Origin: Oceanotoga teriensis
Lineage (GTDB): Bacteria > Thermotogota > Thermotogae > Petrotogales > Petrotogaceae
Reading direction: 5' to 3'
Length of the DNA stretch: 64,000 bases
Assembly: GCF_003148465.1 (NCBI RefSeq)
Contig: NZ_QGGI01000003.1
Location: 91,940 to 155,939 of the forward strand
In this document: positions 1-64,000 of the stretch, piece by piece
How positions within the stretch are numbered: the stretch's first letter is position 1
Layout of the letters: every line of letters starts with the position of its first letter
Notes under the pieces: generated by a model
What the model saw: only the letters and a program-made list of their open reading frames with translations
Told to the model about the DNA's origin: nothing
The model's database searches: none
Program-made: the position numbers and the translations under genes

Positions 1-305
1 ATAGTGCTTATGCAGACTTAAGAGTTAAAGATAATTATTCCAGTATAAATGAAATACATTTTGATACTGCGATAACAAGATTATATTATGAAAATCAAGG
101 AGATATGAAATATCTTAAATTAATATCAAATTCAGCAATTTTTAAGGCTGATATAGATGTTTTAGAAAATACAAGATATGATTATAATAAATCAACAGCA
201 ATATTTACAAGAAATATAAATGGAATGAACAGAGATAGAGATATGCCACAACTCTATTTAGATATAAACACTGCAATTTCGAATATTGATATATATTAAT
301 TAAAG

Positions 306-345
306 AATGATTTTCATTGTACTTTAATGAAAATCATTTTTTTTA
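306..345 (+). terminator. rho-independent terminator between convergent ORFs
   Basis: 13-bp stem AAUGAUUUUCAUU/AAUGAAAAUCAUU followed by a U-run. Confidence 0.6.
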
Positions 346-346
346 T

Positions 347-1018
347 TTATTTTTTGAATTCTATCACATTGCCTAATAATTTTATAGTATTATTATTTAT
401 TATAAGTCCGCCTTCATTAGTTAAAGCATATACTTTTTCAACTTTTTCTTTTAAAGCTCTTTTTATAGAATCATTTTGAGATTTAGTATCATTATAATGA
501 ACTTCTATCATGAAATTACTATTTATTAATTTTAATCCATCATAATAATTGAATTTATCATATCCGAAATTTTCATCTGGAGAAGCAAAATATTCATTAA
601 ATTGCATCAATGCTCCAGCACTTGCACCTATTACAACTTTTGATTTTTTAATAGAATTCACAAGATTTTTTTTAATAATTCTTTTTACAGCTTTTTTTGT
701 ATAACCTCCAGTTAAAAATACAATATCAGATTTTTCAATTATACTAATCATTTCATCATTATCCTGAGCATAGTAATTTAACCATTTTATATTATTTTCT
801 TTGATATTGAAATCTAAAAATTGTTTTATTATTATATTATAATAGCTTCCAGTTTCTTTTGAATAAGCTTTTTGCCATTCTGTATCATTAGAAATTTCAT
901 TTTCTGAGAATGAAAAAGGAATTATAACAACATTATAATCACTATTTAAATATTTAAAAACTTCATTCTTTATCCAATTTTCATTTAATCTATATTCACT
1001 CAACAGTATATTTACCAT
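347..1018 (-). CDS. peptidase S51 (dipeptidase E / cyanophycinase-like)
   Basis: FLTGG and GASAGA serine-hydrolase motifs; 223 aa. Confidence 0.55.
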   Translation of the reverse strand: MVNILLSEYRLNENWIKNEVFKYLNSDYNVVIIPFSFSENEISNDTEWQKAYSKETGSYYNIIIKQFLDFNIKENNIKWLNYYAQDNDEMISIIEKSDIVFLTGGYTKKAVKRIIKKNLVNSIKKSKVVIGASAGALMQFNEYFASPDENFGYDKFNYYDGLKLINSNFMIEVHYNDTKSQNDSIKRALKEKVEKVYALTNEGGLIINNNTIKLLGNVIEFKK

Positions 1019-1105
1019 TAAATCACCTTCTTATTTTTAAAATTAATATATATATGATAACATAACTTTATAATTTTAAAAAAATTATAAATGGAGAAGA
1101 TAATT

Positions 1106-1450
1106 ATGAATGTTATAAGGGGAGCTACATCGATAAAATTTAATGACTATGATTCTATAAAAAAAAGTATTTTAGAACTTTATAATGAAATATTAAATAA
1201 AAATAAAATAGAAAAAGTGTATAGTATAATAGCAACAGTTACACCGGATATAACAGCCTTTAATCCTGTAACTTTTTTGAGAAAAGAATTTAATTTAAAC
1301 GATGTAGCATTTATGTGTGTACAAGAAGCAATGTTTGAAAATTCACCAAAAAAAATTATAAGGCTTTTAATAAATTGTGAAAGTGAAACTTCTAATTTCA
1401 TTTATTTAAATGAAGCAAAAAAATTAAGACCAGATTTAATGGGAGAGTAA
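1106..1450 (+). CDS. aroH: monofunctional chorismate mutase, AroH class
   Basis: N-terminal MNVIRGATS resembles B. subtilis AroH MMIRGIRGATT; ends RPDL; GGAGAAG RBS before the ATG at 1106, so the track start at 1091 is probably too early. Confidence 0.7.
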
Positions 1451-1451
1451 A

Positions 1452-2279
1452 ATGTCTAAATTAATAGTTGAAAAAAAAGATAAATTTGAAAAAGGTATAG
1501 ATATAAAAATAGATACTACTATTATAAGTCAGAATAATATGACTTTTATAGCAGGTCCTTGTTCTGTTGAAGATAAAATAATCATGGATGAAATTGCTCA
1601 TTTTTTAAAAGAACAAAATGTTTTTTTTATAAGAGGAGGAGCTTATAAGCCAAGAACTTCACCATATTCATTTCAAGGTTATGGTGTAAAAGGTCTTGAG
1701 ATAATAAGAGAAGTTGCAAATAAATATAAATTAAAAGTTGTAACAGAAGCAAATAGCGAAAAAAATTTAGAAATGGTGAAAAAATATTCAGATATAATAC
1801 AAATTGGTTCAAGAAATTCACAAAATTTTGAATTATTGAAACAAGTTGCAAAAACTGACAAACCGATACTTTTAAAAAGAGGTTTTATGAATAATCTAGA
1901 AGAATTTATTTATTCAGCAGAATATATAGCAAAAGAAAATAATAAAAATATAATATTATGTGAAAGAGGAATAAGAACATTTGAAAATTCAACACGTAAT
2001 ACATTAGATATATCATCAATTCCTATTTTAAAACGAAGAACAATTCTTCCAATCATCTCTGATCCAAGTCATGCAGCTGGAAGAAGAGATATAATAGAAG
2101 AATTAACTTATGCTTCTATTGCTGCTGGAGCAAATGGAATAATGCTTGAAATACATCCAAAACCTGAAATTGCAATATCAGATTCAAATCAAACGATTGA
2201 TTTTAGAACATTTGAAAGAATATATAAAAACTCTCAAGCCTTATTTAAAATTATTCAAGAGGTTAATCATGAAAAGTGA
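1452..2279 (+). CDS. aroF: 3-deoxy-7-phosphoheptulonate (DAHP) synthase, type I-beta
   Basis: KDO8P/DAHP synthase fold motifs ([23 protein letters not shown]); first gene of the aro operon. Confidence 0.85.
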
Positions 2280-3525
2280 GAAAATACTTCCTTTAAAAAA
2301 AATAAAAAAAATTATATATATTCCTTATGATAAATCTATAACACACAGAGGTCTTATATTTTCAGTTATATCTAAAAATAAAAGTGTTATAATAAATCCT
2401 TTAAAAGCTTTAGATACATTGAGTACATTAAAAATTTTAACAAAACTTGATTGTAAAATAACAGAAAAAAATGACTACTTAGAAATAATTCCACCAAAAA
2501 AAATATTTTCTTTAGTACCACTTGATTGTGGGAATTCTGGAACGACTGCAAGACTTATGATTGGAATGTTATCTTCTTTAAAAGGTTCTTTTCAATTGAT
2601 AGGTGATGATTCTCTATCTAAAAGACCTATGAAAAGAATAATAGAACCAATATTAAAAAATGGTGGAGAAATAATATCTGATGATAATTTTTTGCCAATA
2701 ATTATAAAAGGTAAAAAAATAAAAAAAATAGAATATGATTTAAAAATTGCAAGTGCACAAGTTAAAAGTGGTCTGATACTATGTGGTTTGAATTGCAAAG
2801 AACAGTCTATTATACGTGGAAGAATAGATAGTAGAGATCATACAGAAAGAATATTGAGTGCTTTTAATTGTGATTTACAAATAAACTCAAAAAATATAAT
2901 AATAAATCCTTCGAGGCCAAAAGATATAGTACTAAAAATCCCTGGAGACTTCTCATCTGCTTCTTTTTTTATAACTCTTGGTGTTCTTCATAAAAATGCT
3001 GAAATAATATTAAAAAATATAGGATTAAATCCTTCAAGAACAGGATATTTAAATATTTTAAAAAAAATGGGTGCGGATATAGAAATAAATTTAAAAGATG
3101 ATATAGAACCTTATGGAGATATAAAAGTGAGAAGTTCAAAATTAAAAAATGTGAATATACCTAATGAAATTATTCCTAATATCATAGATGAAATACCTCT
3201 ATTATCACTTTGTGGAGCATTATCTCAGGGTGAATTTAAAATAAATGATATATCAGAATTAAGATTAAAAGAAAGTGATAGAATAAGATCTATAACAGAA
3301 AATTTTAAAAATATAGGTTTAAAAGTAATTGAGAAAAATGAAACTTTAATTATAAAAGGTGATCAAAAAATAAAGGGAGGAATTTTTAACTCTTTTAAAG
3401 ATCATAGAATAGCAATGCTCGGAGGAATTTGTGGTTTGCTGAGTGAAGAAGGAGTTGAAATAAAAGATTCTGAATGTGTAAATATATCTTTTCCAAATTT
3501 TTTTGATATAATAAAACAATTATGA
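2269..3525 (+). CDS. aroA: 3-phosphoshikimate 1-carboxyvinyltransferase (EPSP synthase)
   Basis: EPSPS-length core; ATG at 2269 overlaps the aroF stop, and the longer track ORF is an in-frame read-through of the aroF 3' end. Confidence 0.85.
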
Positions 3526-3532
3526 TCAGAGG

Positions 3533-4330
3533 GTGATTAAAATTAAAAATAAATATAAATATGCTCTTATTCAATACCCAAAAAAACAGTCAATATCTTA
3601 TAAAATTTTAAATGAATATTTTAAAATTATGAATTTCGATTGTGAATATTTTGATCTAAGCCTATCAAAAGATATATTTGAAAGGTATATAGCTAAGATA
3701 TTAAATAAATCAGAAGGTTTAAATATAACAGTTCCTTATAAAGAAAAAATAATAGATTATATAGATCCTGATCAAGATGTGAAAAATATAAAAGCTTGTA
3801 ATTTAGTATATAAAAATAAAGGTTATAACACAGATTGGATAGGTTTTTATGAAACAATAAAAGATTTTGACTTTAAAGATAAAAATATTTTGATTTTAGG
3901 TGCTGGAGGAGCTGCAAAAGCTATAATTTATGCTTTATATAAAAAAGGAATAAAAAATATAGATTTAATAAATAGGACTTATTCAAACTCTTGCATATTA
4001 AAAGAAGATATGAAACAATTTATAGATATAAACACATATAAAAAAGAAAAAATAAATGAAATAATTTTAAAAAATAATTTTTTAATAAACTGTACATCTG
4101 TTGGAATGTATGATCAAAGATTTGAATTTAATTATAATCTTTTAAGTAAATATAGTTTTATATATGACATAGTATATAAAGATACAGAACTTATAAAGTA
4201 TGCAAATAATAAAAAAATAAATAATAAAAATGGTTTTGACATGTGGAAAAATCAAGCAATAGAAAACTTAAAAATATGGAAAATATATGATAATAAATTT
4301 GAAGGAGTGATCAAATGTTTGAAAACATAA
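3533..4330 (+). CDS. aroE: shikimate 5-dehydrogenase
   Basis: ILGAGGAAKA NADP-binding motif; operon context. Confidence 0.8.
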   Translation: MIKIKNKYKYALIQYPKKQSISYKILNEYFKIMNFDCEYFDLSLSKDIFERYIAKILNKSEGLNITVPYKEKIIDYIDPDQDVKNIKACNLVYKNKGYNTDWIGFYETIKDFDFKDKNILILGAGGAAKAIIYALYKKGIKNIDLINRTYSNSCILKEDMKQFIDINTYKKEKINEIILKNNFLINCTSVGMYDQRFEFNYNLLSKYSFIYDIVYKDTELIKYANNKKINNKNGFDMWKNQAIENLKIWKIYDNKFEGVIKCLKT

Positions 4331-5001
4331 AAATGGTACTGTTTGATTTAGATCATACTTTGTGGGATTTTGATAAAAATCATGAAATCGCCTTAAAAAA
4401 TACATATGATAAATATATAAAGAAAGATATAAACTTCGATGAATTACATTTATATTATAATAAAATTAATCATAAACTTTGGGAAAAATATAGAAAAGAG
4501 CAAATAACTCAAGTTGAACTTAGAACTCAAAGATTTAAAATTGTTTTTGAACATTTTGATATAAAACTTGAAGATAAAATTAAAGAAATAGATGCTTTTT
4601 ATCTCAATTCATTATCACAACAAAAAGAAACGATAAATGGAAGCTTTGAGATAATAGATTATTTAAATAATAATTATGAAATAGGAATTTTGACGAATGG
4701 GTTCGAATCGACTCAACATAAAAAAATGAAAAGTTCAGGACTTGATAAACACTTTAATTTTATTATAACTTCTGATAAAGCAAATGCTTTAAAACCAAAC
4801 AAAAAAATATTTGAATATACTGCTTCAAAAGCAGGACATGATATAAAAGATATAGTATATATTGGAGACGATTTTGAAAATGATATACTCGGGGCTTTAA
4901 ATGCTAATATGAAAGCTATATGGTTTGATCTTTATAAAGAAGGTAAAAAAGATAATATAATAAGTGTTCAAAATTTAATAGAAATAAAAAATATACTTTA
5001 A
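4315..5001 (+). CDS. HAD-superfamily hydrolase (YjjG-like)
   Basis: DLDHTLWDF motif I and GDDFENDI motif IV. Confidence 0.6.
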   Translation: MFENIKMVLFDLDHTLWDFDKNHEIALKNTYDKYIKKDINFDELHLYYNKINHKLWEKYRKEQITQVELRTQRFKIVFEHFDIKLEDKIKEIDAFYLNSLSQQKETINGSFEIIDYLNNNYEIGILTNGFESTQHKKMKSSGLDKHFNFIITSDKANALKPNKKIFEYTASKAGHDIKDIVYIGDDFENDILGALNANMKAIWFDLYKEGKKDNIISVQNLIEIKNIL

Positions 5002-5071
5002 TACAGCTTTTGATTAAGCTGTATTTTTTTAAATAAATTTATTGTATAATAAATTTATGGTAGGTGATAAT

Positions 5072-6166
5072 ATGTTTAATATTGAAATAGCTGGAGATTC
5101 TCATGGAAAGTATATGATGGGTATTATAAAAGGAATACCAGCTGGTATCAAATTAGATTTAAATTATATAAAAAAAGATTTAAAACTCAGAAAAAATACT
5201 TATGGTAGAGGAAAAAGAATGAACCTTGAGGATGATAATATTTTAATCAATTCAGGAATTTATAATGATTTAACAACGGGAGCACCAATAAGTTTAATTA
5301 TAGAAAACAAAGGAAAAAACACTGAAAATAAAGAACGTTTTATACCAAGGCCTGGTCATGGTGATTATACGGGATATAAAAAATATGGAATTAAAGATTT
5401 AAATATTTATACTGAAAGAAACTCTGCAAGATGGACAGTTGTATTAACAGCAATAGGAAGTATATGTAGACAGATACTTGAACTTTTTGATATAAAAATA
5501 TCTGGATATACAAAGTCGATAGGTTATTTAGAAGATAAAAAAGAATATAGTTTTGAAGAAATAGAAGATTATTCAAAGAATAATCTTTATATATTAGATG
5601 AAGAATTTTATGAAAAAGCTATAAAATATATAGATGAGATAAAAGAAAAAAAAGATTCAATTGGTGGAAAAGTAAAAATAATATCAAAAAATGTAATTCC
5701 TGGACTTGGAAGTTATTCAGACTACTTCAATAAAATAGATTCTAAAATAGGAAAATATTTCATGTCGATTCCTTCAGTAAAAGGTGTTTTGATTGGAAAA
5801 GACAAATTTAAAGAACTTGGAAGCGATTATAATGATGAATTTATTTTTAAAAATCAAAAAATATCAAGAAAAAGTAATAATGTTGGTGGTATAGAAGCTG
5901 GATTAACAAATGGAGAAGAAATAGAAGTTGAACTATCTTTAAAACCTATTCCTACAATACTTAAAAATATGAATTCTGTAGATTTAAAAAGTTTAAAAAA
6001 TGAAAAAACTTCTTATATAAGATCTGATAATGTTGTTGTATCATCTATGGTTCCTATAGGAATATCAACTATGAGTATTATAATATTAGAAGAAATATTC
6101 AATAATTTTGGAGATGATAATATAGAATTTATTAAAAATAGATATTTTGAAAAGAAGGGATTTTAA
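5072..6166 (+). CDS. aroC: chorismate synthase
   Basis: N-terminal FNIEIAGDSHGK matches the AroC MRxxTxGESHG pattern; GGTAGGTGA RBS before the ATG at 5072. Confidence 0.85.
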   Translation: MFNIEIAGDSHGKYMMGIIKGIPAGIKLDLNYIKKDLKLRKNTYGRGKRMNLEDDNILINSGIYNDLTTGAPISLIIENKGKNTENKERFIPRPGHGDYTGYKKYGIKDLNIYTERNSARWTVVLTAIGSICRQILELFDIKISGYTKSIGYLEDKKEYSFEEIEDYSKNNLYILDEEFYEKAIKYIDEIKEKKDSIGGKVKIISKNVIPGLGSYSDYFNKIDSKIGKYFMSIPSVKGVLIGKDKFKELGSDYNDEFIFKNQKISRKSNNVGGIEAGLTNGEEIEVELSLKPIPTILKNMNSVDLKSLKNEKTSYIRSDNVVVSSMVPIGISTMSIIILEEIFNNFGDDNIEFIKNRYFEKKGF

Positions 6167-7650
6167 TGGCTTTTTTTATAGTAGGCATGATGGGTTCAGG
6201 AAAAACTACTATTGGTAAAAAAATATCTAAAATATTGAATATGAAGTTTATAGATATGGACTCTTATATAGAAGCACTTGAATCTAAGAGCATAAGAGAT
6301 ATTTTTAATGAAAAAGGAGAAATATATTTTAGAACACTTGAAACAAAAACCTTAAATCTTTTGAAAGATAAAGAAATAATAGTTTCATGTGGTGGTGGAG
6401 TCATTTTAAAAAAAGAAAATAGAGAAATATTGAAAAAATATAAAACAGTTTTTTTAGATACAGATCTCCAACTGATAAAAAATAGAATGAATTCTAAAGA
6501 AGAAATAGAAAAAAGACCTCTTTTAAAAAAAGAAAGTATAGAAAATATTTTTGAAAAAAGAAAAAACTATTATAATAAATTTAAAACTTTCAAATATGAT
6601 ATTAAAACTGAAGATAATTATATAATTTCAAGAATTATAAGGTATTTTTTAGATGAAAATCAAATTATTTCAGAAGATAACTCTATACAAAATTATAAAA
6701 TAATTCTCAATTATAAAGTCGAAGAACTTGAAGATACTTTTATAATGAGCGAAAAAGTTAATCAAATTTATGGCAAAAAAATATCAAAAAAAATAATATT
6801 AGAAAATGGTGAAAAATCTAAAAGTATAGAAAATTTTCAAAAGATAATGAATTATTTAGTGGAAAAATCTAAAAATAGATCACATACCCTTGTGGGATTT
6901 GGTGGAGGTACTATAACAGACATAACAGGTTATTCTGCATCTGTTTATAAAAGAGGCATGAAATTGAAATTAATTCCAACTACTTTATTGTCTCAAGTTG
7001 ATGCAGCAATAGGAGGTAAGAATGGTATAGATTATAAGGGTTATAAAAATATAATAGGTACATTCAAATATCCAGAAATTACAATCATTGATCCTCTTTT
7101 TATTTTAACTCTCGATGAATCAGATTATATACAAGGTTTAGTAGAAGCTTTTAAAATAAATCTTTTATCTGGAGAAGGATTTGAAATATTTGAAAAAGAA
7201 TATGAAAATATTTTAAATAGAAATATAAATTCTGTTTTAAAGATTATAAATAATAGTATAAAACAAAAAATAAATATTGTAAAAAAGGATTTTGAAGATA
7301 AAGGAATAAGGAATATTTTAAACTATGGACATACTCTTGGTCATGCTTTTGAGTCCATAACCGGGAAACCTCATGGTTTATCTGTTGCATGGGGTATTAG
7401 AAAAGAAAATGAAATTCTTAAAAAAAAGGGTATAATGGATGATCATACCTTTTATTATATAGATAGAATTCTAATAAAAATTGTTGGAGAAGAACTATTA
7501 AATATAAATATAGAAAGCAAAAATCTAAAAGATTTTATAATAAATGATAAAAAAATAAATAGAAATAAAATAAATTTAATTTCTATAATTAAACCTGGAA
7601 GTTATGAGCTATTAAATATAGATTTAAAAGATTTTTTGGAGATGATATGA
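6166..7650 (+). CDS. aroKB: bifunctional shikimate kinase / 3-dehydroquinate synthase
   Basis: N-terminal P-loop GMMGSGKTT (AroK) fused to a DHQ synthase core (GGGxxxD, HTLGHA); 494 aa. Confidence 0.8.
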   Translation: MAFFIVGMMGSGKTTIGKKISKILNMKFIDMDSYIEALESKSIRDIFNEKGEIYFRTLETKTLNLLKDKEIIVSCGGGVILKKENREILKKYKTVFLDTDLQLIKNRMNSKEEIEKRPLLKKESIENIFEKRKNYYNKFKTFKYDIKTEDNYIISRIIRYFLDENQIISEDNSIQNYKIILNYKVEELEDTFIMSEKVNQIYGKKISKKIILENGEKSKSIENFQKIMNYLVEKSKNRSHTLVGFGGGTITDITGYSASVYKRGMKLKLIPTTLLSQVDAAIGGKNGIDYKGYKNIIGTFKYPEITIIDPLFILTLDESDYIQGLVEAFKINLLSGEGFEIFEKEYENILNRNINSVLKIINNSIKQKINIVKKDFEDKGIRNILNYGHTLGHAFESITGKPHGLSVAWGIRKENEILKKKGIMDDHTFYYIDRILIKIVGEELLNINIESKNLKDFIINDKKINRNKINLISIIKPGSYELLNIDLKDFLEMI

Positions 7651-8081
7651 TGATTTTAATTATAAATGGACCAAATTTAAACATGCTTGGAAAGAGAAAT
7701 AAAAATATATATGGTATAAATACGTATGAAGAATTATTTGAAAGTTTAAAAATATGGGGATTAAAAAATGAAATCAAATTAGAAATATTTCAAACAAATC
7801 ATGAAGGAAAAATAATAGATAGAATTCAGAAAGATGATTTTCAAGCTCTTATAATAAATGCAGGAGCTTATTCTCATTATTCTTATGCCATATCTGATGC
7901 ATTAGAAATAATAAAGAAAATCAAAATAGAAGTACATATTTCGAATATATATGCCAGAGAAGAATTTAGACATAATTCTGTTATATCAAAAAATTGTAAT
8001 GGAGTTATATCTGGAATGGGTTTTGATGGCTATTTTATGGCTCTTGACCATATAAAAAAAGTTTTGAAAGGAGATTTTTAA
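7647..8081 (+). CDS. aroQ: type II 3-dehydroquinate dehydratase
   Basis: LIINGPNLNMLGKR N-terminus; 144 aa. Confidence 0.85.
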   Translation: MMILIINGPNLNMLGKRNKNIYGINTYEELFESLKIWGLKNEIKLEIFQTNHEGKIIDRIQKDDFQALIINAGAYSHYSYAISDALEIIKKIKIEVHISNIYAREEFRHNSVISKNCNGVISGMGFDGYFMALDHIKKVLKGDF

Positions 8082-9301
8082 TGAAAAAAATAGAACTTTT
8101 ATCACCAGCTGGAAATTATGAAAAACTTGAAATGGTTTATAATTACGGAGCAGATGCTGCATACATAGGAGGTAAGTTATTTAATTTGAGAGCTTTTGCT
8201 GATAATTTCAATGATGATGAACTTGAAAAAGCTGTAGATCTTGCACATAAATTAAATAAAAAAATATATATAACCTTAAATGTAATACCTCATAATGAAG
8301 ATCTCAAAATTATGCCAGATTACATAAAATATTTAGATTCTTTGAATATAGATGGAGTAATAGTTGCAGATATGGGAGTTTTTCAAATAGTAAAAGAGAA
8401 TTCTGATATTCCAATAAATATTAGTACACAGGCAAGTAATACAAATTGGGCAAGTGTCAAAATGTGGAAAGAACTTGGAGCAAAAAGAGTTATATTAGCC
8501 CGTGAAGTTTCAATAGATGAAATAAAACAAATAAAAGATAAAGTACCAGATATAGAATTAGAAGCTTTTGTCCATGGTGCAATGTGTATGTCAATATCAG
8601 GAAGATGCTTATTAAGCAATTATTTAACAGGAAGAGATGCTAATAGAGGTGCTTGTGCACAGCCATGTAGATGGAAATATTATTTAATGGAAGAAACAAG
8701 ACCTGGAGAATACATGCCTATAACTGAAGATGAAAATGGAACATATATAATGAATTCGAAAGATCTATGCACAATTGAGTTCTTAGATAAAATGATAGAA
8801 TCAGGACTTGACAGTTTAAAAATAGAAGGAAGAATGAAAGGTATATATTATGCAGCCACAACAACAAAAATTTATAGGCAAGCTATAGATAAATATTACT
8901 CAGGAAATTGGAATTTTGAACAAAAATGGTTAGATGATTTAATGACTATAAGTCATAGAAATTATACATCAGGTTTTTATTTTAAAAAACCTGGAACAAA
9001 AGATCATAACTATGATTCATCCAGTTATAAACATACACATAAATTAGTTGGTAAAGTGATAAAAGATCTTGGAAATGATCATTACTTAATAGAAATAAGA
9101 AATAAATTATCAGTGGGAGATCAAGTGGATATAATAAAACCATTAGGAGATCCTATACCTATTAAATTTCCTAAAATGCAAGATAATAAAAATGGTGAAA
9201 ATATAGATACAGCTAATCCAAATACCATTGCAAAAATAAAATCAGATATTAAATTATATGAAAAAGATATAATCAGAAAAAAAATAAAAAAGGTTCAATG
9301 A
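8081..9301 (+). CDS. peptidase U32 family protein
   Basis: U32 N-terminal LLSPAGN...GADAAYIGG; conserved Cys cluster. Confidence 0.7.
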   Translation: MKKIELLSPAGNYEKLEMVYNYGADAAYIGGKLFNLRAFADNFNDDELEKAVDLAHKLNKKIYITLNVIPHNEDLKIMPDYIKYLDSLNIDGVIVADMGVFQIVKENSDIPINISTQASNTNWASVKMWKELGAKRVILAREVSIDEIKQIKDKVPDIELEAFVHGAMCMSISGRCLLSNYLTGRDANRGACAQPCRWKYYLMEETRPGEYMPITEDENGTYIMNSKDLCTIEFLDKMIESGLDSLKIEGRMKGIYYAATTTKIYRQAIDKYYSGNWNFEQKWLDDLMTISHRNYTSGFYFKKPGTKDHNYDSSSYKHTHKLVGKVIKDLGNDHYLIEIRNKLSVGDQVDIIKPLGDPIPIKFPKMQDNKNGENIDTANPNTIAKIKSDIKLYEKDIIRKKIKKVQ

Positions 9302-9322
9302 GAAATCATTGAACCTTTTTTG
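9291..9322 (+). terminator. rho-independent terminator (hairpin spans the stop codon)
   Basis: AGGUUCAAUGAGAAAUCAUUGAACCUUUUUUG. Confidence 0.6.
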
Positions 9323-9853
9323 TCAATAATTTAAAGAAAATTTTAAAGCTCTATCTTGAAGAACTTTTGTTAACCAAGCATATAATGGAACATGTATAGC
9401 CTGTCCTACTATTCTTGGAATTACAGTTACTGTCATAGGTACATTGAATAAAATTTCTATGAATAAAGGAACTAAAATTATAGAAGTAGCGATTTGTCCT
9501 ATTGCTATCGAAAACATTAATGTGAAAAAATTTTTTTTGTTTTTAAAAATATGAACATAAAAAATTCCTGGAATTACTCCGGTTAGTATAGAAGTCATAA
9601 CAAATTGAGGCATAAATGGTCCCATAGGATTTATCAAATAACCCATTATATCTGCAACACCACCAACAATTCCTCCCATTACAGGACCGAATATTAACCC
9701 TGCAAATATTATAGGAAATCCTCCAAATCCAATTCTAACTCCTTCTATAGAACCAATAGCTATTCTTATACTCAAAATTCTTGTCAACACGATAGAAAGT
9801 GCTATTAGTATGGCAGCATAAACAACTTTTCTAGAAGATTTTAATTTTACCAT
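9323..9853 (-). CDS. folT: ECF transporter S component, folate-family
   Basis: 6-TM S-component of about 176 aa directly downstream of a THF riboswitch. Confidence 0.6.
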   Translation of the reverse strand: MVKLKSSRKVVYAAILIALSIVLTRILSIRIAIGSIEGVRIGFGGFPIIFAGLIFGPVMGGIVGGVADIMGYLINPMGPFMPQFVMTSILTGVIPGIFYVHIFKNKKNFFTLMFSIAIGQIATSIILVPLFIEILFNVPMTVTVIPRIVGQAIHVPLYAWLTKVLQDRALKFSLNY

Positions 9854-9859
9854 GTTTCA

Positions 9860-10030
9860 CCTCCTTTTCTCAGCTATTAGGCAGATTACTCTCACCAAAG
9901 CTAAAGAAAAGGATATCTCTACTTTGGTGACAGCGGACGCGATGTCGAACCGCAGCCATTTAAGGGCATTTCGTCACAGGGCAACGTCCCATCCCTGAGC
10001 ACTAAAACGCATGACATCTACTCTGCCACA
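9860..10030 (-). ncRNA. THF (tetrahydrofolate) riboswitch; aptamer about 9926-10030 plus an RBS-sequestering expression platform
   Basis: GC-rich island on the minus strand that matches the E. siraeum THF aptamer almost block for block (AGUAGAUG...GCGUUUUAGUG...GGGAUGGG...ACGAA...GCGG...CAUCGCGUCCGCU); downstream UCCUUUUCU can pair with GAGAAAAGGAGG at the folT RBS. Confidence 0.8.
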
Positions 10031-10096
10031 AATAAAATAATTCTATCATAAAATGAAAAAAATTTCATAAATTAAATTGTAAAGCTTATATTAATT

Positions 10097-11251
10097 TTAT
10101 AATGAAAAAACTTGTTTTCCTTCTATAAATACTTTTTCGGCTTTTGCTTTTAAATCGAATGGATGATTTGACCATAAAACTATATCTGCTTTTTTACCTT
10201 CCTTTAGTGAGCCCACTTCATCATCAATTTTGAGAATTTTTGCAGGATTTATGGTTAACATTTTTAAAACATCATCTTCTTTTGCACCATATCTCATAGC
10301 TAATCCAGCATTTATATTAGCATGTTCAAGATGAATAACTGGATGATCACACATCATGGCACAAAGTACATTATGATCATTAAGAATTCTTACAGAATCA
10401 TAAGTAGCATCTTTTAATTCTAATTTTGTTCTAAAGCCAAATATAGGGCCTAATATCAAAGGAACGTTTTTTTTGCTAATAAATTCTGGTATTTTATAAG
10501 CTTCAGTAGCATGTTCAATTATAAGGTCAAAATCAAATTCTTCTGATAATCTTATAGCTGTTACAATATCATCTTTTCTATGTGCATGAATTCTTGCTGG
10601 AATTTCTTTATTTAATACTTTTTCACCTATTTCAAATTTTATGTCTATATCAAAATCTTTATCTTCTTTTAAAGCTTTATTTTTATTTTTCATATAATTT
10701 TTTACTTTTATAAAATATTCTCTTATCAAAGCAGCATTTCCAAGTCTTGTAGAAGGCATTTTTCCTTTTGAATCATAAACTCTTTTTGGATTTTCTCCTA
10801 AAGCCATTTTTAAACCGGAAGGTTGCTTTATTATCATTTCATCTAATATATTTGATTTGAACTTTAAAATAGCCCCTTGGCCACCTATTAAATTGGCACT
10901 TCCTGGTACTACGTTTACAGTAGTTACTCCCCCAGCTAAGGCTCTTTTTATCGCGGCATCATCCGTTATAAAAGCATCGATAGTTCTAACTTGAGGTGTT
11001 ATAGGATCTGTCATTTCATTTCCATCTTGATGTGCTCCTTCTCCAACTCCTTCTTCAAAAACGCCAATATGAGAATGTGCGTCTATAAAACCTGGAAGTA
11101 AAAACTTATTTTCTGCATCTATTATTTCATCGGCAGAATCTTTTATTTCTTTTGAAATCTTTTTTATTATATCATTTTCAATGAGAAGATCTCCTTTAAA
11201 AGGCTCTTTTTCAATAGTTACAATTGTAGCATTTTTAAATAATATTTTCAT
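10097..11251 (-). CDS. metal-dependent amidohydrolase family protein
   Basis: FIDAHSHIG HxH motif; 384 aa. Confidence 0.55.
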   Translation of the reverse strand: MKILFKNATIVTIEKEPFKGDLLIENDIIKKISKEIKDSADEIIDAENKFLLPGFIDAHSHIGVFEEGVGEGAHQDGNEMTDPITPQVRTIDAFITDDAAIKRALAGGVTTVNVVPGSANLIGGQGAILKFKSNILDEMIIKQPSGLKMALGENPKRVYDSKGKMPSTRLGNAALIREYFIKVKNYMKNKNKALKEDKDFDIDIKFEIGEKVLNKEIPARIHAHRKDDIVTAIRLSEEFDFDLIIEHATEAYKIPEFISKKNVPLILGPIFGFRTKLELKDATYDSVRILNDHNVLCAMMCDHPVIHLEHANINAGLAMRYGAKEDDVLKMLTINPAKILKIDDEVGSLKEGKKADIVLWSNHPFDLKAKAEKVFIEGKQVFSL

Positions 11252-11309
11252 AATAATTCCCCCTTGAATAAAGTTAAAATAAATATAATGAAATTATATC
11301 AAATTAAAG

Positions 11310-12515
11310 TTAGTTTGACAAACTAATATTTTTAAAATTATCATAAGAAGGTAATTGATATATTTTCAATTCAAAAGCTTCAATTACAGAGTATATATAT
11401 TCAAAAAGTTCAGATTGCACACCTTCATATTCTACCCAAGATTTTTCTTTAGAAAAAACATAGATTTCTAAAGGTAACCCATGTTCAGTGTAATCAAGAT
11501 GTCTTACAATATATGTCATTTTAGTGTTGAATTTATTGTTATTTTCAATATAATAAACTAAGTATTTTCTAAATAGTGTCAAATTACTAATATGTTTTAT
11601 TTCCATACTTTTAAGAAAATTATTTAAGAAATCACTCAAATAATTTTTAGACTTCAAATTATCTATCTTATCTTTATCAAATAATTTTATACTCTCAAAA
11701 TCTATATAAATACAACGTTTAATTCTTCTTCCACCGGATTGTTCCATACCTTTCCAATTTTTAAAAGAACTGTTAATCAATGCCCAAGTAGGAATATAAA
11801 CAAGAGTTTTATCCCAATTTTGAACTTTAATAGTATTTAATGTCATTTCAATTACATTACCATCAGCACCATATTCGTTCATAGAGATCCAATCACCTTT
11901 TCTAATCATTTTATTAGCTGTTAATTGAACATGGGCAGATAGTGAAAGAAGTGTATCTTTAAAAATAACAAGTAAGACCGCTGTCAAAGCACCTATACCA
12001 CTTAATAAATAAGTAAAATTTTTATTTATAAGTATTCCAAGAACAAGTATTCCACCTAGAGAAAATAATACTATTTGAATTAATTGAATAAATCCTTTTA
12101 TAGGACGATACTTTTTAGAATCTGATTCATATATATCAGATATAGTTCTCAGTATTCCATTTATTGTAAATATTATACTTAAAACTATATAAGAAATTGC
12201 AAACCTTTTAAAACCTTCATTGAATACCGAAAAAGTAGATGAAAATGAAAGAATAACAATTGCAGGGGCAATATGTCCTAAAGAATGAAATACTTTTTTC
12301 CTAAATAAAATATCATCCCATTTGAACTTGGATTTTTGAATTATTTTTTCTAATATTTTCATAATATATTTATTAGTTATTAAATAAGCAATATATGAAA
12401 ATATTAGCATAATACCAAATACTATAATATTACTTAAAAATCCAGAAAGATTTTCAGATAATTTATAGCTCAATAAAAAATCATTTATCAAAGAAAACAT
12501 CTTATCAACCTCCAA
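11310..12515 (-). CDS. mechanosensitive ion channel (MscS family)
   Basis: N-terminal TM helices plus a MscS beta-domain (GDWISMNEYGADGNVIEMTLNTIKV). Confidence 0.75.
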   Translation of the reverse strand: MEVDKMFSLINDFLLSYKLSENLSGFLSNIIVFGIMLIFSYIAYLITNKYIMKILEKIIQKSKFKWDDILFRKKVFHSLGHIAPAIVILSFSSTFSVFNEGFKRFAISYIVLSIIFTINGILRTISDIYESDSKKYRPIKGFIQLIQIVLFSLGGILVLGILINKNFTYLLSGIGALTAVLLVIFKDTLLSLSAHVQLTANKMIRKGDWISMNEYGADGNVIEMTLNTIKVQNWDKTLVYIPTWALINSSFKNWKGMEQSGGRRIKRCIYIDFESIKLFDKDKIDNLKSKNYLSDFLNNFLKSMEIKHISNLTLFRKYLVYYIENNNKFNTKMTYIVRHLDYTEHGLPLEIYVFSKEKSWVEYEGVQSELFEYIYSVIEAFELKIYQLPSYDNFKNISLSN

Positions 12516-12967
12516 ATTAATTTTATCAAATATATAATATATAAATATTAAAGTTTTTTTAATGTATTTGATTTTAATTTTATATAAACTATTTTCAAAT
12601 AAAAATTTACGATTATAATTATTTTGCTTTATTATGGTAAAATAATATATGCTTTAAGTAAATATGAGAGTTGATTCATCACAAAAAGTAATTAAAATTT
12701 AATTTTTGTTTATTTTTAAAATGTATACATCTTAAAGTCAGAATTTAAGAGTAATATCAAAAAAATGTCATATTTTTTTACAAAATTTGACTTGAATTTA
12801 TTTTTATTTATGATAAAATTAGAAGTCCCTATAAAAGCTATGAGTTAGAATATATATTTGTTCTTTTTTTCTCTTTTTCAAAAAATATATACAATATATA
12901 TTTGTAAAAAAAACATTAATTTAATATAAAGAATAATATTAAAAAATAAAAAATAGGAGGTATTCTT

Positions 12968-14950
12968 ATGGGTGCTATTTTTCAACTGGCCGGAATAATT
13001 GCCGGAGCCTTAGGAATAATTTTTACAGTATTTTTAACTTTTAGAGTTTTGGAAAGAGATCCTGGAAATGAAAAAATGAAAAAAATATCTGAAGCTATAC
13101 AAATAGGTGCAAAAGCCTTTTTAATTTCTGAATATAAAATATTATACATAATTGTTATAGCATTTTCTTTATTTTTAGGTTTTTCAAATTCTTGGGAGAT
13201 GGCTGTAGCATTTATTTTTGGTGCAACATTATCGGTATTATCGGGTTTTTTTGGTATGAATATTGCTACAAAAGCTAATACAAGAACAGCTCAATCTGCA
13301 ACAAAATCTTTATCTAAAGCATTAAAAGTTGCATTTAATGGTGGAGCTGTTATGGGAATGACTGTAGCATCATTGGGACTTTTTGGTTTAGGCGTTGTTT
13401 TCTTTTTAACCAATGGAAATACTGTAGTTATGAGTGGATATGCTATGGGAGCATCTTTTGTTGCACTTTTTGCCAGAGTTGGCGGAGGTATTTTTACAAA
13501 AGCAGCAGATGTTGGTGCAGATTTGGTTGGTAAAACAGAGGCTAATATACCAGAAGATGATCCAAGAAATCCAGCTACAATTGCAGATAATGTTGGCGAT
13601 AATGTTGGAGACGTTGCTGGAATGGGTGCTGATCTATATGAATCTTATGTAGGTTCAATTTATTCAGCTTCTGCTTTGGGAGCTTTAACTTTCTCAGCTA
13701 AAGGTGCTGTTTTTCCATTTTTAATAGCATCTTTTGGAATTATTTCAGCAATAATCGGTATTCTTTTTGTTAATCTTAAAGTTAAAGAAAATGATTCTAT
13801 AGATCCTTCTAAAATGCTTCATGGAGGAACTTATATTGCTAATATAATGGAACTCATAGCTGTATTTATTTTATCCAAAGTTATTTTAGGATCTTATAAA
13901 GCGGCCATTGTAATAACATTAGGTATGGTGGTAGGAATCTTAATAGGTGGTATAACTGAATATTATACAGCTAAAAAACCTGTTATAAAACTTGCAAAAA
14001 CAGCGACATCAGGTTCTGCACCTTTGCTCATAAATGGGATGGCATTAGGTATGGAATCTACAGCTATTCCTGTGATATTAATATCTATTGCTACAATTGT
14101 ATCTTTTAATATATTAGGCCTTTTTGGAATAGCTCTTGCAGCTGTTGGTATGCTTGCTACTCTTGGAATAACTCTTGCAATAGATGCTTATGGACCTATT
14201 GCAGATAATGCTGGTGGTATAGCAGAAATGGCAGGATTGGATCCAGAAGTTAGAAAAAGAACAGATAAGCTTGATTCAGTTGGTAATACAACAGCTGCTA
14301 TAGGAAAAGGTTTTGCAATAGGTTCTGCAACATTAACCGCTTTAGCTTTATTTTCCACATATATCCAAGTGGCTAATGTATCAATAGTAGATTTAAATGA
14401 TTCGAATGTTTTTGTTGGTGCTTTAATAGGGGCAATGCTTCCATTTTTATTTTCATCTCTTGCTATGAAGGCAGTTGGAGACTCTGCTAATATAATGGTT
14501 ATAGAGGTTAGAAGACAATTCAAAGAAATTCCAGGTTTAATGGATGGAAAAGCTGAACCTGATTATGCAAAATGTGTTGAAATTGCAACTAAAGGGGCAT
14601 TAAAAAAGATGACATTGCCTTCATTACTTGCGGTGCTTTCTCCTGTAATAATTTATTTTCTTTTAGGAAAAGTAGCTGTTGCTGGAACATTAGCTGGTAC
14701 AACAGTAGCTGGAGTTATGCTCGCAATATTTATGTCAAATGCAGGTGGTGCTTGGGATAATGCAAAGAAATATATTGAAACTGGAGAATTTGGTGGAAAA
14801 GGCTCGATGTCTCATAAAGCTTCTGTCATAGGAGATACAGTGGGTGATCCATTTAAAGATACAGCCGGACCAGCTATAAATATACTTATAAAATTAATGT
14901 CAATCGTTTCTATAGTAATAATCCCAATTCTTATTAAGTTTTTTGAGTAA
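12968..14950 (+). CDS. hppA: membrane-bound pyrophosphate-energised cation pump (H+/Na+-PPase)
   Basis: GGG(I)FTKAADVGADLVGK and GNTTAAIGKGFAIGS motifs; 660 aa. Confidence 0.9.
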   Translation: MGAIFQLAGIIAGALGIIFTVFLTFRVLERDPGNEKMKKISEAIQIGAKAFLISEYKILYIIVIAFSLFLGFSNSWEMAVAFIFGATLSVLSGFFGMNIATKANTRTAQSATKSLSKALKVAFNGGAVMGMTVASLGLFGLGVVFFLTNGNTVVMSGYAMGASFVALFARVGGGIFTKAADVGADLVGKTEANIPEDDPRNPATIADNVGDNVGDVAGMGADLYESYVGSIYSASALGALTFSAKGAVFPFLIASFGIISAIIGILFVNLKVKENDSIDPSKMLHGGTYIANIMELIAVFILSKVILGSYKAAIVITLGMVVGILIGGITEYYTAKKPVIKLAKTATSGSAPLLINGMALGMESTAIPVILISIATIVSFNILGLFGIALAAVGMLATLGITLAIDAYGPIADNAGGIAEMAGLDPEVRKRTDKLDSVGNTTAAIGKGFAIGSATLTALALFSTYIQVANVSIVDLNDSNVFVGALIGAMLPFLFSSLAMKAVGDSANIMVIEVRRQFKEIPGLMDGKAEPDYAKCVEIATKGALKKMTLPSLLAVLSPVIIYFLLGKVAVAGTLAGTTVAGVMLAIFMSNAGGAWDNAKKYIETGEFGGKGSMSHKASVIGDTVGDPFKDTAGPAINILIKLMSIVSIVIIPILIKFFE

Positions 14951-14957
14951 AGCCATT

Positions 14958-14998
14958 TAAATGAGAAGTAAATAATTATATTTACTTCTCATTCTATT
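14958..14998 (+). terminator. terminator after hppA
   Basis: AAAUGAGAAGUAAAU...AUUUACUUCUCAUU hairpin. Confidence 0.5.
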
Positions 14999-15092
14999 TA
15001 ATGCTATATATTTTATTTTTGCTAATATTGATTTTTCGTGATAAAATGATAATATGAGATGCTTTTTAAAAAAGTTATAGGAGGGATTTAAT

Positions 15093-16109
15093 ATGAAAAG
15101 AGTAGCTGTCCTAAATGTTGGAGGCGATTGTCCCGGTCTTAATGCGGTAATAAGAGCGTTAATAGTAAAAGGTGCACATGAAAATATAGAAGTTATTGGA
15201 GTTTATGATGGTTTTAATGGTCTTGTTAATGATAAAATGTTTATTATGACCAAAGAACATGTTTCAGGTAGACTTCCAGAAGGTGGTATAATTTTAGGTT
15301 CTTCTAAGTTTGATCCTACAAATAATCCAGAAGATTTAAAAAAACTAAAAGAAAATGTAGAAAGATATCAAATAACATCTCTCATATTATTAACAGGTCA
15401 TACAGGATCAAGAATATCTTTAAAATTGAAAGATGAAGGTATACCTTGTTTAATAATTCCAGCAACTATAGATAATGACCTTGTTTGGAGTGATTTAAGT
15501 ATAGGTTTTTTAACGGCACTTCAAACTGTTACAGATTCTTTGGATTCACTTCACTCTACTGCAAGTGCTGGTCATAGAGTAATTGTTGTTGAAGTTGGTG
15601 GAGATGAATCTGGTTGGTTGGCAACTATAGGTGGAATGGCTGGAGGTGCTGACTATATAGTTACTCCAGAAATAACTCCAGAACCTGAGGATATTCTTTT
15701 AAATATTAAAAGAAGATATGAAGTCGGTAAAAAATTTTCTATAATAGTTGTTGAAGAAAGAAGTAAACTTACAGACGAAATTTTAAAAGTTGCAAGTAAT
15801 ATATCACCAAATATAATATCAAAAGCTGAAATAGTTGCTGAATATATAAAAGAAAAGATGGGTGATCAAATAGATGTAAGAACTGTAAATCTTGGTTATT
15901 TACAGAGAGGTGGATCTCCTGTATCATTTGATAGATTCTTAGCTTTTAAATTCGGATTTTCAGCTATAGAATGTATAAAAAAAGGAAAGTCTAACATAGC
16001 TTTAGGCTTAAAGGGATTTGAAATTTTAGAAGAACCTTTAAGTGAAAAAGTAACTCATAATAAAGCTGTTAAAGAAAATATATATGAAATGGCAAAACTA
16101 TTCTTTTAA
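15093..16109 (+). CDS. phosphofructokinase (PFK-A family) with a non-canonical phosphoryl-donor motif
   Basis: GGDCPGLNA, PATIDND and LQRGG conserved; TGHTGS in the position of the ATP-PFK GGDGS motif. Confidence 0.75.
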   Translation: MKRVAVLNVGGDCPGLNAVIRALIVKGAHENIEVIGVYDGFNGLVNDKMFIMTKEHVSGRLPEGGIILGSSKFDPTNNPEDLKKLKENVERYQITSLILLTGHTGSRISLKLKDEGIPCLIIPATIDNDLVWSDLSIGFLTALQTVTDSLDSLHSTASAGHRVIVVEVGGDESGWLATIGGMAGGADYIVTPEITPEPEDILLNIKRRYEVGKKFSIIVVEERSKLTDEILKVASNISPNIISKAEIVAEYIKEKMGDQIDVRTVNLGYLQRGGSPVSFDRFLAFKFGFSAIECIKKGKSNIALGLKGFEILEEPLSEKVTHNKAVKENIYEMAKLFF

Positions 16110-16142
16110 ATAAAAATGAGACTGTAAATAAAAATTACAGTC

Positions 16143-17123
16143 TCATTTTTTTATCATGAAAAATCTCCAAAAATTTCTTATATATATTATGGTTGGAATT
16201 GCTATAAAAATACCGGCAAGTTGAAACAGTTGTCCGAATAACAATATTGCAACTAATATTATATACCAATGTATTTTTAAAGAACTACTTTGAATTTTAG
16301 GCGCTATAAACCATATTTCAGCTTGGTTTACAACTACAAGAATAGCTATTACAATGATAATTCCTTTCACACCATGTGTTGCAAAACCCAACATTAACAT
16401 AGGAATTGCAGCTATGACAACACCAAGATAAGGTATAAAATTTGTAATCCAAGCTAAAACTCCAATAAAAAAAGCTCCAGGAATTTTAAATATATAAGCT
16501 CCTAAACCAACTAATAATCCAATAATTAAAGCATCTAAAGCTTGTCCTTTTATGAAAGTCTCAAAATCAGTTATAGTTTTTTTCATAAAATTTATACCAT
16601 TTAAAGTATCTACTGGATATAATTTCCAAAGATTATTATTTACTCTTCTTTTCAAAGTTCCCATAATAACGGTAGTGATTATTATTATTACAGATCCAGC
16701 TACTAATGAAGGTATAGAAGTTACTATATTATTTAATATATTCAAACTGAAAGATGTTATTGTAGATTTAAATTCATTTAAAAATTGAAAAAACTCATCT
16801 GGAATTTCTAATGTAGTTTCTTGTGAAGAAAAATCTACGCCAGAAAGATTTTCAAATATTATTTTTCCTTGATTTATTATCACTGGAAAAAAATTAGATA
16901 TAGCATATACTACGGCAGATATTACCAATGTATAGGATATTATTTTAGCTAAAACAGGGTTTATTTTTTTAGATAAAATTTTTTCTGGTTCTTCAATTAT
17001 GGTTGCAAAATATACTCCAAGTATCATTGCAAGCATTATCGTAGGTGCTAATTTGAATAAAATTAAAATTATACCAAAATAGATCAAACTTAATTTTCCA
17101 GCTCCAGATATCATAAATTTCAC
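16143..17123 (-). CDS. AI-2E family transporter (UPF0118 permease)
   Basis: 8-TM pattern typical of PF01594. Confidence 0.65.
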   Translation of the reverse strand: MKFMISGAGKLSLIYFGIILILFKLAPTIMLAMILGVYFATIIEEPEKILSKKINPVLAKIISYTLVISAVVYAISNFFPVIINQGKIIFENLSGVDFSSQETTLEIPDEFFQFLNEFKSTITSFSLNILNNIVTSIPSLVAGSVIIIITTVIMGTLKRRVNNNLWKLYPVDTLNGINFMKKTITDFETFIKGQALDALIIGLLVGLGAYIFKIPGAFFIGVLAWITNFIPYLGVVIAAIPMLMLGFATHGVKGIIIVIAILVVVNQAEIWFIAPKIQSSSLKIHWYIILVAILLFGQLFQLAGIFIAIPTIIYIRNFWRFFMIKK

Positions 17124-17127
17124 CCAC

Positions 17128-17676
17128 TCATAGTTTTTTTCTTTTTTTCATATATAAATCTCTTATAAGACTTAACTCAGCTTTATAAACAGGATCTTTA
17201 AAGTTAGCATAAGAAAATTCTAAATCTTTCCATTCTCCGTAATTGTACATTAAAGTTATTTCAGCATAAATACCTTTTCCAATATATAATCTATTTCCCC
17301 AATGTTTTGTACTTGCAAGTACAAACTGAGTGTGATGAACATAACCAATATCAATATTTACCTTTCTTCTGCCATCTATTGAATGTTTTGATTCAATTTT
17401 ATTAGATAATATTTTTGCATCTGCAAGAAATGAAGGTGAACCAAGATTTTTAAAACTTATCATTCTTCCTTCTATTTTTATATTTTCACCCATTTCCTTA
17501 TTATAGTATGTTGTGAATCTTTGAAAATCTATAGGTTTAGATATATAATCTATTTCGCCAAAAATGTCTTCAAGTTCTTTAATTATTCCATATTCGTATA
17601 ACCAAAAATCTGAATTTCCTGCAGTGAAAACATGCACTGTATAATTTACAAGATCAGCTTTTTTAATTTTTCCCAT
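17128..17676 (-). CDS. hypothetical protein
   Basis: ORF only; overlaps the start of the downstream gene. Confidence 0.4.
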   Translation of the reverse strand: MGKIKKADLVNYTVHVFTAGNSDFWLYEYGIIKELEDIFGEIDYISKPIDFQRFTTYYNKEMGENIKIEGRMISFKNLGSPSFLADAKILSNKIESKHSIDGRRKVNIDIGYVHHTQFVLASTKHWGNRLYIGKGIYAEITLMYNYGEWKDLEFSYANFKDPVYKAELSLIRDLYMKKRKKL

Positions 17677-18280
17677 CTGTTAACACCACCTCAAAATCAT
17701 CTAATTTAATATTGTATTCATCAAAAGGAGATTTTATTTTTACAGTTCCAGTGTTATTTAATATTTTTATTTTTTTATTTTTTTCAAGAATAATATTTTT
17801 ATATTCATTAGGTTTAAGTTCTATGTCTTCTACTACTATTGTATTTGAAGATAAATTTTGTATGTTTATACTTATATTATTTTTAGATATTATATTTTGA
17901 TAAAACATCATTTCACCATATATTTTGTATATATATATGCAAGTTATTAAAGAAAAAGTAATGAGAATTAGAATAAAAAAATTCTTTTTATTTTTAGAAA
18001 GAAATTTAATATCTTTTTTTTCTTTTTTTAGTTTTTCAGATTCTTCTGGAAAAAAAAGGATATTTTCATCCAGTATTATATTTAATCTACTGCATATATC
18101 ATCTATTTGAACCTTGCTATATCCATCTAATTTATTATTTATAAAATCTTGAAGCATATAAGCAGGCATTTTTAATTCTTTTGATAAACTTTCAAAAGAA
18201 AAATCTGAATTATCTATTAATTTTTTTAAGTCTTTATTGAATGTTCCTTTCATTATATCACCACCAATTAATTTTATCAT
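17663..18280 (-). CDS. HTH-domain membrane protein (RodZ-like architecture)
   Basis: N-terminal XRE-type HTH, one TM helix, C-terminal beta domain. Confidence 0.45.
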   Translation of the reverse strand: MIKLIGGDIMKGTFNKDLKKLIDNSDFSFESLSKELKMPAYMLQDFINNKLDGYSKVQIDDICSRLNIILDENILFFPEESEKLKKEKKDIKFLSKNKKNFFILILITFSLITCIYIYKIYGEMMFYQNIISKNNISINIQNLSSNTIVVEDIELKPNEYKNIILEKNKKIKILNNTGTVKIKSPFDEYNIKLDDFEVVLTDGKN

Positions 18281-18351
18281 ATTTAATAATATTTTCCATT
18301 ATTAATTGGTAAAACAAAAATTAAAAAAACATATTTAAATAAAATTAAAAT

Positions 18352-18383
18352 GCATGGTTTCTTTTTAAATGAGAAACCATGCA
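18352..18383 (-). terminator. terminator after secDF
   Basis: GAUGCAUGGUUUCUC...GAAACCAUGCAU followed by a U-run on the minus strand. Confidence 0.6.
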
Positions 18384-18413
18384 TCTTTGTTGATTAAATT
18401 TTAATTTTTAAAT

Positions 18414-20705
18414 TTATAACTTTTTACTTTTTTTAAGCATATTTATAACTATTGGACTTGCTATGTATAGAGAAGAGTATGTACCTATGACTATACCTAT
18501 TGTTAAACCAAAAGCAAAAGGGGCCATTGCTCTTCCACCAAGCATGAGCATCAAAAATACAACTATAAATGTTGTTATTGAAGTATGTAAAGATCTTATT
18601 ATAACATCATTTATACTCTTATTAACTATTACTTCTACAGGTCTACCTCTTAGATTTTTAAAGTTTTCTCTTATTCTGTCGTATACAACTATTGTATCAT
18701 TCAATGAATAACCAGCCAAAGTTAAAAATGCAGCTATTGCTGATACATTTATCTCTACACCAAATAAAGAATAAAAACCTAAAACTATGATAACATCATG
18801 AGCTAGGGCTAATAAAGCACCAATACCAAATGCAAATTTAAATCTTAAAGTTATATATGCGAGTAACATTACAAGAGAAATTATTATAGCATACCAAGCA
18901 AATGATTTAATTTCTTTTGATGCAAATCCTGAAACATCGTTGAATTGAAGAATTTCAATTTCTTGATTCAATTCTTTTGATAAAGAGTCTATAAAAGCAT
19001 CTTTTTGAACTGTATCTTCAAATGAATCTTTTATAGTAACAGAGAAGAAAAACTTATCTTCTTGTCCTTTTATTGGATCTAGTTTTACTATTTTTGCAGT
19101 TGCATAATCAGGGTCTATGTTTATCATATCATTTCTTATATCTTCTATAGATATTGAATCATCCATAGAGACTGTTATTTCTGTACCACCTGCAAAATCT
19201 ATACCATATTCAAAATTTTTAGTGAATGACAATATTAAAGCTACTGCAATTAAAACTGTAGAAAATAAGATAAATCCTTTTCTTTTTCCTACAAAATCCC
19301 AACCTTCTCTTTCACCTTTTTTTGTGAATTTTTCAGGTTTTATAAAATGTGAAGTTCCTTCGAGTATAGTTCTTGAAACAACAAGATTTGTAAACATAGA
19401 ACCAAGAACACCAATTATGAGAGTTATTGCAAAACCTCTAACTGCTCCTGTTGAAAAATAATATAAAATTATTCCAGCAATTACAGTTGTTAAGTTGGCA
19501 TCAAATAAAGTTGAAAAGGCTTTTTGAAATCCAAATTTAACAGAAGTTAAAGGAGGTCTCCCCATTCTGAGTTCTTCTTTAATTCTTTCATATATTATTA
19601 CATTTCCATCTACAGTTGTACCAAAAGTCAGAATTATACCGGCAATACCTGGTAGAGTTAAAATTGCATTTGTCCAACTCAATATACCTGTAAGAAGAAT
19701 TGTGTTATAAATCAATGCAATATCAGCTATTACTCCCATCCAACCATAGAATATGATCATATAAATCATAACGATTGCCAATCCAATTATTCCGGCTTTT
19801 ATAATTGTATCAACTATATCTCTTCCTAAAGTAGGTCCCAAAGTTCTTTCTTGGAATTTTACAAGATCTACAGGAAGGTTTCCAGATTTTATAAGAGCTG
19901 CAATATTTTTAGCTTCTTGTATTTCTTGAATTCCTTCTATTTCAGCTCCTCCTTGAGTTATTTTGGTGTTGACTACAGGAGCTATTATAACTTTATCATC
20001 AAGAATTATTGCGAGTTGTTTATTTATTAAGTTACCAGTGGCAAGTTCAAATTTTGTTGAACCTGCAGAACTAAAGTTCAAATGAACAACGGCACCAGAA
20101 CCTCTTGTATTAAGACCTGGTTTTGCATCTATTACATCTGAACCAGTTATTTCGAATGGTTCTCTTCCAAATTCAAAAACATTTTTTACTTTATACCATG
20201 TTGTATCATTTCTTTTTGATTGAATCCATGAGTACAATTCGATTGTTGAACCATTTATTTCAATTTCTCTGTTTCTCCTTAATTCAGGTTTTACATCAGT
20301 AGTTGAAGTTTCTAAAACTTCAGCAAAGTACAATTTTCCTTTACTTCCCAATAATTTTTCTGCTTCTTGAGTATCTCTTATACCAGGAATTTCTACTCTG
20401 ACTCTTAAGTTTCCACCACTATCAATCCTTGCAACTGTTGCTTCTGTATAACCTGCTGCATCAAGTCTGTTTCTCAATACTAGAATTACATTATCAATAA
20501 CATCTTGTGCTTTTACATCACCCTTTAGGTCAAGATTGTATTCAAAAAGACTTCCGCCCTGAATATCAAGTCCAAGCTTTAAGTTTGAAAATAGTTTTCC
20601 AAATCCTGAATATTCAGCTGCGTTTTTACCTGGTATAAGCATACCAAGCAATGCAACAACTATGACCGCTATTGTAAAAATTAAACGGACTTTGTTTGAT
20701 CTCAC
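18414..20705 (-). CDS. secDF: protein translocase subunit SecDF (fused)
   Basis: 763 aa; 12 TM helices with a large periplasmic loop. Confidence 0.9.
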   Translation of the reverse strand: MRSNKVRLIFTIAVIVVALLGMLIPGKNAAEYSGFGKLFSNLKLGLDIQGGSLFEYNLDLKGDVKAQDVIDNVILVLRNRLDAAGYTEATVARIDSGGNLRVRVEIPGIRDTQEAEKLLGSKGKLYFAEVLETSTTDVKPELRRNREIEINGSTIELYSWIQSKRNDTTWYKVKNVFEFGREPFEITGSDVIDAKPGLNTRGSGAVVHLNFSSAGSTKFELATGNLINKQLAIILDDKVIIAPVVNTKITQGGAEIEGIQEIQEAKNIAALIKSGNLPVDLVKFQERTLGPTLGRDIVDTIIKAGIIGLAIVMIYMIIFYGWMGVIADIALIYNTILLTGILSWTNAILTLPGIAGIILTFGTTVDGNVIIYERIKEELRMGRPPLTSVKFGFQKAFSTLFDANLTTVIAGIILYYFSTGAVRGFAITLIIGVLGSMFTNLVVSRTILEGTSHFIKPEKFTKKGEREGWDFVGKRKGFILFSTVLIAVALILSFTKNFEYGIDFAGGTEITVSMDDSISIEDIRNDMINIDPDYATAKIVKLDPIKGQEDKFFFSVTIKDSFEDTVQKDAFIDSLSKELNQEIEILQFNDVSGFASKEIKSFAWYAIIISLVMLLAYITLRFKFAFGIGALLALAHDVIIVLGFYSLFGVEINVSAIAAFLTLAGYSLNDTIVVYDRIRENFKNLRGRPVEVIVNKSINDVIIRSLHTSITTFIVVFLMLMLGGRAMAPFAFGLTIGIVIGTYSSLYIASPIVINMLKKSKKL

Positions 20706-20732
20706 CGAAGGTACCCCCTTATAATAAAAAAA

Positions 20733-21215
20733 TTATTTTTTATCTTCGTCTTTCTTTTCTTCTTCTTTTGGTGCAGATTTTTCAGGAGAAGAATCTTTGG
20801 ATAAAACGGCAGAAATTGCATTTTTTGTTATATCGATATCTGTTCTGTCGCCTGTGGTTATTCTTATTCTATCATTTTGAATAGAAAGTATTTTTCCTAT
20901 TATTCCAGAGGAAGTTAAAATTTTGTCTCCTTTTTTTAACTCAGAAATCATTTTTTTATGTTTCTTTTCTTGTCTTCTTTGAGGTAATATCAATAAAACA
21001 TACATTAAAACAAAGAAAATTAAAATAATCCATAGACTACCAAATGGTGAACCCGAAGGAACAGCAGCACCAGTTGTTGCGGCACCTCCTGTTGCAGGAG
21101 CAGCACCTGTACTACCAGCCGGTCCAAAGTTTATAAAATTAAGAACTCTTTCTAACAATTGTTCCACCTCCAAAAGCTTTAAAATATTAAAATATCTCAT
21201 TTTATTATAACACAT
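20733..21215 (-). CDS. yajC: preprotein translocase subunit YajC (N-terminal extension, start uncertain)
   Basis: TM helix followed by LPQRRQ...GDKILTSSGIIGKI YajC core. Confidence 0.7.
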   Translation of the reverse strand: MCYNKMRYFNILKLLEVEQLLERVLNFINFGPAGSTGAAPATGGAATTGAAVPSGSPFGSLWIILIFFVLMYVLLILPQRRQEKKHKKMISELKKGDKILTSSGIIGKILSIQNDRIRITTGDRTDIDITKNAISAVLSKDSSPEKSAPKEEEKKDEDKK

Positions 21216-21351
21216 AATATATTATAATTGCCAGAAAATAATTAGTTTTTTTATATATTTTTAAAGTTTTTTAAGGTCTATAAGGTATTATGTTCTGAAT
21301 GTTTTATATAAAATATGATAGAATATAATAAAAAAATGGGAGGTAGAAATA

Positions 21352-22628
21352 TGAAAAAATTTAGTATGTTTCTTTTGATTATTAGTTTTTTTGTGATATC
21401 TTTTTCTAGTGTGACTGATTTTATACCTAATGATTCCAAAGCTACTTTTTATATAAAGAATCTATCTAATACTTATGAAAGTTTGAAAACAGTTCCTACT
21501 GTGGGGAGTTTTTTATCTGATCCAATAAATGCAGAAATGTATGTATCAAATTTTGTTGAAAGTTTTTTAGCATCTATGGGTATAGAACCAAAGGATTTTT
21601 TTGAATCGTTAAAGACTGATATGGCTATTTTTATACAGGAACCAGAAGAAAATACTTATATTTTTGGGATTATTTTTGGTGAACTTAAAAATCCTAATAA
21701 ATTTTATGATTCTGTATCCAAAATAATAGAGCCTTTATCAGAATCCGGTATAAGTTTTAATCCAATATATAAAGAAATTTCAGGCAAAAAATATTTGATT
21801 ATGGTTCAAGATAAATCAATTTATGAAGACAGCAAGAAGGGAGATATTAAATTTTATGAACAATATGAAAATGGAATCTATTTTAATATAAATTCTTCAG
21901 ATTTGAAAAATACAGGTTTTGCTTATATAAAAGATAACTATTTAATTGGAACTTCTACAGGAAATTTAAATGAAGATTCTGTAAATCAAAAATATTTAAA
22001 AGATGTTTCGGATTATAATTTTCTTGGTACTGCTTTTCTCGCATCTGGTTTTTTACCTAAAGATATAAATTCGATAAAAGAAATTATAAGTATAGTAGCC
22101 GAACCATCTATTGTTGAAAATATATTGAAGTCTTCAAATGGATTTGAAGTTAATTCTAATATAGATATAAATATAGAAGAGAACATAAAAATTTCAAATA
22201 CCAGTTATGTAAAAATTGATACGAGCACACAATTAAAAAATATAGAACCTATAATGAAGGAAAATAAATTAAAATATAATTATTTGGATGAAAACCATAT
22301 GGAATTTGAAATAAAAATAGATGAAAATATATCAAATACTGAAATGAAAGCTTTAAAATATAATATGTGGAAAAAATCCGATAATATTTTTATTTCAGAA
22401 GATAATGAAGAAAATTTAAATAAAAAACTTCAAAATTCTATTAAACTTTCAGAAAACAAAACATATGAAGAATTATCAAAAAAAATAGGTACAGCAAACT
22501 TAGTATTAGCTTTTGTAGATTTTTCTAAATTCTTTGAAAAATTTGGAGCTTCAGAAAATTTTGGTTTTTTATTAAATGTGAATTATTTGGGAAATGGAGC
22601 TATGAAGGCTGATTTTGTGTTAAAATAA
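21352..22628 (+). CDS. hypothetical secreted protein
   Basis: GGGAGG RBS; signal peptide MKKFSMFLLIISFFVISFSS. Confidence 0.5.
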
Positions 22629-22688
22629 TTGATTAAACCAAAAAATCTTAACTTGACAAAATTAAAATAAAATTATAAAATCTATAAT

Positions 22689-22750
22689 GCACAATGAAGT
22701 GTTAAAAGCGATGAAGCTATGCGAATAATAATTCGCATAGCTTTTTTTTA
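22689..22750 (+). promoter_or_regulatory. ANTAR-type dual hairpin (P1 and P2) overlapping an intrinsic terminator, eutG leader
   Basis: P1 GCAC-AAUGAA-GUGU; P2 AGC-GAUGAA-GCU, whose 3' arm is the 5' arm of the terminator GCUAUGCGAAUAAUAAUUCGCAUAGC followed by U8. Confidence 0.65.
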
Positions 22751-22765
22751 TTTATGAGGAGGGAC

Positions 22766-23926
22766 ATGATGAATTATTTCGGTTTAAGAACAGAAATTTA
22801 TTCTGGAGAAAATAGTTTAAATAAATTAAATGAAATCAATTTAAAAAAAATATTTATAGTTACAGATCCTTTTATGGTAAAGTCTGGAATGATTGATAAA
22901 ATAACTGAAAGTTTAAAAAAAGATATTGAATATAAAATATTTTCACAAATAGTTCCTGACCCACCATTAGAAGTTATAATGAAAGGTGTAAATGAGCTTA
23001 ATGAATTTGAATCTGAAGGAATAATTGCACTCGGTGGAGGCTCTGCTATAGATGCTGCAAAAGCAATAAGTTGTTTTTTTAATAGAATAAATGAAAAAAA
23101 GAGTAATATAAAAAATAAAACACTTTATTTTATAGCAATACCTACTACTTCTGGAACTGGTTCTGAAGTTACAAGTTTTTCAGTTATAACTGATAAAGAA
23201 AAAAATATAAAATATCCACTCATATCAGATGAATTATTGCCTAATATGGCTATTTTAGATCCGGAATTAGTTAAATCTGTACCCGATTTTATAACAGCTG
23301 ATACTGGAATGGATGTTTTAACACATGCTATAGAAGCTTATGTTTCTACTGAAGCTAATGATTTTACAGATGCTCTTTCGGAAAAAGCAATAAAAATAGT
23401 ATTTGAATATTTAAAAAGAGCATATAAAAATGGAAATGATACTCAAGCAAGAATAAAAATGCATAATGCTTCATGTATTGCAGGTATTGCTTTTAACAAT
23501 GTTTCATTGGGATTGAATCATGGAATGGCACATATTCTTGGAGGGAAATTTCATATTCCACATGGTAGAGCAAATGCTATATTATTACCTTATGTTATAG
23601 AATATAATGCTGAATTAGGAAATTATTTGGATAAAAAAACATCAACAACTGCAAAAAGATATGCCAATATAGCAAAAATACTTGGATTATCTTGTTCAAA
23701 TACTAAAATAGGCGTAAAAAATTTAATTTTTGAGATAAATAAATTAAAAAAAGAATTGAATATACCAAATTCAATAAAAGAAGTTGGTATAAAAGAAAAT
23801 GATTTTGATCAAGCTTTAGACTTTTTATCACAAAAAGCAATTGAAGACAGATGTACTGAAACTAATCCAAGAAAGCCAAAGGTAGAAGAAATAAAAACTT
23901 TATTTAAAAAAGTATATAATGGATAA
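22766..23926 (+). CDS. eutG: iron-containing alcohol dehydrogenase (ethanolamine utilisation)
   Basis: Fe-ADH motifs (GGGSAID, HGxAH); location in the eut locus. Confidence 0.8.
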   Translation: MMNYFGLRTEIYSGENSLNKLNEINLKKIFIVTDPFMVKSGMIDKITESLKKDIEYKIFSQIVPDPPLEVIMKGVNELNEFESEGIIALGGGSAIDAAKAISCFFNRINEKKSNIKNKTLYFIAIPTTSGTGSEVTSFSVITDKEKNIKYPLISDELLPNMAILDPELVKSVPDFITADTGMDVLTHAIEAYVSTEANDFTDALSEKAIKIVFEYLKRAYKNGNDTQARIKMHNASCIAGIAFNNVSLGLNHGMAHILGGKFHIPHGRANAILLPYVIEYNAELGNYLDKKTSTTAKRYANIAKILGLSCSNTKIGVKNLIFEINKLKKELNIPNSIKEVGIKENDFDQALDFLSQKAIEDRCTETNPRKPKVEEIKTLFKKVYNG

Positions 23927-23988
23927 TAATATTAAAAATAAAGAATAATTTTTTTAAAAATTTAATAATCTGTAAACTTAATTTTAAG

Positions 23989-24018
23989 TTGACAAATTAC
24001 ATGATAATAATGTAAAAT
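23989..24018 (+). promoter_or_regulatory. sigma70-like promoter (TTGACA, 18-nt spacer, TGTAAAAT)
   Basis: consensus -35 and an extended -10 upstream of the eutS leader. Confidence 0.5.
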
Positions 24019-24033
24019 AAAAAGAGAAAAAAT

Positions 24034-24122
24034 GCACAATGGAGTGTGTTTATTAAAAATAAGCAAAGAAGCTTCTAAAAGAATACATTATTTCATATTC
24101 TTTAGAAGCTATTATTTTTTTA
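24034..24122 (+). promoter_or_regulatory. ANTAR-type dual hairpin overlapping a terminator, eutS leader
   Basis: P1 GCAC-AAUGGA-GUGU; P2 AGC-AAAGAA-GCU; P2 3' arm lies inside the terminator AGCUUCUAAAAGAAUA...UAUUCUUUAGAAGCU followed by a U-run. Confidence 0.7.
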
Positions 24123-24153
24123 TAAAATAAATTTAAGAATGGTGATAAATAAA

Positions 24154-24498
24154 ATGGAAGAAAAACAAAGAACTATACAAGAATATGTTCCTGGAAAACA
24201 AGTAACATTAGCTCATTTAATAGCAAATCCAGATACAGACTTATATAAAAAATTAGGATTAAATGTACAAACTAAAGAAGCTATAGGTATACTCACTATA
24301 ACTCCAAGTGAGGCGGCAATAATCGCAGCAGATGTTGCTACAAAAGCTGCGGGAGTTAAAATAGGTTTTGTTGATAGATTTAGCGGATCATTAGTTATAA
24401 CTGGAGATGTTGGAAGTGTAGAAGCTGCATTAAAAGATGTTGTTAAGATGCTTATAAATACATTGAAATTTTCTGGTACAAATATAACGAGGACTTGA
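24154..24498 (+). CDS. eutS: BMC shell protein EutS/PduU type (permuted BMC-H)
   Basis: [27 protein letters not shown]-terminus typical of EutS; RBS before the ATG at 24154. Confidence 0.8.
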
Positions 24499-24935
24499 AT
24501 ATGAAAAAAATAATGCTTATTGGTAAGACTGGAAGTGGTAAAACAACTTTTTGTCAAGCTTATAAAAATCAAGAATTAATATATAAAAAAACACAAGCCA
24601 TAGACTTTATGGATGAATTAATAGATACTCCGGGAGAATATATAGAAAATAGAGTCTATTACAAAGCCTTAATAGTGACTTCAAATGAGTGTGATATCAT
24701 TTGTTTCCTTAATGATCCTACTTCTGATGAAAGTTTTTTACCACCAGGATTTGCAAGTATGTTTAATAAAGAAACTATTGGACTTATAACAAAAATAGAA
24801 AAATCTTCAAATGAAAACATAAAGAAAGCTGAAGAAAATTTAAAATTATCTGGAGTAGAAAAAATTTTTAAGATAGATAACTTTTCGAAGAAAGGATTTG
24901 AAGAGTTGGAGAATTATATAAATAGTTTGTCATAA
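24495..24935 (+). CDS. eutP: EutP/PduV-family GTPase
   Basis: P-loop GKTGSGKTT; 146 aa. Confidence 0.8.
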
Positions 24936-24946
24936 TGAGGTGAATT

Positions 24947-25360
24947 ATGAAAGAAAAAATAGTAATAGCTGATGATGAGCCTATTACAAGGCAGGATTTA
25001 CGAGAAATCCTTGAAATAGCCGGATACAATGTTGTAGCGGATGCTTCTGATGGGTTTGATGCTGTAGAACTATGTAGAAAATTTAAACCTGATCTCGTTT
25101 TAATGGACATAAAAATGCCTTTGTTGGATGGCTTAAATGCTTCAAAAATAATAACTTCAGAAGGATTAGCAGGTGGGGTTATATTATTAACAGCCTATAG
25201 TGATGAAGATTTTATAGCAAAAGCCAAAAAATCAGGTGTTATAGGTTACTTAGTTAAGCCTATTGATGAAAGATCTTTAATACCATCCATAGAAATATCT
25301 TTAAGTAAATGTGTTGAAATAAATAGAATGAAAGAAGATATAAAAAAAGCCAATAAAAAA
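24947..25360 (+). pseudogene. eutV: eutV 5' fragment (receiver domain of the ANTAR response regulator), truncated by an IS insertion
   Basis: CheY-like receiver (DDEP...D54-like...K); the reading frame ends in a TGA supplied by the first bases of the IS. Confidence 0.8.
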
Positions 25361-25402
25361 TGAACTGACCCATGTCAAGTAGACACAAAAATTAATAAAA
25401 AA

Positions 25403-26221
25403 TTATATACAATTGGATGCTTGGTTTCTGAACTCAACAGGAGCCATGCATCCAAGTTTTTTCTGGAATCTACGATTGTTATAAAAATCAATGTATTTGT
25501 GAATAGCTTTCTCTAATTCTTCAAGAGAATTAAACTTCTTACCATAAAACATCTCAGATTTAAGAGTACCAAAAAATCCTTCCATAGGGCCATTATCTAT
25601 ACATTTACCAACACGAGACATACTTTGTGTCATTTCAGATTCTTCTAGTTTAGTTTTAAATACTCTACCAGTATATTGAAATCCCCTGTCACTATGAAAT
25701 ATTGGTTTAGCTTCTGGATATTTTTCTATTGCTTTATCGAACATTTTGAATACAAGTCTGTTGTCGTTTCTATATGATGTTTCATATACCACTATATCGT
25801 TACCATGTAGATCCATTACAGGACTTAAATAAAGTTTTCTTGTATCTGTTGGTATTGAAAACTCAGTTACATCTGTCAACCATTTTTCATTTGGGTTTTC
25901 TGTACTGAAATCTCTGGATAGTATGTTCTCTTTTGTGTATTCAGGTTTTGTCCTCTTACGATTAATTTTCTTTCTTCTTATCCTGGAAGATACTCCTAAA
26001 AGTTTCATCAGTCTGTGTATATAACCTTCAGAATATTCTTTTTGGTTTAATCTGTTTATGTACATGGTCATTCTTCTGTATCCAAGTATCCCGTCATATG
26101 TAGCATGGTATTCTTGAATTAGATTACATATAGTTTCATCTTGAATTTCTTTTTGTGGTTTTTCCCTTTTTTGATTTTTGTAGTATGAACTTCTGGATAT
26201 TTTCAACACATCACACAACAT
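25403..26221 (-). CDS. IS3-family transposase OrfB (rve integrase core; made as OrfAB by a -1 frameshift)
   Basis: LCDVLKISRSSYYK start typical of IS3/IS150 OrfB; DDE core (HSDRG...). Confidence 0.8.
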   Translation of the reverse strand: MLCDVLKISRSSYYKNQKREKPQKEIQDETICNLIQEYHATYDGILGYRRMTMYINRLNQKEYSEGYIHRLMKLLGVSSRIRRKKINRKRTKPEYTKENILSRDFSTENPNEKWLTDVTEFSIPTDTRKLYLSPVMDLHGNDIVVYETSYRNDNRLVFKMFDKAIEKYPEAKPIFHSDRGFQYTGRVFKTKLEESEMTQSMSRVGKCIDNGPMEGFFGTLKSEMFYGKKFNSLEELEKAIHKYIDFYNNRRFQKKLGCMAPVEFRNQASNCI

Positions 26222-26280
26222 TTTAACTGTGTATCCTTTGGTTTTGTAGTAATCTACCGTTTTGTATTCACCATATTGTT

Positions 26281-26985
26281 TTACTCTCGAGATTCTCTTT
26301 CTTTTTGGAATTCCTCTTTTTTTTTATGTACTTCTAACTCAAAAGCTAATCTTTTGTTTTTAGCTCTTTCTCTTTCCAATTCAAGTTTTAATTTCTGATT
26401 TTCTGTCAGTTCATCTTCTTTTATGTCAGTTTTAGATTTAGGACCACGTTTCCCATATTTGAGTGATTCAGGACCTTTGTTTAAATACATCTTTGTCCAT
26501 TTATATACTGAAGAATATTTTATTGCATGTTTATCTGCAGCTTCTTTGTAGTTCATATCGTTGTTTATTACCCATTTAACTATTTCTAATCTTTCTTTGT
26601 ATGTAGTTTTTCTTGACTCCATGGTATAGACATCTCCTTTCGGATCATAATCTTTCAATTCTATACCATTATAATACTTATTTATCCAATTTTTTATTAT
26701 TGAAACATGAATATCATATTTTACTGATAAATCCATGGCTGAAAATTTTCCATCTATGTATTTTTTAACTACAAATAGCTTGAATTCCTTACTGTATGAT
26801 TTATTTCTTTTTGTTATTTCAAATACTTTTTCTCCATGTTGTATATATCTGTGATACCAATCACTTAAAGATGATTTATCACATCCCACTGATTTTGATA
26901 TACTTTTGAAACTTCCTTTTCCTGCTATGTAATCTTTACATGCTTTTACCTTTGTTTCTTTACTATATTTCCCTTTTCTCGACAT
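26281..26985 (-). CDS. IS3-family transposase OrfA (HTH)
   Basis: DNA-binding HTH and leucine-zipper region; ends inside the A AAA AAA AAG frameshift window. Confidence 0.8.
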   Translation of the reverse strand: MSRKGKYSKETKVKACKDYIAGKGSFKSISKSVGCDKSSLSDWYHRYIQHGEKVFEITKRNKSYSKEFKLFVVKKYIDGKFSAMDLSVKYDIHVSIIKNWINKYYNGIELKDYDPKGDVYTMESRKTTYKERLEIVKWVINNDMNYKEAADKHAIKYSSVYKWTKMYLNKGPESLKYGKRGPKSKTDIKEDELTENQKLKLELERERAKNKRLAFELEVHKKKEEFQKERESRE

Positions 26986-27055
26986 AATAAATATACCTCC
27001 AAAGCAGCTTTGTAATTTTTATTAATTACGTGTCTACTTTGGAGGTATCATATCA

Positions 27056-27220
27056 AAACTTGAAGATAGAAAAATTATAGAAAAAGCAAAGGGTATACTA
27101 ATGGAAAAAGAAAATTTATCTGAAAAAACTGCTTTTGAAAGAATAAGAACATTAAGTATGAATAAAAGATGTTCTATGAAAGATATAGCAGAGGCTATTG
27201 TGATAAGTTATGAAGAGTAA
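27056..27220 (+). pseudogene. eutV: eutV 3' fragment (ANTAR domain)
   Basis: KLEDRKIIEKAKGILMEKENLSEKTAFERIRTLSMNKRCSMKDIAEAIV is a canonical ANTAR motif; it is in frame with the 5' fragment once the IS and one AAA copy are removed. Confidence 0.8.
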
Positions 27221-28616
27221 AATATGTGAATTATGTAAAAAATATACAGACCTTGATGAAGAAGATATAAAAATATTAGAAAACTATTCTTTATGTATGG
27301 ATGCAGTAGCTGATATTGAAAATGCTGATGTATTTATAGATAGTTTGACAAGAGATAATGATGAAGCTATAGTGATAGCCCAAGCTAAGCCTAAAAATAC
27401 AAAATCAATGTATAACAGATCTGTTATTGGTGAAATAGCTTATAGAAAAAATGAACCAGCAGTTTTAAGGACTTTACAACTTGGAATATCGACCAAAGAT
27501 ATAAAAGCACTAACTCAAGAAGAAGTTAGTGTAAGGCAAACAGTAGCCCCAATAAAAAATAAAGATAAAGTAATAGGAGTTTTAATCATAGAAAAAGATA
27601 TAACAGAGAAAATAAATAAAGATAAATATATGGAAGTATTGGAACAGAGTTATGAAAAGCTTACAGATACTTTGTTGTATATGACTGAAAATGATGGTAC
27701 TATAACAAATCATATTGATGAAATAATAATGATGTTTGATGAAGAGGGAATACTAAAATTTGCCAATTCAGTAGCTGAAGAATTATATTTAAAACTTGGG
27801 TACAGAGATAACCTTATAGGTATGAAATATGATAATGTTTCTCTTGATGATTCGAAGTTTAAAGATATAATAAATGAAGGTTGTATACAAGAAAGTGAGA
27901 TAAATTATGGGAAATATTTTTTTAATATAAAAAAAATAATATCCAGTAGAGAATCTTTCAAATTAATTCTAATGATTAAGGATATAACGGATATGAAAGA
28001 AAAAGAAAAAGAACTCATACTAAAATCTGTAGCAATAAAAGAAATACATCATAGAGTAAAAAATAATCTTCAAACTATTGCCAGTTTATTGAGACTTCAA
28101 TCAAGGAGATGTGTTAGCGAAGAAGCTAAAAATGCATTAAATGAAAGTATGAATAGAATTTTAAGCATATCTGCTACTCATGAAATACTTTCTCAAGAAG
28201 GTCTTGATGAACTTTATATATTTGAGGTTATAAAGAACATAAAAACAAGTATTATGCGGGCTTACAGAAATCCGAATGCAGAACTTATAATAAATTTAAT
28301 GGGTGATGATTTCAAAATAAGCTCTGATAAATCAACATCTATAGCTCTCATAATAAATGAATTACTTCAAAATTGTATAAAATATGCTTTTATAGGGAAA
28401 GAAAAAGGACAAATAGATATAAAAATTGAAAGAGGTGATTTATATTCTACAATATCAATTATAGATAATGGTATTGGTTTTGATATAAATCATATGAAAA
28501 AAAATAGTCTTGGTTTTACAATAGTAGAGAGTCTTGTCAAAGACAAACTTTATGGTAATATAAAAATAAATTCTGATAAAAATGGAACGAAAGTTTTGTT
28601 TGATTTTAAAAATTAA
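27210..28616 (+). CDS. eutW: sensor histidine kinase EutW
   Basis: HHRVKNNLQ H-box and an HATPase_c C-terminus; overlaps the eutV 3' end as in Firmicutes eut loci. Confidence 0.8.
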   Translation: MKSKICELCKKYTDLDEEDIKILENYSLCMDAVADIENADVFIDSLTRDNDEAIVIAQAKPKNTKSMYNRSVIGEIAYRKNEPAVLRTLQLGISTKDIKALTQEEVSVRQTVAPIKNKDKVIGVLIIEKDITEKINKDKYMEVLEQSYEKLTDTLLYMTENDGTITNHIDEIIMMFDEEGILKFANSVAEELYLKLGYRDNLIGMKYDNVSLDDSKFKDIINEGCIQESEINYGKYFFNIKKIISSRESFKLILMIKDITDMKEKEKELILKSVAIKEIHHRVKNNLQTIASLLRLQSRRCVSEEAKNALNESMNRILSISATHEILSQEGLDELYIFEVIKNIKTSIMRAYRNPNAELIINLMGDDFKISSDKSTSIALIINELLQNCIKYAFIGKEKGQIDIKIERGDLYSTISIIDNGIGFDINHMKKNSLGFTIVESLVKDKLYGNIKINSDKNGTKVLFDFKN

Positions 28617-28625
28617 ATAATAAAA

Positions 28626-28695
28626 TACAATGATGTATTAAAAAAAGCAATGAGGCTTAAAACTATTTTTTATAGTTTTAAGCCTTTTTATTTTT
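28626..28695 (+). promoter_or_regulatory. ANTAR-type dual hairpin overlapping a terminator, eutA leader
   Basis: P1 UAC-AAUGAU-GUA; P2 AGC-AAUGAG-GCU; terminator AGGCUUAAAACUAU-UUUUU-AUAGUUUUAAGCCU followed by a U-run. Confidence 0.7.
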
Positions 28696-28714
28696 CAAAA
28701 GAAGGTGTCGTTGA

Positions 28715-30145
28715 ATGAAAGAAAAGTTTTTAAGTGCAGGTATTGATATAGGAACTTCTACAACGCAACTTGTTTTTAGTGAAATAACTATAGAAAATAT
28801 GGCTTCTGATTTTACAGTTCCAAGAATAAAAATAGTAGATAAAGAAATAGTTTATAGAAGTAATATATACTTTACACCTTTGATAAATCAAAATGAAATT
28901 GATGGTGAAAAGGTAAGAGAAATAGTTGAAATTGAATATAAAAAAGCTGGATATGAATCAGAAAATATAAAAACTGGTGCAGTTATTATAACTGGAGAAA
29001 CAGCAAGGAAAAAAAATGCAAATGAAGTTTTACAAAATCTTAGTGGATTAGCAGGAGATTTTGTAGTTGCGACAGCTGGACCAGATTTAGAATCAATAAT
29101 TGCAGCTAAAGGTGCTGGAGCAGATATTTTATCAGAGAAAAAAAGAAATACAGTTGTAAATCTCGATATAGGTGGAGGAACTACAAATTTAGCTGCTTTT
29201 CATGATGGAATTCTTTTAGATACTGGATGTCTTGATATAGGTGGAAGATTGATTAAATATGATAATTATAAAAAAATTACATATATTTCACCTAAGTTAC
29301 AAAAAATAATAGAAAATGAAAATATAAATTTAAAAGTTGGACAAGAGATAGATTTAATAGAATTAAAAAAAATAATAAATATTATGGTTGATTTACTTTA
29401 TCAATCTATAAACAAAAAAGAAATGAGTTCGTACTATGACTTTATTTTAACTAATAAAGGAATAAAACAAGATATAAATGTTGATTGTATAACCTTTTCT
29501 GGAGGTGTTGCTGATTATGTATACAATCAAAACTATGAAGATCTTTTTAAATATGGAGATATTGGAATTATATTGGGGAAAGCTATAAAAGAATCTAATT
29601 TATTTAAAAATATAGATATTGGACAAGCAGTTGAAACGATAAGAGCAACTGTTGTAGGAGCTGGAACACATACAACTGATATATCTGGAAGTACAATAAC
29701 ATATTCTGAGCAACTTTTACCATTAAAAAATGTGCCTATATTAAAACTTGAAAAACATGAAGAAATTTTAGATAATAAAGAATTTATATCTGTTATAAAT
29801 AAGAAAATTTCTTGGTTTGAAAATGAAAATTCTCTTCAACAAATAGCTATAGCGATAAATGGAAAAGAATATACAAAATTTGTAGATATACAAAATCTTG
29901 CACAAAATCTAATAGATGGAAGTAAAAAATTATTAGATTTGGGCTATCCATTAATAGTAATAGTAGAAAATGATATAGCAAAAGTATTAGGTCAAACTCT
30001 AAATAGCAAATTAAATTATAAAAAAGAATTAATTTGTATAGATGGAATAAAGGTTGAAAACGGAGATTATATAGATATTGGTAAACCTTTGGCCGAAGGT
30101 AAAGTATTGCCTGTTGTTATAAAAACTTTAGTTTTTAATTCATAA
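28715..30145 (+). CDS. eutA: ethanolamine ammonia-lyase reactivase EutA
   Basis: 476 aa; ASKHA-fold start GIDIGTSTT. Confidence 0.85.
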
Positions 30146-30169
30146 AAAATGAATGAAGGAGTGACTATA

Positions 30170-31534
30170 GTGAAATTAAAAGCCAAATTATTTGGTCATA
30201 CGTATTCTTTTAAATCGATAATGGATGTTATGGCTAAAGCTAATGAAGAAAAATCTGGAGACAAGCTTGCAGGAATATCGGCTAATTCTTCAGAAGAAAG
30301 AGTTGCAGCAAAAGTAGTTTTATCTGAATTGACTTTAGAAGATTTGAGAAATAATCCAGCAGTTCCATATGAAGAAGATGAAGTTACAAGAATAATTCAG
30401 GATCAAGTAAATGAAAAAATATATGCTGAATTAAAAAATAAGACAGTCTCTGAATTTAGAGAATGGATACTTGATGAAAATACTACTGGAGAAATGATAA
30501 GAAGAGCTAGTAGAGGGATAACAAGTGAAATGGTTGCGGCTGTTGCAAAATTAATGTCAAATCTTGATTTAATATATGCTGCGAACAAGATAGAAATAAC
30601 TGCTCATTGTAATACAACTATAGGATATAAAGGCAGATTATCTGCAAGATTACAACCAAATCATCCTACAGATAATCCAGATGGAATATTAGTATCATTG
30701 ATGGAAGGATTAAGCTATGGAGTTGGAGATGCTGTTATAGGTTTAAATCCAGTTGATGATTCTGTTGAAAGTGTTACAAGAGTACTCAAAAAATTTGAAG
30801 AATTTAAACAAAAATGGGAAATTCCAACACAAAATTGTGTTTTAGCTCATGTAACAACACAAATGGAAGCTATAAAAAAAGGTGCACCATCAGATCTTAT
30901 ATTTCAGAGTATTGCTGGATCTCAAAAAGGGAATGAAGCTTTTGGGATAACTGGAGAAATGATAGAAGAAGCAAGACAACTTGCATTAAAAGAGGGTACT
31001 GGAGCAGGACCTAATGTTATGTATTTTGAAACAGGTCAAGGTTCAGAGTTATCAGCAGATGCTCACAATGGAGTAGATCAGGTTACTATGGAAGCGAGAT
31101 GTTATGGATTTGCAAAAAAATATGATCCTTTTCTTGTTAACACAGTTGTTGGATTTATAGGTCCTGAATATTTATATGATAGTAAACAGGTTATAAGAGC
31201 TGGACTTGAAGATCATTTTATGGGAAAACTCACAGGTATATCTATGGGCTGTGATGCTTGTTATACAAATCATATGAAAGCTGATCAAAATGATATAGAA
31301 AATCTTGCTGTACTTTTATCTAATGCAGGCTGTAATTATTTTATGGGTATTCCCCATGGAGATGATGTAATGCTTAACTATCAATGTACAGGTTATCATG
31401 AAACTGCAGCATTAAGACAATTATTGGGATTAAAACCTATTAAAGAATTTGAAATTTGGTTAGAAAAAATGGGTATTATGAATAATGGAAAATTAACTGA
31501 AATTGCCGGAGATGCTTCAATATTTCTTAAATAA
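30170..31534 (+). CDS. eutB: ethanolamine ammonia-lyase large subunit
   Basis: VKLKAKLFGHTYSFKS N-terminus typical of EutB; GTG start after a GAAGGAG RBS, so the track ATG at 30149 is unlikely. Confidence 0.9.
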   Translation: MKLKAKLFGHTYSFKSIMDVMAKANEEKSGDKLAGISANSSEERVAAKVVLSELTLEDLRNNPAVPYEEDEVTRIIQDQVNEKIYAELKNKTVSEFREWILDENTTGEMIRRASRGITSEMVAAVAKLMSNLDLIYAANKIEITAHCNTTIGYKGRLSARLQPNHPTDNPDGILVSLMEGLSYGVGDAVIGLNPVDDSVESVTRVLKKFEEFKQKWEIPTQNCVLAHVTTQMEAIKKGAPSDLIFQSIAGSQKGNEAFGITGEMIEEARQLALKEGTGAGPNVMYFETGQGSELSADAHNGVDQVTMEARCYGFAKKYDPFLVNTVVGFIGPEYLYDSKQVIRAGLEDHFMGKLTGISMGCDACYTNHMKADQNDIENLAVLLSNAGCNYFMGIPHGDDVMLNYQCTGYHETAALRQLLGLKPIKEFEIWLEKMGIMNNGKLTEIAGDASIFLK

Positions 31535-31546
31535 AGAGGTGGGAAA

Positions 31547-32455
31547 ATGCAACTTGAAAGCAGTGAATTAAAAAAATTAGTTGAACAAGTTTTAAATGAA
31601 ATGACTTCAGGTAACACAGAAAAAGTAAAAGAAGAAGTTATTAATAAAGTACAACAAACTAATAATATAACATCTGATTCTAATATAGAAGAAGGTTGTA
31701 TTGAAGATATAACAGAAACAGATTTAAAAACTCAGTTATTAGTTGAAAATCCAGCTGATAGAGAAGGATATTTAAAAATGAAACAAAATACTCCAGCAAG
31801 AATAGGAGTTGGAAGAGCAGGAGTTAGATATAAGACATTATCTTCTTTAAGATTTAGAGCAGATCATGCCGCAGCTCAAGATGCTGTTTTTTCTTATGTA
31901 TCTGATGAGTTTTTAAATGAAATGGGACTTTTCACAGTTCAAAGTAAGTGTAAAACAAAAGATGAATATATAACTAGACCTGATTTAGGAAGGAAAATAA
32001 ATGAAGAAGGTATTGATCTGATAAAAGAAAAATGTAAAATAAATCCAACAGTACAGATATTAATTGCAGATGGATTAAGTTCTTCAGCTATAGAAGCAAA
32101 TTTAAAAGATATACTTCCATCAATTGTACAGGGGCTAAAAGGTTTTAATATAGATATTGGAACTACATTTTTTGTAAAACTTGGTAGAGTTGGAGTTATG
32201 GATCATGTTTCAGAAATAACGAATGCAGAAGTTACTTGTTTATTAGTTGGAGAAAGGCCAGGGCTTGTTACTGCTGAAAGTATGAGTGCTTATATTGCAT
32301 ACAAAGCTAAAGTTAACATGCCAGAAGCAAGAAGAACAGTTATATCTAACATACATAAAGGTGGTACTTCTGCTGTAGAAGCAGGTGCTCATATTGCTGA
32401 GCTTATAAAAACTATGTTAGAGAAAAAAGCAAGTGGAATTGAATTAAAAGCTTAG
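31547..32455 (+). CDS. eutC: ethanolamine ammonia-lyase small subunit
   Basis: conserved EutC core plus an amphipathic N-terminal extension ([13 protein letters not shown]) typical of encapsulation peptides. Confidence 0.85.
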
Positions 32456-32466
32456 GAGGTAAACTT

Positions 32467-33120
32467 ATGAAAAATGATGCTTTATATGCAAAAGTATTGA
32501 GTACAAAAATAATATCAAATGTAAGTCCTGATCTTGCAAATGAGTTAAAATTAAAATCTCATCATAAAAGTTTAGGTTTGATAAGTGCTGATATAGATGA
32601 TGTTACATACACTGCTTTAGATGAAGCAACAAAAGCAGCAGATGTTGAGGTTGTTTATGCTAAATCTATGTATGGTGGTTCTGCGAATGCAAATACTAAA
32701 CTTGCTGGTGAAGTTATAGGTATTATAGCAGGACCAAATCCAGCAGAAGTAAGAAGTGGATTGAATGCTGCGATAGATTTTATTGAAAGTGGAGCACATT
32801 TTATATCAGCAAATGAAGATGATTCAATTACATATTATGCTCATTGCGTATCGAGAAGTGGATCATTTTTATCAGAGACAGCTGGAATACAAGAAGGAGA
32901 ACCTATAGCTTATTTAATAGCACCACCTCTTGAAGCAATGTATGCATTAGATGCTGCATTAAAAGCGGCAGATGTTAAAATGGCTACATTATATGGACCT
33001 CCTTCAGAAACAAATTTTGGTGGAGCATTATTAACAGGAAGTCAATCGGCATGTAAGGCAGCATGTGATGCATTTGCACAAGCAGTTCAACAAGTAGCAG
33101 AAAATCCTACAAATTATTAA
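32467..33120 (+). CDS. eutL: BMC-T shell protein EutL (tandem permuted BMC domains)
   Basis: 217 aa; MKNDALYAKVLSTKIISNVSPDLA start matches EutL. Confidence 0.85.
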   Translation: MKNDALYAKVLSTKIISNVSPDLANELKLKSHHKSLGLISADIDDVTYTALDEATKAADVEVVYAKSMYGGSANANTKLAGEVIGIIAGPNPAEVRSGLNAAIDFIESGAHFISANEDDSITYYAHCVSRSGSFLSETAGIQEGEPIAYLIAPPLEAMYALDAALKAADVKMATLYGPPSETNFGGALLTGSQSACKAACDAFAQAVQQVAENPTNY

Positions 33121-33132
33121 GGCTAAATAATA

Positions 33133-33642
33133 ATGAATGCTTTGGGTTTAATAGAAGTATATGGATATTTGGGTGCTATTGAAGCTGCCGATTCAGCACT
33201 TAAAGCTGCAAATGTTAAATTGATTGACTGTGAGAAGGTAAGAGGTGGTTTAGTATGTGTGAAATTAACAGGTGATGTAGGAGCTATAAAAGCTGCTGTA
33301 GATGTTGCAGAAGAAAAAACTAAAAATTTGAATGTATATGTATCAAGCCATGTTATCGCTAAACCAGATGATTCATTAAAAAAAATATTAGAAATAAATA
33401 AAAAAATAAATACTGAATCAAAAAAAGAAATAATAAAAGAAGAAAAAAGTGAAGTTTCAAAAATAGAAACAGATAATAAAATTATATTTACAAAAGAAGA
33501 ACTTGAATCAAAAACTGTGGAAGAACTTAGAAGAATGGTAAGAAATATAAAAAGTTCAATGTCAAATAAACAAATAAAGTATGCAAGAAAAGACAAATTA
33601 ATAGAAGAATTATCCCGTTATTATAAAAGGGGGAATAAATGA
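33133..33642 (+). CDS. BMC-H shell protein with a roughly 75-aa lysine-rich C-terminal extension (EutK-like position)
   Basis: N-terminal BMC domain (LGLIEVYGYLGAIEAADSALKAANV) followed by a K/E-rich tail. Confidence 0.7.
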   Translation: MNALGLIEVYGYLGAIEAADSALKAANVKLIDCEKVRGGLVCVKLTGDVGAIKAAVDVAEEKTKNLNVYVSSHVIAKPDDSLKKILEINKKINTESKKEIIKEEKSEVSKIETDNKIIFTKEELESKTVEELRRMVRNIKSSMSNKQIKYARKDKLIEELSRYYKRGNK

Positions 33643-35108
33643 TGTTGCAGGATAAAGACTTATTATCAATACAAGAAGTAAGAGATTTAGTAAAAAAAGC
33701 AAAAGAAGCTCAAAAAATTCTTGCTAATATGAATCAAGAACAGATAAATAAAATAGTAAAAGCAATTTCAGAAGCTGGTTATACAAATAGAGAAAAATTG
33801 GCTAAAATGGCTCATGAAGAAACTGGATTTGGAAAATATCAGGATAAAATAGTAAAAAATACATTTGCCAGTAAAGTGGTTTATGAAAATATAAAAGATT
33901 TAAAAACTGTAGGTATTTTAAATGAAGATAAAGAAAATAAAATATTAGAAATTGCTGTACCAGTAGGAGTTGTAGCTGGATTAATTCCATCAACAAATCC
34001 AACTTCAACTGCAATTTATAAAGCAATGATAGCTTTAAAAGCAGGAAATTCAATAGTTTTTTCACCACATCCAAATGCTAAAAAATGTATATTAGAAACT
34101 GTAAAAGTTATAAAAGAAGCTGCTTTAAAAGCAGGAATGCCTGAAGATGCTATTTCTTGTATAAGTATTCCAAGTATGCAAGGAACTACAGAATTGATGA
34201 AACATGATGATGTTTCTCTTATACTTGCAACAGGTGGTTCGGCTATGGTAAAAGCTGCCTATAGTTCGGGTACTCCTGCAATAGGTGTTGGACCGGGAAA
34301 TGGACCAGCTTTTATTGAAAAATCTGCAAATATAAAATTAGCTGTAAAAAGAATAATAGATAGTAAAACATTTGATAATGGTACTATTTGTGCTTCTGAA
34401 CAATCCATTGTTGTAGAAAAAGAAACTGAAGAAAAAGTTGTAAAAGAATTAAAAGCTCAAGGTGCATATTTTATGACAAAAGAAGAAGCAGACAAATTGT
34501 CTAAATTTATCTTGAGATCAAATGGAACTATGAATCCTCAAATAGTTGGTAAAAGTCCACAAGTTATAGCTGATCTTGCTGGAATAAAGATTCCTGAAAA
34601 TACAAAGGTATTGATAGCCTACGAAGAAAATGTTGGTCCTAAATATCCATATTCAAGAGAAAAATTAGCTCCAATACTTGCTTTCTATGTTGAAAAAGAT
34701 TGGAAATCGGCATGTGACAGATGTATTCAAGTTTTATACAATGAAGGTGCTGGCCATACAATGATAATTCATAGTGAAAATGAAAAAATAATAAAAGAAT
34801 TTGCATTGAAAAAACCAGTATCAAGAATTTTAATAAATACTCCAGGTTCATTGGGTGGAATAGGAGGAACAACAAATTTAGTTCCTGCATTAACACTTGG
34901 ATGTGGTGCTGTTGGAGGAAGTGCTACATCAGATAATATAGGACCTATGAACTTAATAAATATAAGAAGAGCAGTATATGGAATACGTGAACTTGAAGAT
35001 TTAAAAGAAAATAAAGATTCAAATGAAAACAATAATACAATTTCTGAAGATTATGTAAATTTAATAGTTGAAAAAATAGTACAAAAATTAAAAGAAAAAA
35101 TAAATTAA
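33639..35108 (+). CDS. eutE: CoA-acylating acetaldehyde dehydrogenase
   Basis: ALDH fold with catalytic Cys (GTICASEQS); N-terminal amphipathic helix typical of an encapsulation peptide. Confidence 0.85.
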   Translation: MMLQDKDLLSIQEVRDLVKKAKEAQKILANMNQEQINKIVKAISEAGYTNREKLAKMAHEETGFGKYQDKIVKNTFASKVVYENIKDLKTVGILNEDKENKILEIAVPVGVVAGLIPSTNPTSTAIYKAMIALKAGNSIVFSPHPNAKKCILETVKVIKEAALKAGMPEDAISCISIPSMQGTTELMKHDDVSLILATGGSAMVKAAYSSGTPAIGVGPGNGPAFIEKSANIKLAVKRIIDSKTFDNGTICASEQSIVVEKETEEKVVKELKAQGAYFMTKEEADKLSKFILRSNGTMNPQIVGKSPQVIADLAGIKIPENTKVLIAYEENVGPKYPYSREKLAPILAFYVEKDWKSACDRCIQVLYNEGAGHTMIIHSENEKIIKEFALKKPVSRILINTPGSLGGIGGTTNLVPALTLGCGAVGGSATSDNIGPMNLINIRRAVYGIRELEDLKENKDSNENNNTISEDYVNLIVEKIVQKLKEKIN

Positions 35109-35140
35109 ATTAATTATTCATCTCAAAGGAGGTTTTACAA

Positions 35141-35425
35141 ATGCCAAGTTCAAATGCATTAGGTATGGTAGAAACAAGAGGATTGGTAGGTTCAATAGAG
35201 GCAGCAGATGCAATGGTAAAAGCTGCTAATGTAACATTAGTAGGTAAAGAACATGTTGGTGGTGGATTAGTAACTGTAATGGTAAGAGGTGATGTAGGAG
35301 CCGTTAAAGCAGCAACTGATGCAGGAGCAGCAGCAGCAGAAAGAGTTGGGGAATTAGTATCTGTACATGTAATTCCAAGGCCACATTCTGAAGTAGACGC
35401 AATATTACCTAAAGTACAAGGTTAA
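35141..35425 (+). CDS. eutM: BMC-H shell protein EutM/PduA type
   Basis: 94 aa canonical BMC domain ([26 protein letters not shown]). Confidence 0.85.
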
Positions 35426-35485
35426 TAATTATAAGGCTGTCTCAAACAAAAAATTGAGACAGCCATTTTATAAGGATGTGAAATA

Positions 35486-36223
35486 ATGAGTTTATTAACC
35501 GAAAATGAAGTGAAAAAAATTATAAAAGAAAACAAAGATAAAATAATAATAGATGATAAAACTATAATAACTCCTTCAGCTAAAGAGTTAATAGATGGTA
35601 AGAAAATAAAACTCATTAGAGAAAAGGAATTGAATAAAGTATTTAAAGATGAAAAAGAAAATAAAAAAAATACACCAAAGTTTAAATATATATATGGTGG
35701 TTATTATGATGAAAAACCTGAACATCTTACTCAATTATTTGGTAATAATCTTGTCCCAAAAAATCATAAAAGAATAATTTTTAGAGGTAAAATAGATAGT
35801 TTAGAATCTAAAATATTAGAAGTTCAAGTATATTGTAAAAATAATAAAAAAGAAAAACTATTAAAAGATTTAGAAGATGTTCTTATTTTTGTAAGAAAAA
35901 TTTTAAGAGCAGAAGTATTAGATGAAGAATTAAAAGATTTTAACCTTATAGGTTTAAATGAAGAAGAAATACATGAAATGTCACATTATCCTAAAAAATA
36001 TTTTGGTATAGGGCATATTTTTCCTGAATATACCATGGGAGATTATGTAATATATTTAAACTCTATTAGAAGTCTTGTAAGAGAAACTGAAATAAGTGCG
36101 TACAATGCTTTTTCTAATTCAGAAAATGAAATAAGTAGACTTGATATAATAAAATATTTAAATAGATTAAGTAGTTGCTTATATGTAATGATGTTTAAAT
36201 ATTTATCTGGAAAATATAATTAA
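35486..36223 (+). CDS. ATP:cob(I)alamin adenosyltransferase (PduO-type; EutT-equivalent) with an N-terminal 45-aa module
   Basis: LFGNNLVPKNHKRIIFRGKIDSLESKILE resembles the PduO/MMAB N-terminal motif; position as in Firmicutes eut loci. Confidence 0.5.
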   Translation: MSLLTENEVKKIIKENKDKIIIDDKTIITPSAKELIDGKKIKLIREKELNKVFKDEKENKKNTPKFKYIYGGYYDEKPEHLTQLFGNNLVPKNHKRIIFRGKIDSLESKILEVQVYCKNNKKEKLLKDLEDVLIFVRKILRAEVLDEELKDFNLIGLNEEEIHEMSHYPKKYFGIGHIFPEYTMGDYVIYLNSIRSLVRETEISAYNAFSNSENEISRLDIIKYLNRLSSCLYVMMFKYLSGKYN

Positions 36224-36243
36224 ATTTAAGAGGTGTACTTTAA

Positions 36244-36855
36244 ATGGAAAAAATTATAGAAAAAATAACTGATAAGGTTATAAATGAATTATTTATAAAA
36301 GTAGAAGCTTCTGGAAGACATGTACATCTATCTCAGGAACATTTAGAGTTATTATTTGGAAAAAATTATAAATTAACAAAAACTAAAGATCTTTCACAGC
36401 CTGGTCAATATGCTTGTGAAGAAAGAGTGACCTTAATAGGTCCAAAAGGAAAAATAGAAAATGTTGTTATTTTAGGACCTGTTAGAAAAAATACTCAAGT
36501 AGAAGTTTCTAAAACAGATCTTAGACCATTGGGATTAAATGCTCCAATTAGAGAATCTGGAGATATAAAAGGTTCTGGTTCAATAAAGATAAAAACAGAA
36601 AAAACTGAATTAGAAATAAAAGAAGGACTAATAATAGCTAAAAGACATATTCATATGACTCCAGAAGATGCTAAAAAACATGGAGTTAAAGATAAAGAAA
36701 TAGTAAATGTAAAAATTTTTTCAAATAGACCTTTAATATTTGAGGATGTAGTTATAAGAGTTAGTGATAATTATAAAACTTTTATGCATATAGATTATGA
36801 TGAAGCAAATGCATGTGGATTCAAGAAAGACACTTTAGCAATTATAAAAAAGTAG
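36244..36855 (+). CDS. pduL: phosphate acyltransferase PduL type (EutD functional equivalent)
   Basis: two PduL repeats with GRHVHLS and RHIHM motifs; N-terminal amphipathic helix. Confidence 0.8.
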   Translation: MEKIIEKITDKVINELFIKVEASGRHVHLSQEHLELLFGKNYKLTKTKDLSQPGQYACEERVTLIGPKGKIENVVILGPVRKNTQVEVSKTDLRPLGLNAPIRESGDIKGSGSIKIKTEKTELEIKEGLIIAKRHIHMTPEDAKKHGVKDKEIVNVKIFSNRPLIFEDVVIRVSDNYKTFMHIDYDEANACGFKKDTLAIIKK

Positions 36856-36862
36856 CTATAAG

Positions 36863-37522
36863 GTGGGGAAAAACTTGAATACTAAAGAATTAGTTGAATT
36901 AATAACTGTTGAGGTAATTAAAAGATTAAAATTAAAAAATAAAAAGAAATTATTGGTTTTAAATGAAGGATTTAAAAGTTTAGATGATTTATTAACAGAT
37001 TATGAAATAATTCATTATTCTGAAGATCTTGAATTAAAAGATTTTGATGAAATTTATTTAGGAAAAATGGATTTAAAGATGATTTCACATTTGGCCAATG
37101 GAATAATAATAAATGAAATAGAAGATTTAATTTTAAAATCTCTTCTGAAGGATAAAAAAATATTTTTATTTTCTGAAGATATAGAATTAAAAAAATTCAA
37201 TAATACTAAAAACACAAATTTATATAAAATTTTTAATCAAAATATTGAAAATATAAAAAATATCGGAATAATAATATTAGATGAAAAAATAGATATAAAA
37301 GAAAATATAAACATTAATACAAAATATAAAAATGAAGTTAAAGAAGAAGATTCAATAATTTTAAAAAATAAATTAATAACAGAAAATGAGTTAAAAAAAT
37401 TAGGATTAAAAAATGGATCGAAAATAAATATTGGAAATAAATCCATAATAACTCCTCTTGCAAAAGATTATATAAGAATACATAAAATAAGACTGACTAA
37501 AAGTCAGGAGGAAAAAATATGA
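36863..37522 (+). CDS. hypothetical eut-locus protein
   Basis: K/N/I-rich; its C-terminal 45 aa are homologous to the N-terminus of the adjacent adenosyltransferase. Confidence 0.4.
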   Translation: MGKNLNTKELVELITVEVIKRLKLKNKKKLLVLNEGFKSLDDLLTDYEIIHYSEDLELKDFDEIYLGKMDLKMISHLANGIIINEIEDLILKSLLKDKKIFLFSEDIELKKFNNTKNTNLYKIFNQNIENIKNIGIIILDEKIDIKENININTKYKNEVKEEDSIILKNKLITENELKKLGLKNGSKINIGNKSIITPLAKDYIRIHKIRLTKSQEEKI

Positions 37523-37791
37523 TTATTGCAAAGGTAATCGGAAATATATGGGCTACGAGAAAAGATGAAAAATTAAATGGATTTAAATTTTTAGTTGTTA
37601 AACAATGTAACACTCAAACAGATAATCAATTTGTTGCAGCAGATATGATTGGTGCTGGAATAGGGGATACTGTACTAATAACAAAAGGAAGTTCGGCAAG
37701 GAATTCTCTTGAAAATACAAATATACCAATTGATGCAGTAATTGTTGGGATAATAGATAGCCTTGAAGTGGATGAAGGATTATTAAAATAA
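37519..37791 (+). CDS. eutN: BMC vertex protein EutN/PduN/CcmL family
   Basis: MIIAKVIGNIWATRKDEKL; 90 aa. Confidence 0.8.
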   Translation: MIIAKVIGNIWATRKDEKLNGFKFLVVKQCNTQTDNQFVAADMIGAGIGDTVLITKGSSARNSLENTNIPIDAVIVGIIDSLEVDEGLLK

Positions 37792-37804
37792 AGGTGATTA
37801 TATT

Positions 37805-38329
37805 ATGTTTAAATCAATTGGAATAATAGAAACGAGATCAATAGCTTTTGGTTATGAAATAGCGGACAAATTATTAAAAGATTATGATGTTGAACTATTA
37901 CAATGTAAAACAAAATGTCCAGGGAAATTTATTATAATAATATGTTCAGATACTCAAAATGTAAACGATGCAATTATTAGTATAAAAAGACATAAAAATT
38001 TAATAGGGAATTTGTTGATTTCAGATGCTCATCAAAAATTAATAGATGGCTTAAAAAATAAATTTGATACATATAAAAATGGTGCAATAGGTATAGTAGA
38101 ATCTTTAGATATAGTTACAGGTATTAATAGTCTTAATAAAATTTTAAAAAATAATAATGTAAATTTACTAAAATTAAATCCATCGATTATGATAGGTGGA
38201 AAATGCTATTTCATAATAAATGGAGATCTTAGTTCTGTAGAACAGGCAATATTTGGGGGCATAGATAAAAAAAGATTACAAACAAGTGTAATAGCAAATC
38301 CTGATACAGAATTAATAAGTAAATTATAA
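37805..38329 (+). CDS. PduT-like BMC-T shell protein (candidate Fe-S cluster site)
   Basis: two tandem BMC domains; CPGKF and GIGGKCY motifs aligning with the PduT 4Fe-4S cysteine. Confidence 0.7.
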   Translation: MFKSIGIIETRSIAFGYEIADKLLKDYDVELLQCKTKCPGKFIIIICSDTQNVNDAIISIKRHKNLIGNLLISDAHQKLIDGLKNKFDTYKNGAIGIVESLDIVTGINSLNKILKNNNVNLLKLNPSIMIGGKCYFIINGDLSSVEQAIFGGIDKKRLQTSVIANPDTELISKL

Positions 38330-38346
38330 AATGGGGAGGAAAACAA

Positions 38347-39438
38347 ATGGAAATAATAAATACTATTATAATAGATATAATGGTTGTATTTATGGCTTTA
38401 GGAGCTATTGATAAATGTTTGGGAAACAAATTTGGTTTGGGTGAAAAGTTTGAAGAAGGTTTCATGGCTATGGGAGCTTTGACAGTTGCTATGGTTGGAG
38501 TTATTTCATTGGCACCGGTATTAAAAAATATATTAGAACCAGTTATAGTACCAGTTTATAAATTTTTAGGAGCAGATCCTTCAATGTTTGCAACAACATT
38601 GCTTGCTTGTGATATGGGTGGGTATCCATTAGCTATGGAACTTGCTTTAACAGAAGAAGCAGGAAAGTTTGCTGGAATAATTCTTGGATCTATGATGGGA
38701 CCAACTATTGTTTTTACAATACCTGTTGCATTGGGAATAATAAAAAAAGAAGATCATAAATATCTTGCTACTGGAGTTTTAGCAGGTATAATAACTATAC
38801 CAATTGGAACTTTAGTTGGTGGACTCGTTGCTGGATACAGTATAATAATGATTTTAAGAAATTTAGTACCTATAATAATATTTGCTGTTTTAATAGCAAT
38901 TGGATTAAAATTAATCCCTGAAAAAATGATAAAAGGTTTCAATGTTTTTGGAAAAATAGTAGTTATAATAATAACTCTTGGTCTTGCTGCTATAATTATA
39001 GAAACATTAACAGGTCTTGTTATAATACCTGGAATGAAACCAATATCTGAAGGTATAAAAGTAGTGGGAGATATAGCAATAGTACTTGCTGGAGCATTTC
39101 CTATGGTATATGTTATAACTAAAGTATTTAAAAAACCTTTAATGAAATTAGGAAAAACTTTGGGAATGAATGAAATAGCTGCTGCTGGTATGGTTGCAAC
39201 GCTTGCTAATAACATTCCTATGTTCGGTATGATGAAAGATATGAATGCAAGAGGAAAAGTAATAAATGTAGCTTTTGCGGTTAGTGCATCTTTTGTGTTT
39301 GGAGACCATTTAGGTTTTACAGCCGGTGTAGAGAAGGGTATGATATTTCCTATGATTGTTGGAAAACTTGTTGGTGGAATTACTGCAGTTGTTTTAGCTT
39401 GTTTTATAGCTTCAAGAAGTTCTCTTGTAAAAGAATAA
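38347..39438 (+). CDS. eutH: ethanolamine permease EutH
   Basis: 363 aa polytopic membrane protein in the conserved eut position. Confidence 0.8.
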   Translation: MEIINTIIIDIMVVFMALGAIDKCLGNKFGLGEKFEEGFMAMGALTVAMVGVISLAPVLKNILEPVIVPVYKFLGADPSMFATTLLACDMGGYPLAMELALTEEAGKFAGIILGSMMGPTIVFTIPVALGIIKKEDHKYLATGVLAGIITIPIGTLVGGLVAGYSIIMILRNLVPIIIFAVLIAIGLKLIPEKMIKGFNVFGKIVVIIITLGLAAIIIETLTGLVIIPGMKPISEGIKVVGDIAIVLAGAFPMVYVITKVFKKPLMKLGKTLGMNEIAAAGMVATLANNIPMFGMMKDMNARGKVINVAFAVSASFVFGDHLGFTAGVEKGMIFPMIVGKLVGGITAVVLACFIASRSSLVKE

Positions 39439-39450
39439 GGAGTTGTTAAA

Positions 39451-39900
39451 ATGGAAATAAATAAAGAAATTATAGAAAATATAGTTAGAGAAATTTTAAC
39501 AGAAGGATTAAAAAATAATTCAGAAATAAAGAAAAATATAGAACCTTTGTCAGGAATTCTTTCTGTTGATATGAATACAGTTAAACCAGAAAAATTTGAT
39601 ACTGGAAAAGAAGGAGATCAAGTTTATTTAAAAGACATATTAACATTAGAAGAAAGTCCAAGACTTGGAGCAGGTTTAATGGAAATGAAAGAGACAACAT
39701 TCGATTGGACTTTAGAATATGATGAGGTTGATTATATAATAGAAGGTACACTTGAAATCAATATAAACGGCAAAAAAGTTAAGGCCAGTGCCGGAAATGT
39801 AATATTTATACCTAAAGGATCATCAATACAATTTTGTGTGCCAGATTACGCCAAATTTCTATATGTTACCTATCCAGCAGATTGGGCATCTCAAAAGTAA
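39451..39900 (+). CDS. eutQ: EutQ (cupin-fold ethanolamine utilisation protein)
   Basis: 149 aa; cupin C-terminus; last gene of the island. Confidence 0.7.
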   Translation: MEINKEIIENIVREILTEGLKNNSEIKKNIEPLSGILSVDMNTVKPEKFDTGKEGDQVYLKDILTLEESPRLGAGLMEMKETTFDWTLEYDEVDYIIEGTLEININGKKVKASAGNVIFIPKGSSIQFCVPDYAKFLYVTYPADWASQK

Positions 39901-39918
39901 TATTAATTGACCTAAAAA

Positions 39919-39949
39919 AATAGGAGACATTTTATAAATGTCTCCTATT
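39919..39949. terminator. bidirectional terminator hairpin bounding the eut island
   Basis: AAUAGGAGACAUUUUAUAAAUGUCUCCUAUU flanked by an A-run 5' and, on the other strand, a U-run. Confidence 0.65.
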
Positions 39950-39957
39950 CGAACATA

Positions 39958-41457
39958 TTAATTTTTTACAATAATTCTTTTTTCAATATTAGAATTTTCT
40001 ATAGTTCCTAAATGCATTATATATTCTTTTAAAACATCTGCAGCTACAAAACCTGTATCATAACCATTTAAACCCTTTAACATTTTATAGCCATCTCCAC
40101 CAGATGCTAAATAATTATTTGTTGCTACATTATATACTTTGTTGATATCGAGAGGTTCTCCATTTATCATTATATTATTAGCTTTTCCATCTACTATTTC
40201 AAAGGTTACACCTGAAACATGTAATTTTGCACCTTGACCATCTGGTATTGTTGCTGCAAAATCTAATACTTCTTTTACTGTATTTCCATTTAATTTCATA
40301 ACATAAACTGTATTTCCAAAAGGAAGAACTGTTAATATATCCCTATAAGAAATATCACCTTTATCAATGGAAGCTCTTATACCTCCACCATTCATAAAAC
40401 CAAAATCTGAATCTGTTTTCCATACCATAGAATCAACAATTAAATGACCTAAATTGGTTTCTCCACTTCTAACATGATTTCTTTCACCATCAAGATATAC
40501 ATTAGTTACTCCAACTTTTTCATTCAATTTTTCAGCACCCATATTATAATACATATCTGCTATCATCTTTATAAAAGGATCTTCTTTTATCTGTGAATTT
40601 ACAGGTATCTGCTGAGCTTTCCAATCGATTACTCTTCCATCTTCTATCCACATATCAACTCTTCCAACATATTTTCCCCATTCTCCTGACTGAGTTAATA
40701 TGGTATTGTTTATCATTTCAGGATTTTCCAATAAAGTATGAGAATGACCATCAACTATCAAAGCTATATCATTTCTATTCAATGCAATTTCATTTGATGT
40801 TGTATAGCCAACTGGAAGATTAGGTTTATTACCACTATAATAACCTAAATGGCTCAAAACTATTTGAATATCTGATTTTTCTTTAAGAACAGGCATATAA
40901 TCATTTAAAGCTTCATAAGCACTTGAAAACATATTATTTTCAAGATAAAGAGATTCTAATACAGTTGTTTGTTCTGTTGTTAAGCCGATAATACCAACTT
41001 TTAAATCTCCAAAATCTTTAACTATATAAGGATCAAAAATAGGATATAAATTTTTATCTACAAAATTAGCACTTAAAAAAGGAAATCCTGCATATCTCTG
41101 TTGCATTTTTAAAGTGTTAAGAGGAATGTCAAATTCATGATTACCAAGAACCATTGCATCTGCACCCATATAATGTAAAGCTACAAAATCTGGTATAGCA
41201 TCTAATTGATCTGATTCTGGTACACCTGTGTTAACATCACCAGCATGTAAAAATAAAACATGGCCACCCTTTTTCTCCACTTCAGCTTTTACATCATTAA
41301 CAATAGTTGCAATTCTTGCAAATCCTCCGATATCTTTATCAAAAGACCATACATGTCCATGTGTATCATTTACATGGAGAACAGTCAACTGAACAGGTTC
41401 AGCAAATAAAGATAATGCGATTAATAAAATGATAAATAGTCCTACTACTTTCTTCAC
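39958..41457 (-). CDS. bifunctional metallophosphatase / 5'-nucleotidase (UshA-like), secreted
   Basis: signal peptide; [10 protein letters not shown] and GNHEFD metallophosphoesterase motifs; 5'-nucleotidase C-terminal domain. Confidence 0.8.
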
Positions 41458-41479
41458 CTATATCCCCTCCCGGTTAGAT

Positions 41480-42388
41480 TTAAAGGTTTTTTAATACTAT
41501 TTCACCAACATTAACACCAAGAACATCTGCTATAGTTTTGCATTTTGCCATTAATATATAAAAAATATTTCCATTTTCAAATTCAAGTCCTTCAAAATTA
41601 CCTTGTCCTTTTGAAATTATAACATCTGAATTATCAAAAATATTTTTAAAAGCAGTATTTACATTAGATAAAATAGTTCCAGGATATATAGAACCACTTT
41701 CAATTGGAATTGAAACTTCTTTCAAATTTATCTCTTCTGTATCTTTTAAAGTAGCATCATTTATTATTGGAGTACTTCTGACTGCTGAATGAATCATTAA
41801 ATCTGGGTACTTATCTTTTATCACCTTTATTAGTATCTTGTCAAGTACAATTTCGCCAGCATTATCATGAATAAATAGCAATGAATTTGCATTTTTTAAT
41901 TTTTCATCTAAAATATCAAAATCATTAATACTAAATTCTCTGTTTTTTGTTAAATTTTCTATTTCCCACTCTAGTTCTCCAAAAGAATTTTTTATGCCAT
42001 AATCTATAAGATTTCCCACTGCAGATAATTTTGTGGCAAGTTTTATAGGATTTTTACTATTTCTACAAAATTCTAATAAATCATCATACATTTCAAGAAA
42101 AATTTGATTAGAATTAGTTTTTTCATTTTCATAATAATCCCTTTTCCCAAATAACTCATAAAATTTATCATACATATTTAAAGATATTTCAATGGGTTTT
42201 AAACCATAAAAAGAATTATCTACAACACTTTTTAAAATATCTTTATAAGCATTAAATAGCTCTTCTTCAGTATAATCATTTATTTTTTTTACTTTATTGA
42301 TTAAATTAAGTCCATTTTTGGCGACACAGTTTAAACACTCATAACTTGCTTTCATAAAAAACACGCTCCTAATATTATTATATAACAT
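41480..42388 (-). CDS. DUF89-family protein (ARMT1-like; tentative)
   Basis: DNAGE-containing core; N-terminal CxxC. Confidence 0.4.
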   Translation of the reverse strand: MLYNNIRSVFFMKASYECLNCVAKNGLNLINKVKKINDYTEEELFNAYKDILKSVVDNSFYGLKPIEISLNMYDKFYELFGKRDYYENEKTNSNQIFLEMYDDLLEFCRNSKNPIKLATKLSAVGNLIDYGIKNSFGELEWEIENLTKNREFSINDFDILDEKLKNANSLLFIHDNAGEIVLDKILIKVIKDKYPDLMIHSAVRSTPIINDATLKDTEEINLKEVSIPIESGSIYPGTILSNVNTAFKNIFDNSDVIISKGQGNFEGLEFENGNIFYILMAKCKTIADVLGVNVGEIVLKNL

Positions 42389-42593
42389 TATTATATAATA
42401 TATAAATTAAATTAAGTTTTGTTATTATTATTGTTATTAAATCTTTATGTTAAAAATATCTTTCTATTGAGACGCTTTTCATACATACTTTTAACAGAAA
42501 AACAATAAATTTTTTCTATACTTTTTACGGTATAATGTGATATAATAATTTGGTTTGATGTTTATTTCAAATCATTATTGTTACTTATATTTA

Positions 42594-42623
42594 TTGACAT
42601 TAAAACATTTTTATGTTTATAAT
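42594..42623 (+). promoter_or_regulatory. sigma70 consensus promoter (TTGACA, 17-nt spacer, TATAAT) for rpmH
   Basis: exact hexamers with a 17-nt spacer about 55 nt upstream of rpmH. Confidence 0.55.
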
Positions 42624-42677
42624 TAATGTTGAGAAAAATCTAAATTTTGTAGAATATATAAAGGGAGGTAAGTACAT

Positions 42678-42812
42678 TGAAAAGAACATATCAGCCATCA
42701 AGAATAAAAAGAAAGAGAACACACGGTTTCTTAGTTAGAAAAAGAACAAAAGCTGGTAGTAGTGTATTGAGAAGAAGAAGAGCTAAAGGAAGAAAAAGAT
42801 TAGCAGTTTAAG
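42678..42812 (+). CDS. rpmH: 50S ribosomal protein L34
   Basis: [21 protein letters not shown]; TTG start after an AAGGGAGG RBS. Confidence 0.85.
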
Positions 42813-42813
42813 G

Positions 42814-43167
42814 ATGAACACTCAAAGATTATACAAAAATGAACGTCTGAGACTAAGAAGAGATTTCAAGAATCTTTTTAACGATAAGGGAAGAGCAGTT
42901 TCTTCATATTTTGTTCTCGTTTACAAAGAGAATGGACTTGATCATTGTAGAATTGGAATATCAGTCAAAAAAAAATTTGGGAAAGCTCATCTCAGAAATA
43001 AAGTTAGAAGATATATAAAGGAAGTTTACAGAAAAAACAAAGAAGATTTTCCATTTGGCTATGATATTTTATTTATACCAAGAAAAGGATTATCTGATTG
43101 TTTTAAAAATGTAAATTATCATGATATTGAAAATATGATTTTTAATGTTGTGGGTAAGATAAAATGA
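42814..43167 (+). CDS. rnpA: RNase P protein component
   Basis: 117 aa basic protein with the RNR motif region ([14 protein letters not shown]). Confidence 0.85.
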
Positions 43168-43433
43168 AATTTATAGTACTCGCGCTCATAGATTTTTATA
43201 GAAAAATCATATCCCCTTTAAAACCTCCAACCTGTAGGTTTACACCAACATGTTCCACTTACACATATACTGCTGTGGAAAGGTTTGGTGTTTTTAAAGG
43301 GTTATATCTCGGTCTCAGACGTATTTTAAGATGTCATCCTTTTAATCCTGGTGGTGAAGATCCAGTGCCAGTAAAATTTTCGTTCTTTTTAAGCAAAGTA
43401 AATGATAACAATAAGACCAGAAGGGGTGCTTGA
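43164..43433 (+). CDS. yidD: membrane protein insertion efficiency factor YidD
   Basis: [23 protein letters not shown] signature. Confidence 0.85.
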
Positions 43434-43434
43434 A

Positions 43435-44796
43435 TTGAAAAAGTATTTATTAATAATAGGACTTTTGGTCCTAAGTATTTTTGCATTTGCTTTACCATCT
43501 ATAGATGTTACTGAGAATGCGACCGATAATTCTTTGAAGATTGATATGAAACTTATGAATATTGAACTTGACAAATTAGGGCATATGAAAAATGTTTCCG
43601 TTGTAGAATTTAAAATAAAAAAATTCAATACTATTTATGAATATTTAAATGATTCATTCGATATTATTGATCCGGAAACTCAAGAAGAAATTTTGCCAGA
43701 TAATTATAGTTACAGAATCGATGCAGATGAAAAATTTATAGAAGTATCTTATTTTTATGGAAATACAGGAGTTAAAACTTATAGATTTTATAATGATCCA
43801 AACTTTCATTTTGATTTAGAACTAAATAATTTAGAGGGATATGTAAAAATTCCTACAATTTCTTATCAACCTGGAATAAGAATTATGGATTCAAGAATGA
43901 TTTCTTATATAGAAAAATTACCAGATACTGGTAAGAAGTTTAAAGCTTTATTTGCAATTGATGCACCATCTAAAATTGAAAATAATTTAAGTTTTTATAC
44001 ACAGGGGAAAACAAATGCAAAAATTTATATGGGACCATTTAAAAGGACTTTTGTAAAAGAAACCTTTTCTGAAAATACTTATAACGACATAAAAACCATG
44101 TTAAAAGAAGTTGGAGCATTAGGTTGGTTATCATCTATTTTTTATTGGTTTGTTGAATTTTTATGGTGGCTTTATAATATAACTGGAAATTTTGGTTGGG
44201 CTATAATAATATTTACAGTTATAATAAGATTAGTATTGTATCCTTTATATCATAAACAAACAAAGTCTATGGTTCAAATGAGAGAAATTCAACCAGAAGT
44301 AGATAAATTGAAAAAGAAATATTCCAATCCTCAAAAACAACAAGAAGAAATGATGAAACTTTATAGAGAAAAAGGAATTAATCCAGCTGGAGGATGTTTG
44401 CCAGCATTGATACAATTGCCAGTCTTTTTAATACTTTGGCAGACTATACAATATTTTGGAGAAAGTTTTGCATATAATCCAAAATTCTTAATTTGGAATG
44501 ATCTTTCAGAAGGTGGTTTTGTAACAAACTTACTATTAATAGTTATATCATTAATAGCATATATTTTAAACGCACTTTTAAGTTCTCAAAATTCAAAGAT
44601 GGCTTGGCAATCTATAGGTATGTCAGTTATATTCCCTATATTCCTTGCTAATTTGCCAGCAGGTGTATTCCTTTACTATGCTACAAATGCTTCTATTCAA
44701 GTTCTTATGACTTTCTATAATAATAAGAGACATGGTATAAAAGGAATATCTGTTAGAGAACTATTTGGACTCGGCCCTAAACCTGTTAGGAGGTGA
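43435..44796 (+). CDS. yidC: membrane protein insertase YidC (long periplasmic domain, diderm type)
   Basis: TTG start after GGGGTG; N-terminal signal anchor, roughly 230-aa periplasmic domain, 5-TM core. Confidence 0.85.
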   Translation: MKKYLLIIGLLVLSIFAFALPSIDVTENATDNSLKIDMKLMNIELDKLGHMKNVSVVEFKIKKFNTIYEYLNDSFDIIDPETQEEILPDNYSYRIDADEKFIEVSYFYGNTGVKTYRFYNDPNFHFDLELNNLEGYVKIPTISYQPGIRIMDSRMISYIEKLPDTGKKFKALFAIDAPSKIENNLSFYTQGKTNAKIYMGPFKRTFVKETFSENTYNDIKTMLKEVGALGWLSSIFYWFVEFLWWLYNITGNFGWAIIIFTVIIRLVLYPLYHKQTKSMVQMREIQPEVDKLKKKYSNPQKQQEEMMKLYREKGINPAGGCLPALIQLPVFLILWQTIQYFGESFAYNPKFLIWNDLSEGGFVTNLLLIVISLIAYILNALLSSQNSKMAWQSIGMSVIFPIFLANLPAGVFLYYATNASIQVLMTFYNNKRHGIKGISVRELFGLGPKPVRR

Positions 44797-45434
44797 ATTT
44801 AATGATTAAAATAAAGTCACAGCAATTTACATCTAAAAACCTAGAAGAAGCTTTAGAAAAAGCGCAATTAGAATTTGGGGTTGAAAAGAATGAAATATCC
44901 TATAAAGTTATACAAGAATCAAGTAAAGGTTTTTTATTTGGAATAGGAAGTAAACCTATAATTATAGACGCTTTTATAAATGAAAACTTTTTAGTCAATA
45001 AAATAAAAGAATTTTTATCAGAAGTATTAATTCATTTTGATGAAGATATAAAGACCAATATAAAAGTATTTGGAAAAACTATTGTTATATATTTAGATGG
45101 TGATGGACTTGGTAAACTCATAGGAAAACATGGTAGAACATTAGGCGCATTACAACATTTAATAATGATATATATAAATAGAATGACAGATACTAAAGTA
45201 GATATAAAACTCGATATTGGTGAATATAGAAAAAAGAGAAGAAGGAAAATAGAAGAAATAGCAGAACAAGCTGCATTAAAAGTAAAAAAACAAAAAAATG
45301 AAGTAGAGCTTGCTCCAATGTTTTCATTTGAGAGAAAGACTGTACATGAATATATAAGAAAAAACCATCCAGAAATAAAAACTAAATCTGTTGGGTTAGA
45401 ACCTTACAGAAAAGTTGTTCTCATATCACAATAA
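44793..45434 (+). CDS. jag: Jag/KhpB RNA-binding protein (KH and R3H domains)
   Basis: GKHGRTLGALQHL KH motif; follows yidC. Confidence 0.75.
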   Translation: MNLMIKIKSQQFTSKNLEEALEKAQLEFGVEKNEISYKVIQESSKGFLFGIGSKPIIIDAFINENFLVNKIKEFLSEVLIHFDEDIKTNIKVFGKTIVIYLDGDGLGKLIGKHGRTLGALQHLIMIYINRMTDTKVDIKLDIGEYRKKRRRKIEEIAEQAALKVKKQKNEVELAPMFSFERKTVHEYIRKNHPEIKTKSVGLEPYRKVVLISQ

Positions 45435-45456
45435 CATTTTAAAGGGGTGAAAAATT

Positions 45457-45816
45457 ATGAAAAAAGTTATTACAGATAATGCAAAAAATGTTGCCCCAAT
45501 ACTAATAAACAATGAAACCGTTAAAAATGTTGAAAAAAGAATACTCATAGGAAGTAAACAAGAAGCACCGAATTTTGTTATGAGACTTTTTACTGTTAAA
45601 CCTGGTGGACATTCACCTAAACATAGTCATAATTGGGAACATGAGGTTTTTATAGTAAAAGGAAAAGCAGAAGTATTTAATGGTGAAGAGTATATTGTTG
45701 TGGAAGAAGGAAGTTATGTTTTTGTTCCACCAGAAATAGAGCATCAATTTAAAAATGTTGGAAAAACAGATTTAGAATTTATATGTGTAATACCAAATAC
45801 AGCAGATGAAGAATAA
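45457..45816 (+). CDS. cupin-domain protein
   Basis: two-His cupin motifs (HSHNWEHE; PPEIEHQF). Confidence 0.5.
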   Translation: MKKVITDNAKNVAPILINNETVKNVEKRILIGSKQEAPNFVMRLFTVKPGGHSPKHSHNWEHEVFIVKGKAEVFNGEEYIVVEEGSYVFVPPEIEHQFKNVGKTDLEFICVIPNTADEE

Positions 45817-45830
45817 AAACATGAAATATA

Positions 45831-45863
45831 AAAATCCGCATAGTATTAAACTATGCGGATTTT
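45831..45863. terminator. bidirectional terminator between the cupin gene and cutC
   Basis: AAAAUCCGCAUAG-UAUUAAA-CUAUGCGGAUUUU. Confidence 0.65.
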
Positions 45864-46576
45864 ATAATATTTTTTATATTTTTAATTTTGTTTAAATCAG
45901 TTTTAAAAATTTTATCATCATCCATGTATCCAATTAAAGCTTCTTTTTTAAATATCATATTTGATTCAAATATTTTTTTTGCTGACATATGAATATCATC
46001 AACACCAGTGTTTAATATAGAAAGTATATTTTCTTCTGAAATACCACTTCCAGCCATAATTTTAATTTTATTATTAGCTCTTTTAACTATTTGTTCCATC
46101 ATTTTTAAATCATCATAAGCTTTATCTTTCCCAGCGGAAGTAAGAACTCTATCTACTCCAACATCTATTAAATCATCTATAGATTTTAAAATATCTTTAG
46201 ATCTATCTATTGCTCTATGAAAAGTTACTTTTAATGGATAAGCCAATTCTAAAATTTGTTTAGTTTTAAGCTTATCTATATTACCAAATTTATCTAAAAA
46301 TCCAATCACTACACCATCCATTTCAAGATCTTTTGCTAAGATAACATCTTCTTTAATAGTATCAAATTCAAATTTATTATAAAGAAAATCTCCAGCACGA
46401 GGTCTTATTATTGGATATAGTTCTATATCTATCAATTTTCTGGCTTTTTTCATCAGACCATATGATGGAGTAGTTCCACCAAGACTTAAATCCGAACATA
46501 ATTCTATTCTATCAACTCCAGCATTATTAGCAATTATTGCCGATTCTAAAAGATCAACAGATATTTCTAAAGTCAT
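45851..46576 (-). CDS. cutC: copper homeostasis protein CutC family
   Basis: TIM-barrel CutC motifs (VDRIELCSDL, HRAID). Confidence 0.7.
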   Translation of the reverse strand: MTLEISVDLLESAIIANNAGVDRIELCSDLSLGGTTPSYGLMKKARKLIDIELYPIIRPRAGDFLYNKFEFDTIKEDVILAKDLEMDGVVIGFLDKFGNIDKLKTKQILELAYPLKVTFHRAIDRSKDILKSIDDLIDVGVDRVLTSAGKDKAYDDLKMMEQIVKRANNKIKIMAGSGISEENILSILNTGVDDIHMSAKKIFESNMIFKKEALIGYMDDDKIFKTDLNKIKNIKNIIKSA

Positions 46577-46588
46577 AAAATCCCTCCA

Positions 46589-47815
46589 TTAAAAATAATT
46601 AAAATTTAAATATTTCTTTAAAGGTTCTGGTACTAATATTCTACCATCTTCAGTTTGATTTTGTTCAATTATAGCTAATAAAGTTCTATCAGTTACAAGA
46701 GTACAATTTAATGTATGTGGATAAATAAATAAATCATTTTTTAAGTATTTGATATTAAGTCTTCTACTTTGAAAATCTAATATATTAGAACCAGAGTGAG
46801 TTTCTCTATATGCTTTAAAACCTGGAAACCAAGATTCTATATCATATTTTTTAAAAGCAGGAGCTCCTAAATCTCCACTACAAACATTTACAACTCTAAA
46901 ATGTAAATCAAGACTTTTCATAAAATCAATTGAATTTTTGATTAAGAAATCAAAATATTTTTCTGAATCTTCTGGTTTACAAAAACAAATTTGTTCTACT
47001 TTATTAAATTGATGTACTCTAAATATACCTCTACTTTCTTTTCCATAAGAACCTGATTCAGTTCTAAAACATGGAGTATAAGCTGTATATAAAATAGGTA
47101 AATCTTTTTCTTTTAATAATTTATCCATATTATAAGAAATGAGCGTTTGTTCAGAAGTTCCAATCAAATTTAAATCTTCATCTTCTATTTTATAATTTTC
47201 ATCAGAAATGAAAGGTATAAATCCTGTACCATAAAGACTTTTTTTTCTTGTTAATATTGGAGTAAACATCAATTCAAAATTTTTTTCTAATAAAAAATCT
47301 ATGGCATAATTAATTAATGCCCTTAAAACGATTGCTCCTTTATTTTTCCAATAATAAAAACCATTACCAGAAACTTTTGAACCTTGTTTAATATCAAGAA
47401 TATCTTTTTTTACACATAATTCATCATGTATTAAAGGTATAAAATTAAAAATTTTTTTTTCATTATATTTATAAATTTCTATATTATCTTTTTCATCTAA
47501 ACCAATGGGGACATCATCTGAAAGAATATTAGGGATTCTATCTAAATAATAATTCCTTTTATTTGTTATAGATTTAAATTTTAATTCTAATTTTTTTAAA
47601 TCCTCTTTTAAAACTTTTATTTTTTGTGAATTTTTGGGACCATTTAAACTATTTTTTAATTGTCTCAAATCATCAATTCTTTTTTTTATATTTCTGAATT
47701 CATTATCTAAAGATATCAATTCATCAATATTGAGATTTATATTTCTTTTATTACAAATTTCTTTTACCTCTTTCGGGTTCTCTCGTATAAATTTTATGTC
47801 TAACACTGTTACCAT
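46589..47815 (-). CDS. serS: seryl-tRNA synthetase (true start possibly the GTG at 47806)
   Basis: class II motifs; N-terminal coiled coil; AGGAG RBS abuts the annotated ATG, whereas GTG 9 nt downstream gives MLDIKFIRENP. Confidence 0.9.
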   Translation of the reverse strand: MVTVLDIKFIRENPKEVKEICNKRNINLNIDELISLDNEFRNIKKRIDDLRQLKNSLNGPKNSQKIKVLKEDLKKLELKFKSITNKRNYYLDRIPNILSDDVPIGLDEKDNIEIYKYNEKKIFNFIPLIHDELCVKKDILDIKQGSKVSGNGFYYWKNKGAIVLRALINYAIDFLLEKNFELMFTPILTRKKSLYGTGFIPFISDENYKIEDEDLNLIGTSEQTLISYNMDKLLKEKDLPILYTAYTPCFRTESGSYGKESRGIFRVHQFNKVEQICFCKPEDSEKYFDFLIKNSIDFMKSLDLHFRVVNVCSGDLGAPAFKKYDIESWFPGFKAYRETHSGSNILDFQSRRLNIKYLKNDLFIYPHTLNCTLVTDRTLLAIIEQNQTEDGRILVPEPLKKYLNFNYF

Positions 47816-47821
47816 CTCCTT

Positions 47822-47860
47822 TTATAAAAAAAAATGATGCTATAAAAATAGCATCATTTT
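47822..47860 (-). terminator. intrinsic terminator-like hairpin with U9 immediately 5' of the serS RBS (candidate attenuator)
   Basis: on the minus strand AAAAUGAUGCUAUUUUUAUAGCAUCAUUUUUUUUU, then AUAAAAGGAG. Confidence 0.5.
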
Positions 47861-48022
47861 AGATATTTGAAATTTGTTAAAATAAATTAACAAACTCACA
47901 GCTATCAAAACGATGCTGTAAGTTGGAGGATAAAACGATATTAAAATTTTTAATATTATTAATCATATAGATCACCTTATATATTTTTTATTAAATTATT
48001 ATATCATAATTAATTTATATAG

Positions 48023-48751
48023 TCAAACAATAATACCTTTACTAATAAAAATATCTTTGACTTTTCTTAATTTATTATTATCTGGTGGTAAAACATCTGA
48101 CAATTCGTATTTTAATCCTAAATTTTGCCATTTATATTCTCCCATTTTATGAAAAGGAAGTATTTCTACTTTTTCAACATTTTTAAGTTCTTTTATGAAA
48201 TCAGCAAGATCATTTAATAATGATTCTTTATCATTCAAAGTTGGAACTAAAACATGTCTTATCCAAGTAGGTTTATTTATTTCTGATAAATATTTTGCAA
48301 ATTCTAAAGTAGGTTTTAATTCAACTCCTGTTATATTTTTATATATTTTTTCATCTATAGCTTTAATATCAAGAAGTACTAAATCTACATATTTTAAAAC
48401 ATCTTTAACCTTATCATTGAATATATATCCTGAAGTATCTACAGCAGTATGCAATCCTTCTTGTTTAAATCTTTTTAAAATTTCTTTTAAAAAATCTATT
48501 TGCATAAAAGGTTCTCCGCCTGTTATTGTAACTCCTCCATTTTTTATAAAGCTTTTGTACTTTAAAACATGATTTACCACAAATTCTGGTGATCTATGAT
48601 ATTTAGCTTCTTTTATATTCCAAGTATCTGGATTATGACAAAATTTACATCTCAAAGGACAACCTTGCATGAAAATTACAAATCTTAACCCAGGTCCGTC
48701 TACAGTTCCACAAGATTCAAAAGAATGTAATTCTCCAATTAGTCTATTCAA
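48023..48751 (-). CDS. pflA: pyruvate formate-lyase activating enzyme (radical SAM)
   Basis: CPLRCKFCHNPDTW radical-SAM cluster motif. Confidence 0.85.
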   Translation of the reverse strand: MNRLIGELHSFESCGTVDGPGLRFVIFMQGCPLRCKFCHNPDTWNIKEAKYHRSPEFVVNHVLKYKSFIKNGGVTITGGEPFMQIDFLKEILKRFKQEGLHTAVDTSGYIFNDKVKDVLKYVDLVLLDIKAIDEKIYKNITGVELKPTLEFAKYLSEINKPTWIRHVLVPTLNDKESLLNDLADFIKELKNVEKVEILPFHKMGEYKWQNLGLKYELSDVLPPDNNKLRKVKDIFISKGIIV

Positions 48752-48813
48752 AGTAAATCACCTTCTAACAAAAAACTGCCGTAATTATTTTTTATATTAC
48801 GACAGTTATTATT

Positions 48814-51048
48814 TTAAATTCTTTCTGCTATTGTTCTGTTTATAACATCTAGTTGTTGTTCTTTAGTAAGTTTTACAAAATTAACGGCATAACCTGAAAC
48901 TCTAATAGTTAATTGAGGATAATTTTCTGGATGTTCCATAGCATCTATTAAAAGATTTCTATTAAAAACATTTACATTTAAATGCTGACCACCATTAGGT
49001 GTGAAATATCCATCTAATAATGAAATTAAGTTTTTTTGTCTTTCTTCATCTGTTTTTCCCAAAGTTGATGGAGTAATTGCAAAAGTATATGAAATTCCAT
49101 CATTTGCATGTTCAAACGGAAGTTTTGCAACAGAAGATAATGAAGCAATAGCTCCTCTTTTATCTCTACCATGCATAGGATTTGCGCCTGGTGCAAAAGG
49201 TTCACCAGCTTTTCTTCCATCAGGAGTACTTCCAGTTTTTTTACCATAAACTACATTTGAAGTTATTGTTAAAATTGATTGAGTAGGTACTGCGTTTCTA
49301 TACATCTTATGTTTTCTAAGTTCATTCATAAAATATTCTACAGTTTCAACTGCAATATTATCAGTTTCATCTTCATTATTTCCAAAAGCTACATATTCAC
49401 CTTCTATTTTATAATCGATAGCAAGACCAACATCATTTCTTATTACTTTTACCTTAGCATTTTTAATTGCAGCAAGAGAATCAGCTATTATAGATAATCC
49501 TGCAATACCGAATGCTTCTGTTCTTATAACTTCAGCATCATGTAAAGCCATTTGTACTGCTTCATAGGAATATTTATCATGCATAAAATGAATTATATTT
49601 AATGCTTTAACATAAACTCCAGCTAACCATTTCAACATATTTTGAAGTTTTTCTTTTACTTCTTCATAATTTAAGTATTCGGAATTTATAGGTTCATACT
49701 TTGGAGCAACTTGCACACCTGTTTTTTCATCTTTTCCTCCATTTATTGCATATAATAAAGCTTTTGGAAGATTTACTCTTGCACCAAAAAATTGCATTTG
49801 TTTACCTATTTTCATTGGAGAAACACAACAAGCTATACCATAATCATCTCCAAATTCGGGTCTCATTAAATCATCATTTTCATATTGTAAAGCTGAAGTA
49901 TCTATTGAAACTTTTGTACAATACTTTTTCCAATTTTCTGGAAGACGTTCAGACCATAAAATTGTCATATTAGGCTCTGGTGCAGAACCTAAATTATATA
50001 AAGTATTTAAAAATCTAAAAGAAGTTTTTGTTACAAGACTTCTACCATCTACACCCATTCCACCAATTGATTCTGTAACCCAAGTTGGATCACCTGAGAA
50101 TAATTCATTATAAGAAGGGGTCCTTAAAAATCTAACAATTCTCAATTTCATTACAAAATGATCTATATATTCTTGAGCTGTTTTTTCATCTATTATTCCA
50201 TCATCAAGATCTCTCTTTATATAAATATCTAAAAAAGTAGAAACTCTACCTAAAGACATTGCGGCTCCATTTTGTTCTTTAACAGCTGCAAGATATCCAA
50301 AATAAGTCCATTGAATAGCTTCTTTTGAATTATTAGCTGGTTTTGAAATATCAAAACCATAAGATAAAGCCATATTTTTTAAAGCATTCAAAGCTTTTAT
50401 TTGTTCTGAAAATTCTTCTCTTTTTAATATTAATTCTTCATCCATATCATATTTATTATATTTCTCTGAAAGTAAAAATTTCTTTTCTTCTATTAATTTG
50501 TCTACACCATATAAAGCAACTCTTCTATAGTCACCAATAATTCTACCTCTACCATATGCATCTGGTAATCCTGTAACAATACCAGATCTTCTACAAGCTC
50601 TTATTTCATCTGTATAAGCAGAAAATACACCATCATTATGTGATTTTCTGTACTTAGTATATATTTTTTCAGTGGTTTCATCGAGAGTATAACCATATGC
50701 TTCAAGTGATTGTTTTACCATTCTAAGTCCACCATTTGGGAAAATTGCTCTTTTTAATGGTTTATCTGTTTGAACACCAACTATTTTTTCGATTTCTTTT
50801 TCAATATAACCTGGATCATAATTGTCTATTTGTGATGGTTCTGATGTTTCTGCATCATATATACCTTTTTCATTCTCAACTTTAAACATTTCAGATAATT
50901 TATTCCAAAGTTTCTTTGAATTTTCTGTTGCTTCTGCAAGAAATTTTTCATCCCCGGTATATTCAGTATAATTATTCTGAATAAAATCTCTCACATTAAT
51001 TTCTTTTTTCCATAAATCGCCTTTAAAACCTTTCCATTCTTCAAACAT
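48814..51048 (-). CDS. pflB: pyruvate formate-lyase (glycyl radical enzyme)
   Basis: ACCVS catalytic Cys pair and RVSGYAVNF glycyl-radical motif; 744 aa. Confidence 0.9.
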
Positions 51049-51258
51049 ACTTTACCCTCCCACTATATGATTTGAGAAAAAATTGTACAATATATAGTAC
51101 AATCATATGATATAATAATTCTATTTCTGACATATAAAGTCAAGTTTAAGTTTTATGTTTTAAATTTATATTGATATTAAAATATATTAAATTTTTTGAT
51201 GATATAAATTGCTAATATTTAATAAAATGAAAAAAATATTATTATTTAATTAAAAAAG

Positions 51259-51279
51259 AGACGCTTATGGCGTCTCTAT
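51259..51279 (-). terminator. terminator after the GyrI-like gene
   Basis: AGAGACGCCAUAAGCGUCUCU followed by U6 on the minus strand. Confidence 0.6.
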
Positions 51280-51321
51280 AAACAGATATATATTAACTTC
51301 TAATTTATGATAAAATATTTT

Positions 51322-51642
51322 TTATAACTCTACTTTAATAACAGGATCACATAGATAAGTTATTAATAGTTCAGGTTGAACTTGTGTAAAACTATTTTGA
51401 TACCATTCAAAAGAAGGTCTATTTGAATCAAACTTCCATCCACTATTTGGAAGCCATTCTTTTCTCCATTTATCCCAGATATTTCCAATTTCTTCATAAG
51501 AACCTTGATGGGTTAAAATAGCATACATTCCACCAGGAGTTTCATAATATTTCAATCCAAAATCTTCTTTAATTTTTTTAGGAATACTCATACATACACC
51601 CCATCTTTTTTTATTCCAATCTATTTGAGTACTCTTTTTCAC
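51322..51642 (-). CDS. GyrI-like small-molecule-binding domain protein
   Basis: 106 aa matching the effector-binding domain of AraC/GyrI-type regulators. Confidence 0.45.
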   Translation of the reverse strand: MKKSTQIDWNKKRWGVCMSIPKKIKEDFGLKYYETPGGMYAILTHQGSYEEIGNIWDKWRKEWLPNSGWKFDSNRPSFEWYQNSFTQVQPELLITYLCDPVIKVEL

Positions 51643-51770
51643 AAGATCATCTCCATTATATATTAGTTTTAAATTAAAAATCTGTCCAAACTTGTCATTT
51701 TTATATTAAAAATATTATAAATTATTTTGATATAATAAATAAGAAATAAATTTATAATTGGGAGGCAAAT

Positions 51771-52421
51771 ATGTTTGATTTTGATAATTATGAAAAATTT
51801 ACCAAAGGCGAAGAAATAGCAAATTCAATAATTCATGGAATTGGAATTTTATTTTCATTGGCAGCTTTAGTTTTAATGATTGTTTTTTCATCCATTAAAG
51901 GAGATCCTTGGAAAATTGTTAGTACAACTATTTTTGGGTCTACATTACTAATTATGTATACTTCTTCTACTTTATATCATGCTCTCACTAATAGAAAAGC
52001 AAAACATATTTTTGAAATTTTTGATCATATATCAATATATTTATTAATTGCAGGAACTTATACACCTTATACATTAGTTACATTAAGAGGACCTTTAGGT
52101 TGGACAATATTTGGGATAGTATGGGGTATGGCAGTATTAGGAATACTTTTTAAAATCTTTTTTTTAAAAAAACATGTAATGCTTAGTACATTCATTTATA
52201 TATTAATGGGCTGGATCATAATTATAGGAATAAAACAAATCTTTTTAAACTTACCATTTTGGGGTTTTATTTGGTTAGTAATTGGAGGAATATTGTATAC
52301 TATCGGAACTATATTCTATATTTGGAGAAAATTTAAATATCATCATGCAGTATGGCATATTTTTGTATTATTTGGAAGTTTTTCACATTTTATATCTATA
52401 TTTTTTTATATTATTTTTTAA
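51771..52421 (+). CDS. hemolysin III family (PAQR) membrane protein
   Basis: 7-TM protein with HxxxH and S...HAVWH motifs. Confidence 0.75.
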   Translation: MFDFDNYEKFTKGEEIANSIIHGIGILFSLAALVLMIVFSSIKGDPWKIVSTTIFGSTLLIMYTSSTLYHALTNRKAKHIFEIFDHISIYLLIAGTYTPYTLVTLRGPLGWTIFGIVWGMAVLGILFKIFFLKKHVMLSTFIYILMGWIIIIGIKQIFLNLPFWGFIWLVIGGILYTIGTIFYIWRKFKYHHAVWHIFVLFGSFSHFISIFFYIIF

Positions 52422-52670
52422 TATTTAAGATTATATCGAATATATTATATATTATTATATCTTGAATTAATATTTCAAATGATGTATAATATCTTTTGTT
52501 AAAAAGATATTATATAAAAAATAAACTGATGAGCAAAATACACCAGAATACTGATAAATCTATCAGTATTGACTGGTGTACTTTATTTTTTTTGAGAGAT
52601 ATAATATTAACTTTTTAGGCAAAATATTAAAACATCTTGGTGGATGTAAAAAACATTAGGAGGGATTTTT

Positions 52671-53318
52671 ATGGGATTTTTTAAATCATTAGCTACTATG
52701 CAGGGATTAATATCTTTGATAATAGTTGTTTTGATTTGTTTGGGAGTTTATATTTTTGCAAAAAGTAAAGGAAAAAAAGCTTCTATAAGTACAAAAGATG
52801 TTGTTGCTATTGGGATAGGAGCGGCTTTATTTGCAGCTGTGTCTTTTTTATCAATACCAATAGGACCTAATACATCTTTTAGAATTGCTATAGCATTATT
52901 AGTTATATTTGGTGCAATATATGGACCAATAGTTGGTTTTCTTGTAGGATTTATAGGTCATGCTTTAAATGATGCACTTATGTATGGTTCGGTTTGGTGG
53001 AGTTGGGTTTTTATGTCAGCAATGATAGGATTATTTGCAGGATTTATATTCTTAAATAAATCTTTTAGTGTTAAAACAGGCCAAATTAATAAATCACATA
53101 TAATTAAAATGTATTTATATTCAATTTTTGGAATATTAGCTGGAAGTGTAGTTTCTTATTTGGGAGATGTTTTCTTGTATGGTGAACCAGCTGATAAAGT
53201 ATGGCTTCAAATAATTTTAGCAAATATTTCTAACTTTGTTGTTATCGCAGTGGTTGGAATTCCTGCTATAATTGCTTTGGCAAAAAGAAATTCAAAAGGA
53301 AGTTTGGAAAAAGAATAA
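52671..53318 (+). CDS. ECF transporter S component (substrate unknown)
   Basis: 215 aa, 6 TM; immediately upstream of a dedicated fused EcfAA' and EcfT. Confidence 0.6.
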   Translation: MGFFKSLATMQGLISLIIVVLICLGVYIFAKSKGKKASISTKDVVAIGIGAALFAAVSFLSIPIGPNTSFRIAIALLVIFGAIYGPIVGFLVGFIGHALNDALMYGSVWWSWVFMSAMIGLFAGFIFLNKSFSVKTGQINKSHIIKMYLYSIFGILAGSVVSYLGDVFLYGEPADKVWLQIILANISNFVVIAVVGIPAIIALAKRNSKGSLEKE

Positions 53319-53333
53319 TCGGAGGTTTTTTAA

Positions 53334-55034
53334 TTGGAAATTATAAAATTTGAAAATTTTTATTTCCAGTATCTGGGAGTTAAAGAAAATACTTTAAAAA
53401 ATATAAATTTAATTATAGAAAAAGGTGAAAAAGTTTTAATTGCCGGACCTAGCGGATCCGGCAAATCCACTTTAGCACATTGTATAAATGGCTTAATTCC
53501 TTTTTCTTATAAAGGAAATATCAAAGGTAATTTAAAGATAAAAGATATAATTCCTCATAAAGAAAGTATATTCAAAATAAGTGAATATGTTGGAACCATA
53601 TTACAAGATCAAGATGCACAATTTGTTGGTTTAAGTGTTGGAGAAGATGTAGCTTTTACTTATGAAAACAATAAAGTTGAACAAAATGAAATGCTTGAAT
53701 CTGTTAAAAAAGCTCTTTTATCTGTAGATATGATAAATTTTATAAATGAAACTCCTCATAATTTAAGCGGAGGTCAAAAACAAAGAGTATCAATGGCAGG
53801 AATACTTGCATCTGATTCAGAGATTTTATTATTTGATGAACCTCTTGCAAATTTAGATCCAGCCAGTGGCAAAAGAGCCATGGAAATAATAAATGAAATA
53901 CATGAAAAAACTTCAAAAACTATAATTATAATAGAACATAGAATAGAAGATGTTTTGGAATATAATATTGATAGAATGATTGTTATGAATAATGGTGAGA
54001 TAGTTGCAAATGATACACCAGATAATCTATTATCTGGAGATTTTATTATATCTAATGGTTTAAGAGAACCATTGTATGTTGAAGCTATAAAAAAATTAGG
54101 AATAAATATAAAAAAAGAAGATCAAATAAGTGATATCAAAAATACTATTAAGTATAAAGAAATTTTAAATAATATTAAATATAATGAAAAAAATATTGAT
54201 AATATAAATGAATCAGAAACTTTAATAAAATTTAAAAATGTATATTTTAAATATTTTGATGATTCTCCTTATACAATAAAAAATATAAATTTTGAATTAA
54301 AAAAAGGTGAAATACTATCTGTTTTGGGCAATAATGGATCTGGAAAATCTACAATGATGAAAGTTTTAACAGGAATATTAAAACATCAAAAAGGAGATAT
54401 ATATTATAAAGAAGAAAATATAAATAAATGGACTATTAGAGAAAGAGCAATGAAAATAGGATATGTTATGCAAAATCCAAATCATATGATAACTCAAACT
54501 CAAATATTCGATGAAATAGCATTCGGTCTTAGAAATTTTAAAGAAAATGAAAAAAATATAAAAGAAAAGGTATATGATATTTTAAAAGTATGTGGTTTAC
54601 ATGAATATAGAAATTGGCCTGTATCTGCTTTAAGTTATGGACAGAAGAAAAGATTAACGATAGCTTCTATATTAGTTATGAATCCTGAAATTATTATATT
54701 AGATGAACCAACCGCTGGTCAAGATTATAAAAATTATCGTGATTTTATGAGTTTTATTAATGAATTGAAAATGTCAGAAAAAAGCATAATAATAATAACA
54801 CATGATATGCACCTCGCCCTTGAATATTCTGATAGATCTCTTGTTTTATGTGAAGGTGAAATTTTAAAAGAAGATACGGTATATAATATATTATCAAATG
54901 AAGAAATAATTGAAAAATCAAATTTAAAAGAAACATCTTTAACTAAACTTGCAAAAATATGTGGTATAAAAAATTCGAAAAACTTTATAAATTCTTTTAT
55001 ATCAAGAGATTTAAGTGGTGATTTAAATGAATAG
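53334..55034 (+). CDS. ECF transporter fused duplicated ATPase (EcfA-EcfA', YkoD-like)
   Basis: two complete ABC cassettes (Walker A GPSGSGKST and GNNGSGKST; LSGGQ and LSYGQ signatures). Confidence 0.8.
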   Translation: MEIIKFENFYFQYLGVKENTLKNINLIIEKGEKVLIAGPSGSGKSTLAHCINGLIPFSYKGNIKGNLKIKDIIPHKESIFKISEYVGTILQDQDAQFVGLSVGEDVAFTYENNKVEQNEMLESVKKALLSVDMINFINETPHNLSGGQKQRVSMAGILASDSEILLFDEPLANLDPASGKRAMEIINEIHEKTSKTIIIIEHRIEDVLEYNIDRMIVMNNGEIVANDTPDNLLSGDFIISNGLREPLYVEAIKKLGINIKKEDQISDIKNTIKYKEILNNIKYNEKNIDNINESETLIKFKNVYFKYFDDSPYTIKNINFELKKGEILSVLGNNGSGKSTMMKVLTGILKHQKGDIYYKEENINKWTIRERAMKIGYVMQNPNHMITQTQIFDEIAFGLRNFKENEKNIKEKVYDILKVCGLHEYRNWPVSALSYGQKKRLTIASILVMNPEIIILDEPTAGQDYKNYRDFMSFINELKMSEKSIIIITHDMHLALEYSDRSLVLCEGEILKEDTVYNILSNEEIIEKSNLKETSLTKLAKICGIKNSKNFINSFISRDLSGDLNE

Positions 55035-55854
55035 AACCGGATCTTTATATATAGAAAAAACTTCTTTTATACATAATTTAAATGGTGCTGTAAAACTTTT
55101 GCTCTTAATATGTTGGACTGTTTTTATATTTTTATTTATGGACTTAAGAGTCTTTTTGAGTATGATAATTATAGGGTTTATATTATTAAAAATGGCACAA
55201 ATACCTTTTAAAAAGATAAAAACTTTAATTTGGTTTGTTGTTATTTTTACTATATTTAATTCTATATTTCTCTTACTTATAACTCCAGAGTACGGGTCTG
55301 AACTTGCTGGTACTTATAGTACTTTTTTTGAAATTGGAAATTTAAATATAACTTATGAAACTCTATTTTTTTCTTTAACTTTATCTTTAAAATATTTGTC
55401 TATATTACCAATTACATTACTTTTTCTTTTTACAACTCATCCAAGCGAATTTGCAAGTAGCTTAAATAAAATAGGAATACCATATAAAGTAGCTTATGCA
55501 GTTAATATAGCTTTAAGATATATACCGGATGTAACAGATGAAATGAAAAATATAATAAATGCTCAAGAAGCAAGAGGTGTTTGTTTTAATAAAAAAGATG
55601 CGGGGATATTCAAAAGATTAAAAAATTATGTCACTATTTTAATACCTCTTTTAATATCTTCATTAAACAGAGTTGAAATTGTTTCGAATGCTATGGATTT
55701 AAGGGGGTTTGGAAGATATAAAAAAAGAACTTGGTATCATCAAAAAACTTTTTCGATCATAGACTTTTTATTTTTAATGATATCTTTTGGCATGATAATA
55801 GTTGGAATATACTTGAAAAATACATTATTAAAAAATTTTTGGTATCCTTTTTGA
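55027..55854 (+). CDS. ECF transporter T component (EcfT/CbiQ family)
   Basis: two ARG coupling motifs (AQEARGV, AMDLRGF). Confidence 0.75.
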   Translation: MNRTGSLYIEKTSFIHNLNGAVKLLLLICWTVFIFLFMDLRVFLSMIIIGFILLKMAQIPFKKIKTLIWFVVIFTIFNSIFLLLITPEYGSELAGTYSTFFEIGNLNITYETLFFSLTLSLKYLSILPITLLFLFTTHPSEFASSLNKIGIPYKVAYAVNIALRYIPDVTDEMKNIINAQEARGVCFNKKDAGIFKRLKNYVTILIPLLISSLNRVEIVSNAMDLRGFGRYKKRTWYHQKTFSIIDFLFLMISFGMIIVGIYLKNTLLKNFWYPF

Positions 55855-55981
55855 TTTTAAGGTTATTTTAAATTAAATTTTATTAAAATCTAAGCTTTAT
55901 TTTAGAATAATTTAAGCCTTCGTAAATAAAATATAATTATGTTTTTAACTTATATTTTATTATTTTATGGAGGTGTTTACT

Positions 55982-56410
55982 ATGAAAAAAACAGTTACAA
56001 CTTTTTTATGCCTTATGTCTTTAGGAATGTTGATTTTTGCAGGTACTTTTAGTACTAAAAATGATCCATTAGAAGAATCACCAAAAGATTTTGAGTTTGA
56101 TTATCAAATGAACTCAGAATTGCAAGCAACAAAAAATGAGAATGGAGAGTTTGAATTTGAAGGGAAAATCTTGAGTATTTCTGAAAAACCAAATGAATTG
56201 GGTTATTATGAATTAGTTTTAGAATATATAGTATCGACTAATGAAGAAAATAACCCTACAGAAAAAATAGCTGTAGTTTTGAATGATTTTGGGAATAATA
56301 TAAAAGATTTAGTTTCAGAACAGAGAATACATGTGATTGCTTATGAAAAAGAGCAAGATGAGAAAAAAATTTTAATTTTAAAAGAAATAAGTATAATTGA
56401 AGAAGAATAA
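55982..56410 (+). CDS. hypothetical secreted or lipoprotein
   Basis: signal peptide MKKTVTTFLCLMSLGMLIFAG; acidic mature part. Confidence 0.35.
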   Translation: MKKTVTTFLCLMSLGMLIFAGTFSTKNDPLEESPKDFEFDYQMNSELQATKNENGEFEFEGKILSISEKPNELGYYELVLEYIVSTNEENNPTEKIAVVLNDFGNNIKDLVSEQRIHVIAYEKEQDEKKILILKEISIIEEE

Positions 56411-56422
56411 ATAAAAAAATGG

Positions 56423-56448
56423 AGCGGGTAATAATATACTCGCTCCAA
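56423..56448. terminator. bidirectional hairpin; on the minus strand it is followed by a U-run and terminates tRNA-Glu
   Basis: GGAGCGGGUAAUAAUAUACUCGCUCC. Confidence 0.6.
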
Positions 56449-56471
56449 ACAAACACTTATTTGTATGTTTT

Positions 56472-56546
56472 ATGGCAGCCCCACGGGGAATCGAACCCCG
56501 ACTCTCGGACTGAGAATCCGATGGACTGGCCGTTATCCTATGGGGC
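56472..56546 (-). tRNA. tRNA-Glu (anticodon CUC), CCA encoded
   Basis: manual cloverleaf: acceptor GGCCCCA/UGGGGCU, anticodon stem UCGGA/UCCGA, loop UUCUCAG, T-arm CGGGG-UUCGAUU-CCCCG, discriminator G, CCA. Confidence 0.8.
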
Positions 56547-56622
56547 CATAACAAGAGATATTATACCATTCTTTTTTAGTTTTGTAAATACTTTTTTTGA
56601 AAACTTTATGCAAAAATAATAT

Positions 56623-56651
56623 TTGACATATAAATTTTATTTTGATATAAT
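56623..56651 (+). promoter_or_regulatory. perfect sigma70 consensus promoter (TTGACA, 17-nt spacer, TATAAT)
   Basis: exact hexamers with a 17-nt spacer, about 45 nt upstream of the leader-peptide start. Confidence 0.6.
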
Positions 56652-56698
56652 GGTTTTAATTCAAAAAAGTCAATTATTCTTAATTAAAGGTGATTAAT

Positions 56699-56794
56699 AT
56701 GAAAAAACTTTCAATTTCAATAAATAACTTTTTAATTCAACAATTAAATAATAATAATAATAATAATATGAACAGCGTCGGGATTTTACGCTGA
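56699..56794 (+). CDS. candidate leader peptide MKKLSISINNFLIQQLNNNNNNNMNSVGILR (10 Asn of 31 residues, 7 consecutive AAU codons)
   Basis: AAAGGTGA RBS 7 nt before the ATG; ORF ends 19 nt before a strong terminator and 72 nt before asnA. Confidence 0.55.
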   Translation: MKKLSISINNFLIQQLNNNNNNNMNSVGILR

Positions 56795-56812
56795 TTTTTT
56801 GCGTATAAAAAT

Positions 56813-56843
56813 TAACCGACGCTTATTAGCGTCGGTTTTTTTT
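56813..56843 (+). terminator. attenuator terminator upstream of asnA
   Basis: AACCGACGC-UUAUUA-GCGUCGGUU followed by U7; the 5' arm is also complementary to AGCGUCGG (56773-56780) inside the leader ORF. Confidence 0.65.
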
Positions 56844-56865
56844 TATTAAATTAGGAGGGAAAATT

Positions 56866-57819
56866 ATGAAAAGATTAGAAGAGAGAGTTGTAGATACTAT
56901 TGATTTGGTTGATACTTATATCAGTGATGAATTTTATTCTGATTTATTAACTATTCAATCTGTAATATTGAGGAAAACAAGAGATGTAATGTATTCTAAA
57001 GGATTTACAGAAATTCTTCCTGTAATAATATCCCCAATAACAGATCCATTAAATCATGAAATTTTTGATGCGAGTATAGAATATTATGATCAAAAATATT
57101 CTATAACGAAATCTATGATTCTTCATAAGCAAGTTAGTACACTTGTACATAAAAAGATATTCTGTATGTCTCCAAATATAAGACTTGAAATTGAAGATAA
57201 ATATGAAAGTGGAAGGCATCTTTATGAATTTGTACAACTTGATATGGAAGTTAGAGAAGCTAAGAGAGAAGATATTATGGATATAATGGAGGATTTGATA
57301 ATTGAAACAATAGATTATATAAAATGTAACTATTCAAATCTTATCAAGAAGTATAATGAAACTTTAGAAGTACCAAAAAAGAATTTTAAAAAAATAAAAG
57401 TAAAAGAAGCTTTAAAAAAATATGGTAAAGATTATGAAAAAATTCTTTCAGAAAAAGAAGGAGCTCCTTTTTGGCTTATAGATTTACCTTTATTAGATAG
57501 AGAATTTTATGATAAACAAAACAAAAAAGATCCAGAATATCTTTTAGATTTTGATTTAATATATCCAAAAGGATTTGGTGAAGCAATCTCTGGAGGAGAG
57601 AGAGAACATGAATATAAACAAATATTAAGTAGAATGAGATTAAAAGGTAATTCAGAAAAAAGTTTTGAAGAATATTTAAAAATCGCAAAAAAAGGACTTC
57701 TAAAAGAATCTGCTGGATGTGGTCTTGGCATAGAGAGATTTACAAGGTATATTTTAGGACTAAAACATGTTGAAAAAGCAAGAATGTTTGCCAAGGCACC
57801 GGGGAAAATATCTATATAA
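56866..57819 (+). CDS. asnA: aspartate--ammonia ligase, archaeal-type asparagine synthetase A (AsnRS-core paralog)
   Basis: close motif-by-motif match to the Pyrococcus AsnA pattern (LSPITDPL, SMILHKQ, SPNIRLE, GRHxYEFxQLD, PFWLIDxPxxxREFYD, SGGEREHEY, SAGxGLGIERF). Confidence 0.8.
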   Translation: MKRLEERVVDTIDLVDTYISDEFYSDLLTIQSVILRKTRDVMYSKGFTEILPVIISPITDPLNHEIFDASIEYYDQKYSITKSMILHKQVSTLVHKKIFCMSPNIRLEIEDKYESGRHLYEFVQLDMEVREAKREDIMDIMEDLIIETIDYIKCNYSNLIKKYNETLEVPKKNFKKIKVKEALKKYGKDYEKILSEKEGAPFWLIDLPLLDREFYDKQNKKDPEYLLDFDLIYPKGFGEAISGGEREHEYKQILSRMRLKGNSEKSFEEYLKIAKKGLLKESAGCGLGIERFTRYILGLKHVEKARMFAKAPGKISI

Positions 57820-57832
57820 AGGATGGTGAAGC

Positions 57833-59158
57833 ATGGAGAAAGAACAACTTTTAGAATATGTTAAAAGTCAAGGTATAAAATTTATAAGACTTCAGGTTAC
57901 AGATATTAATGGAATGCTAAAAAACGTTGAAGTTCCTTCTTCAAGACTTGAACAAGTTATAAAAGATGGAACTATGTTTGATGGTTCTTCTATAGAGGGA
58001 TTAGCAAGGATAGATGAATCTGATATGATATTAAAACCTGATTTAAATACTTTTACTATTTTACCTTGGACAGTTGAAAGGGGAAAAGTTGGAAGACTTA
58101 TATGTGATGTTTATACTACTACTGGTAAACCTTTTGAAGGGGATTCAAGATATATATTGAAAAAAGTTGTCAAAAAACTTGAAGAAAAAGGTTATACAGG
58201 ATATTGTGGGCCTGAACCCGAATTTTTTCTTTTACCAAAAGACGAAAAAAACAAGCAAATTAAACTTGAATTTTTGGATGAAGGAGGATATTTTGATCTT
58301 TTACCAGTAGATCTTGGTGAAGAAACAAGAAAATCAATAGTGAATGCTTTACAAGTTATGGGATTAAAAGTAGAAGCTTCTCATCATGAAGTAGCACCAT
58401 CACAACATGAGATTGATTTTCAATATGATGATCTTATAAGTACAGCAGATAACATACAAACTTTTAAACTTGTTGTTAAAACGATGGCTCTTATAAGAGG
58501 GTTACACGCTACATTTATGCCTAAACCATTTCCTATGGTGAATGGTTCTGGAATGCATGCAAATACAAGTTTATTTAAAGAAGATAAAAATATTTTCTTC
58601 AATAAAGATGGAGATTATCAACTTTCACAGGAATTGAGGTATTTTGTTGGAGGTGTAATAAAACATATACCAGCTATTACCGCAATTGCAAATCCTACTA
58701 TAAATTCTTATAAGAGATTAATACCAGGATATGAAGCACCTGTTAATGTAGCATGGTCTGTTTCGAATAGAAGTGCTTTAATAAGAGTTCCCGCAGCAAG
58801 AGGTAAAGGAACAAGAGCAGAATTAAGAAGTCCAGATCCAACTTCTAACCCATATCTTTTACTTGCTGTAATATTTGGATGTGGATTAAAAGGAATAGAA
58901 GAAAAAATAACTCCTCCAGATCCTGTTATTGAAGATATATACTCAATGGATAATAACAGAAAGATAGACCTGGGAATCGGCAAATTGCCAGGTTCTTTGA
59001 AGGAGTCATTAAATGAATTAAAAAGAGATAATTTTGTAAGAGAAATTATTGGTGAACATATATATAAGACTTTCATAAGTATTAAAGAAAAAGAAATCGA
59101 GTGTTTTAAAGTTCATGTTACCGATTGGGAAATAGACCAGTATTTGAAATTATATTAA
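57833..59158 (+). CDS. glnA: glutamine synthetase type I
   Basis: 441 aa; GS catalytic motifs (GPEPEFF, HHEVAPSQHE, NPYL). Confidence 0.9.
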   Translation: MEKEQLLEYVKSQGIKFIRLQVTDINGMLKNVEVPSSRLEQVIKDGTMFDGSSIEGLARIDESDMILKPDLNTFTILPWTVERGKVGRLICDVYTTTGKPFEGDSRYILKKVVKKLEEKGYTGYCGPEPEFFLLPKDEKNKQIKLEFLDEGGYFDLLPVDLGEETRKSIVNALQVMGLKVEASHHEVAPSQHEIDFQYDDLISTADNIQTFKLVVKTMALIRGLHATFMPKPFPMVNGSGMHANTSLFKEDKNIFFNKDGDYQLSQELRYFVGGVIKHIPAITAIANPTINSYKRLIPGYEAPVNVAWSVSNRSALIRVPAARGKGTRAELRSPDPTSNPYLLLAVIFGCGLKGIEEKITPPDPVIEDIYSMDNNRKIDLGIGKLPGSLKESLNELKRDNFVREIIGEHIYKTFISIKEKEIECFKVHVTDWEIDQYLKLY

Positions 59159-59162
59159 AAAT

Positions 59163-59197
59163 AAAGACATTTTGCAAATGCAAAATGTCTTTATTTT
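59163..59197 (+). terminator. terminator after glnA
   Basis: AAAGACAUUUUGCAAAUGCAAAAUGUCUUU followed by AUUUUUUU. Confidence 0.7.
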
Positions 59198-59514
59198 TTT
59201 AACTTATTTAAAGGGGAAGAGGTTTCTTTTGGTTCTTCTGCTATCAATTCTGGATTAAATAGTATATATATAAAAAAATCAAAATTCTTAATTATTTTTT
59301 TCATATTATTACCTCCTTTTAATGTTCATTTATATTTTAACAATTTTAATGTATTTTAGAAATTTAAAGTTATTACATTTAGAAATTAAAACTTACATGT
59401 ATGTAAGTTAAGGTAATTTATTATGTATTAATTCTAACAATATTTTTCTGTAATGAATATTAACAAATAGAGTGGTAAAATAATATTATAAGAATTATAT
59501 TTGGGAGGATTTTT

Positions 59515-60981
59515 ATGAATATAAAAAGAGCTATAATTTCAGTATATGATAAAACTGGATTAGAAAAACTTGCAAAATTTCTTAAAGCAAACGATGTTGA
59601 AATAATATCTACTGGTGGAACTGCTGAATATTTAAATAGTATAGGAATTTCTGTGACTAAAATGTCTGAATATACTGACTTTCCAGAAATATTGGGAGGC
59701 AGAGTTAAAAGTTTACATCCTAAATTATTTGGAGGAATTCTTGGAGAAGTTGGAAATAAAGAACATGAAGAACAATGTGATAATTTAGGTATAAAAAGAG
59801 TAGACCTTGTTGTAGTTAATTTATATCCATTTGATGAAATCGCTAAAAATACAACTATAGAAAAAGAACTTTTAAATTATATTGATATAGGTGGACTTGC
59901 AATGATAAGAGCTGCAGCAAAAAATTATAGAGATGTTGTACCTCTTGTTGATCCAGAAGATTATGAAGATATAATAGAATCTATTGAAGAATGTGGAGAT
60001 GTACCTTTACATAATAGAAGAAAATTATCTTTAAAAGCATTTTATACCACATCTAAATATGACTCAAATATTCATAAAGTGTTTAGTGAACTTTTTGCTT
60101 CTGAAAAATTTGATCATGAATTTTTTGAAATAGGTGGAATGTTGAGATATGGTTCTAATCCACTTCAAGAAGCTACACTCATGAAATTTTCAGGTGGAGA
60201 AAGTATTTTTGATCATATGGAAAATATGACAAAATTTAAATCTCCAACCCTTAGGATAATAAAAGATATAAAAAAATTATTCAAATTAGTTAGCAAAACG
60301 AATAGAGAAATAATAGCTTTTTCAAAGAAAGGAATTATTGTATTTGCTTATATAGATCCATCAGAAAAAGACTTGGAAGAATTTTTTAAACATATAAATA
60401 AATTGAGGGGTGGAGTATTATATACCGATAGTTTAGATATAATAAAAAAATTAAAAAACAATATGATAGATTGTATTTTAACTACGGCAGATATAAATCA
60501 AGAAGATCTTTTATCATACAAATCTATGGTATTCAAAATGGATAGATTTGATATGTCCTTTGATCAAGAATATATTATAGACGAAGATATAGTTATAAAA
60601 CAAGAATATAAAAATTTAATAATTGATTCAGACGATTATTCGAAATTAGCTTTTGAAATTGCTAAAATGCATAAATCAGATTCAATCGTATATTTAAAAG
60701 GAAATAGAATTTATTCTGGAAATCAAAGTTCATTAAATAGAATGATAGCTTTAAACACCTTAGAATACGTGTTAAATGCTTTTGATGAAAATTTAAATAC
60801 TGGAACTATGATTTTTGATTCACCAATTAATGATGAAAGAATAATAAAAAAATTAGAAGACTGGAATATTAATGAATTGATAGTTCCACCGCCATTACCT
60901 AAAGATAAACAATATTTAGAAACTTTAAAACAAAAAGGTTTTAAGATAATTGTAACGCCTAATAGATATCATAAGTATTGA
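59515..60981 (+). CDS. purH: bifunctional AICAR transformylase / IMP cyclohydrolase (short form)
   Basis: N-terminal MGS-like IMPCH domain (ISVYDKTGL, STGGTA, HPKLFGGIL); the LRYGSNPLQ motif corresponds to AICARFT LRYGENPHQ; the C-terminal part is divergent. Confidence 0.6.
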   Translation: MNIKRAIISVYDKTGLEKLAKFLKANDVEIISTGGTAEYLNSIGISVTKMSEYTDFPEILGGRVKSLHPKLFGGILGEVGNKEHEEQCDNLGIKRVDLVVVNLYPFDEIAKNTTIEKELLNYIDIGGLAMIRAAAKNYRDVVPLVDPEDYEDIIESIEECGDVPLHNRRKLSLKAFYTTSKYDSNIHKVFSELFASEKFDHEFFEIGGMLRYGSNPLQEATLMKFSGGESIFDHMENMTKFKSPTLRIIKDIKKLFKLVSKTNREIIAFSKKGIIVFAYIDPSEKDLEEFFKHINKLRGGVLYTDSLDIIKKLKNNMIDCILTTADINQEDLLSYKSMVFKMDRFDMSFDQEYIIDEDIVIKQEYKNLIIDSDDYSKLAFEIAKMHKSDSIVYLKGNRIYSGNQSSLNRMIALNTLEYVLNAFDENLNTGTMIFDSPINDERIIKKLEDWNINELIVPPPLPKDKQYLETLKQKGFKIIVTPNRYHKY

Positions 60982-61002
60982 TTTTTTTGATTTTTATGGT
61001 AT

Positions 61003-61114
61003 AATTCTTTTTGGGACTACACGTGGCTGGGTCCTGCGCAACGAAAACTAGTGAAACTGGTCAGGCCCGGAAGGGAGCAGCCATAAGCTTTGTCTTTTGT
61101 GTGCCGCAGGGAAG
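61003..61114 (+). ncRNA. ffs: signal recognition particle RNA (small bacterial SRP RNA / 4.5S)
   Basis: GC-rich island; conserved domain IV sequence GUCAGGCCCGGAAGGGAGCAGCC; terminal helix GUGGCUG/CAGCCAC; ends in a U-run. Confidence 0.75.
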
Positions 61115-61158
61115 CTCAGCCACCTTTTTTTATATATTTTATTATGAGGGGGAATAAA

Positions 61159-61818
61159 ATGAAAAAGAACTTAATGGTTTTATTAATTCTTACTATGACT
61201 ATTTTATCTTTTTCTAAAGTTTTTGGAGTTATAAATACTCCATTTTCTATAGGTGCGGGGTATGAAGATGAGAATAATTATTTGAAATTAACAAATAAAG
61301 ATTTTTCTTTTTCATATAAATATACTTTTTTTGATCAAATAAGACCTTTTTTAAGTTTGAATTTCGATTTTAATAATCCAGTTTTTAATAATAATTTAAA
61401 CGCTGGTGTAGATCTTATATATGAAGATTTTGATTTTGGAATAGGCTTATGGAATTCTTTTACAGAAGATGCCTCTGAAACTGGAAATAATAAATCAGGT
61501 TTTGCAGGTGCAAATGTCTTTTTTAATGGAGGCTTGGGAAACATAATATTTGGAGCTAATCTTACATATAGACTTATAGATATAATAAGAACTGATGAAG
61601 GACTTAATTATAATTTTCAAGCTTTTCCGGAAGATCTTGCACAATTAAGAGGCTTTAGTGGTTATATTGGATATGAAATATTTGAAACAAAAGAAGCGAT
61701 GATGAGATTTTATGTCAATTTTGCTGGAAAATATTCTATAGTTCCTGGTGGATTTGTTTTTTATAAATTTGATCAAGATTATAGTTTTAATTTAGAATTG
61801 TATTTAAATGCTTTTTGA
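61159..61818 (+). CDS. hypothetical secreted or outer-membrane protein
   Basis: signal peptide MKKNLMVLLILTMTILSFSKVFG; aromatic-rich, ends in F; the track ORF start at 61090 would overlap the SRP RNA. Confidence 0.4.
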   Translation: MKKNLMVLLILTMTILSFSKVFGVINTPFSIGAGYEDENNYLKLTNKDFSFSYKYTFFDQIRPFLSLNFDFNNPVFNNNLNAGVDLIYEDFDFGIGLWNSFTEDASETGNNKSGFAGANVFFNGGLGNIIFGANLTYRLIDIIRTDEGLNYNFQAFPEDLAQLRGFSGYIGYEIFETKEAMMRFYVNFAGKYSIVPGGFVFYKFDQDYSFNLELYLNAF

Positions 61819-61831
61819 TGGAGGTATTTCA

Positions 61832-62590
61832 ATGAATCAAAGGAACAAAAAAAACAAAAAAGATAAAAAAGAAAATGTTAAAATATTAGGTCCAGAAGAT
61901 TTAATGCATTTAGATGTAGCAAGTGTTGTTGATATAGTTAATCAAAAAATAAAAGGAAACAAAAAAGAAGTAAAAAAAATAAAACCAGAAGGATTTGAAC
62001 ATTATTATACAGAGAATCCAACATCTGAAATGAGATCTAAAAAATTAAAATTAAAATTAAAAAATGATCATGAATATATATTTAAATCTGTAACTGGAGT
62101 TTATGGAAAGAAAAAAATAGACAAAGCTACAAGACTTTTAATAGAAAATGCAGAAATTTATGGAGAAAATATTTTAGACATAGGATGCGGATATGGTCCT
62201 ATTGGTATAACTTTAAAAAAAGAGAATCCAAATTTAAAAATGTATATGAGTGATATAAATAATAGAGCATGTGATTATGCCGGTGTAAATGCTAAAGATA
62301 ACAATGCTGATATTGAAATAAGACAAGGTTATCTTTATGAACCATGGGAAGATATGATGTTTGATACAATAATTTCAAATCCTCCAATAGTAGCAGGTAA
62401 AAAAGTTTGGCAATCTTTGATAGAAGGTTCTTATAAACATTTAAATAAAGATGGAGTATTACTTTTAGTAGCTTATCACAATAAAGGTGGTAAAAGAATA
62501 CAAGAATATATGGAAAATATATTTAAAAATGTAGACACTTTACAAAAAAGTGGTGGAATAAGAGTATATAAATCTATAAAGGAAGAATAA
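61832..62590 (+). CDS. class I SAM-dependent methyltransferase (RsmC/RlmG-like small-domain MTase)
   Basis: VLDIGCGYGPIG motif I and ISNPPI catalytic motif; GGAGG RBS before the ATG at 61832. Confidence 0.6.
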   Translation: MNQRNKKNKKDKKENVKILGPEDLMHLDVASVVDIVNQKIKGNKKEVKKIKPEGFEHYYTENPTSEMRSKKLKLKLKNDHEYIFKSVTGVYGKKKIDKATRLLIENAEIYGENILDIGCGYGPIGITLKKENPNLKMYMSDINNRACDYAGVNAKDNNADIEIRQGYLYEPWEDMMFDTIISNPPIVAGKKVWQSLIEGSYKHLNKDGVLLLVAYHNKGGKRIQEYMENIFKNVDTLQKSGGIRVYKSIKEE

Positions 62591-62591
62591 A

Positions 62592-63344
62592 ATGTTTTTT
62601 GAATGTAAAAATATAGAATTTGATTATAATGAAAATAAAATATTGAAAAATATCTCCCTAGAATTTAAAAAGGGAGAATTTGTTGGTTTAGTTGGAGATA
62701 ATGGTTCTGGAAAATCAACATTAATGAAAATTTTAAGCGGTATATATGAACCTAAAAATGGGAAAATAATATATGAAAATGAAGAATTGAATATAAAAAA
62801 TAGAACAAAAATTGGTTATGTTTTTCAAAATCCAGAAAATCAAATAGTTGGAGTTACTGTTGATGAGGATATAGCTTTTGGACTTGAAAATACAGGTGTT
62901 CCAAGAGAAGAAATGATAAAAAAAATAAAATGGGCACTCGATGTAGTTGGATTAAATGAAAAAGAAAAAGCTGATCCAAACACTTTATCTGGGGGTCAAA
63001 AACAAAGACTCGCAATTGCTTCAATAGTTGCAATGGATCCTTCCATAATATTTATGGATGAACCTACAACTATGTTAGATCCAAAGGGAAGACTTGAAGT
63101 TTATAAAGTAATAAAAAAACTTGTGAATATGGGAAAAACTATAATTATTGCATCGCATCATGCACCAGATTTAAATGAAGTTGATAGAATTATAGGACTT
63201 AAAAATGGTAAAGTTATTTATGATGGAAATAGAGATAAATTTTATATGAATACAAAAATGGCTATAGAAATACCTTTTGATATAAAATTAAAAAAATTTT
63301 TAAATAAATCTTATGATGAGTTGGTGGAAGAAATATGTCAATAA
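62592..63344 (+). CDS. ecfA1: energy-coupling factor transporter ATPase EcfA1
   Basis: single ABC cassette (GDNGSGKST, LSGGQKQR); 250 aa. Confidence 0.8.
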   Translation: MFFECKNIEFDYNENKILKNISLEFKKGEFVGLVGDNGSGKSTLMKILSGIYEPKNGKIIYENEELNIKNRTKIGYVFQNPENQIVGVTVDEDIAFGLENTGVPREEMIKKIKWALDVVGLNEKEKADPNTLSGGQKQRLAIASIVAMDPSIIFMDEPTTMLDPKGRLEVYKVIKKLVNMGKTIIIASHHAPDLNEVDRIIGLKNGKVIYDGNRDKFYMNTKMAIEIPFDIKLKKFLNKSYDELVEEICQ

Positions 63345-64000
63345 AAGTAAAAAATCTTACATATACATATTCTAAAAATACACCATTTGAAAAGATAGCT
63401 TTAAACAATATAAATTTAGAAATAAAATCTGGAGAATTATGGCTATTTGTTGGTCATACGGGGTCTGGTAAAAGTACATTAATAAATACGTTTAATGGCC
63501 TTTTAATTCCTCAACAAGGTGAAGTATATATAGATGAAGAGTCTACAAAATCTAAAGAAATAAAAATAAAGGATATAAGAAGAAAAGTAGGTATAATATT
63601 TCAATATCCAGAAACTCAGTTTTTTTTACCTACCATAAAAGAAGAAATATTATATGCACCCAAAAATTTTAATGTAAACATAGACAAAAAAGAAATATCA
63701 TTTTATATGCAACTTTTATCTTTACCTTATGAATATCTTGAAAGATCTCCTTTTAACTTATCTGGTGGAGAAATGAGAAAAGTAGCTATAATTTCAGTAT
63801 TATCTTATAAACCAGAGTATATAATTTTTGATGAACCAACTGTTGGTTTAGATTATTCTACCAGAGAATCTGTTTTTAATACAATAAAACAACTCAATAA
63901 AATGGGAAAGACAATAATATTATCTACACATTGGATAAGTGAATTTCTTGAATTAAAACCGAATGTATTAATGTTAAAAGATTCAAAAGAAGCTTTTATA
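63335..64000 (+). CDS. ecfA2: energy-coupling factor transporter ATPase EcfA2 (3'-truncated by the window end)
   Basis: MSIKVKNLTYTY...GHTGSGKST...LSGGEMRK; overlaps the ecfA1 stop. Confidence 0.7.
   Translation, partial: MSIKVKNLTYTYSKNTPFEKIALNNINLEIKSGELWLFVGHTGSGKSTLINTFNGLLIPQQGEVYIDEESTKSKEIKIKDIRRKVGIIFQYPETQFFLPTIKEEILYAPKNFNVNIDKKEISFYMQLLSLPYEYLERSPFNLSGGEMRKVAIISVLSYKPEYIIFDEPTVGLDYSTRESVFNTIKQLNKMGKTIILSTHWISEFLELKPNVLMLKDSKEAFI

Follow-up and report, generated by a model that had tools for sequence, protein, structure and literature searches.

An IS3-family insertion that probably leaves the eut locus of Oceanotoga teriensis without its regulator EutV

The eut locus and the interrupted eutV gene

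We analysed a 64-kb window of the genome of the oil-well bacterium Oceanotoga teriensis, that is, the whole stretch of DNA along which positions are counted here. It contains a complete eut locus (eutG-S-P-V-W-A-B-C-L-...-H-Q; 22754-39900), and all eut ORFs of this locus, eutV aside, are intact with full-length Pfam matches. The sensor kinase gene eutW (27210-28616, forward strand) encodes GAF_PdtaS, HisKA_2 and HATPase_c domains, and its first 11 nt are shared with the 3' end of eutV. An identical EutW protein adjoins an intact eutV at loci L001-L009. Rfam matches in the whole window were limited to a THF riboswitch, an SRP RNA and one tRNA.

According to the part of Sutter et al. (bioRxiv 10.1101/2021.01.25.427685) that treats Oceanotoga, Thermotogae have no BMC locus other than the EUT2I locus of O. 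teriensis, which was probably transferred from a Firmicute. That locus is the one described here, and the passage in question does not mention an IS in its regulator. The comparative genomics study of O. teriensis (PMC11326445) makes no mention of ethanolamine.

The eutV gene is split into two parts. The 5' part (codons 1-138; 24947-25360, forward strand; numbering as in E. faecalis EutV, PDB 6WSH) is an ORF with a Pfam Response_reg match. The 3' remnant (codons 139-191 and stop; 27059-27220, forward strand) holds the entire RNA-binding part of ANTAR. A first-pass annotation had described a 138-codon eutV that starts at 24947 and ends in the first triplet of an IS, and a TGA is indeed found at 25361-25363. 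It had also noted direct repeats of AAA at 25358-25360 and 27056-27058. In other Oceanotoga genomes and metagenomes, the empty site reads AATAAAAAACTTG. The empty sites of other strains (L001-L009), GCCAATAAAAAACTTGAAG, lack three of the A's present at the occupied one, and the AAA repeats are therefore a true target-site duplication.

When the IS and one AAA copy are removed, as the annotation had proposed, joining 24947-25360 to 27059-27220 gives a 191-aa protein with receiver and ANTAR domains (Pfam Response_reg, 96.6 bits, residues 5-115; ANTAR, 76.2 bits, residues 134-186). The restored gene (576 bp) has 100% nucleotide identity to the intact eutV of L002-L005, L008 and L009. Alignment to EutV homologues bore out the expected receiver and ANTAR homology: the restored protein and E. 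faecalis EutV (6WSH) share 55% identity over 186 residues and the same residue numbering (E 7.7e-62), and Rv1626 matches the restored protein at E 7.5e-45. These sequence comparisons, together with the position of the gene beside eutW in a complete eut locus, support the identification of the interrupted gene as a bona fide EutV.

The claim that the insertion lies precisely between the two domains stood only in part. The receiver is separated from the RNA-binding residues, but the site is not a spacer. The insertion point, residue 138/139, is the boundary between the coiled coil and ANTAR, and the Pfam ANTAR model begins slightly before it, at residue 134; a gap-free alignment to the solved EutV structure settles this boundary. 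The 138-aa product comprises the receiver with all of its phospho-acceptor residues (D9, D10, D54, T82 and K104) and most of the coiled-coil helix, and has lost all RNA-binding residues, R142, K143, K147 and F164 being encoded only 3' of the IS. We found no canonical start codon before M153 in the 3' remnant. No single polypeptide with both the receiver and the RNA-binding residues is encoded by the eutV allele of this window.

The inserted element

The insertion is a 1695-bp element (25361-27055, reverse strand) that has the same ends in 100% identical copies. Its ends are set by at least eight other copies, in which identity begins and ends exactly at IS positions 1 and 1695. The element's transposase matches the NCBIfam IS3 model NF033516 (transpos_IS3) with 335.2 bits against a cut-off of 160, and also Pfam rve, rve_2, rve_3 and HTH_21. 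The coordinates and the IS3 assignment of the annotation were borne out by this match and by the shared ends of the other copies.

The element carries two overlapping frames on the reverse strand. The orfA gene (26281-26985) is a listed ORF of 234 aa with the Pfam helix-turn-helix domains HTH_28, HTH_Tnp_1 and HTH_23. The orfB frame (25403-26325), with an ATG-initiated ORF of 272 aa (25403-26221), encodes a DDE integrase of the rve type. It lies in the -1 frame and opens exactly at an A9G run (26316-26325, reverse strand; IS positions 731-740), directly after a TAA that overlaps A9G. This run is a predicted slippery site for a programmed -1 frameshift; both the frames and the position of A9G agree with the orfA/orfB pair that had been proposed. 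It is kept at the equal position in four relatives with 68-69% nucleotide identity (L063, L045, L069 and L071). In the OrfAB fusion, the catalytic triad would be D373, D434 and E470, with spacings of 60 and 35 and a K at +7; these residues were assigned by motif rather than by structure.

The terminal inverted repeats are IRR at the orfB end (TGAACTGACCCATGTCAAGTAGACAC; 25361-25386, forward strand) and IRL at the orfA end (TGATATGATACCTCCAAAGTAGACAC; 27030-27055, reverse strand). They agree at 18 of 26 positions, and shuffled sequence gave zero chance matches. The right end had been read as the reverse complement of the left one, which holds exactly for the TGA tips and for the core AAGTAGACAC, but the rest is imperfect. 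With ends of TGAACTG... and TGATATG..., the element has imperfect inverted repeats of the TG...CA type. The IRL tip is also kept in the relatives at 68-69% nucleotide identity, whose target-site duplications are CAT, TTT, TTT and TTA.

Judged by its predicted DDE spacing and -1 frameshift architecture, its TG...CA ends and its 3-bp target-site duplications, the element is a member of the IS3 family. It resembles other members in its length of ~1.7 kb, its helix-turn-helix OrfA, its DD(35)E OrfB in the -1 frame behind an A-run slippery site, its imperfect TG...CA inverted repeats and its 3-bp target duplications. Unlike the comparison elements of the family, it has a long OrfA of 234 aa, in which Pfam marks more than one helix-turn-helix region, and a slippery run of A9G.

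Copies with 100% identity and the same ends occur at L013-L020 and L022. At these other sites the target-site duplications are GAT, GTT and TTT, so that the terminal repeats and the 3-bp duplication proposed from the single copy survived the comparison. The copy in O. teriensis UFV_LIMV02 (L022; 'genomic island 4', PMC11326445) is likewise 1695 bp long and 100% identical, with the duplication GTT. It sits, however, in a gene for a methyl-accepting chemotaxis protein, and eutV is intact in that strain. RAST labels for this copy are 'InsK for IS150' and 'ISSth1 orf1, IS3 family' (PMC11326445).

Among species-representative genomes, the nearest relatives of the IS have at most ~69% nucleotide identity and come from a Clostridia MAG (L063) and from Mycoplasmatota bacterium WC44 (L045, L069 and L071). 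A degenerate terminal-repeat pattern gave 68 matches in these genomes, none of them from Oceanotoga or Petrotogaceae, and the copy number in the window's strain could therefore be estimated only indirectly. In this strain a de Bruijn contig passes unbroken from unique DNA into the IS, and exact look-ups of OrfA and OrfB returned one contig in its read set; the copy number is probably about one. In plasmid records we found only partial matches to Firmicutes IS3 transposases (19-33% coverage, 66-70% identity), the best of which covers one third of the element at 70% identity, so no transfer vehicle was identified.

Putative EutV target leaders

A search of the whole window with Rfam at gathering thresholds returned no ANTAR-target or cobalamin family. 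The leaders were therefore sought by folding and by a custom scan for dual hexaloops (A1, G4). The eutG leader (22690-22744, forward strand) has P1 cacAATGAAgtg and P2 agcGAUGAAgct, with a terminator (22713-22744) that overlaps P2. The eutS leader (24034-24121, forward strand) has the canonical hexaloops AAUGGA and AAAGAA and an overlapping terminator (24067-24121), and the eutA leader (28625-28695, forward strand) has the canonical hexaloops AAUGAU and AAUGAG, also with an overlapping terminator (28652-28686). Promoter-like sequences accompany the eutG leader (TTGACA-17-TAAAAT, 22653-22681) and the eutS leader (TTGACA-18-TAAAAT, 23989-24018).

The first-pass annotation had counted three intact EutV target sites. 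All three are present, with the same sequence as in strains whose eutV is intact (eutG and eutS leaders in L001-L008, eutA leader in L001-L009), but P2 of the eutG leader is non-canonical: its second hexaloop has G, not A, at position 1. The dependence of the eutG leader on EutV is therefore less certain. In a strict scan of the 64 kb we obtained the two canonical eut sites (as three overlapping calls) and one other match, with ~2.6 expected from shuffles. The eut sites are therefore distinguished by their position and their overlap with terminators and not by their number.

The locus resembles the EutV/EutW system of E. faecalis (6WSH/6WW6; PMC3369931, PMC8934654) in its adjacent eutW, in the gene order eutS-P-V-W-A-B-C-L... 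and in the dual-hexaloop hairpins that overlap intrinsic terminators before eutG, eutS and eutA. It differs in that the regulator is interrupted and the host belongs to the Thermotogota, in the lack of a leader before a separate upstream eutP, in one P2 loop that reads GAUGAA, and in that no cobalamin riboswitch or EutX-like RNA was detected in the 64-kb window.

Distribution and age of the insertion

At least 24 contigs carry an intact 191-aa EutV, among them the complete genome CP107547.1 and strain UFV_LIMV02. The 138-aa product is confined to a single NCBI assembly and a single read set. The accessions and names of identical proteins, together with PMC11326445, make the O. teriensis type strain DSM 24906 the most likely host strain. 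Once the IS and the target-site duplication are taken out, alignment of 13.4 kb of the locus to other strains needs 0 gaps and shows 44-66 mismatches. Copies with 100% identity to the IS occur in strains that diverge by 0.33-0.6% in their chromosomes. Compared with the copy at L022 it has 0 differences in 1695 bp; divergence at the chromosomal rate would have produced ~5.6-10 (Poisson P(0) ~4e-3 to 4e-5). The flanks restore the gene perfectly, the locus is free of gaps and the IS does not differ from its copies at other sites, all of which upholds the earlier suggestion of a recent insertion. We conclude from these alignments that the insertion is recent and strain-specific.

Discussion

Our data indicate that the 1695-bp IS3-family element in eutV of O. 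teriensis is very probably a recent, strain-specific knock-out of the regulator that would render the eut locus non-inducible. The sequence shows that the IS entered the A6 run behind eutV codon 138, with duplication of AAA, that it is oriented antisense to eutV and that the TGA at its end stops translation at once. The P2 antiterminator hairpins of the eutG, eutS and eutA leaders would stay unstabilised if no EutV can bind RNA. The three intrinsic terminators would then form and ethanolamine could not induce the locus. We infer on sound grounds that the eut operon would be uninducible, because deletion of eutV abolishes eut induction in E. faecalis (PMC3369931) and in F. nucleatum (PMC11796344, which also cites Listeria).

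The insertion may reach beyond eutV itself. The eutW gene, which normally overlaps the eutV stop codon, would now follow ~1.85 kb of essentially untranslated antisense-IS RNA. Translational coupling is probably lost and polarity may act, so the EutW kinase may also be under-expressed. An IS-driven promoter for eutW found no support: sigma-70-like promoter sites numbered 44, against 59 in shuffles, and we saw no convincing one directed from the IS towards this gene. Residual expression of eutA-Q could arise from basal read-through of the terminators, from a second ANTAR regulator encoded at some other place in the genome, or from a promoter inside eutW, where consensus-like sites lie at 28426 and 28534.

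The interrupted gene might instead work as a split regulator and establish a new, signal-independent or dominant-negative state, with the receiver and coiled coil serving as a phosphate sink or dimerisation decoy for EutW, an ANTAR-only peptide being made from the remnant, or both. We regard this as very unlikely. The 138-aa receiver does retain every phospho-acceptor residue, but a phosphate sink requires a competing full-length EutV; none is encoded here, and a sink would thus have nothing to act on. For an ANTAR-only peptide, the IS terminus supplies a Shine-Dalgarno-like GGAGG (27041-27045), followed by in-frame ATC (27047) and ATA (27050) codons 3' of the last in-frame stop (27023). These candidate starts are, however, non-canonical and lie only 1-4 nt from the Shine-Dalgarno sequence. 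An ANTAR-only construct from E140, which retains all RNA-binding residues, still binds RNA weakly, but it is monomeric and its affinity is reduced (PMC8934654), and ANTAR without the coiled coil binds ~100-fold weaker than ANTAR with it (PMC3369931). Only one strain shows the interrupted allele, and thus nothing indicates that it has spread or been selected, which also counts against a working split gene. In a less exotic variant, silencing of the horizontally acquired eut locus would have been favoured by selection; in one study of E. faecalis, loss of eut reportedly increases gut colonisation.

An assembly artefact, in which a repeat was misplaced inside eutV, is hardly credible. A Logan assembly of the same reads does break near the IRL tip, contig_25 ending at 27052 and contig_37 starting at 27028. 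Nevertheless, this separate assembly, of SRR7081813, recovers both junctions; its two contigs do not differ from the window, and contig_25 covers eutP, eutV and nearly the whole IS without a break. A precise 3-bp target duplication is not a product of misassembly, and the 138-aa protein, orfB and orfA are consecutive NCBI records (PWJ95938-PWJ95940). An old insertion, in a eut locus that is decaying as a pseudogene cluster in the lineage, seems equally far-fetched. The acquisition from Firmicutes put forward in the Oceanotoga passage of Sutter et al. (bioRxiv 10.1101/2021.01.25.427685) could make the locus dispensable, but the restored eutV is identical in nucleotide sequence to intact alleles, there are zero indels over 13.4 kb, all other eut ORFs are intact and copies of the IS at other sites do not differ from it.

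The favoured reading, a recent knock-out, is that of an ordinary gene disruption with no new mechanism, in which IS3 transposition and ANTAR antitermination act as already known. We found no paper in the literature that joins eutV with disruption by an insertion sequence. The identical copies at several sites document a currently mobile IS3-family element in the Petrotogaceae, and the position of its nearest relatives in Mycoplasmatota and Clostridia agrees with reports that the Oceanotoga lineage has received genes from Firmicutes on a large scale. Taken together, these results suggest that the type strain likely carries a knocked-out master regulator of the only Thermotogota microcompartment locus catalogued in the relevant part of Sutter et al. 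Work on ethanolamine use or on microcompartment formation would probably not succeed in DSM 24906, and strains with an intact eutV, T3B (DSM 15011) or UFV_LIMV02, would be the better choice for such experiments.

Results

An IS3-family element interrupts eutV

The window has a G+C content of 26.8% and contains a complete ethanolamine-utilisation locus (22754-39900). Listed first are eutG (Fe-ADH), eutS (BMC) and eutP; a middle block holds a 138-aa receiver ORF, two opposite-strand transposase ORFs and eutW. The locus also includes eutA, eutB, eutC, eutL, additional shell proteins, eutE (aldehyde dehydrogenase), eutT, a PduL-type phosphotransacylase, eutN, eutH and eutQ. The receiver ORF (24947-25363) ends in ...KKANKK-TGA.

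The transposase ORFs belong to a 1695 bp element on the minus strand (25361-27055), which starts with TGATATGATACCTCCAAAGTAGACAC and ends with ...GTGTCTACTTGACATGGGTCAGTTCA. Its terminal repeats are imperfect: 18 of 26 positions agree, and the TGA tips and a 10-nt core are exact. Scanning the window with a degenerate pattern for both ends gave no other match, and shuffled sequences gave none at all. OrfA (234 aa) carries helix-turn-helix domains; the orfB frame, −1 relative to orfA, opens right at an A9G run. Conceptually joined, the two give a 528-aa OrfAB protein that scored 335 bits with the NCBIfam IS3-transposase model (cut-off 160), and its catalytic residues D373, D434 and E470 are spaced by 60 and 35, with a K at +7. 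In the 5′ leader of the element (26981-27055, minus strand), base pairing is predicted between ACCUCCAAAGUAG of the terminal repeat and CUGCUUUGGAGGU, the Shine-Dalgarno region of orfA (MFE −29 kcal/mol). Such a structure resembles the well-known arrangement that would mask the transposase ribosome-binding site in transcripts coming from outside.

We found other copies through exact-protein look-ups. Eight contigs carry the element at 99.9-100% identity, with matches beginning and ending exactly at positions 1 and 1695 and flanked by the duplications GAT/GAT, TTT/TTT or GTT/GTT. Mismatched flanks in some short metagenome contigs are as expected where an assembly crosses a repeat. Contigs encoding a window-identical EutW have an unbroken 191-aa gene at the eutV position. 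Their empty site, GCCAATAAAAAACTTGAAG, equals the window flanks minus three A's, and the 576 bp obtained by joining 24947-25360 to 27059-27220 occur without any mismatch in six of these contigs. We conclude that the AAA target duplication and the reading frame reconstructed in the first-pass annotation are both correct. At least two other insertions (metagenome contigs L013 and L018; L022 of strain UFV_LIMV02) lie in the loops of hairpins that resemble terminators, as in aaaaccctcatat-tGAT[IS]GATatgagggtttt, a possible sign that hairpin loops or AT-rich triplets are preferred.

The truncated product lacks the RNA-binding residues

No gaps were needed to align restored EutV with its E. faecalis counterpart (6WSH; E 7.7e-62, 55% identity), and the residue numbers coincide. 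The insertion point lies between K138 and L139. PMC8934654 names L139 as the final heptad residue of the coiled coil, and the E140 construct described there, which keeps all RNA-binding residues, starts just after the insertion point. Truncated EutV retains D9, D10, D54, T82 and K104 and loses R142, K143, K147 and also F164, whose aromatic side chain stacks on G4 of the loop. The earlier description of the insertion as lying between the domains is therefore functionally right, although the Pfam ANTAR model already starts at residue 134. In the frame of the 3′ remnant, the nearest upstream stop is at 27023, and the only table 11 start codons before L139 are ATC (27047) and ATA (27050), 1-4 nt 3′ of a GGAGG supplied by the tip of the element. 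The first ATG is M153.

The insertion is a derived state of one strain

The identical proteins (138-aa product, PWJ95938.1; orfB, PWJ95939.1; orfA, PWJ95940.1; EutW, PWJ95942.1) are assigned to Oceanotoga teriensis and Oceanotoga sp. According to PMC11326445, NCBI had only two O. teriensis genomes on deposit, UFV_LIMV02 (JAMHJO...; contigs L004, L022 and L100 here) and DSM 24906 (QGGI...). Since eutV is intact in UFV_LIMV02, we infer by elimination that the window strain is DSM 24906. Interrupted eutV was found nowhere but in the NCBI assembly of this strain and in SRR7081813 as assembled by Logan, where two contigs match the window identically and both junctions are present. One Logan contig is unbroken from eutV through the element and stops 3 nt short of the orfA-end tip (27028-27052); the following contig begins 28 nt inside the element. 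Coverage or a second sequence containing this terminal repeat could account for the break. At least 24 contigs encode the intact 191-aa protein; among their sources are T3B (complete genome CP107547.1), UFV_LIMV02, one MAG and several metagenomes.

Once the element and one AAA had been taken out, a 13.4-kb stretch spanning eutV aligned without gaps to nine other contigs, with 0.33-0.6% mismatches. At this chromosomal rate ~5.6-10 differences would be expected between the window element and the UFV_LIMV02 copy (L022 4931-6625; GCA_030587775.1, JAMHJO010000004.1; duplication GTT), yet there are none (Poisson P(0) about 4e-3 to 4e-5). Metagenomes 3300034683 and 3300037528 have the element at other sites together with intact eutV. 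These sequence comparisons indicate that the element moved or spread after the divergence of these strains and that its presence in eutV is derived and specific to one strain. The UFV_LIMV02 copy sits within a chemotaxis-receptor gene, leaving a dCache fragment of 234 aa and another fragment of 425 aa; the region is called 'genomic island 4' in passages of PMC11326445 that make no mention of a gene disruption there.

Scanning one genome per species for the terminal-repeat pattern gave 68 loci in Mycoplasmatota (Acholeplasma, Izemoplasma and others), Erysipelotrichia, Bacillales and Clostridia, and none in Thermotogota. The closest full-length relatives (68-69% DNA identity) are in a Clostridia MAG (L063) and, in three copies (L045, L069, L071), in Mycoplasmatota bacterium WC44; all four keep the tips and the A9G position and have 3-bp duplications. 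A Petrotoga protein falls in the same 90%-identity cluster as OrfB, and plasmid records gave distant partial matches only. This distribution fits the Firmicutes-like ancestry proposed for the eut locus, and also for ~13% of the O. teriensis proteome, by Sutter et al. (bioRxiv 10.1101/2021.01.25.427685).

Three EutV target leaders are intact

Three leaders are predicted to fold into a small P1 hexaloop hairpin, a short linker, a P2 hexaloop hairpin and a strong terminator sharing the 3′ arm of P2: eutG (22690-22744; P1 AAUGAA, P2 GAUGAA, terminator 22713-22744), eutS (24034-24121; AAUGGA, AAAGAA, 24067-24121) and eutA (28625-28695; AAUGAU, AAUGAG, 28652-28686). All three are identical in intact-eutV strains. 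Five of the six hexaloops have the A1/G4 signature, which is required in E. faecalis, where A1 is important (PMC3369931). Because the eutG P2 loop (22707-22718) has G1, conserved in all strains, this site may be weaker or differently responsive. Near-consensus promoters (11/12 matches each) precede the eutG and eutS leaders; the promoter scan found none between eutW and the eutA leader.

Unlike the E. faecalis eut locus, where an AdoCbl riboswitch precedes eutG, the window (1-64000) contains no cobalamin riboswitch or EutX/Rli55-like RNA at the Rfam gathering score; the organism may lack B12 sensing or encode it at another locus. Rfam matches unrelated to the insertion were a THF riboswitch (9929-10027, minus strand), a small SRP RNA (61025-61124, plus strand) and one tRNA (56476-56547, minus strand). 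Between eutM (35141-35425) and eutT (from 35486), inside the operon, a strong hairpin with a T-run (35433-35471) and no dual-hexaloop motif may be an internal attenuator that sets the level of shell and enzyme genes relative to those further downstream. Two conserved ORFs, upstream of eutG (21315-22628, 437 aa) and between the PduL-like gene and eutN (36863-37522, 219 aa), had no Pfam match at E≤1e-5.

Discussion

In both E. faecalis (PMC3369931) and F. nucleatum (PMC11796344), eut induction is lost when eutV is deleted in frame, and a Listeria eutV mutant, as cited in the latter paper, lost its microcompartments. By analogy, the DSM 24906 eut locus should be locked off. eutV and eutW share 11 nt at the eutV stop, eutW has no obvious Shine-Dalgarno sequence of its own, and it now lies behind ~1.85 kb of RNA without a substantial translated ORF. 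It is plausible that eutW would lose translational coupling and suffer Rho-type polarity; no intrinsic terminator is predicted on the plus strand within the element.

Taken together, the first-pass annotation was right in its observation and its main reading: a textbook IS3-family insertion interrupts eutV and knocks out the regulator in one strain, with a functional outcome that would follow that of the deletion mutants. The finding serves mainly as a caution about the type strain of O. teriensis, since the eut locus it carries is the one catalogued by Sutter et al. as the sole microcompartment locus in Thermotogae.

Follow-up and report, generated by a model that had tools for sequence, protein, structure and literature searches.

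The spacer between eutW and eutA of Oceanotoga teriensis very probably carries an ANTAR-type transcription attenuator, the pre-eutA checkpoint of an ethanolamine-utilisation locus controlled by EutVW. The anatomy of this element, the mutual exclusivity of its second hairpin and its terminator, their energetics, the conservation and covariation of the element in related loci and its gene neighbourhood are established here; binding of EutV and dependence on ethanolamine in this organism are presumed by homology to Enterococcus faecalis. Two sister elements precede eutG and eutS in the same 64-kb stretch of O. teriensis DNA, which is referred to as the window throughout, and the gene for the cognate regulator is split by an insertion sequence. 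The features are collected in Table 1.

Table 1. Features of the eut locus and structured RNAs of the window (window coordinates)
Feature	Position	Strand	Description and evidence
THF riboswitch	9929-10027	-	Rfam, 61 bits
eutG-leader sister element	22687-22750	+	P1 GCAC-AAUGAA-GUGU; P2 AGC-GAUGAA-GCU (22707-22718)
eutS-leader sister element	24030-24122	+	P1 GCAC-AAUGGA-GUGU; P2 AGC-AAAGAA-GCU (24062-24073)
eutV 5' fragment	24947-25360	+	138 aa, receiver domain only (PF00072, 6e-28)
IS3-family insertion sequence	25362-27055	-	IS3 transposase, NF033516, 3e-81
eutV 3' fragment	27056-27220	+	ANTAR domain coding (PF03861, 7e-22)
eutW sensor histidine kinase	27210-28616	+	GAF_PdtaS, HisKA_2, HATPase; PdtaS/EutW-type
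P1 'recruitment' hairpin	28624-28639	+	AAUAC-AAUGAU-GUAUU, 5 bp; direct reading
A-rich linker	28640-28644	+	5 nt with extended stems; 8 nt (28638-28645) with 3-bp stems
P2 'antitermination' hairpin	28645-28658	+	AAGC-AAUGAG-GCUU, 4 bp; direct reading
Intrinsic terminator stem-loop	28652-28686	+	15 bp, 5-nt loop; terminator scan
Terminator U-tract	28687-28695	+	UUUAUUUUU; direct reading and terminator scan
eutA ribosome-binding site and start	28701-28717	+	GAAGGUG and ATG (28715); direct reading
eutA	28715-30145	+	NF007992, 726 bits; first gene released by readthrough
tRNA	56476-56547	-	Rfam
Small SRP RNA	61025-61124	+	Rfam, 72.9 bits

Anatomy and energetics of the pre-eutA element

The eutW-eutA spacer (28617-28714) measures 98 nt and holds, on direct reading, P1, P2 and the terminator. 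The original prediction had placed exactly these parts, with the terminator following P2 and ending in a U-run, between the two genes, and direct reading together with a terminator scan confirms the arrangement. In its minimal form, P1 consists of tac (28626-28628), the loop aatgat (28629-28634) and gta (28635-28637); the hexaloop AAUGAU has A1 and G4, and the closing pairs are A-U/C-G. Minimal P2 is composed of agc (28646-28648), the loop aatgag (28649-28654) and gct (28655-28657), with A1 and G4 both present in the hexaloop AAUGAG. A 13-nt box at 28646-28658 (AGCAAUGAGGCUU / AGCAATGAGGCTT) matches AGCAANGRRGCUY with 0 mismatches. The terminator has the sequence GAGGCUUAAAACUAU-UUUUU-AUAGUUUUAAGCCUU, and its 5' arm takes up the last three loop bases and the entire 3' stem of P2 (overlap 28652-28658). 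Since P2 and the terminator share these bases, the two structures are mutually exclusive.

The computed energies at 37 C are -2.1 kcal/mol for P1, -2.9 for P2, -5.0 for P1 and P2 together and -19.0 for the terminator; at 55 C, the values are +0.4 kcal/mol for P1, -0.7 for P2 and -12.6 for the terminator. As the terminator is far more stable than P1 and P2, termination is expected to be the default state, and the small hairpins would need a protein to hold them. The spacer 28617-28714 as a whole folds at -24.4 kcal/mol (z = -4.15), a stability reached by 0 of 200 dinucleotide shuffles, and the element has a GC content of 24%. None of P1, P2 and the terminator involves the ribosome-binding site or the ATG of eutA, as they end at least 6 nt 5' of the former. 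Rfam returned no family at the gathering score for the pre-eutA site, and with E up to 10 over 28550-28760 it gave sub-threshold noise only.

Minimum free energy (MFE) and centroid folds of the spacer contain a further predicted helix, in which the P1 loop region (about 28628-28635) pairs with 28706-28713 over 7-8 bp, G-U pairs included. The latter stretch is located between the Shine-Dalgarno sequence of eutA and its ATG.

Ramesh et al. 2012 (PMC3369931) describe the substrates of ANTAR proteins as a pair of hairpins, each with a stem of 3 bp or more and a hexaloop carrying A1 and G4. The same description includes sequence-conserved A-U/C-G closing pairs in P1 and an AGCAANGRRGCUY box at the terminator's 5' base; in E. 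faecalis the linker measures 5-12 nt, and induction suffers when it is 3 or 14 nt long (PMC3369931). The Oceanotoga element has stems of 5 and 4 bp, A1/G4 loops, a linker of 5 or 8 nt, mutually exclusive P2 and terminator, the 13-nt box, the P1 closing pairs and a homologous, covarying counterpart at the same position elsewhere. A coding sequence for an ANTAR domain (PF03861) and a receiver domain (PF00072) lies immediately upstream, beside eutW; that this eutV is split by an insertion sequence affects function in the strain, not the identity of the RNA. The earlier view that this is a real element of the ANTAR/EutV type is thus upheld, as it shows every sequence and structure feature of PMC3369931 and 15 other taxa carry it.

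Sister elements and chance expectation

Both sister elements end in a terminator followed by a U-run, bulged in the eutS leader (24070-24111) and located at 22713-22744 in the eutG leader. Promoter-like sequences are present in the eutS leader (TTGACA-18-TAAAAT, 23989-24018) as well as in the eutG leader (TTGACA-17-TAAAAT, 22653-22681). The P2 loop of the eutG leader, GAUGAA, has G at position 1 instead of the canonical A, so that the claim of A1/G4 loops at all three sites holds with this one exception. G1 is also found in the P2 loop at the pre-eutA sites of Clostridium estertheticum, Hydrogenoanaerobacterium and Oceanirhabdus; given these variants, position 1 of L2 seems to tolerate a purine.

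The eutG open reading frame has its first ATG (22754) directly 3' of the terminator U-run and 5' of a ribosome-binding site, GAGGAGGG (22757-22763). The true start of eutG is probably one of the ATGs at about 22766-22769, in agreement with the 385-aa gene calls in relatives.

Chance occurrence was assessed with a generic motif of two 3-bp stems, loops ANNGNN and RNNGNN and a linker of 2-20, with 300 dinucleotide shuffles as the control. This dual-hexaloop motif is not enriched in the 64-kb window (9 occurrences vs 6.8 ± 2.6 in shuffles) and therefore cannot alone support the claim. Together with an overlapping terminator, it was found twice (three times with one bulge allowed) vs 0.06 expected. 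The expectation attached to the original prediction, namely that the shared features should be more frequent here than in shuffled sequence, consequently fails for the bare motif and holds for the motif with its terminator. The pattern common to the three sites, ACAATGNNGT-N2-20-AGCNNNGNNGCT, has 3 matches in the window vs 0 in 100 shuffles, whereas the 13-nt box with 1 mismatch permitted is not discriminating alone (2 matches vs 1.1 expected in the window).

A leave-out covariance model, seeded with the eutW-eutA spacers of 15 other taxa, without any sequence of the window, and run with filters off, ranks 28623-28660 first in the 64 kb (42.7 bits, E 8e-8). The next matches are the eutS leader (24032-24076, 27.9 bits) and the eutG leader (22687-22721, 24.1 bits); the best match outside eut reaches 14.7 bits, and neither a fourth site nor an EutX-like decoy was found in the 64-kb window. 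The window thus contains exactly three sites, all on the sense strand of the eut locus. The three checkpoints proposed earlier by analogy with Enterococcus are recovered precisely before eutG, eutS and eutA, but the analogy is incomplete: E. faecalis has four sites, before eutP, eutG, eutS and eutA (PMC3369931). The Oceanotoga locus has three because eutP directly follows eutS, without a separate upstream eutP.

Conservation and covariation across eut loci

Loci of the eut type were gathered via EutW homologues. A contig search with an EutW alignment was dominated by actinobacterial PdtaS loci, 7 of the 80 loci listed being of the eut type with an adjacent eutA, while a metagenome contig search with a single EutW protein gave 3 short loci only. 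The element is present in all 15 other eutW-eutA spacers examined. They come from Clostridium tunisiense, C. estertheticum, C. tetani, C. autoethanogenum, Caloramator, Natronincola, Sedimentibacter, Oceanirhabdus, Hydrogenoanaerobacterium, three Bacillota or Clostridiales, Cetobacterium, a Geobacteraceae MAG and Desulfobulbus; these taxa belong to three phyla, and both helices covary across Clostridia, Fusobacteriota and Desulfobacterota. In these relatives, P1 has 4-10 bp and a hexaloop (A/G)NNGNN, P2 usually pairs GGC or AGC with GCC or GCU in its stem, and a hairpin resembling a terminator is located downstream.

In a MAFFT alignment of 18 sequences (A4), 91.8% of the cells are in standard pairs, a signal that is partly circular because the seed hairpins were chosen by requiring stems; the circularity is eased by the use of the MAFFT alignment and by a control with slid partners, in which pairing falls to 21-42% when the partners are moved by 1-3 columns. 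Changes on both sides, i.e., compensatory ones, occur in 7 of the 9 pairs of this alignment, and its covariation score of 0.49 (vs 0.24 ± 0.03 shuffled) is reached in 0 of 500 shuffles. In P1, 98.9% of the cells are paired and compensatory changes affect 4 of the 5 pairs; of the 18 sequences, 17 have CG and 15 have AU as closing pairs. The third pair of P2 shows compensatory changes from GC to AU in the relatives.

Searching 16 loci with the model gave 32 matches, each of them on the sense (+) strand. Where genes were called, the matches are located 5' of eutG, eutS or eutA, and those not used as seeds 5' of eutS, eutG or another gene of the locus. The alignment of the 32 sites (A6) is 95.4% paired, the alignment having been fitted to the model. 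A strict MFE check for a clean overlapping terminator accepted 20 of the 32 related matches and overlooked terminators that can be seen by eye, while a looser check accepted 32 of 32 and is too permissive a criterion. Within Oceanotoga, the window and its four relatives at about 99.5% identity have pre-eutA RNA elements that are 100% identical.

Interruption of eutV by an insertion sequence

The eutV gene spans 24947-27220 of the window and is interrupted, between the receiver and ANTAR domains of its product, by a 1.7-kb IS3-family element. Its 5' open frame ends 2 codons into the insertion sequence, and the resulting 138-aa EutV remnant is an exact match to O. teriensis PWJ95938.1, deposited as 'response regulator receiver and ANTAR domain protein' even though it has no ANTAR domain. 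The insertion sequence has TG...CA ends and contains orfA (26985-26281) and orfB (26221-25403); the junction alignment reveals a clean insertion between K138 and L139 with an AAA target duplication. Together, the truncated EutV and the proteins of the insertion sequence exactly match O. teriensis PWJ95938.1-PWJ95940.1. The transposase proteins are found on 7-9 contigs, hence the element is multicopy.

The 3' fragment of eutV has an in-frame stop upstream, at 27023-27025, and its first in-frame start is M153 (27101). Due to this stop and the absence of a start before M153, a complete ANTAR module with R142, K143 and K147 is untranslatable. Expression of the ANTAR fragment from the junction of the insertion sequence was considered as a candidate and rejected on these grounds.

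Four contigs at about 99.5% nucleotide identity, including the complete genome CP107547.1, are free of the insertion sequence and contain an uninterrupted eutV of 191 aa. Oceanotoga sp. DSM 15011 and three other near-identical contigs have an intact eutV together with the identical RNA element. The intact Oceanotoga EutV aligns over its full length with EutV of E. faecalis (6WSH, E 8e-62), and R142, K143, K147 and M172 are conserved in it. In-frame deletions of eutV in E. faecalis abolish induction (PMC3369931). As eutV is split by the insertion sequence, the prediction for O. teriensis is that all three attenuators are locked in termination and that the locus is uninducible, unless another ANTAR protein encoded elsewhere substitutes for EutV; the prediction ignores cross-talk from an ANTAR protein outside the window as well as basal readthrough.

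Locus context and proposed mechanism

Downstream of eutA follow eutB, eutC, eutL and the remainder of the locus, which extends to eutQ at 39900. C. tetani and C. estertheticum share the gene order eutG-S-P-V-W-A-B-C-L with Oceanotoga. A protein from Oceanotoga sp. DSM 15011 is 100% identical to EutW, whose next-best homologues are clostridial, with at most 64% identity. The Rfam scan revealed no cobalamin (AdoCbl) riboswitch near the eut locus or in the 64-kb window; the only matches at the gathering level in the window are the THF riboswitch, the small SRP RNA and the tRNA listed in Table 1.

Three further features of the region were recorded. Inside the eut operon, a strong, GC-rich perfect hairpin (35435-35464; 11 bp, 6 of them GC pairs) separates a BMC shell gene (35141-35425) from eutT (35486). 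Neither strand offers it a good U-tract, the covariance model gives no match there, and the hairpin may serve in mRNA processing or stability or act as a weak internal terminator. An open reading frame of 437 aa (21315-22628, + strand), located between yajC and the eutG leader and also present in the DSM 15011 relatives, gives no Pfam or NCBIfam match. Another, of 219 aa (36863-37522, + strand), is found inside the eut operon between pduL and eutN and gives no Pfam match.

In the E. faecalis system, P1 recruits the EutV dimer, which next moves to P2 (Walshe et al. 2022, PMC8934654). Of the bases, only the flipped G4 is contacted specifically, and binding depends on R142, K143, K147 and M172 (PMC8934654). 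On this model, transcripts from the eutS promoter of Oceanotoga would run through eutS-eutP-eutV-eutW. By default, the terminator (28652-28686) and its U-tract would form and RNA polymerase would stop before eutA. On sensing ethanolamine, EutW would phosphorylate EutV, leading to dimerisation; the EutV dimer would then bind the hexaloop of P1 and subsequently that of P2, with the flipped-out G4 as the base-specific contact. With P2 held closed, GAG-GCUU would be denied to the 5' arm of the terminator, and transcription could read through into eutABC and the shell and enzyme genes.

Relation to known ANTAR systems

The closest characterised counterpart is the eut locus of E. faecalis, which shares the dual A1/G4 hexaloops, the AC/GU closing pairs of P1, the 13-nt box at the 5' base of the terminator, the sites before eutG, eutS and eutA and an adjacent eutV-eutW pair. 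It differs from the Oceanotoga locus by its fourth site; moreover, the host is here a member of Thermotogota and eutV is disrupted by an insertion sequence in the O. teriensis genome. Neither an AdoCbl riboswitch nor an EutX-like decoy was detected in the 64-kb Oceanotoga window, in contrast to Enterococcus and Listeria. Clostridial loci of the EUT2 type (C. tetani, C. estertheticum, C. autoethanogenum and others) have the identical order eutG-eutS-eutP-eutV-eutW-eutA, covariance-model matches before eutG, eutS and eutA, and EutW proteins 55-64% identical to that of Oceanotoga. Their P2 stems are commonly GGC/GCC, whereas Oceanotoga has AGC/GCU, and the Oceanotoga element as a whole is more AT-rich.

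NasR-nasF from Klebsiella and AmiR-amiE from Pseudomonas are similar in that P1 and P2 hexaloops compete with a terminator and are recognised by an ANTAR domain (PMC3369931). These systems respond to nitrate or amide, whereas the input in Oceanotoga would be ethanolamine via a histidine kinase; besides, they have a single leader, as opposed to several checkpoints per locus here, and occur in a different phylum. Actinobacterial ANTAR-target RNAs (PMC8164766) also contain the dual stem-loop recognition motif. They mostly overlap the ribosome-binding site or start codon and act on translation (PMC8164766), whereas the Oceanotoga element has a terminator and leaves the ribosome-binding site free.

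Alternative explanations

The spacer might hold nothing but a plain Rho-independent terminator that ends the eutS-P-V-W transcript, with the mini-hairpins arising by chance in AT-rich sequence and eutA transcribed from its own promoter. Such a reading would fit the lack of enrichment of generic dual-hexaloop motifs over shuffles, the thermodynamic weakness of P1 and P2 and the promoter-like hexamers inside eutW (e.g., 28426-28453). However, promoter-like matches show no excess (114 vs 127 ± 11 in shuffles), and the eutW stop is separated from P1 by 9 nt only. The conserved position of the hairpins and their compensatory changes in 15 other taxa, the score of 42.7 bits obtained with a model of other taxa and the exact match to AGCAANGRRGCUY make a plain terminator very unlikely. 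It is extremely unlikely that the element acts on translation by occluding the ribosome-binding site of eutA, in the manner of actinobacterial ANTAR RNAs: P1, P2 and the terminator all stop short of that site, and a canonical U-tract terminator overlaps P2, as in the characterised eut attenuators of E. faecalis (PMC3369931). If the predicted MFE fold forms, its helix joining the P1 loop region to the stretch that separates the Shine-Dalgarno sequence from the ATG (28706-28713) would favour a translational effect, and a bioRxiv report (10.1101/660928) describes actinobacterial ANTAR targets as overlapping start sites.

A different question is whether the attenuators are still opened in O. teriensis, by another ANTAR regulator or by an ANTAR fragment from the junction of the insertion sequence, so that the locus would not be silenced. 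A monomeric EutV construct starting at E140 keeps weak RNA binding in vitro (PMC8934654), and the 3' fragment of eutV encodes the protein from K138 onward. Yet the stop at 27023-27025 precedes this fragment and its first start, M153, lies downstream of R142, K143 and K147; antitermination in vivo requires dimerisation (PMC3369931, PMC8934654), and no other ANTAR match was found among the window ORFs examined. Continued opening in this strain is therefore considered improbable, and the preferred reading is that of EutV-dependent transcription attenuators predicted to be held in the terminating state.

Origin and implications

According to Sutter et al. 2021 (PMC8217296), no microcompartment locus other than the EUT2I locus of O. 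teriensis occurs in Thermotogae, and this locus was probably acquired recently from a Firmicute. The attenuators appear to have travelled with this microcompartment locus from Clostridia into a Thermotogota host. A literature search for ANTAR elements in Thermotogota found nothing relevant. On balance, the evidence favours, with some reservation, the view that these are the first ANTAR attenuators described in Thermotogota, which arrived with the transferred EUT2I locus and were orphaned by a multicopy IS3 element in eutV.

For annotation, the eutW-eutA spacer and the leaders of eutG and eutS are to be marked as EutV-dependent attenuators, and PWJ95938.1 as a truncated EutV disrupted by an insertion sequence. 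Knowledge of the ANTAR mechanism is unchanged. The element is mechanistically ordinary, and its host phylum and disrupted regulator make it mildly notable. If the proposed history is true, O. teriensis would be a natural eutV knock-out, in which the three terminators of a recently acquired organelle locus keep that locus switched off, while the system is still intact in a sister strain at 99.5% identity. O. teriensis (eutV::IS) and DSM 15011 (intact eutV) constitute a natural pair of mutant and wild type, with which the working of ANTAR antitermination in this lineage and the continued use of the sole microcompartment locus of Thermotogota could be tested.

Follow-up and report, generated by a model that had tools for sequence, protein, structure and literature searches.

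The window, a stretch of 64,000 nucleotides from Oceanotoga (Thermotogota), carries an archaeal-type asparagine synthetase gene behind a short ORF with seven consecutive Asn codons and a terminator, which raises the question of how this gene is controlled. With a probability of roughly 85%, we take the element for an asparagine-specific transcription attenuator of the ribosome-mediated (leader-peptide) type, which would control the asnA-glnA operon. The earlier note on this DNA had proposed such attenuation keyed to the Asn-tRNA supply, and the sequence comparisons and folding models described here lend support to that proposal. The features of the locus are collected in Table 1.

Table 1. Features of the asnA-glnA leader region and of the downstream genes, in positions of the window.
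Feature	Positions	Strand	Details
Sigma-70-type promoter	56623..56651	+	12/12 match; TTGACA 56623-28, 17-nt spacer, TATAAT 56646-51, extended -10 TG
Leader-ORF Shine-Dalgarno AGGUGA	56688..56693	+	5 nt upstream of AUG 56699
Leader ORF, 31 codons + UGA (56792-94)	56699..56794	+	MKKLSISINNFLIQQLNNNNNNNMNSVGILR
Seven consecutive AAU (Asn), proposed sensor	56747..56767	+	sequence
Small leader hairpin A:B, CAGCGU 56773-78 with ACGCUG 56788-93	56773..56793	+	-6.9 kcal/mol; AUUUUUU 3' of hairpin
Antiterminator 5' strand, leader codons 26-31	56774..56791	+	folding, duplex test
3' strands of the two upper antiterminator helices, GCGUA 56801-05 and AAAUU 56809-13	56801..56813	+	folding
Intrinsic terminator hairpin: 5' arm AACCGACGCU 56814-23, loop UAUU, 3' arm AGCGUCGGUU 56828-37	56814..56837	+	10 bp, 6 G-C pairs, -16.1 kcal/mol
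Terminator U7 tract	56838..56844	+	sequence
asnA Shine-Dalgarno GGAGG	56854..56858	+	16 nt after terminator stem end
asnA, AsnRS-like (archaeal-type) asparagine synthetase A	56866..57819	+	NF005054, PF00152, 1nnh/3p8t
glnA, type I glutamine synthetase	57833..59158	+	TIGR00653, 546 bits; 13 nt 3' of asnA

The product of asnA is a protein of 317 aa, which scored 418.5 bits against NF005054 in the profile search compared to a cutoff of 309, and which aligned to the catalytic part only of the AsnRS and AspRS profiles. It has the catalytic core of a class II aminoacyl-tRNA synthetase but lacks the anticodon-binding domain, and its score exceeds the NCBIfam equivalog cutoff. The closest PDB relatives were 1nnh and 3p8t, archaeal asparagine synthetase A, in agreement with the archaeal type assigned to the gene before, and asnA is possibly of archaeal origin. 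A protein of Oceanotoga sp. DSM 15011 is 100% identical to the AsnA of the window. Judged by the spacing, asnA and glnA are presumably co-transcribed.

The promoter had been called perfect, and it ranked first among the 21 promoter-like sites between 55800 and 59600; transcription is predicted to start near 56658. The 31-codon ORF with its ribosome-binding site, seven AAU codons and UGA stop was found as described. Besides the run, Asn codons are present at N9/N10 (56723-28) and N25 (AAC, 56771-73), which brings the total to 10 of the 31 codons, and the gap between the leader ORF and asnA is 71 nt. The terminator also stood, with a stem of 10 bp and U7 at 56838-44, while its distance to the asnA Shine-Dalgarno sequence is 16 nt and not 22 nt.

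Relatives were gathered by an AsnA-alignment scan of genome contigs, with few close relatives among the matches listed. Petrotogaceae loci were retrieved singly via contigs encoding AsnA, and a metagenome scan contributed about nine close relatives. An Asn-run leader ORF was present at the same position upstream of asnA in at least about 45 bacterial loci of Thermotogota, Caldisericota and Aminicenantes-type MAGs. Among the matches listed (L001-L080) it occurred in 37 bacterial loci, comprising 28 from Thermotogota, three from Caldisericota and six of the Aminicenantes type. Moreover, all fetched Petrotogaceae and Kosmotoga loci carried it (Geotoga, Petrotoga, Marinitoga, Tepiditoga, Defluviitoga-like and K. 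olearia). The Shine-Dalgarno sequence and AUG were conserved, with GGUG or GGAG motifs at the equivalent place before the leader AUG. The leader was missing from L013, from six Caldisericales loci in which asnA is operon-internal, and from high-GC loci of the Bipolaricaulota type. These bacterial orthologues with a leader carry both the Asn-rich ORF and the terminator, whose absence from asnA leaders had been raised as a point against attenuation.

A hairpin with a U-rich tract followed the leader in all 40 leaders analysed, of which 30 were assigned by automatic scan and 10 were hand-placed or re-bounded; the U tracts of several relatives are interrupted, as in UUUAAUUUU. Across 15 relatives the terminator helix showed compensatory changes in 7 of 11 pairs, matched by none of 500 shuffles. 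The covariation of the hairpins suggested as a check was thus clear for the terminator helix, but weak for the antiterminator core within Petrotogaceae, where 86% of the positions were paired, most changes affected one side of a pair (U:G to U:A) and a score as high arose in 29 of 500 shuffles. The MAFFT alignment used for the core misplaced the 1-nt bulge of Geotoga and misaligned L096. Given this weak and misaligned signal, we relied on alignment-free duplex tests.

The earlier note had pointed to alternative pairings of AGCGUCGG. This segment proved to be the core of a conserved antiterminator with CCGACGCU (56816-23), although it lies at 56774-81 and not at 56773-80. Two upper helices, GAUUU (56782-86) with AAAUU (56809-13) and UACGC (56787-91) with GCGUA (56801-05), extend the core. 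The segment that separates the Asn run from the stop codon formed a duplex with the terminator 5' arm in all 40 leaders, at a dG of -15 to -27 kcal/mol, with z-scores of -3 to -8 and an equal duplex in 0-2 of 200 shuffles; the corresponding values of the window were -16.2, -6.0 and 0 of 200. The segment started no more than 10 nt past the Asn block (offsets -5 to +10, with +6 to +10 in the classical layout), and it usually ended within about 13 nt of the leader stop codon. The paired sequences are clade-specific (AGCGUCGG:CCGACGCU, CAUCGGUCGGUUGGGU:ACCCAAAGGGCCGAUG and GACCGGCCUGUCUUU:AAAGACAGGCCGGU). A stricter duplex test, restricted to pairs outside the terminator stem, was significant in 13 of the 40 leaders and largely not in Petrotogaceae, and gives the antiterminator partial support. 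Pairing of B with the terminator 3' arm was considered as an alternative antiterminator and rejected, as it offers 5-6 bp against a local hairpin of 10 bp whose 5' arm is made first. The parts of the proposed switch and the complementarities between them exist in the window and are conserved among its relatives.

The energetics of these structures were then modelled. When the 3' terminator arm was left out, the antiterminator was the minimum free energy (MFE) structure of the window leader, at -20.0 kcal/mol versus -6.9 kcal/mol for A:B. In the growing transcript, the MFE structure was A:B until 56817, the antiterminator at 56818-56834 and the terminator from 56835 on. At equilibrium the terminator dominates (P 0.99) even with the antiterminator strand free, so that the model relies on kinetic trapping, in which the antiterminator would be held behind a modest refolding barrier, estimated at about 8 kcal/mol for the window.

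The effect of the ribosome was modelled as constraint folding, a thermodynamic treatment with an assumed footprint, and scored by specific-pair probabilities; these replaced an earlier metric (terminator arm paired with anything), which was confounded by local pairings. With the A site at successive codons of the window leader, the modelled probability of the antiterminator was 0.98 up to codon 21, 0.87 at N22, about 0.45 at N23, 0 at codons 24-31 and 0.02-0.07 at the stop codon. Neither the 3' footprint edge (+9, +12 or +15 nt) nor the temperature (37, 55 or 65 C) changed the outcome. The comparison of masked and unmasked folding proposed for this leader thus predicts an antiterminator at a probability of 0.87-0.98 on the first six codons of the run and its abolition toward the stop. 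It had been feared that a ribosome stalled late in the run would cover the antiterminator strand. In the mask folding this applies to the last run codon and N25 only, where a stall would favour termination, while a ribosome stalled at any of the first five or six AAU codons does not obstruct the strand. In the 40 leaders, the median probability at the best Asn-codon position was 0.99, and it was at least 0.5 in 39 of them. In most it fell to about 0 within one to three codons past the Asn block, and the median at the stop codon was 0; a ribosome at the stop partly re-exposed the antiterminator strand in 10 of the 40, which have long tails.

We propose the following course of events for the window. 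Transcription would begin near 56658, and the leader ORF would be translated from 56699. The last six sense codons (56774-56791) would serve as the 5' strand of an 18-bp antiterminator that sequesters the terminator 5' arm (56816-23). With ample Asn-tRNA(Asn), the ribosome would move across the AAU run as far as the UGA at 56792 and cover the antiterminator strand while the polymerase makes 56814-56844. The terminator would then form, and transcription would end with the release of a leader RNA of about 185 nt. With scarce Asn-tRNA(Asn), the ribosome would wait at the early AAU codons and leave the antiterminator strand exposed. This strand would capture the terminator 5' arm once CCG (56816-18) emerges, and the polymerase would read into asnA and glnA. 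The response to asparagine in the cell would also presuppose that tRNA(Asn) is charged directly from free Asn through AsnRS, which we assume.

Two layouts occur among the relatives, a classical trp-like one (1:2/2:3/3:4) and one in which a decoy partner lies 3' of the antiterminator strand, the latter in Petrotogaceae including the window. In many relatives a strong protector hairpin should, according to the models, cause termination when the leader is untranslated. About a quarter of the relatives fit this logic, with an antiterminator probability of no more than about 0.25 without a ribosome and mostly at least 0.9 with a ribosome on an Asn codon; they are L083, L099, L002, L011, L012, L008, L009, L023, L047 and L016, with protector hairpins of -13.5 to -36 kcal/mol. 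The window might then use the same three-state trp-type logic, with A:B as a true protector, termination of the untranslated leader and release of the antiterminator by a stalled ribosome alone, and the persistence of A:B as the MFE structure until 56817 would suit this reading. We consider it unlikely for several reasons. The window A:B is far weaker than the antiterminator in the energies given above, and in the absence of a ribosome the antiterminator is modelled at a probability of 0.98. Since partner B is located 3' of the antiterminator strand, a ribosome advancing from the 5' side would have to mask A as well in order to mask B. Furthermore, the 9-nt A:B loop CGGGAUUUU is complementary to part of the first-made antiterminator 3' strand (AAAUU 56809-13 and CCG 56816-18), which would favour strand displacement. 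On the folding results, we propose that A:B competes briefly for the antiterminator strand as a decoy, and it may in addition act as a pause hairpin. Petrotogaceae relatives have an equivalent small hairpin with the partner likewise on the 3' side. The untranslated window leader is accordingly placed by the model in a predicted 'default ON' state, in which it reads through.

The architecture responds to ribosome position generally, and any slowdown of the leading ribosome could expose the antiterminator. The leader might thus be a translation-coupling sensor that is not Asn-specific, with the Asn codons as AT-rich filler, and a genome of 27% GC can yield non-coding AAY runs. One such run, the minus-strand (AAY)6 at 42421-42438, was considered as a second leader and rejected, as it has no ORF and no terminator context. 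The presence of this non-coding run means that a run by itself is not decisive, and that the conserved context is. The leader run is unlikely to have arisen by chance. The window contains (AAT)7 once, and none of 100 shuffles contained it; the long ORFs of the window contain 6.6% Asn with no Asn run longer than three in 16,593 residues, and the probability of at least 10 Asn in 31 codons is 2e-5. As for the context, the upstream regions with an Asn-run leader span 25%-45% GC and use both AAU and AAC, and the runs are always in frame with the Shine-Dalgarno sequence and AUG and always ahead of asnA. The equally AT-rich upstream regions of archaeal asnA, about 29 loci among the matches listed, contained no Asn-run leader. 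A sensor indifferent to asparagine is very unlikely in the light of these observations.

It is also conceivable that an RNA-binding protein, a tRNA or a small ligand controls or bypasses the terminator in trans and that the ORF is no sensor, with the conserved GC-rich leader segments as binding sites. We scanned the window against Rfam, with 55800-57400 at E <= 10 and the whole window at gathering thresholds, and no family reached threshold in the region. The T-box covariance model gave no match in 55800-57400 at E <= 10, and no riboswitch or other Rfam family was recognised there even at this value. The sole leader-family match was Thr_leader, at 20.4 bits versus a gathering score of 55 (E 0.61); this match and those to STnc240 and STnc370, all sub-threshold, were rejected because they merely reflect the terminator hairpin. 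The conserved features are precisely the ones expected of a leader-peptide attenuator: a Shine-Dalgarno sequence and an AUG, an Asn run in the same frame, and a stop codon where the antiterminator strand ends. Control by such a factor is highly improbable. In a last reading, the ORF would be translated into a small peptide with a function of its own, and the hairpin would be a leaky, constitutive terminator that insulates asnA; this is extremely improbable. The leader peptides of Petrotogaceae resemble each other loosely at the N-terminus (MK-x-(L/F)-S), but between clades the Asn run is all that is conserved of the peptide, the C-terminal tails (SVGILR, QRR, SIDIGRLG, GPGSVGPLFL and WPGSVG) follow the GC-rich RNA arm of each clade and not a peptide motif, and none of the 10 leader peptides queried in a collection of 15 billion proteins, that of the window included, was called as a protein.

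Leader-peptide attenuation is textbook knowledge for Trp, His, Phe, Leu, Thr and the branched-chain amino acids. The his leader of Salmonella and E. coli (hisL; His_leader, RF00514) combines a short ORF with seven consecutive cognate codons, a terminator and mutually exclusive RNA pairings. The window leader resembles it in the homopolymeric seven-codon run and in the proposed signal, charged tRNA read via ribosome position. It differs in the amino acid, Asn instead of His, and in the host phyla, in having no detectable sequence or structure homology and no Rfam match, and in the decoy partner, which lies 3' of the antiterminator strand, within the antiterminator loop, and not 5'. The arrangement of trpL (Trp_leader, 1:2/2:3/3:4) recurs in the relatives from Mesoaciditogaceae, Athalassotoga, Kosmotogaceae MAGs and Caldisericum, in which region 1 begins at or just after the last Asn codon and region 2 pairs with the terminator 5' arm. 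Unlike trpL, the window and the other Petrotogaceae have no region 1 on the 5' side, and the untranslated leader is predicted to read through and not to show super-attenuation.

Other systems reach a similar output by different means. T-box leaders control asnA and asnS in Firmicutes; there too, the signal is tRNA-Asn charging and the output is terminator versus antiterminator upstream of Asn genes, but the T-box RNA binds the tRNA directly without a translating ribosome, and the Oceanotoga leader has no T-box match. In E. coli, the regulator of asnA is a protein, AsnC. The common point is the asparagine-responsive expression of an ammonia-dependent asparagine synthetase, while AsnC is a protein transcription factor at the promoter and the Oceanotoga element would be an RNA and ribosome switch. 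Recent amino-acid-specific attenuators include a Cys-codon uORF before cysS in Rhodobacterales and polycysteine uORFs in mycobacteria (PMC8632094; bioRxiv 10.1101/834739). Like the present leaders, these are attenuator uORFs found by comparative genomics, and they differ in the amino acid, the genes and the taxa; Asn is not mentioned in either report.

The author of the earlier note knew of no Asn-codon leader for asnA. In agreement, we found no Asn-specific leader attenuator in Rfam 15 or in the openly searchable full-text literature. At slightly better than even odds, the leaders described here are the first recognised Asn-specific leader-attenuator family, which would act on archaeal-type asnA in at least three bacterial phyla, in classical trp-like and permuted 'default-ON' layouts, the window having the latter. 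If confirmed, the class would gain a new amino-acid specificity, and classical attenuation would extend to deep-branching, mostly thermophilic phyla. The roughly 45 natural variants, in two topologies and with or without a protector hairpin, would be available for studying the evolution of attenuator logic, and the locus would be a possible case of a bacterial regulatory device on an archaeal-type enzyme gene. Since the mechanism belongs to a known class, the practical impact remains modest; annotation would gain, as the leader ORFs that were looked up are not called as genes. Finally, the Aminicenantes-type loci and the loci with an 'NNNSN' mini-uORF may hold terminator-less versions that act on translation.

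Every element that the earlier note had read from the sequence upstream of asnA (a promoter, a seven-AAU ORF with its Shine-Dalgarno (SD) sequence and UGA stop, and a terminator) was located there, as listed in the table. The coordinates also stood as first given, except for a 1-nt shift of AGCGUCGG, which lies at 56774-81. The window derives from Oceanotoga (Thermotogota, Petrotogaceae) and has a GC content of ~27%.

Features of the asnA leader region, in window positions
Feature	Position	Strand	Remarks
Promoter	TTGACA 56623-28, 17-nt spacer, TGaTATAAT ending 56651	+	12/12 match
Leader SD	AGGUGA 56688-93	+	
Leader ORF	56699-56794	+	31 codons, UGA stop; product MKKLSISINNFLIQQLNNNNNNNMNSVGILR
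Asn run in leader ORF	56747-67	+	seven consecutive AAU codons; three more Asn codons elsewhere in ORF
Terminator hairpin	56814-23 with 56828-37, then U7 56838-44	+	10 bp
asnA SD	56854-58	+	
asnA AUG	56866	+	
tRNA-Glu(CUC) gene	56473-56547	minus	leader region sits between this gene and asnA

The sequence (AAT)7 occurred once in the window and in none of 100 shuffles. Asn makes up 6.6% of the long ORFs of the window, the longest Asn run among 16,593 residues was 3, and the probability of ten Asn among 31 codons was 2e-5. A second run, (AAY)6 without an ORF, was found at 42421-38 on the minus strand (AATAACAATAATAATAAC), within the AT-rich spacer that precedes a 302-aa ORF (41480-42388, minus strand). 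It was rejected as a leader, being non-coding, with a stop two codons upstream in frame and neither a start codon nor a terminator. This run serves as a negative control indicating that AAY runs are possible without being leaders, and because of it the Asn run alone is not conclusive; the comparison of loci carries the decisive evidence.

The AsnA-relative loci as listed (80 from genomes and 80 from metagenomes) were compared, and single loci were added from Geotoga, Petrotoga, Marinitoga, Kosmotoga olearia, Tepiditoga, and a Defluviitoga-like organism. Asn-dense frames were scanned in the 450 nt 5' of asnA and scored by the Asn count of the best 10-codon window. The scores separated cleanly, with 4-9 Asn in bacterial vs 2-4 in archaeal loci, and many of the low-Asn archaeal loci were as AT-rich as the bacterial ones. 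In the genome set, short ORFs with an Asn run preceded asnA at no fewer than 37 bacterial loci, of which 28 are Thermotogota, 3 Caldisericota, and 6 Aminicenantes-type; all individually obtained Petrotogaceae/Kosmotoga loci had one too. Among the loci compared, the Asn-run leader was lacking at L013, at high-GC Bipolaricaulota-type loci, and at six Caldisericales loci, where another ORF runs straight into asnA. Apart from these exceptions, the comparison proposed in the earlier note found an Asn-run ORF before the bacterial orthologues, with a hairpin and U-tract in the 40 leaders analysed. Judged from sequence, the predicted Asn-specific leader is conserved across three phyla. The N-terminal parts of the peptides vary between clades and the Asn run is conserved, while the C-terminal tails (SVGILR, QRR, SIDIGRLG, PFDIGRWG, GPGSVGPLFL, and WPGSVG) track a GC-rich RNA segment and form no peptide motif. 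Ten of the leader peptides were looked up in a collection of 15 billion proteins, and all were absent from it; the leader ORFs are therefore unannotated.

A hairpin and a U-rich tract followed the leader in 40 of 40 cases (30 by automatic scan, 10 placed or re-bounded by hand), with the U tract interrupted in some of them, e.g., UUUAAUUUU. In all 40, the segment from the Asn block to the stop paired with the terminator 5' arm and a few preceding nucleotides. The dG of this duplex was -15 to -27 kcal/mol (z -3 to -8; equalled by 0-2 of 200 shuffles), and a stricter test on nucleotides outside the terminator stem was significant in 13 of the 40 leaders. Relative to the Asn block, the segment begins at offsets from -5 to +10 (for leaders of the classical layout, +6 to +10), never more than 10 nt past it, and its end is usually no further than ~13 nt from the leader stop codon; its sequences vary by clade yet remain complementary. 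The terminator helix covaried strongly in a set of 15 Petrotogaceae-type leaders, being 93% paired with compensatory changes at 7 of 11 pairs (0/500 shuffles). The antiterminator core of these leaders was 86% paired, compared with 20-55% when slid out of register, and its covariation was weak (29/500 shuffles reached the score) because the changes are mostly one-sided (U:G to U:A). At one position the terminator arm carries G or A, the 3' partner covaries as C or U, and the antiterminator strand keeps a U, which can pair with the G as well as with the A.

The window was folded from 56740 to 56826, without the terminator 3' arm. The MFE structure was an 18-bp antiterminator of -20.0 kcal/mol (AGCGUCGG:CCGACGCU plus GAUUU:AAAUU and UACGC:GCGUA), while the small A:B hairpin (CAGCGU at 56773-78 with ACGCUG at 56788-93) had -6.9 kcal/mol and the terminator stem -16.1 kcal/mol. 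In the growing transcript, the MFE structure was A:B up to 56817, the antiterminator, which arises with the emergence of CCG (56816-18), until 56834, and the terminator from 56835 on; the barrier from antiterminator to terminator was ~8 kcal/mol. Once the 3' arm was included, equilibrium favoured the terminator in all cases, so the decision in the window would have to be kinetic, as it generally is in attenuators.

The ribosome was modelled as an unpaired footprint of -15 to +12 nt about the first A-site nucleotide. In the masked window, the probability of the antiterminator was 0.98 for codons up to 21, 0.87 at Asn codon N22, and ~0.45 at N23; it was 0 throughout codons 24-31 and 0.02-0.07 with the ribosome on the UGA stop. 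A footprint 3' edge of +9 or +15 moved the result by one codon, and there was almost no change between 37, 55, and 65 °C. Folding with and without the mask, as the earlier note had advised, gave a modelled switch by ribosome position. Its concern that late stalls would cover the antiterminator strand was removed, since the antiterminator probability stays high at the first five or six AAU codons of the seven, which are predicted to be productive stall sites. Under the same mask, the median probability across the 40 leaders was 0.99 at the best Asn position (at least 0.5 in 39 of them) and 0 at the stop codon; in most leaders, the probability fell to ~0 within one to three codons past the Asn block. 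The conserved Asn runs, the pairings in 40/40 leaders, and the folding support the attenuation reading, and we put the probability that the element is an Asn-responsive, ribosome-mediated attenuator at about 0.85.

The leaders fell into two topologies. The first, that of Mesoaciditogaceae, Athalassotoga, Kosmotogaceae MAGs, and Caldisericum, follows the classical 1:2/2:3/3:4 scheme: the antiterminator strand pairs first with a 5'-side partner that begins at the last Asn codon, in protector hairpins of mostly -11 to -23 kcal/mol (full range -7 to -36). In the second, which includes Petrotogaceae, K. olearia, and the window, this strand has its local partner 3' of it, within the future antiterminator loop. 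The hairpin of the Petrotoga, Defluviitoga-like, and L099-type leaders reaches the Asn codons (AACAAU with AUUGUU; -14 to -20 kcal/mol), and these leaders should, according to the model, terminate when untranslated. The local hairpin is weak in Oceanotoga, Geotoga, and Tepiditoga (-4 to -9 kcal/mol), whose untranslated leaders are predicted to read through. For the window leader, a 'default-ON' logic is considered somewhat likelier than not. We speculate that the U-rich stretch (UGUUUUU or UGAUUUUUU) 3' of the local hairpin in the Petrotogaceae-type leaders inspected plays a part in polymerase pausing.

In its predicted function, the element is a leader-peptide attenuator, and its closest design analogue is the his leader, which likewise has seven consecutive cognate codons. 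It belongs to none of the curated Rfam leader families (best match Thr_leader, 20 bits vs a gathering score of 55), and the Rfam scan gave no T-box match in the leader region. No Asn-specific leader is mentioned in a genome-wide attenuator survey (PMC2965389), a leader-gene survey (PMC4833913), or an ncRNA/uORF discovery paper including Thermotogae (PMC8632094). None was found in the openly available full-text literature, and the class is apparently unreported. The mechanism is expected from known leader-peptide attenuation; the Asn specificity would be the new part, and the class is clean.

Other leader types were also observed. The leader ORFs of the Aminicenantes-type loci L028, L044, L052, L054, L059, and L076 end in NNNN-VPF, 60-190 nt 5' of asnA, and a hairpin, GUCCCCUU-CUAA-AAGGGGAC, begins directly after the Asn run with the stop codon in its loop; no terminator follows it in these six loci. 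In the MFE structure of L044, the asnA SD is bound by a CCUCCU-like anti-SD that lies within the leader ORF; in L076, its pairing partner is a similar segment of the 5' leader. These leaders may, from the predicted folds, be a translational version of the Asn sensor. The metagenome loci L126, L130, L134, L150, L153, and L163 (~30% GC, AsnA 44-45% identical) have a conserved TTGACA promoter and then a tiny uORF whose product ends in (T)NNNS(N), merely MNNNSN in L153, with no apparent terminator. The uORF stop lies ~20-25 nt 5' of the asnA start in four of the six; the ORF called in L130, L150, and L163 reaches this start or overlaps it. In a third type (L042, L100, and L104; ...SNNNP...NPNAPFGANN-stop), Asn codons occur in two places, the ORF terminates on Asn codons, and a GCCCC-UUCG-GGGGC hairpin lies within it.

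The AsnA product (317 aa) is 100% identical to its counterpart in Oceanotoga sp. DSM 15011. It matched NCBIfam NF005054 'asparagine synthetase A' with 418 bits (cutoff 309) and the AsnRS and AspRS profiles in the catalytic core only. Its nearest solved structures, 1nnh and 3p8t, are archaeal asparagine synthetase A, in line with the archaeal-type enzyme first proposed. The glnA gene starts 13 nt after asnA. Among the window, L083, L088, L089, and L174, the gene order varies: asnA-glnA-purH in the window (57833-60981), asnA-glnA in the Tepiditoga locus L088 and in L174, and purH directly after asnA in the Petrotoga and Defluviitoga-like loci. Given this variable order, the Asn-controlled unit may have gained glnA by insertion, or lost it. 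A promoter-like site (10/12) at 57725-53 within asnA could be a separate promoter for glnA. At 59515-60981, PurH profiles match only the first ~260 residues of a 488-aa PurH-like ORF, which is under the NCBIfam cutoff (268.7 vs 402); the PurH orthologues in L083 and L089 have the Pfam domain MGS as well as AICARFT_IMPCHas.

The tRNA-Glu(CUC) gene has its own 11/12 promoter at 56588-56560 (minus strand), divergent from the leader promoter, and a GGAGCG (56421-26)/CGCTCC (56441-46) hairpin, read by eye and followed by a T-run on the minus strand, looks like its terminator. Elsewhere in the window, a tetrahydrofolate (THF) riboswitch aptamer was found at 9929-10027 on the minus strand (61 bits vs a gathering score of 36), and a bacterial small SRP RNA at 61025-61124 on the plus strand (72.9 bits).
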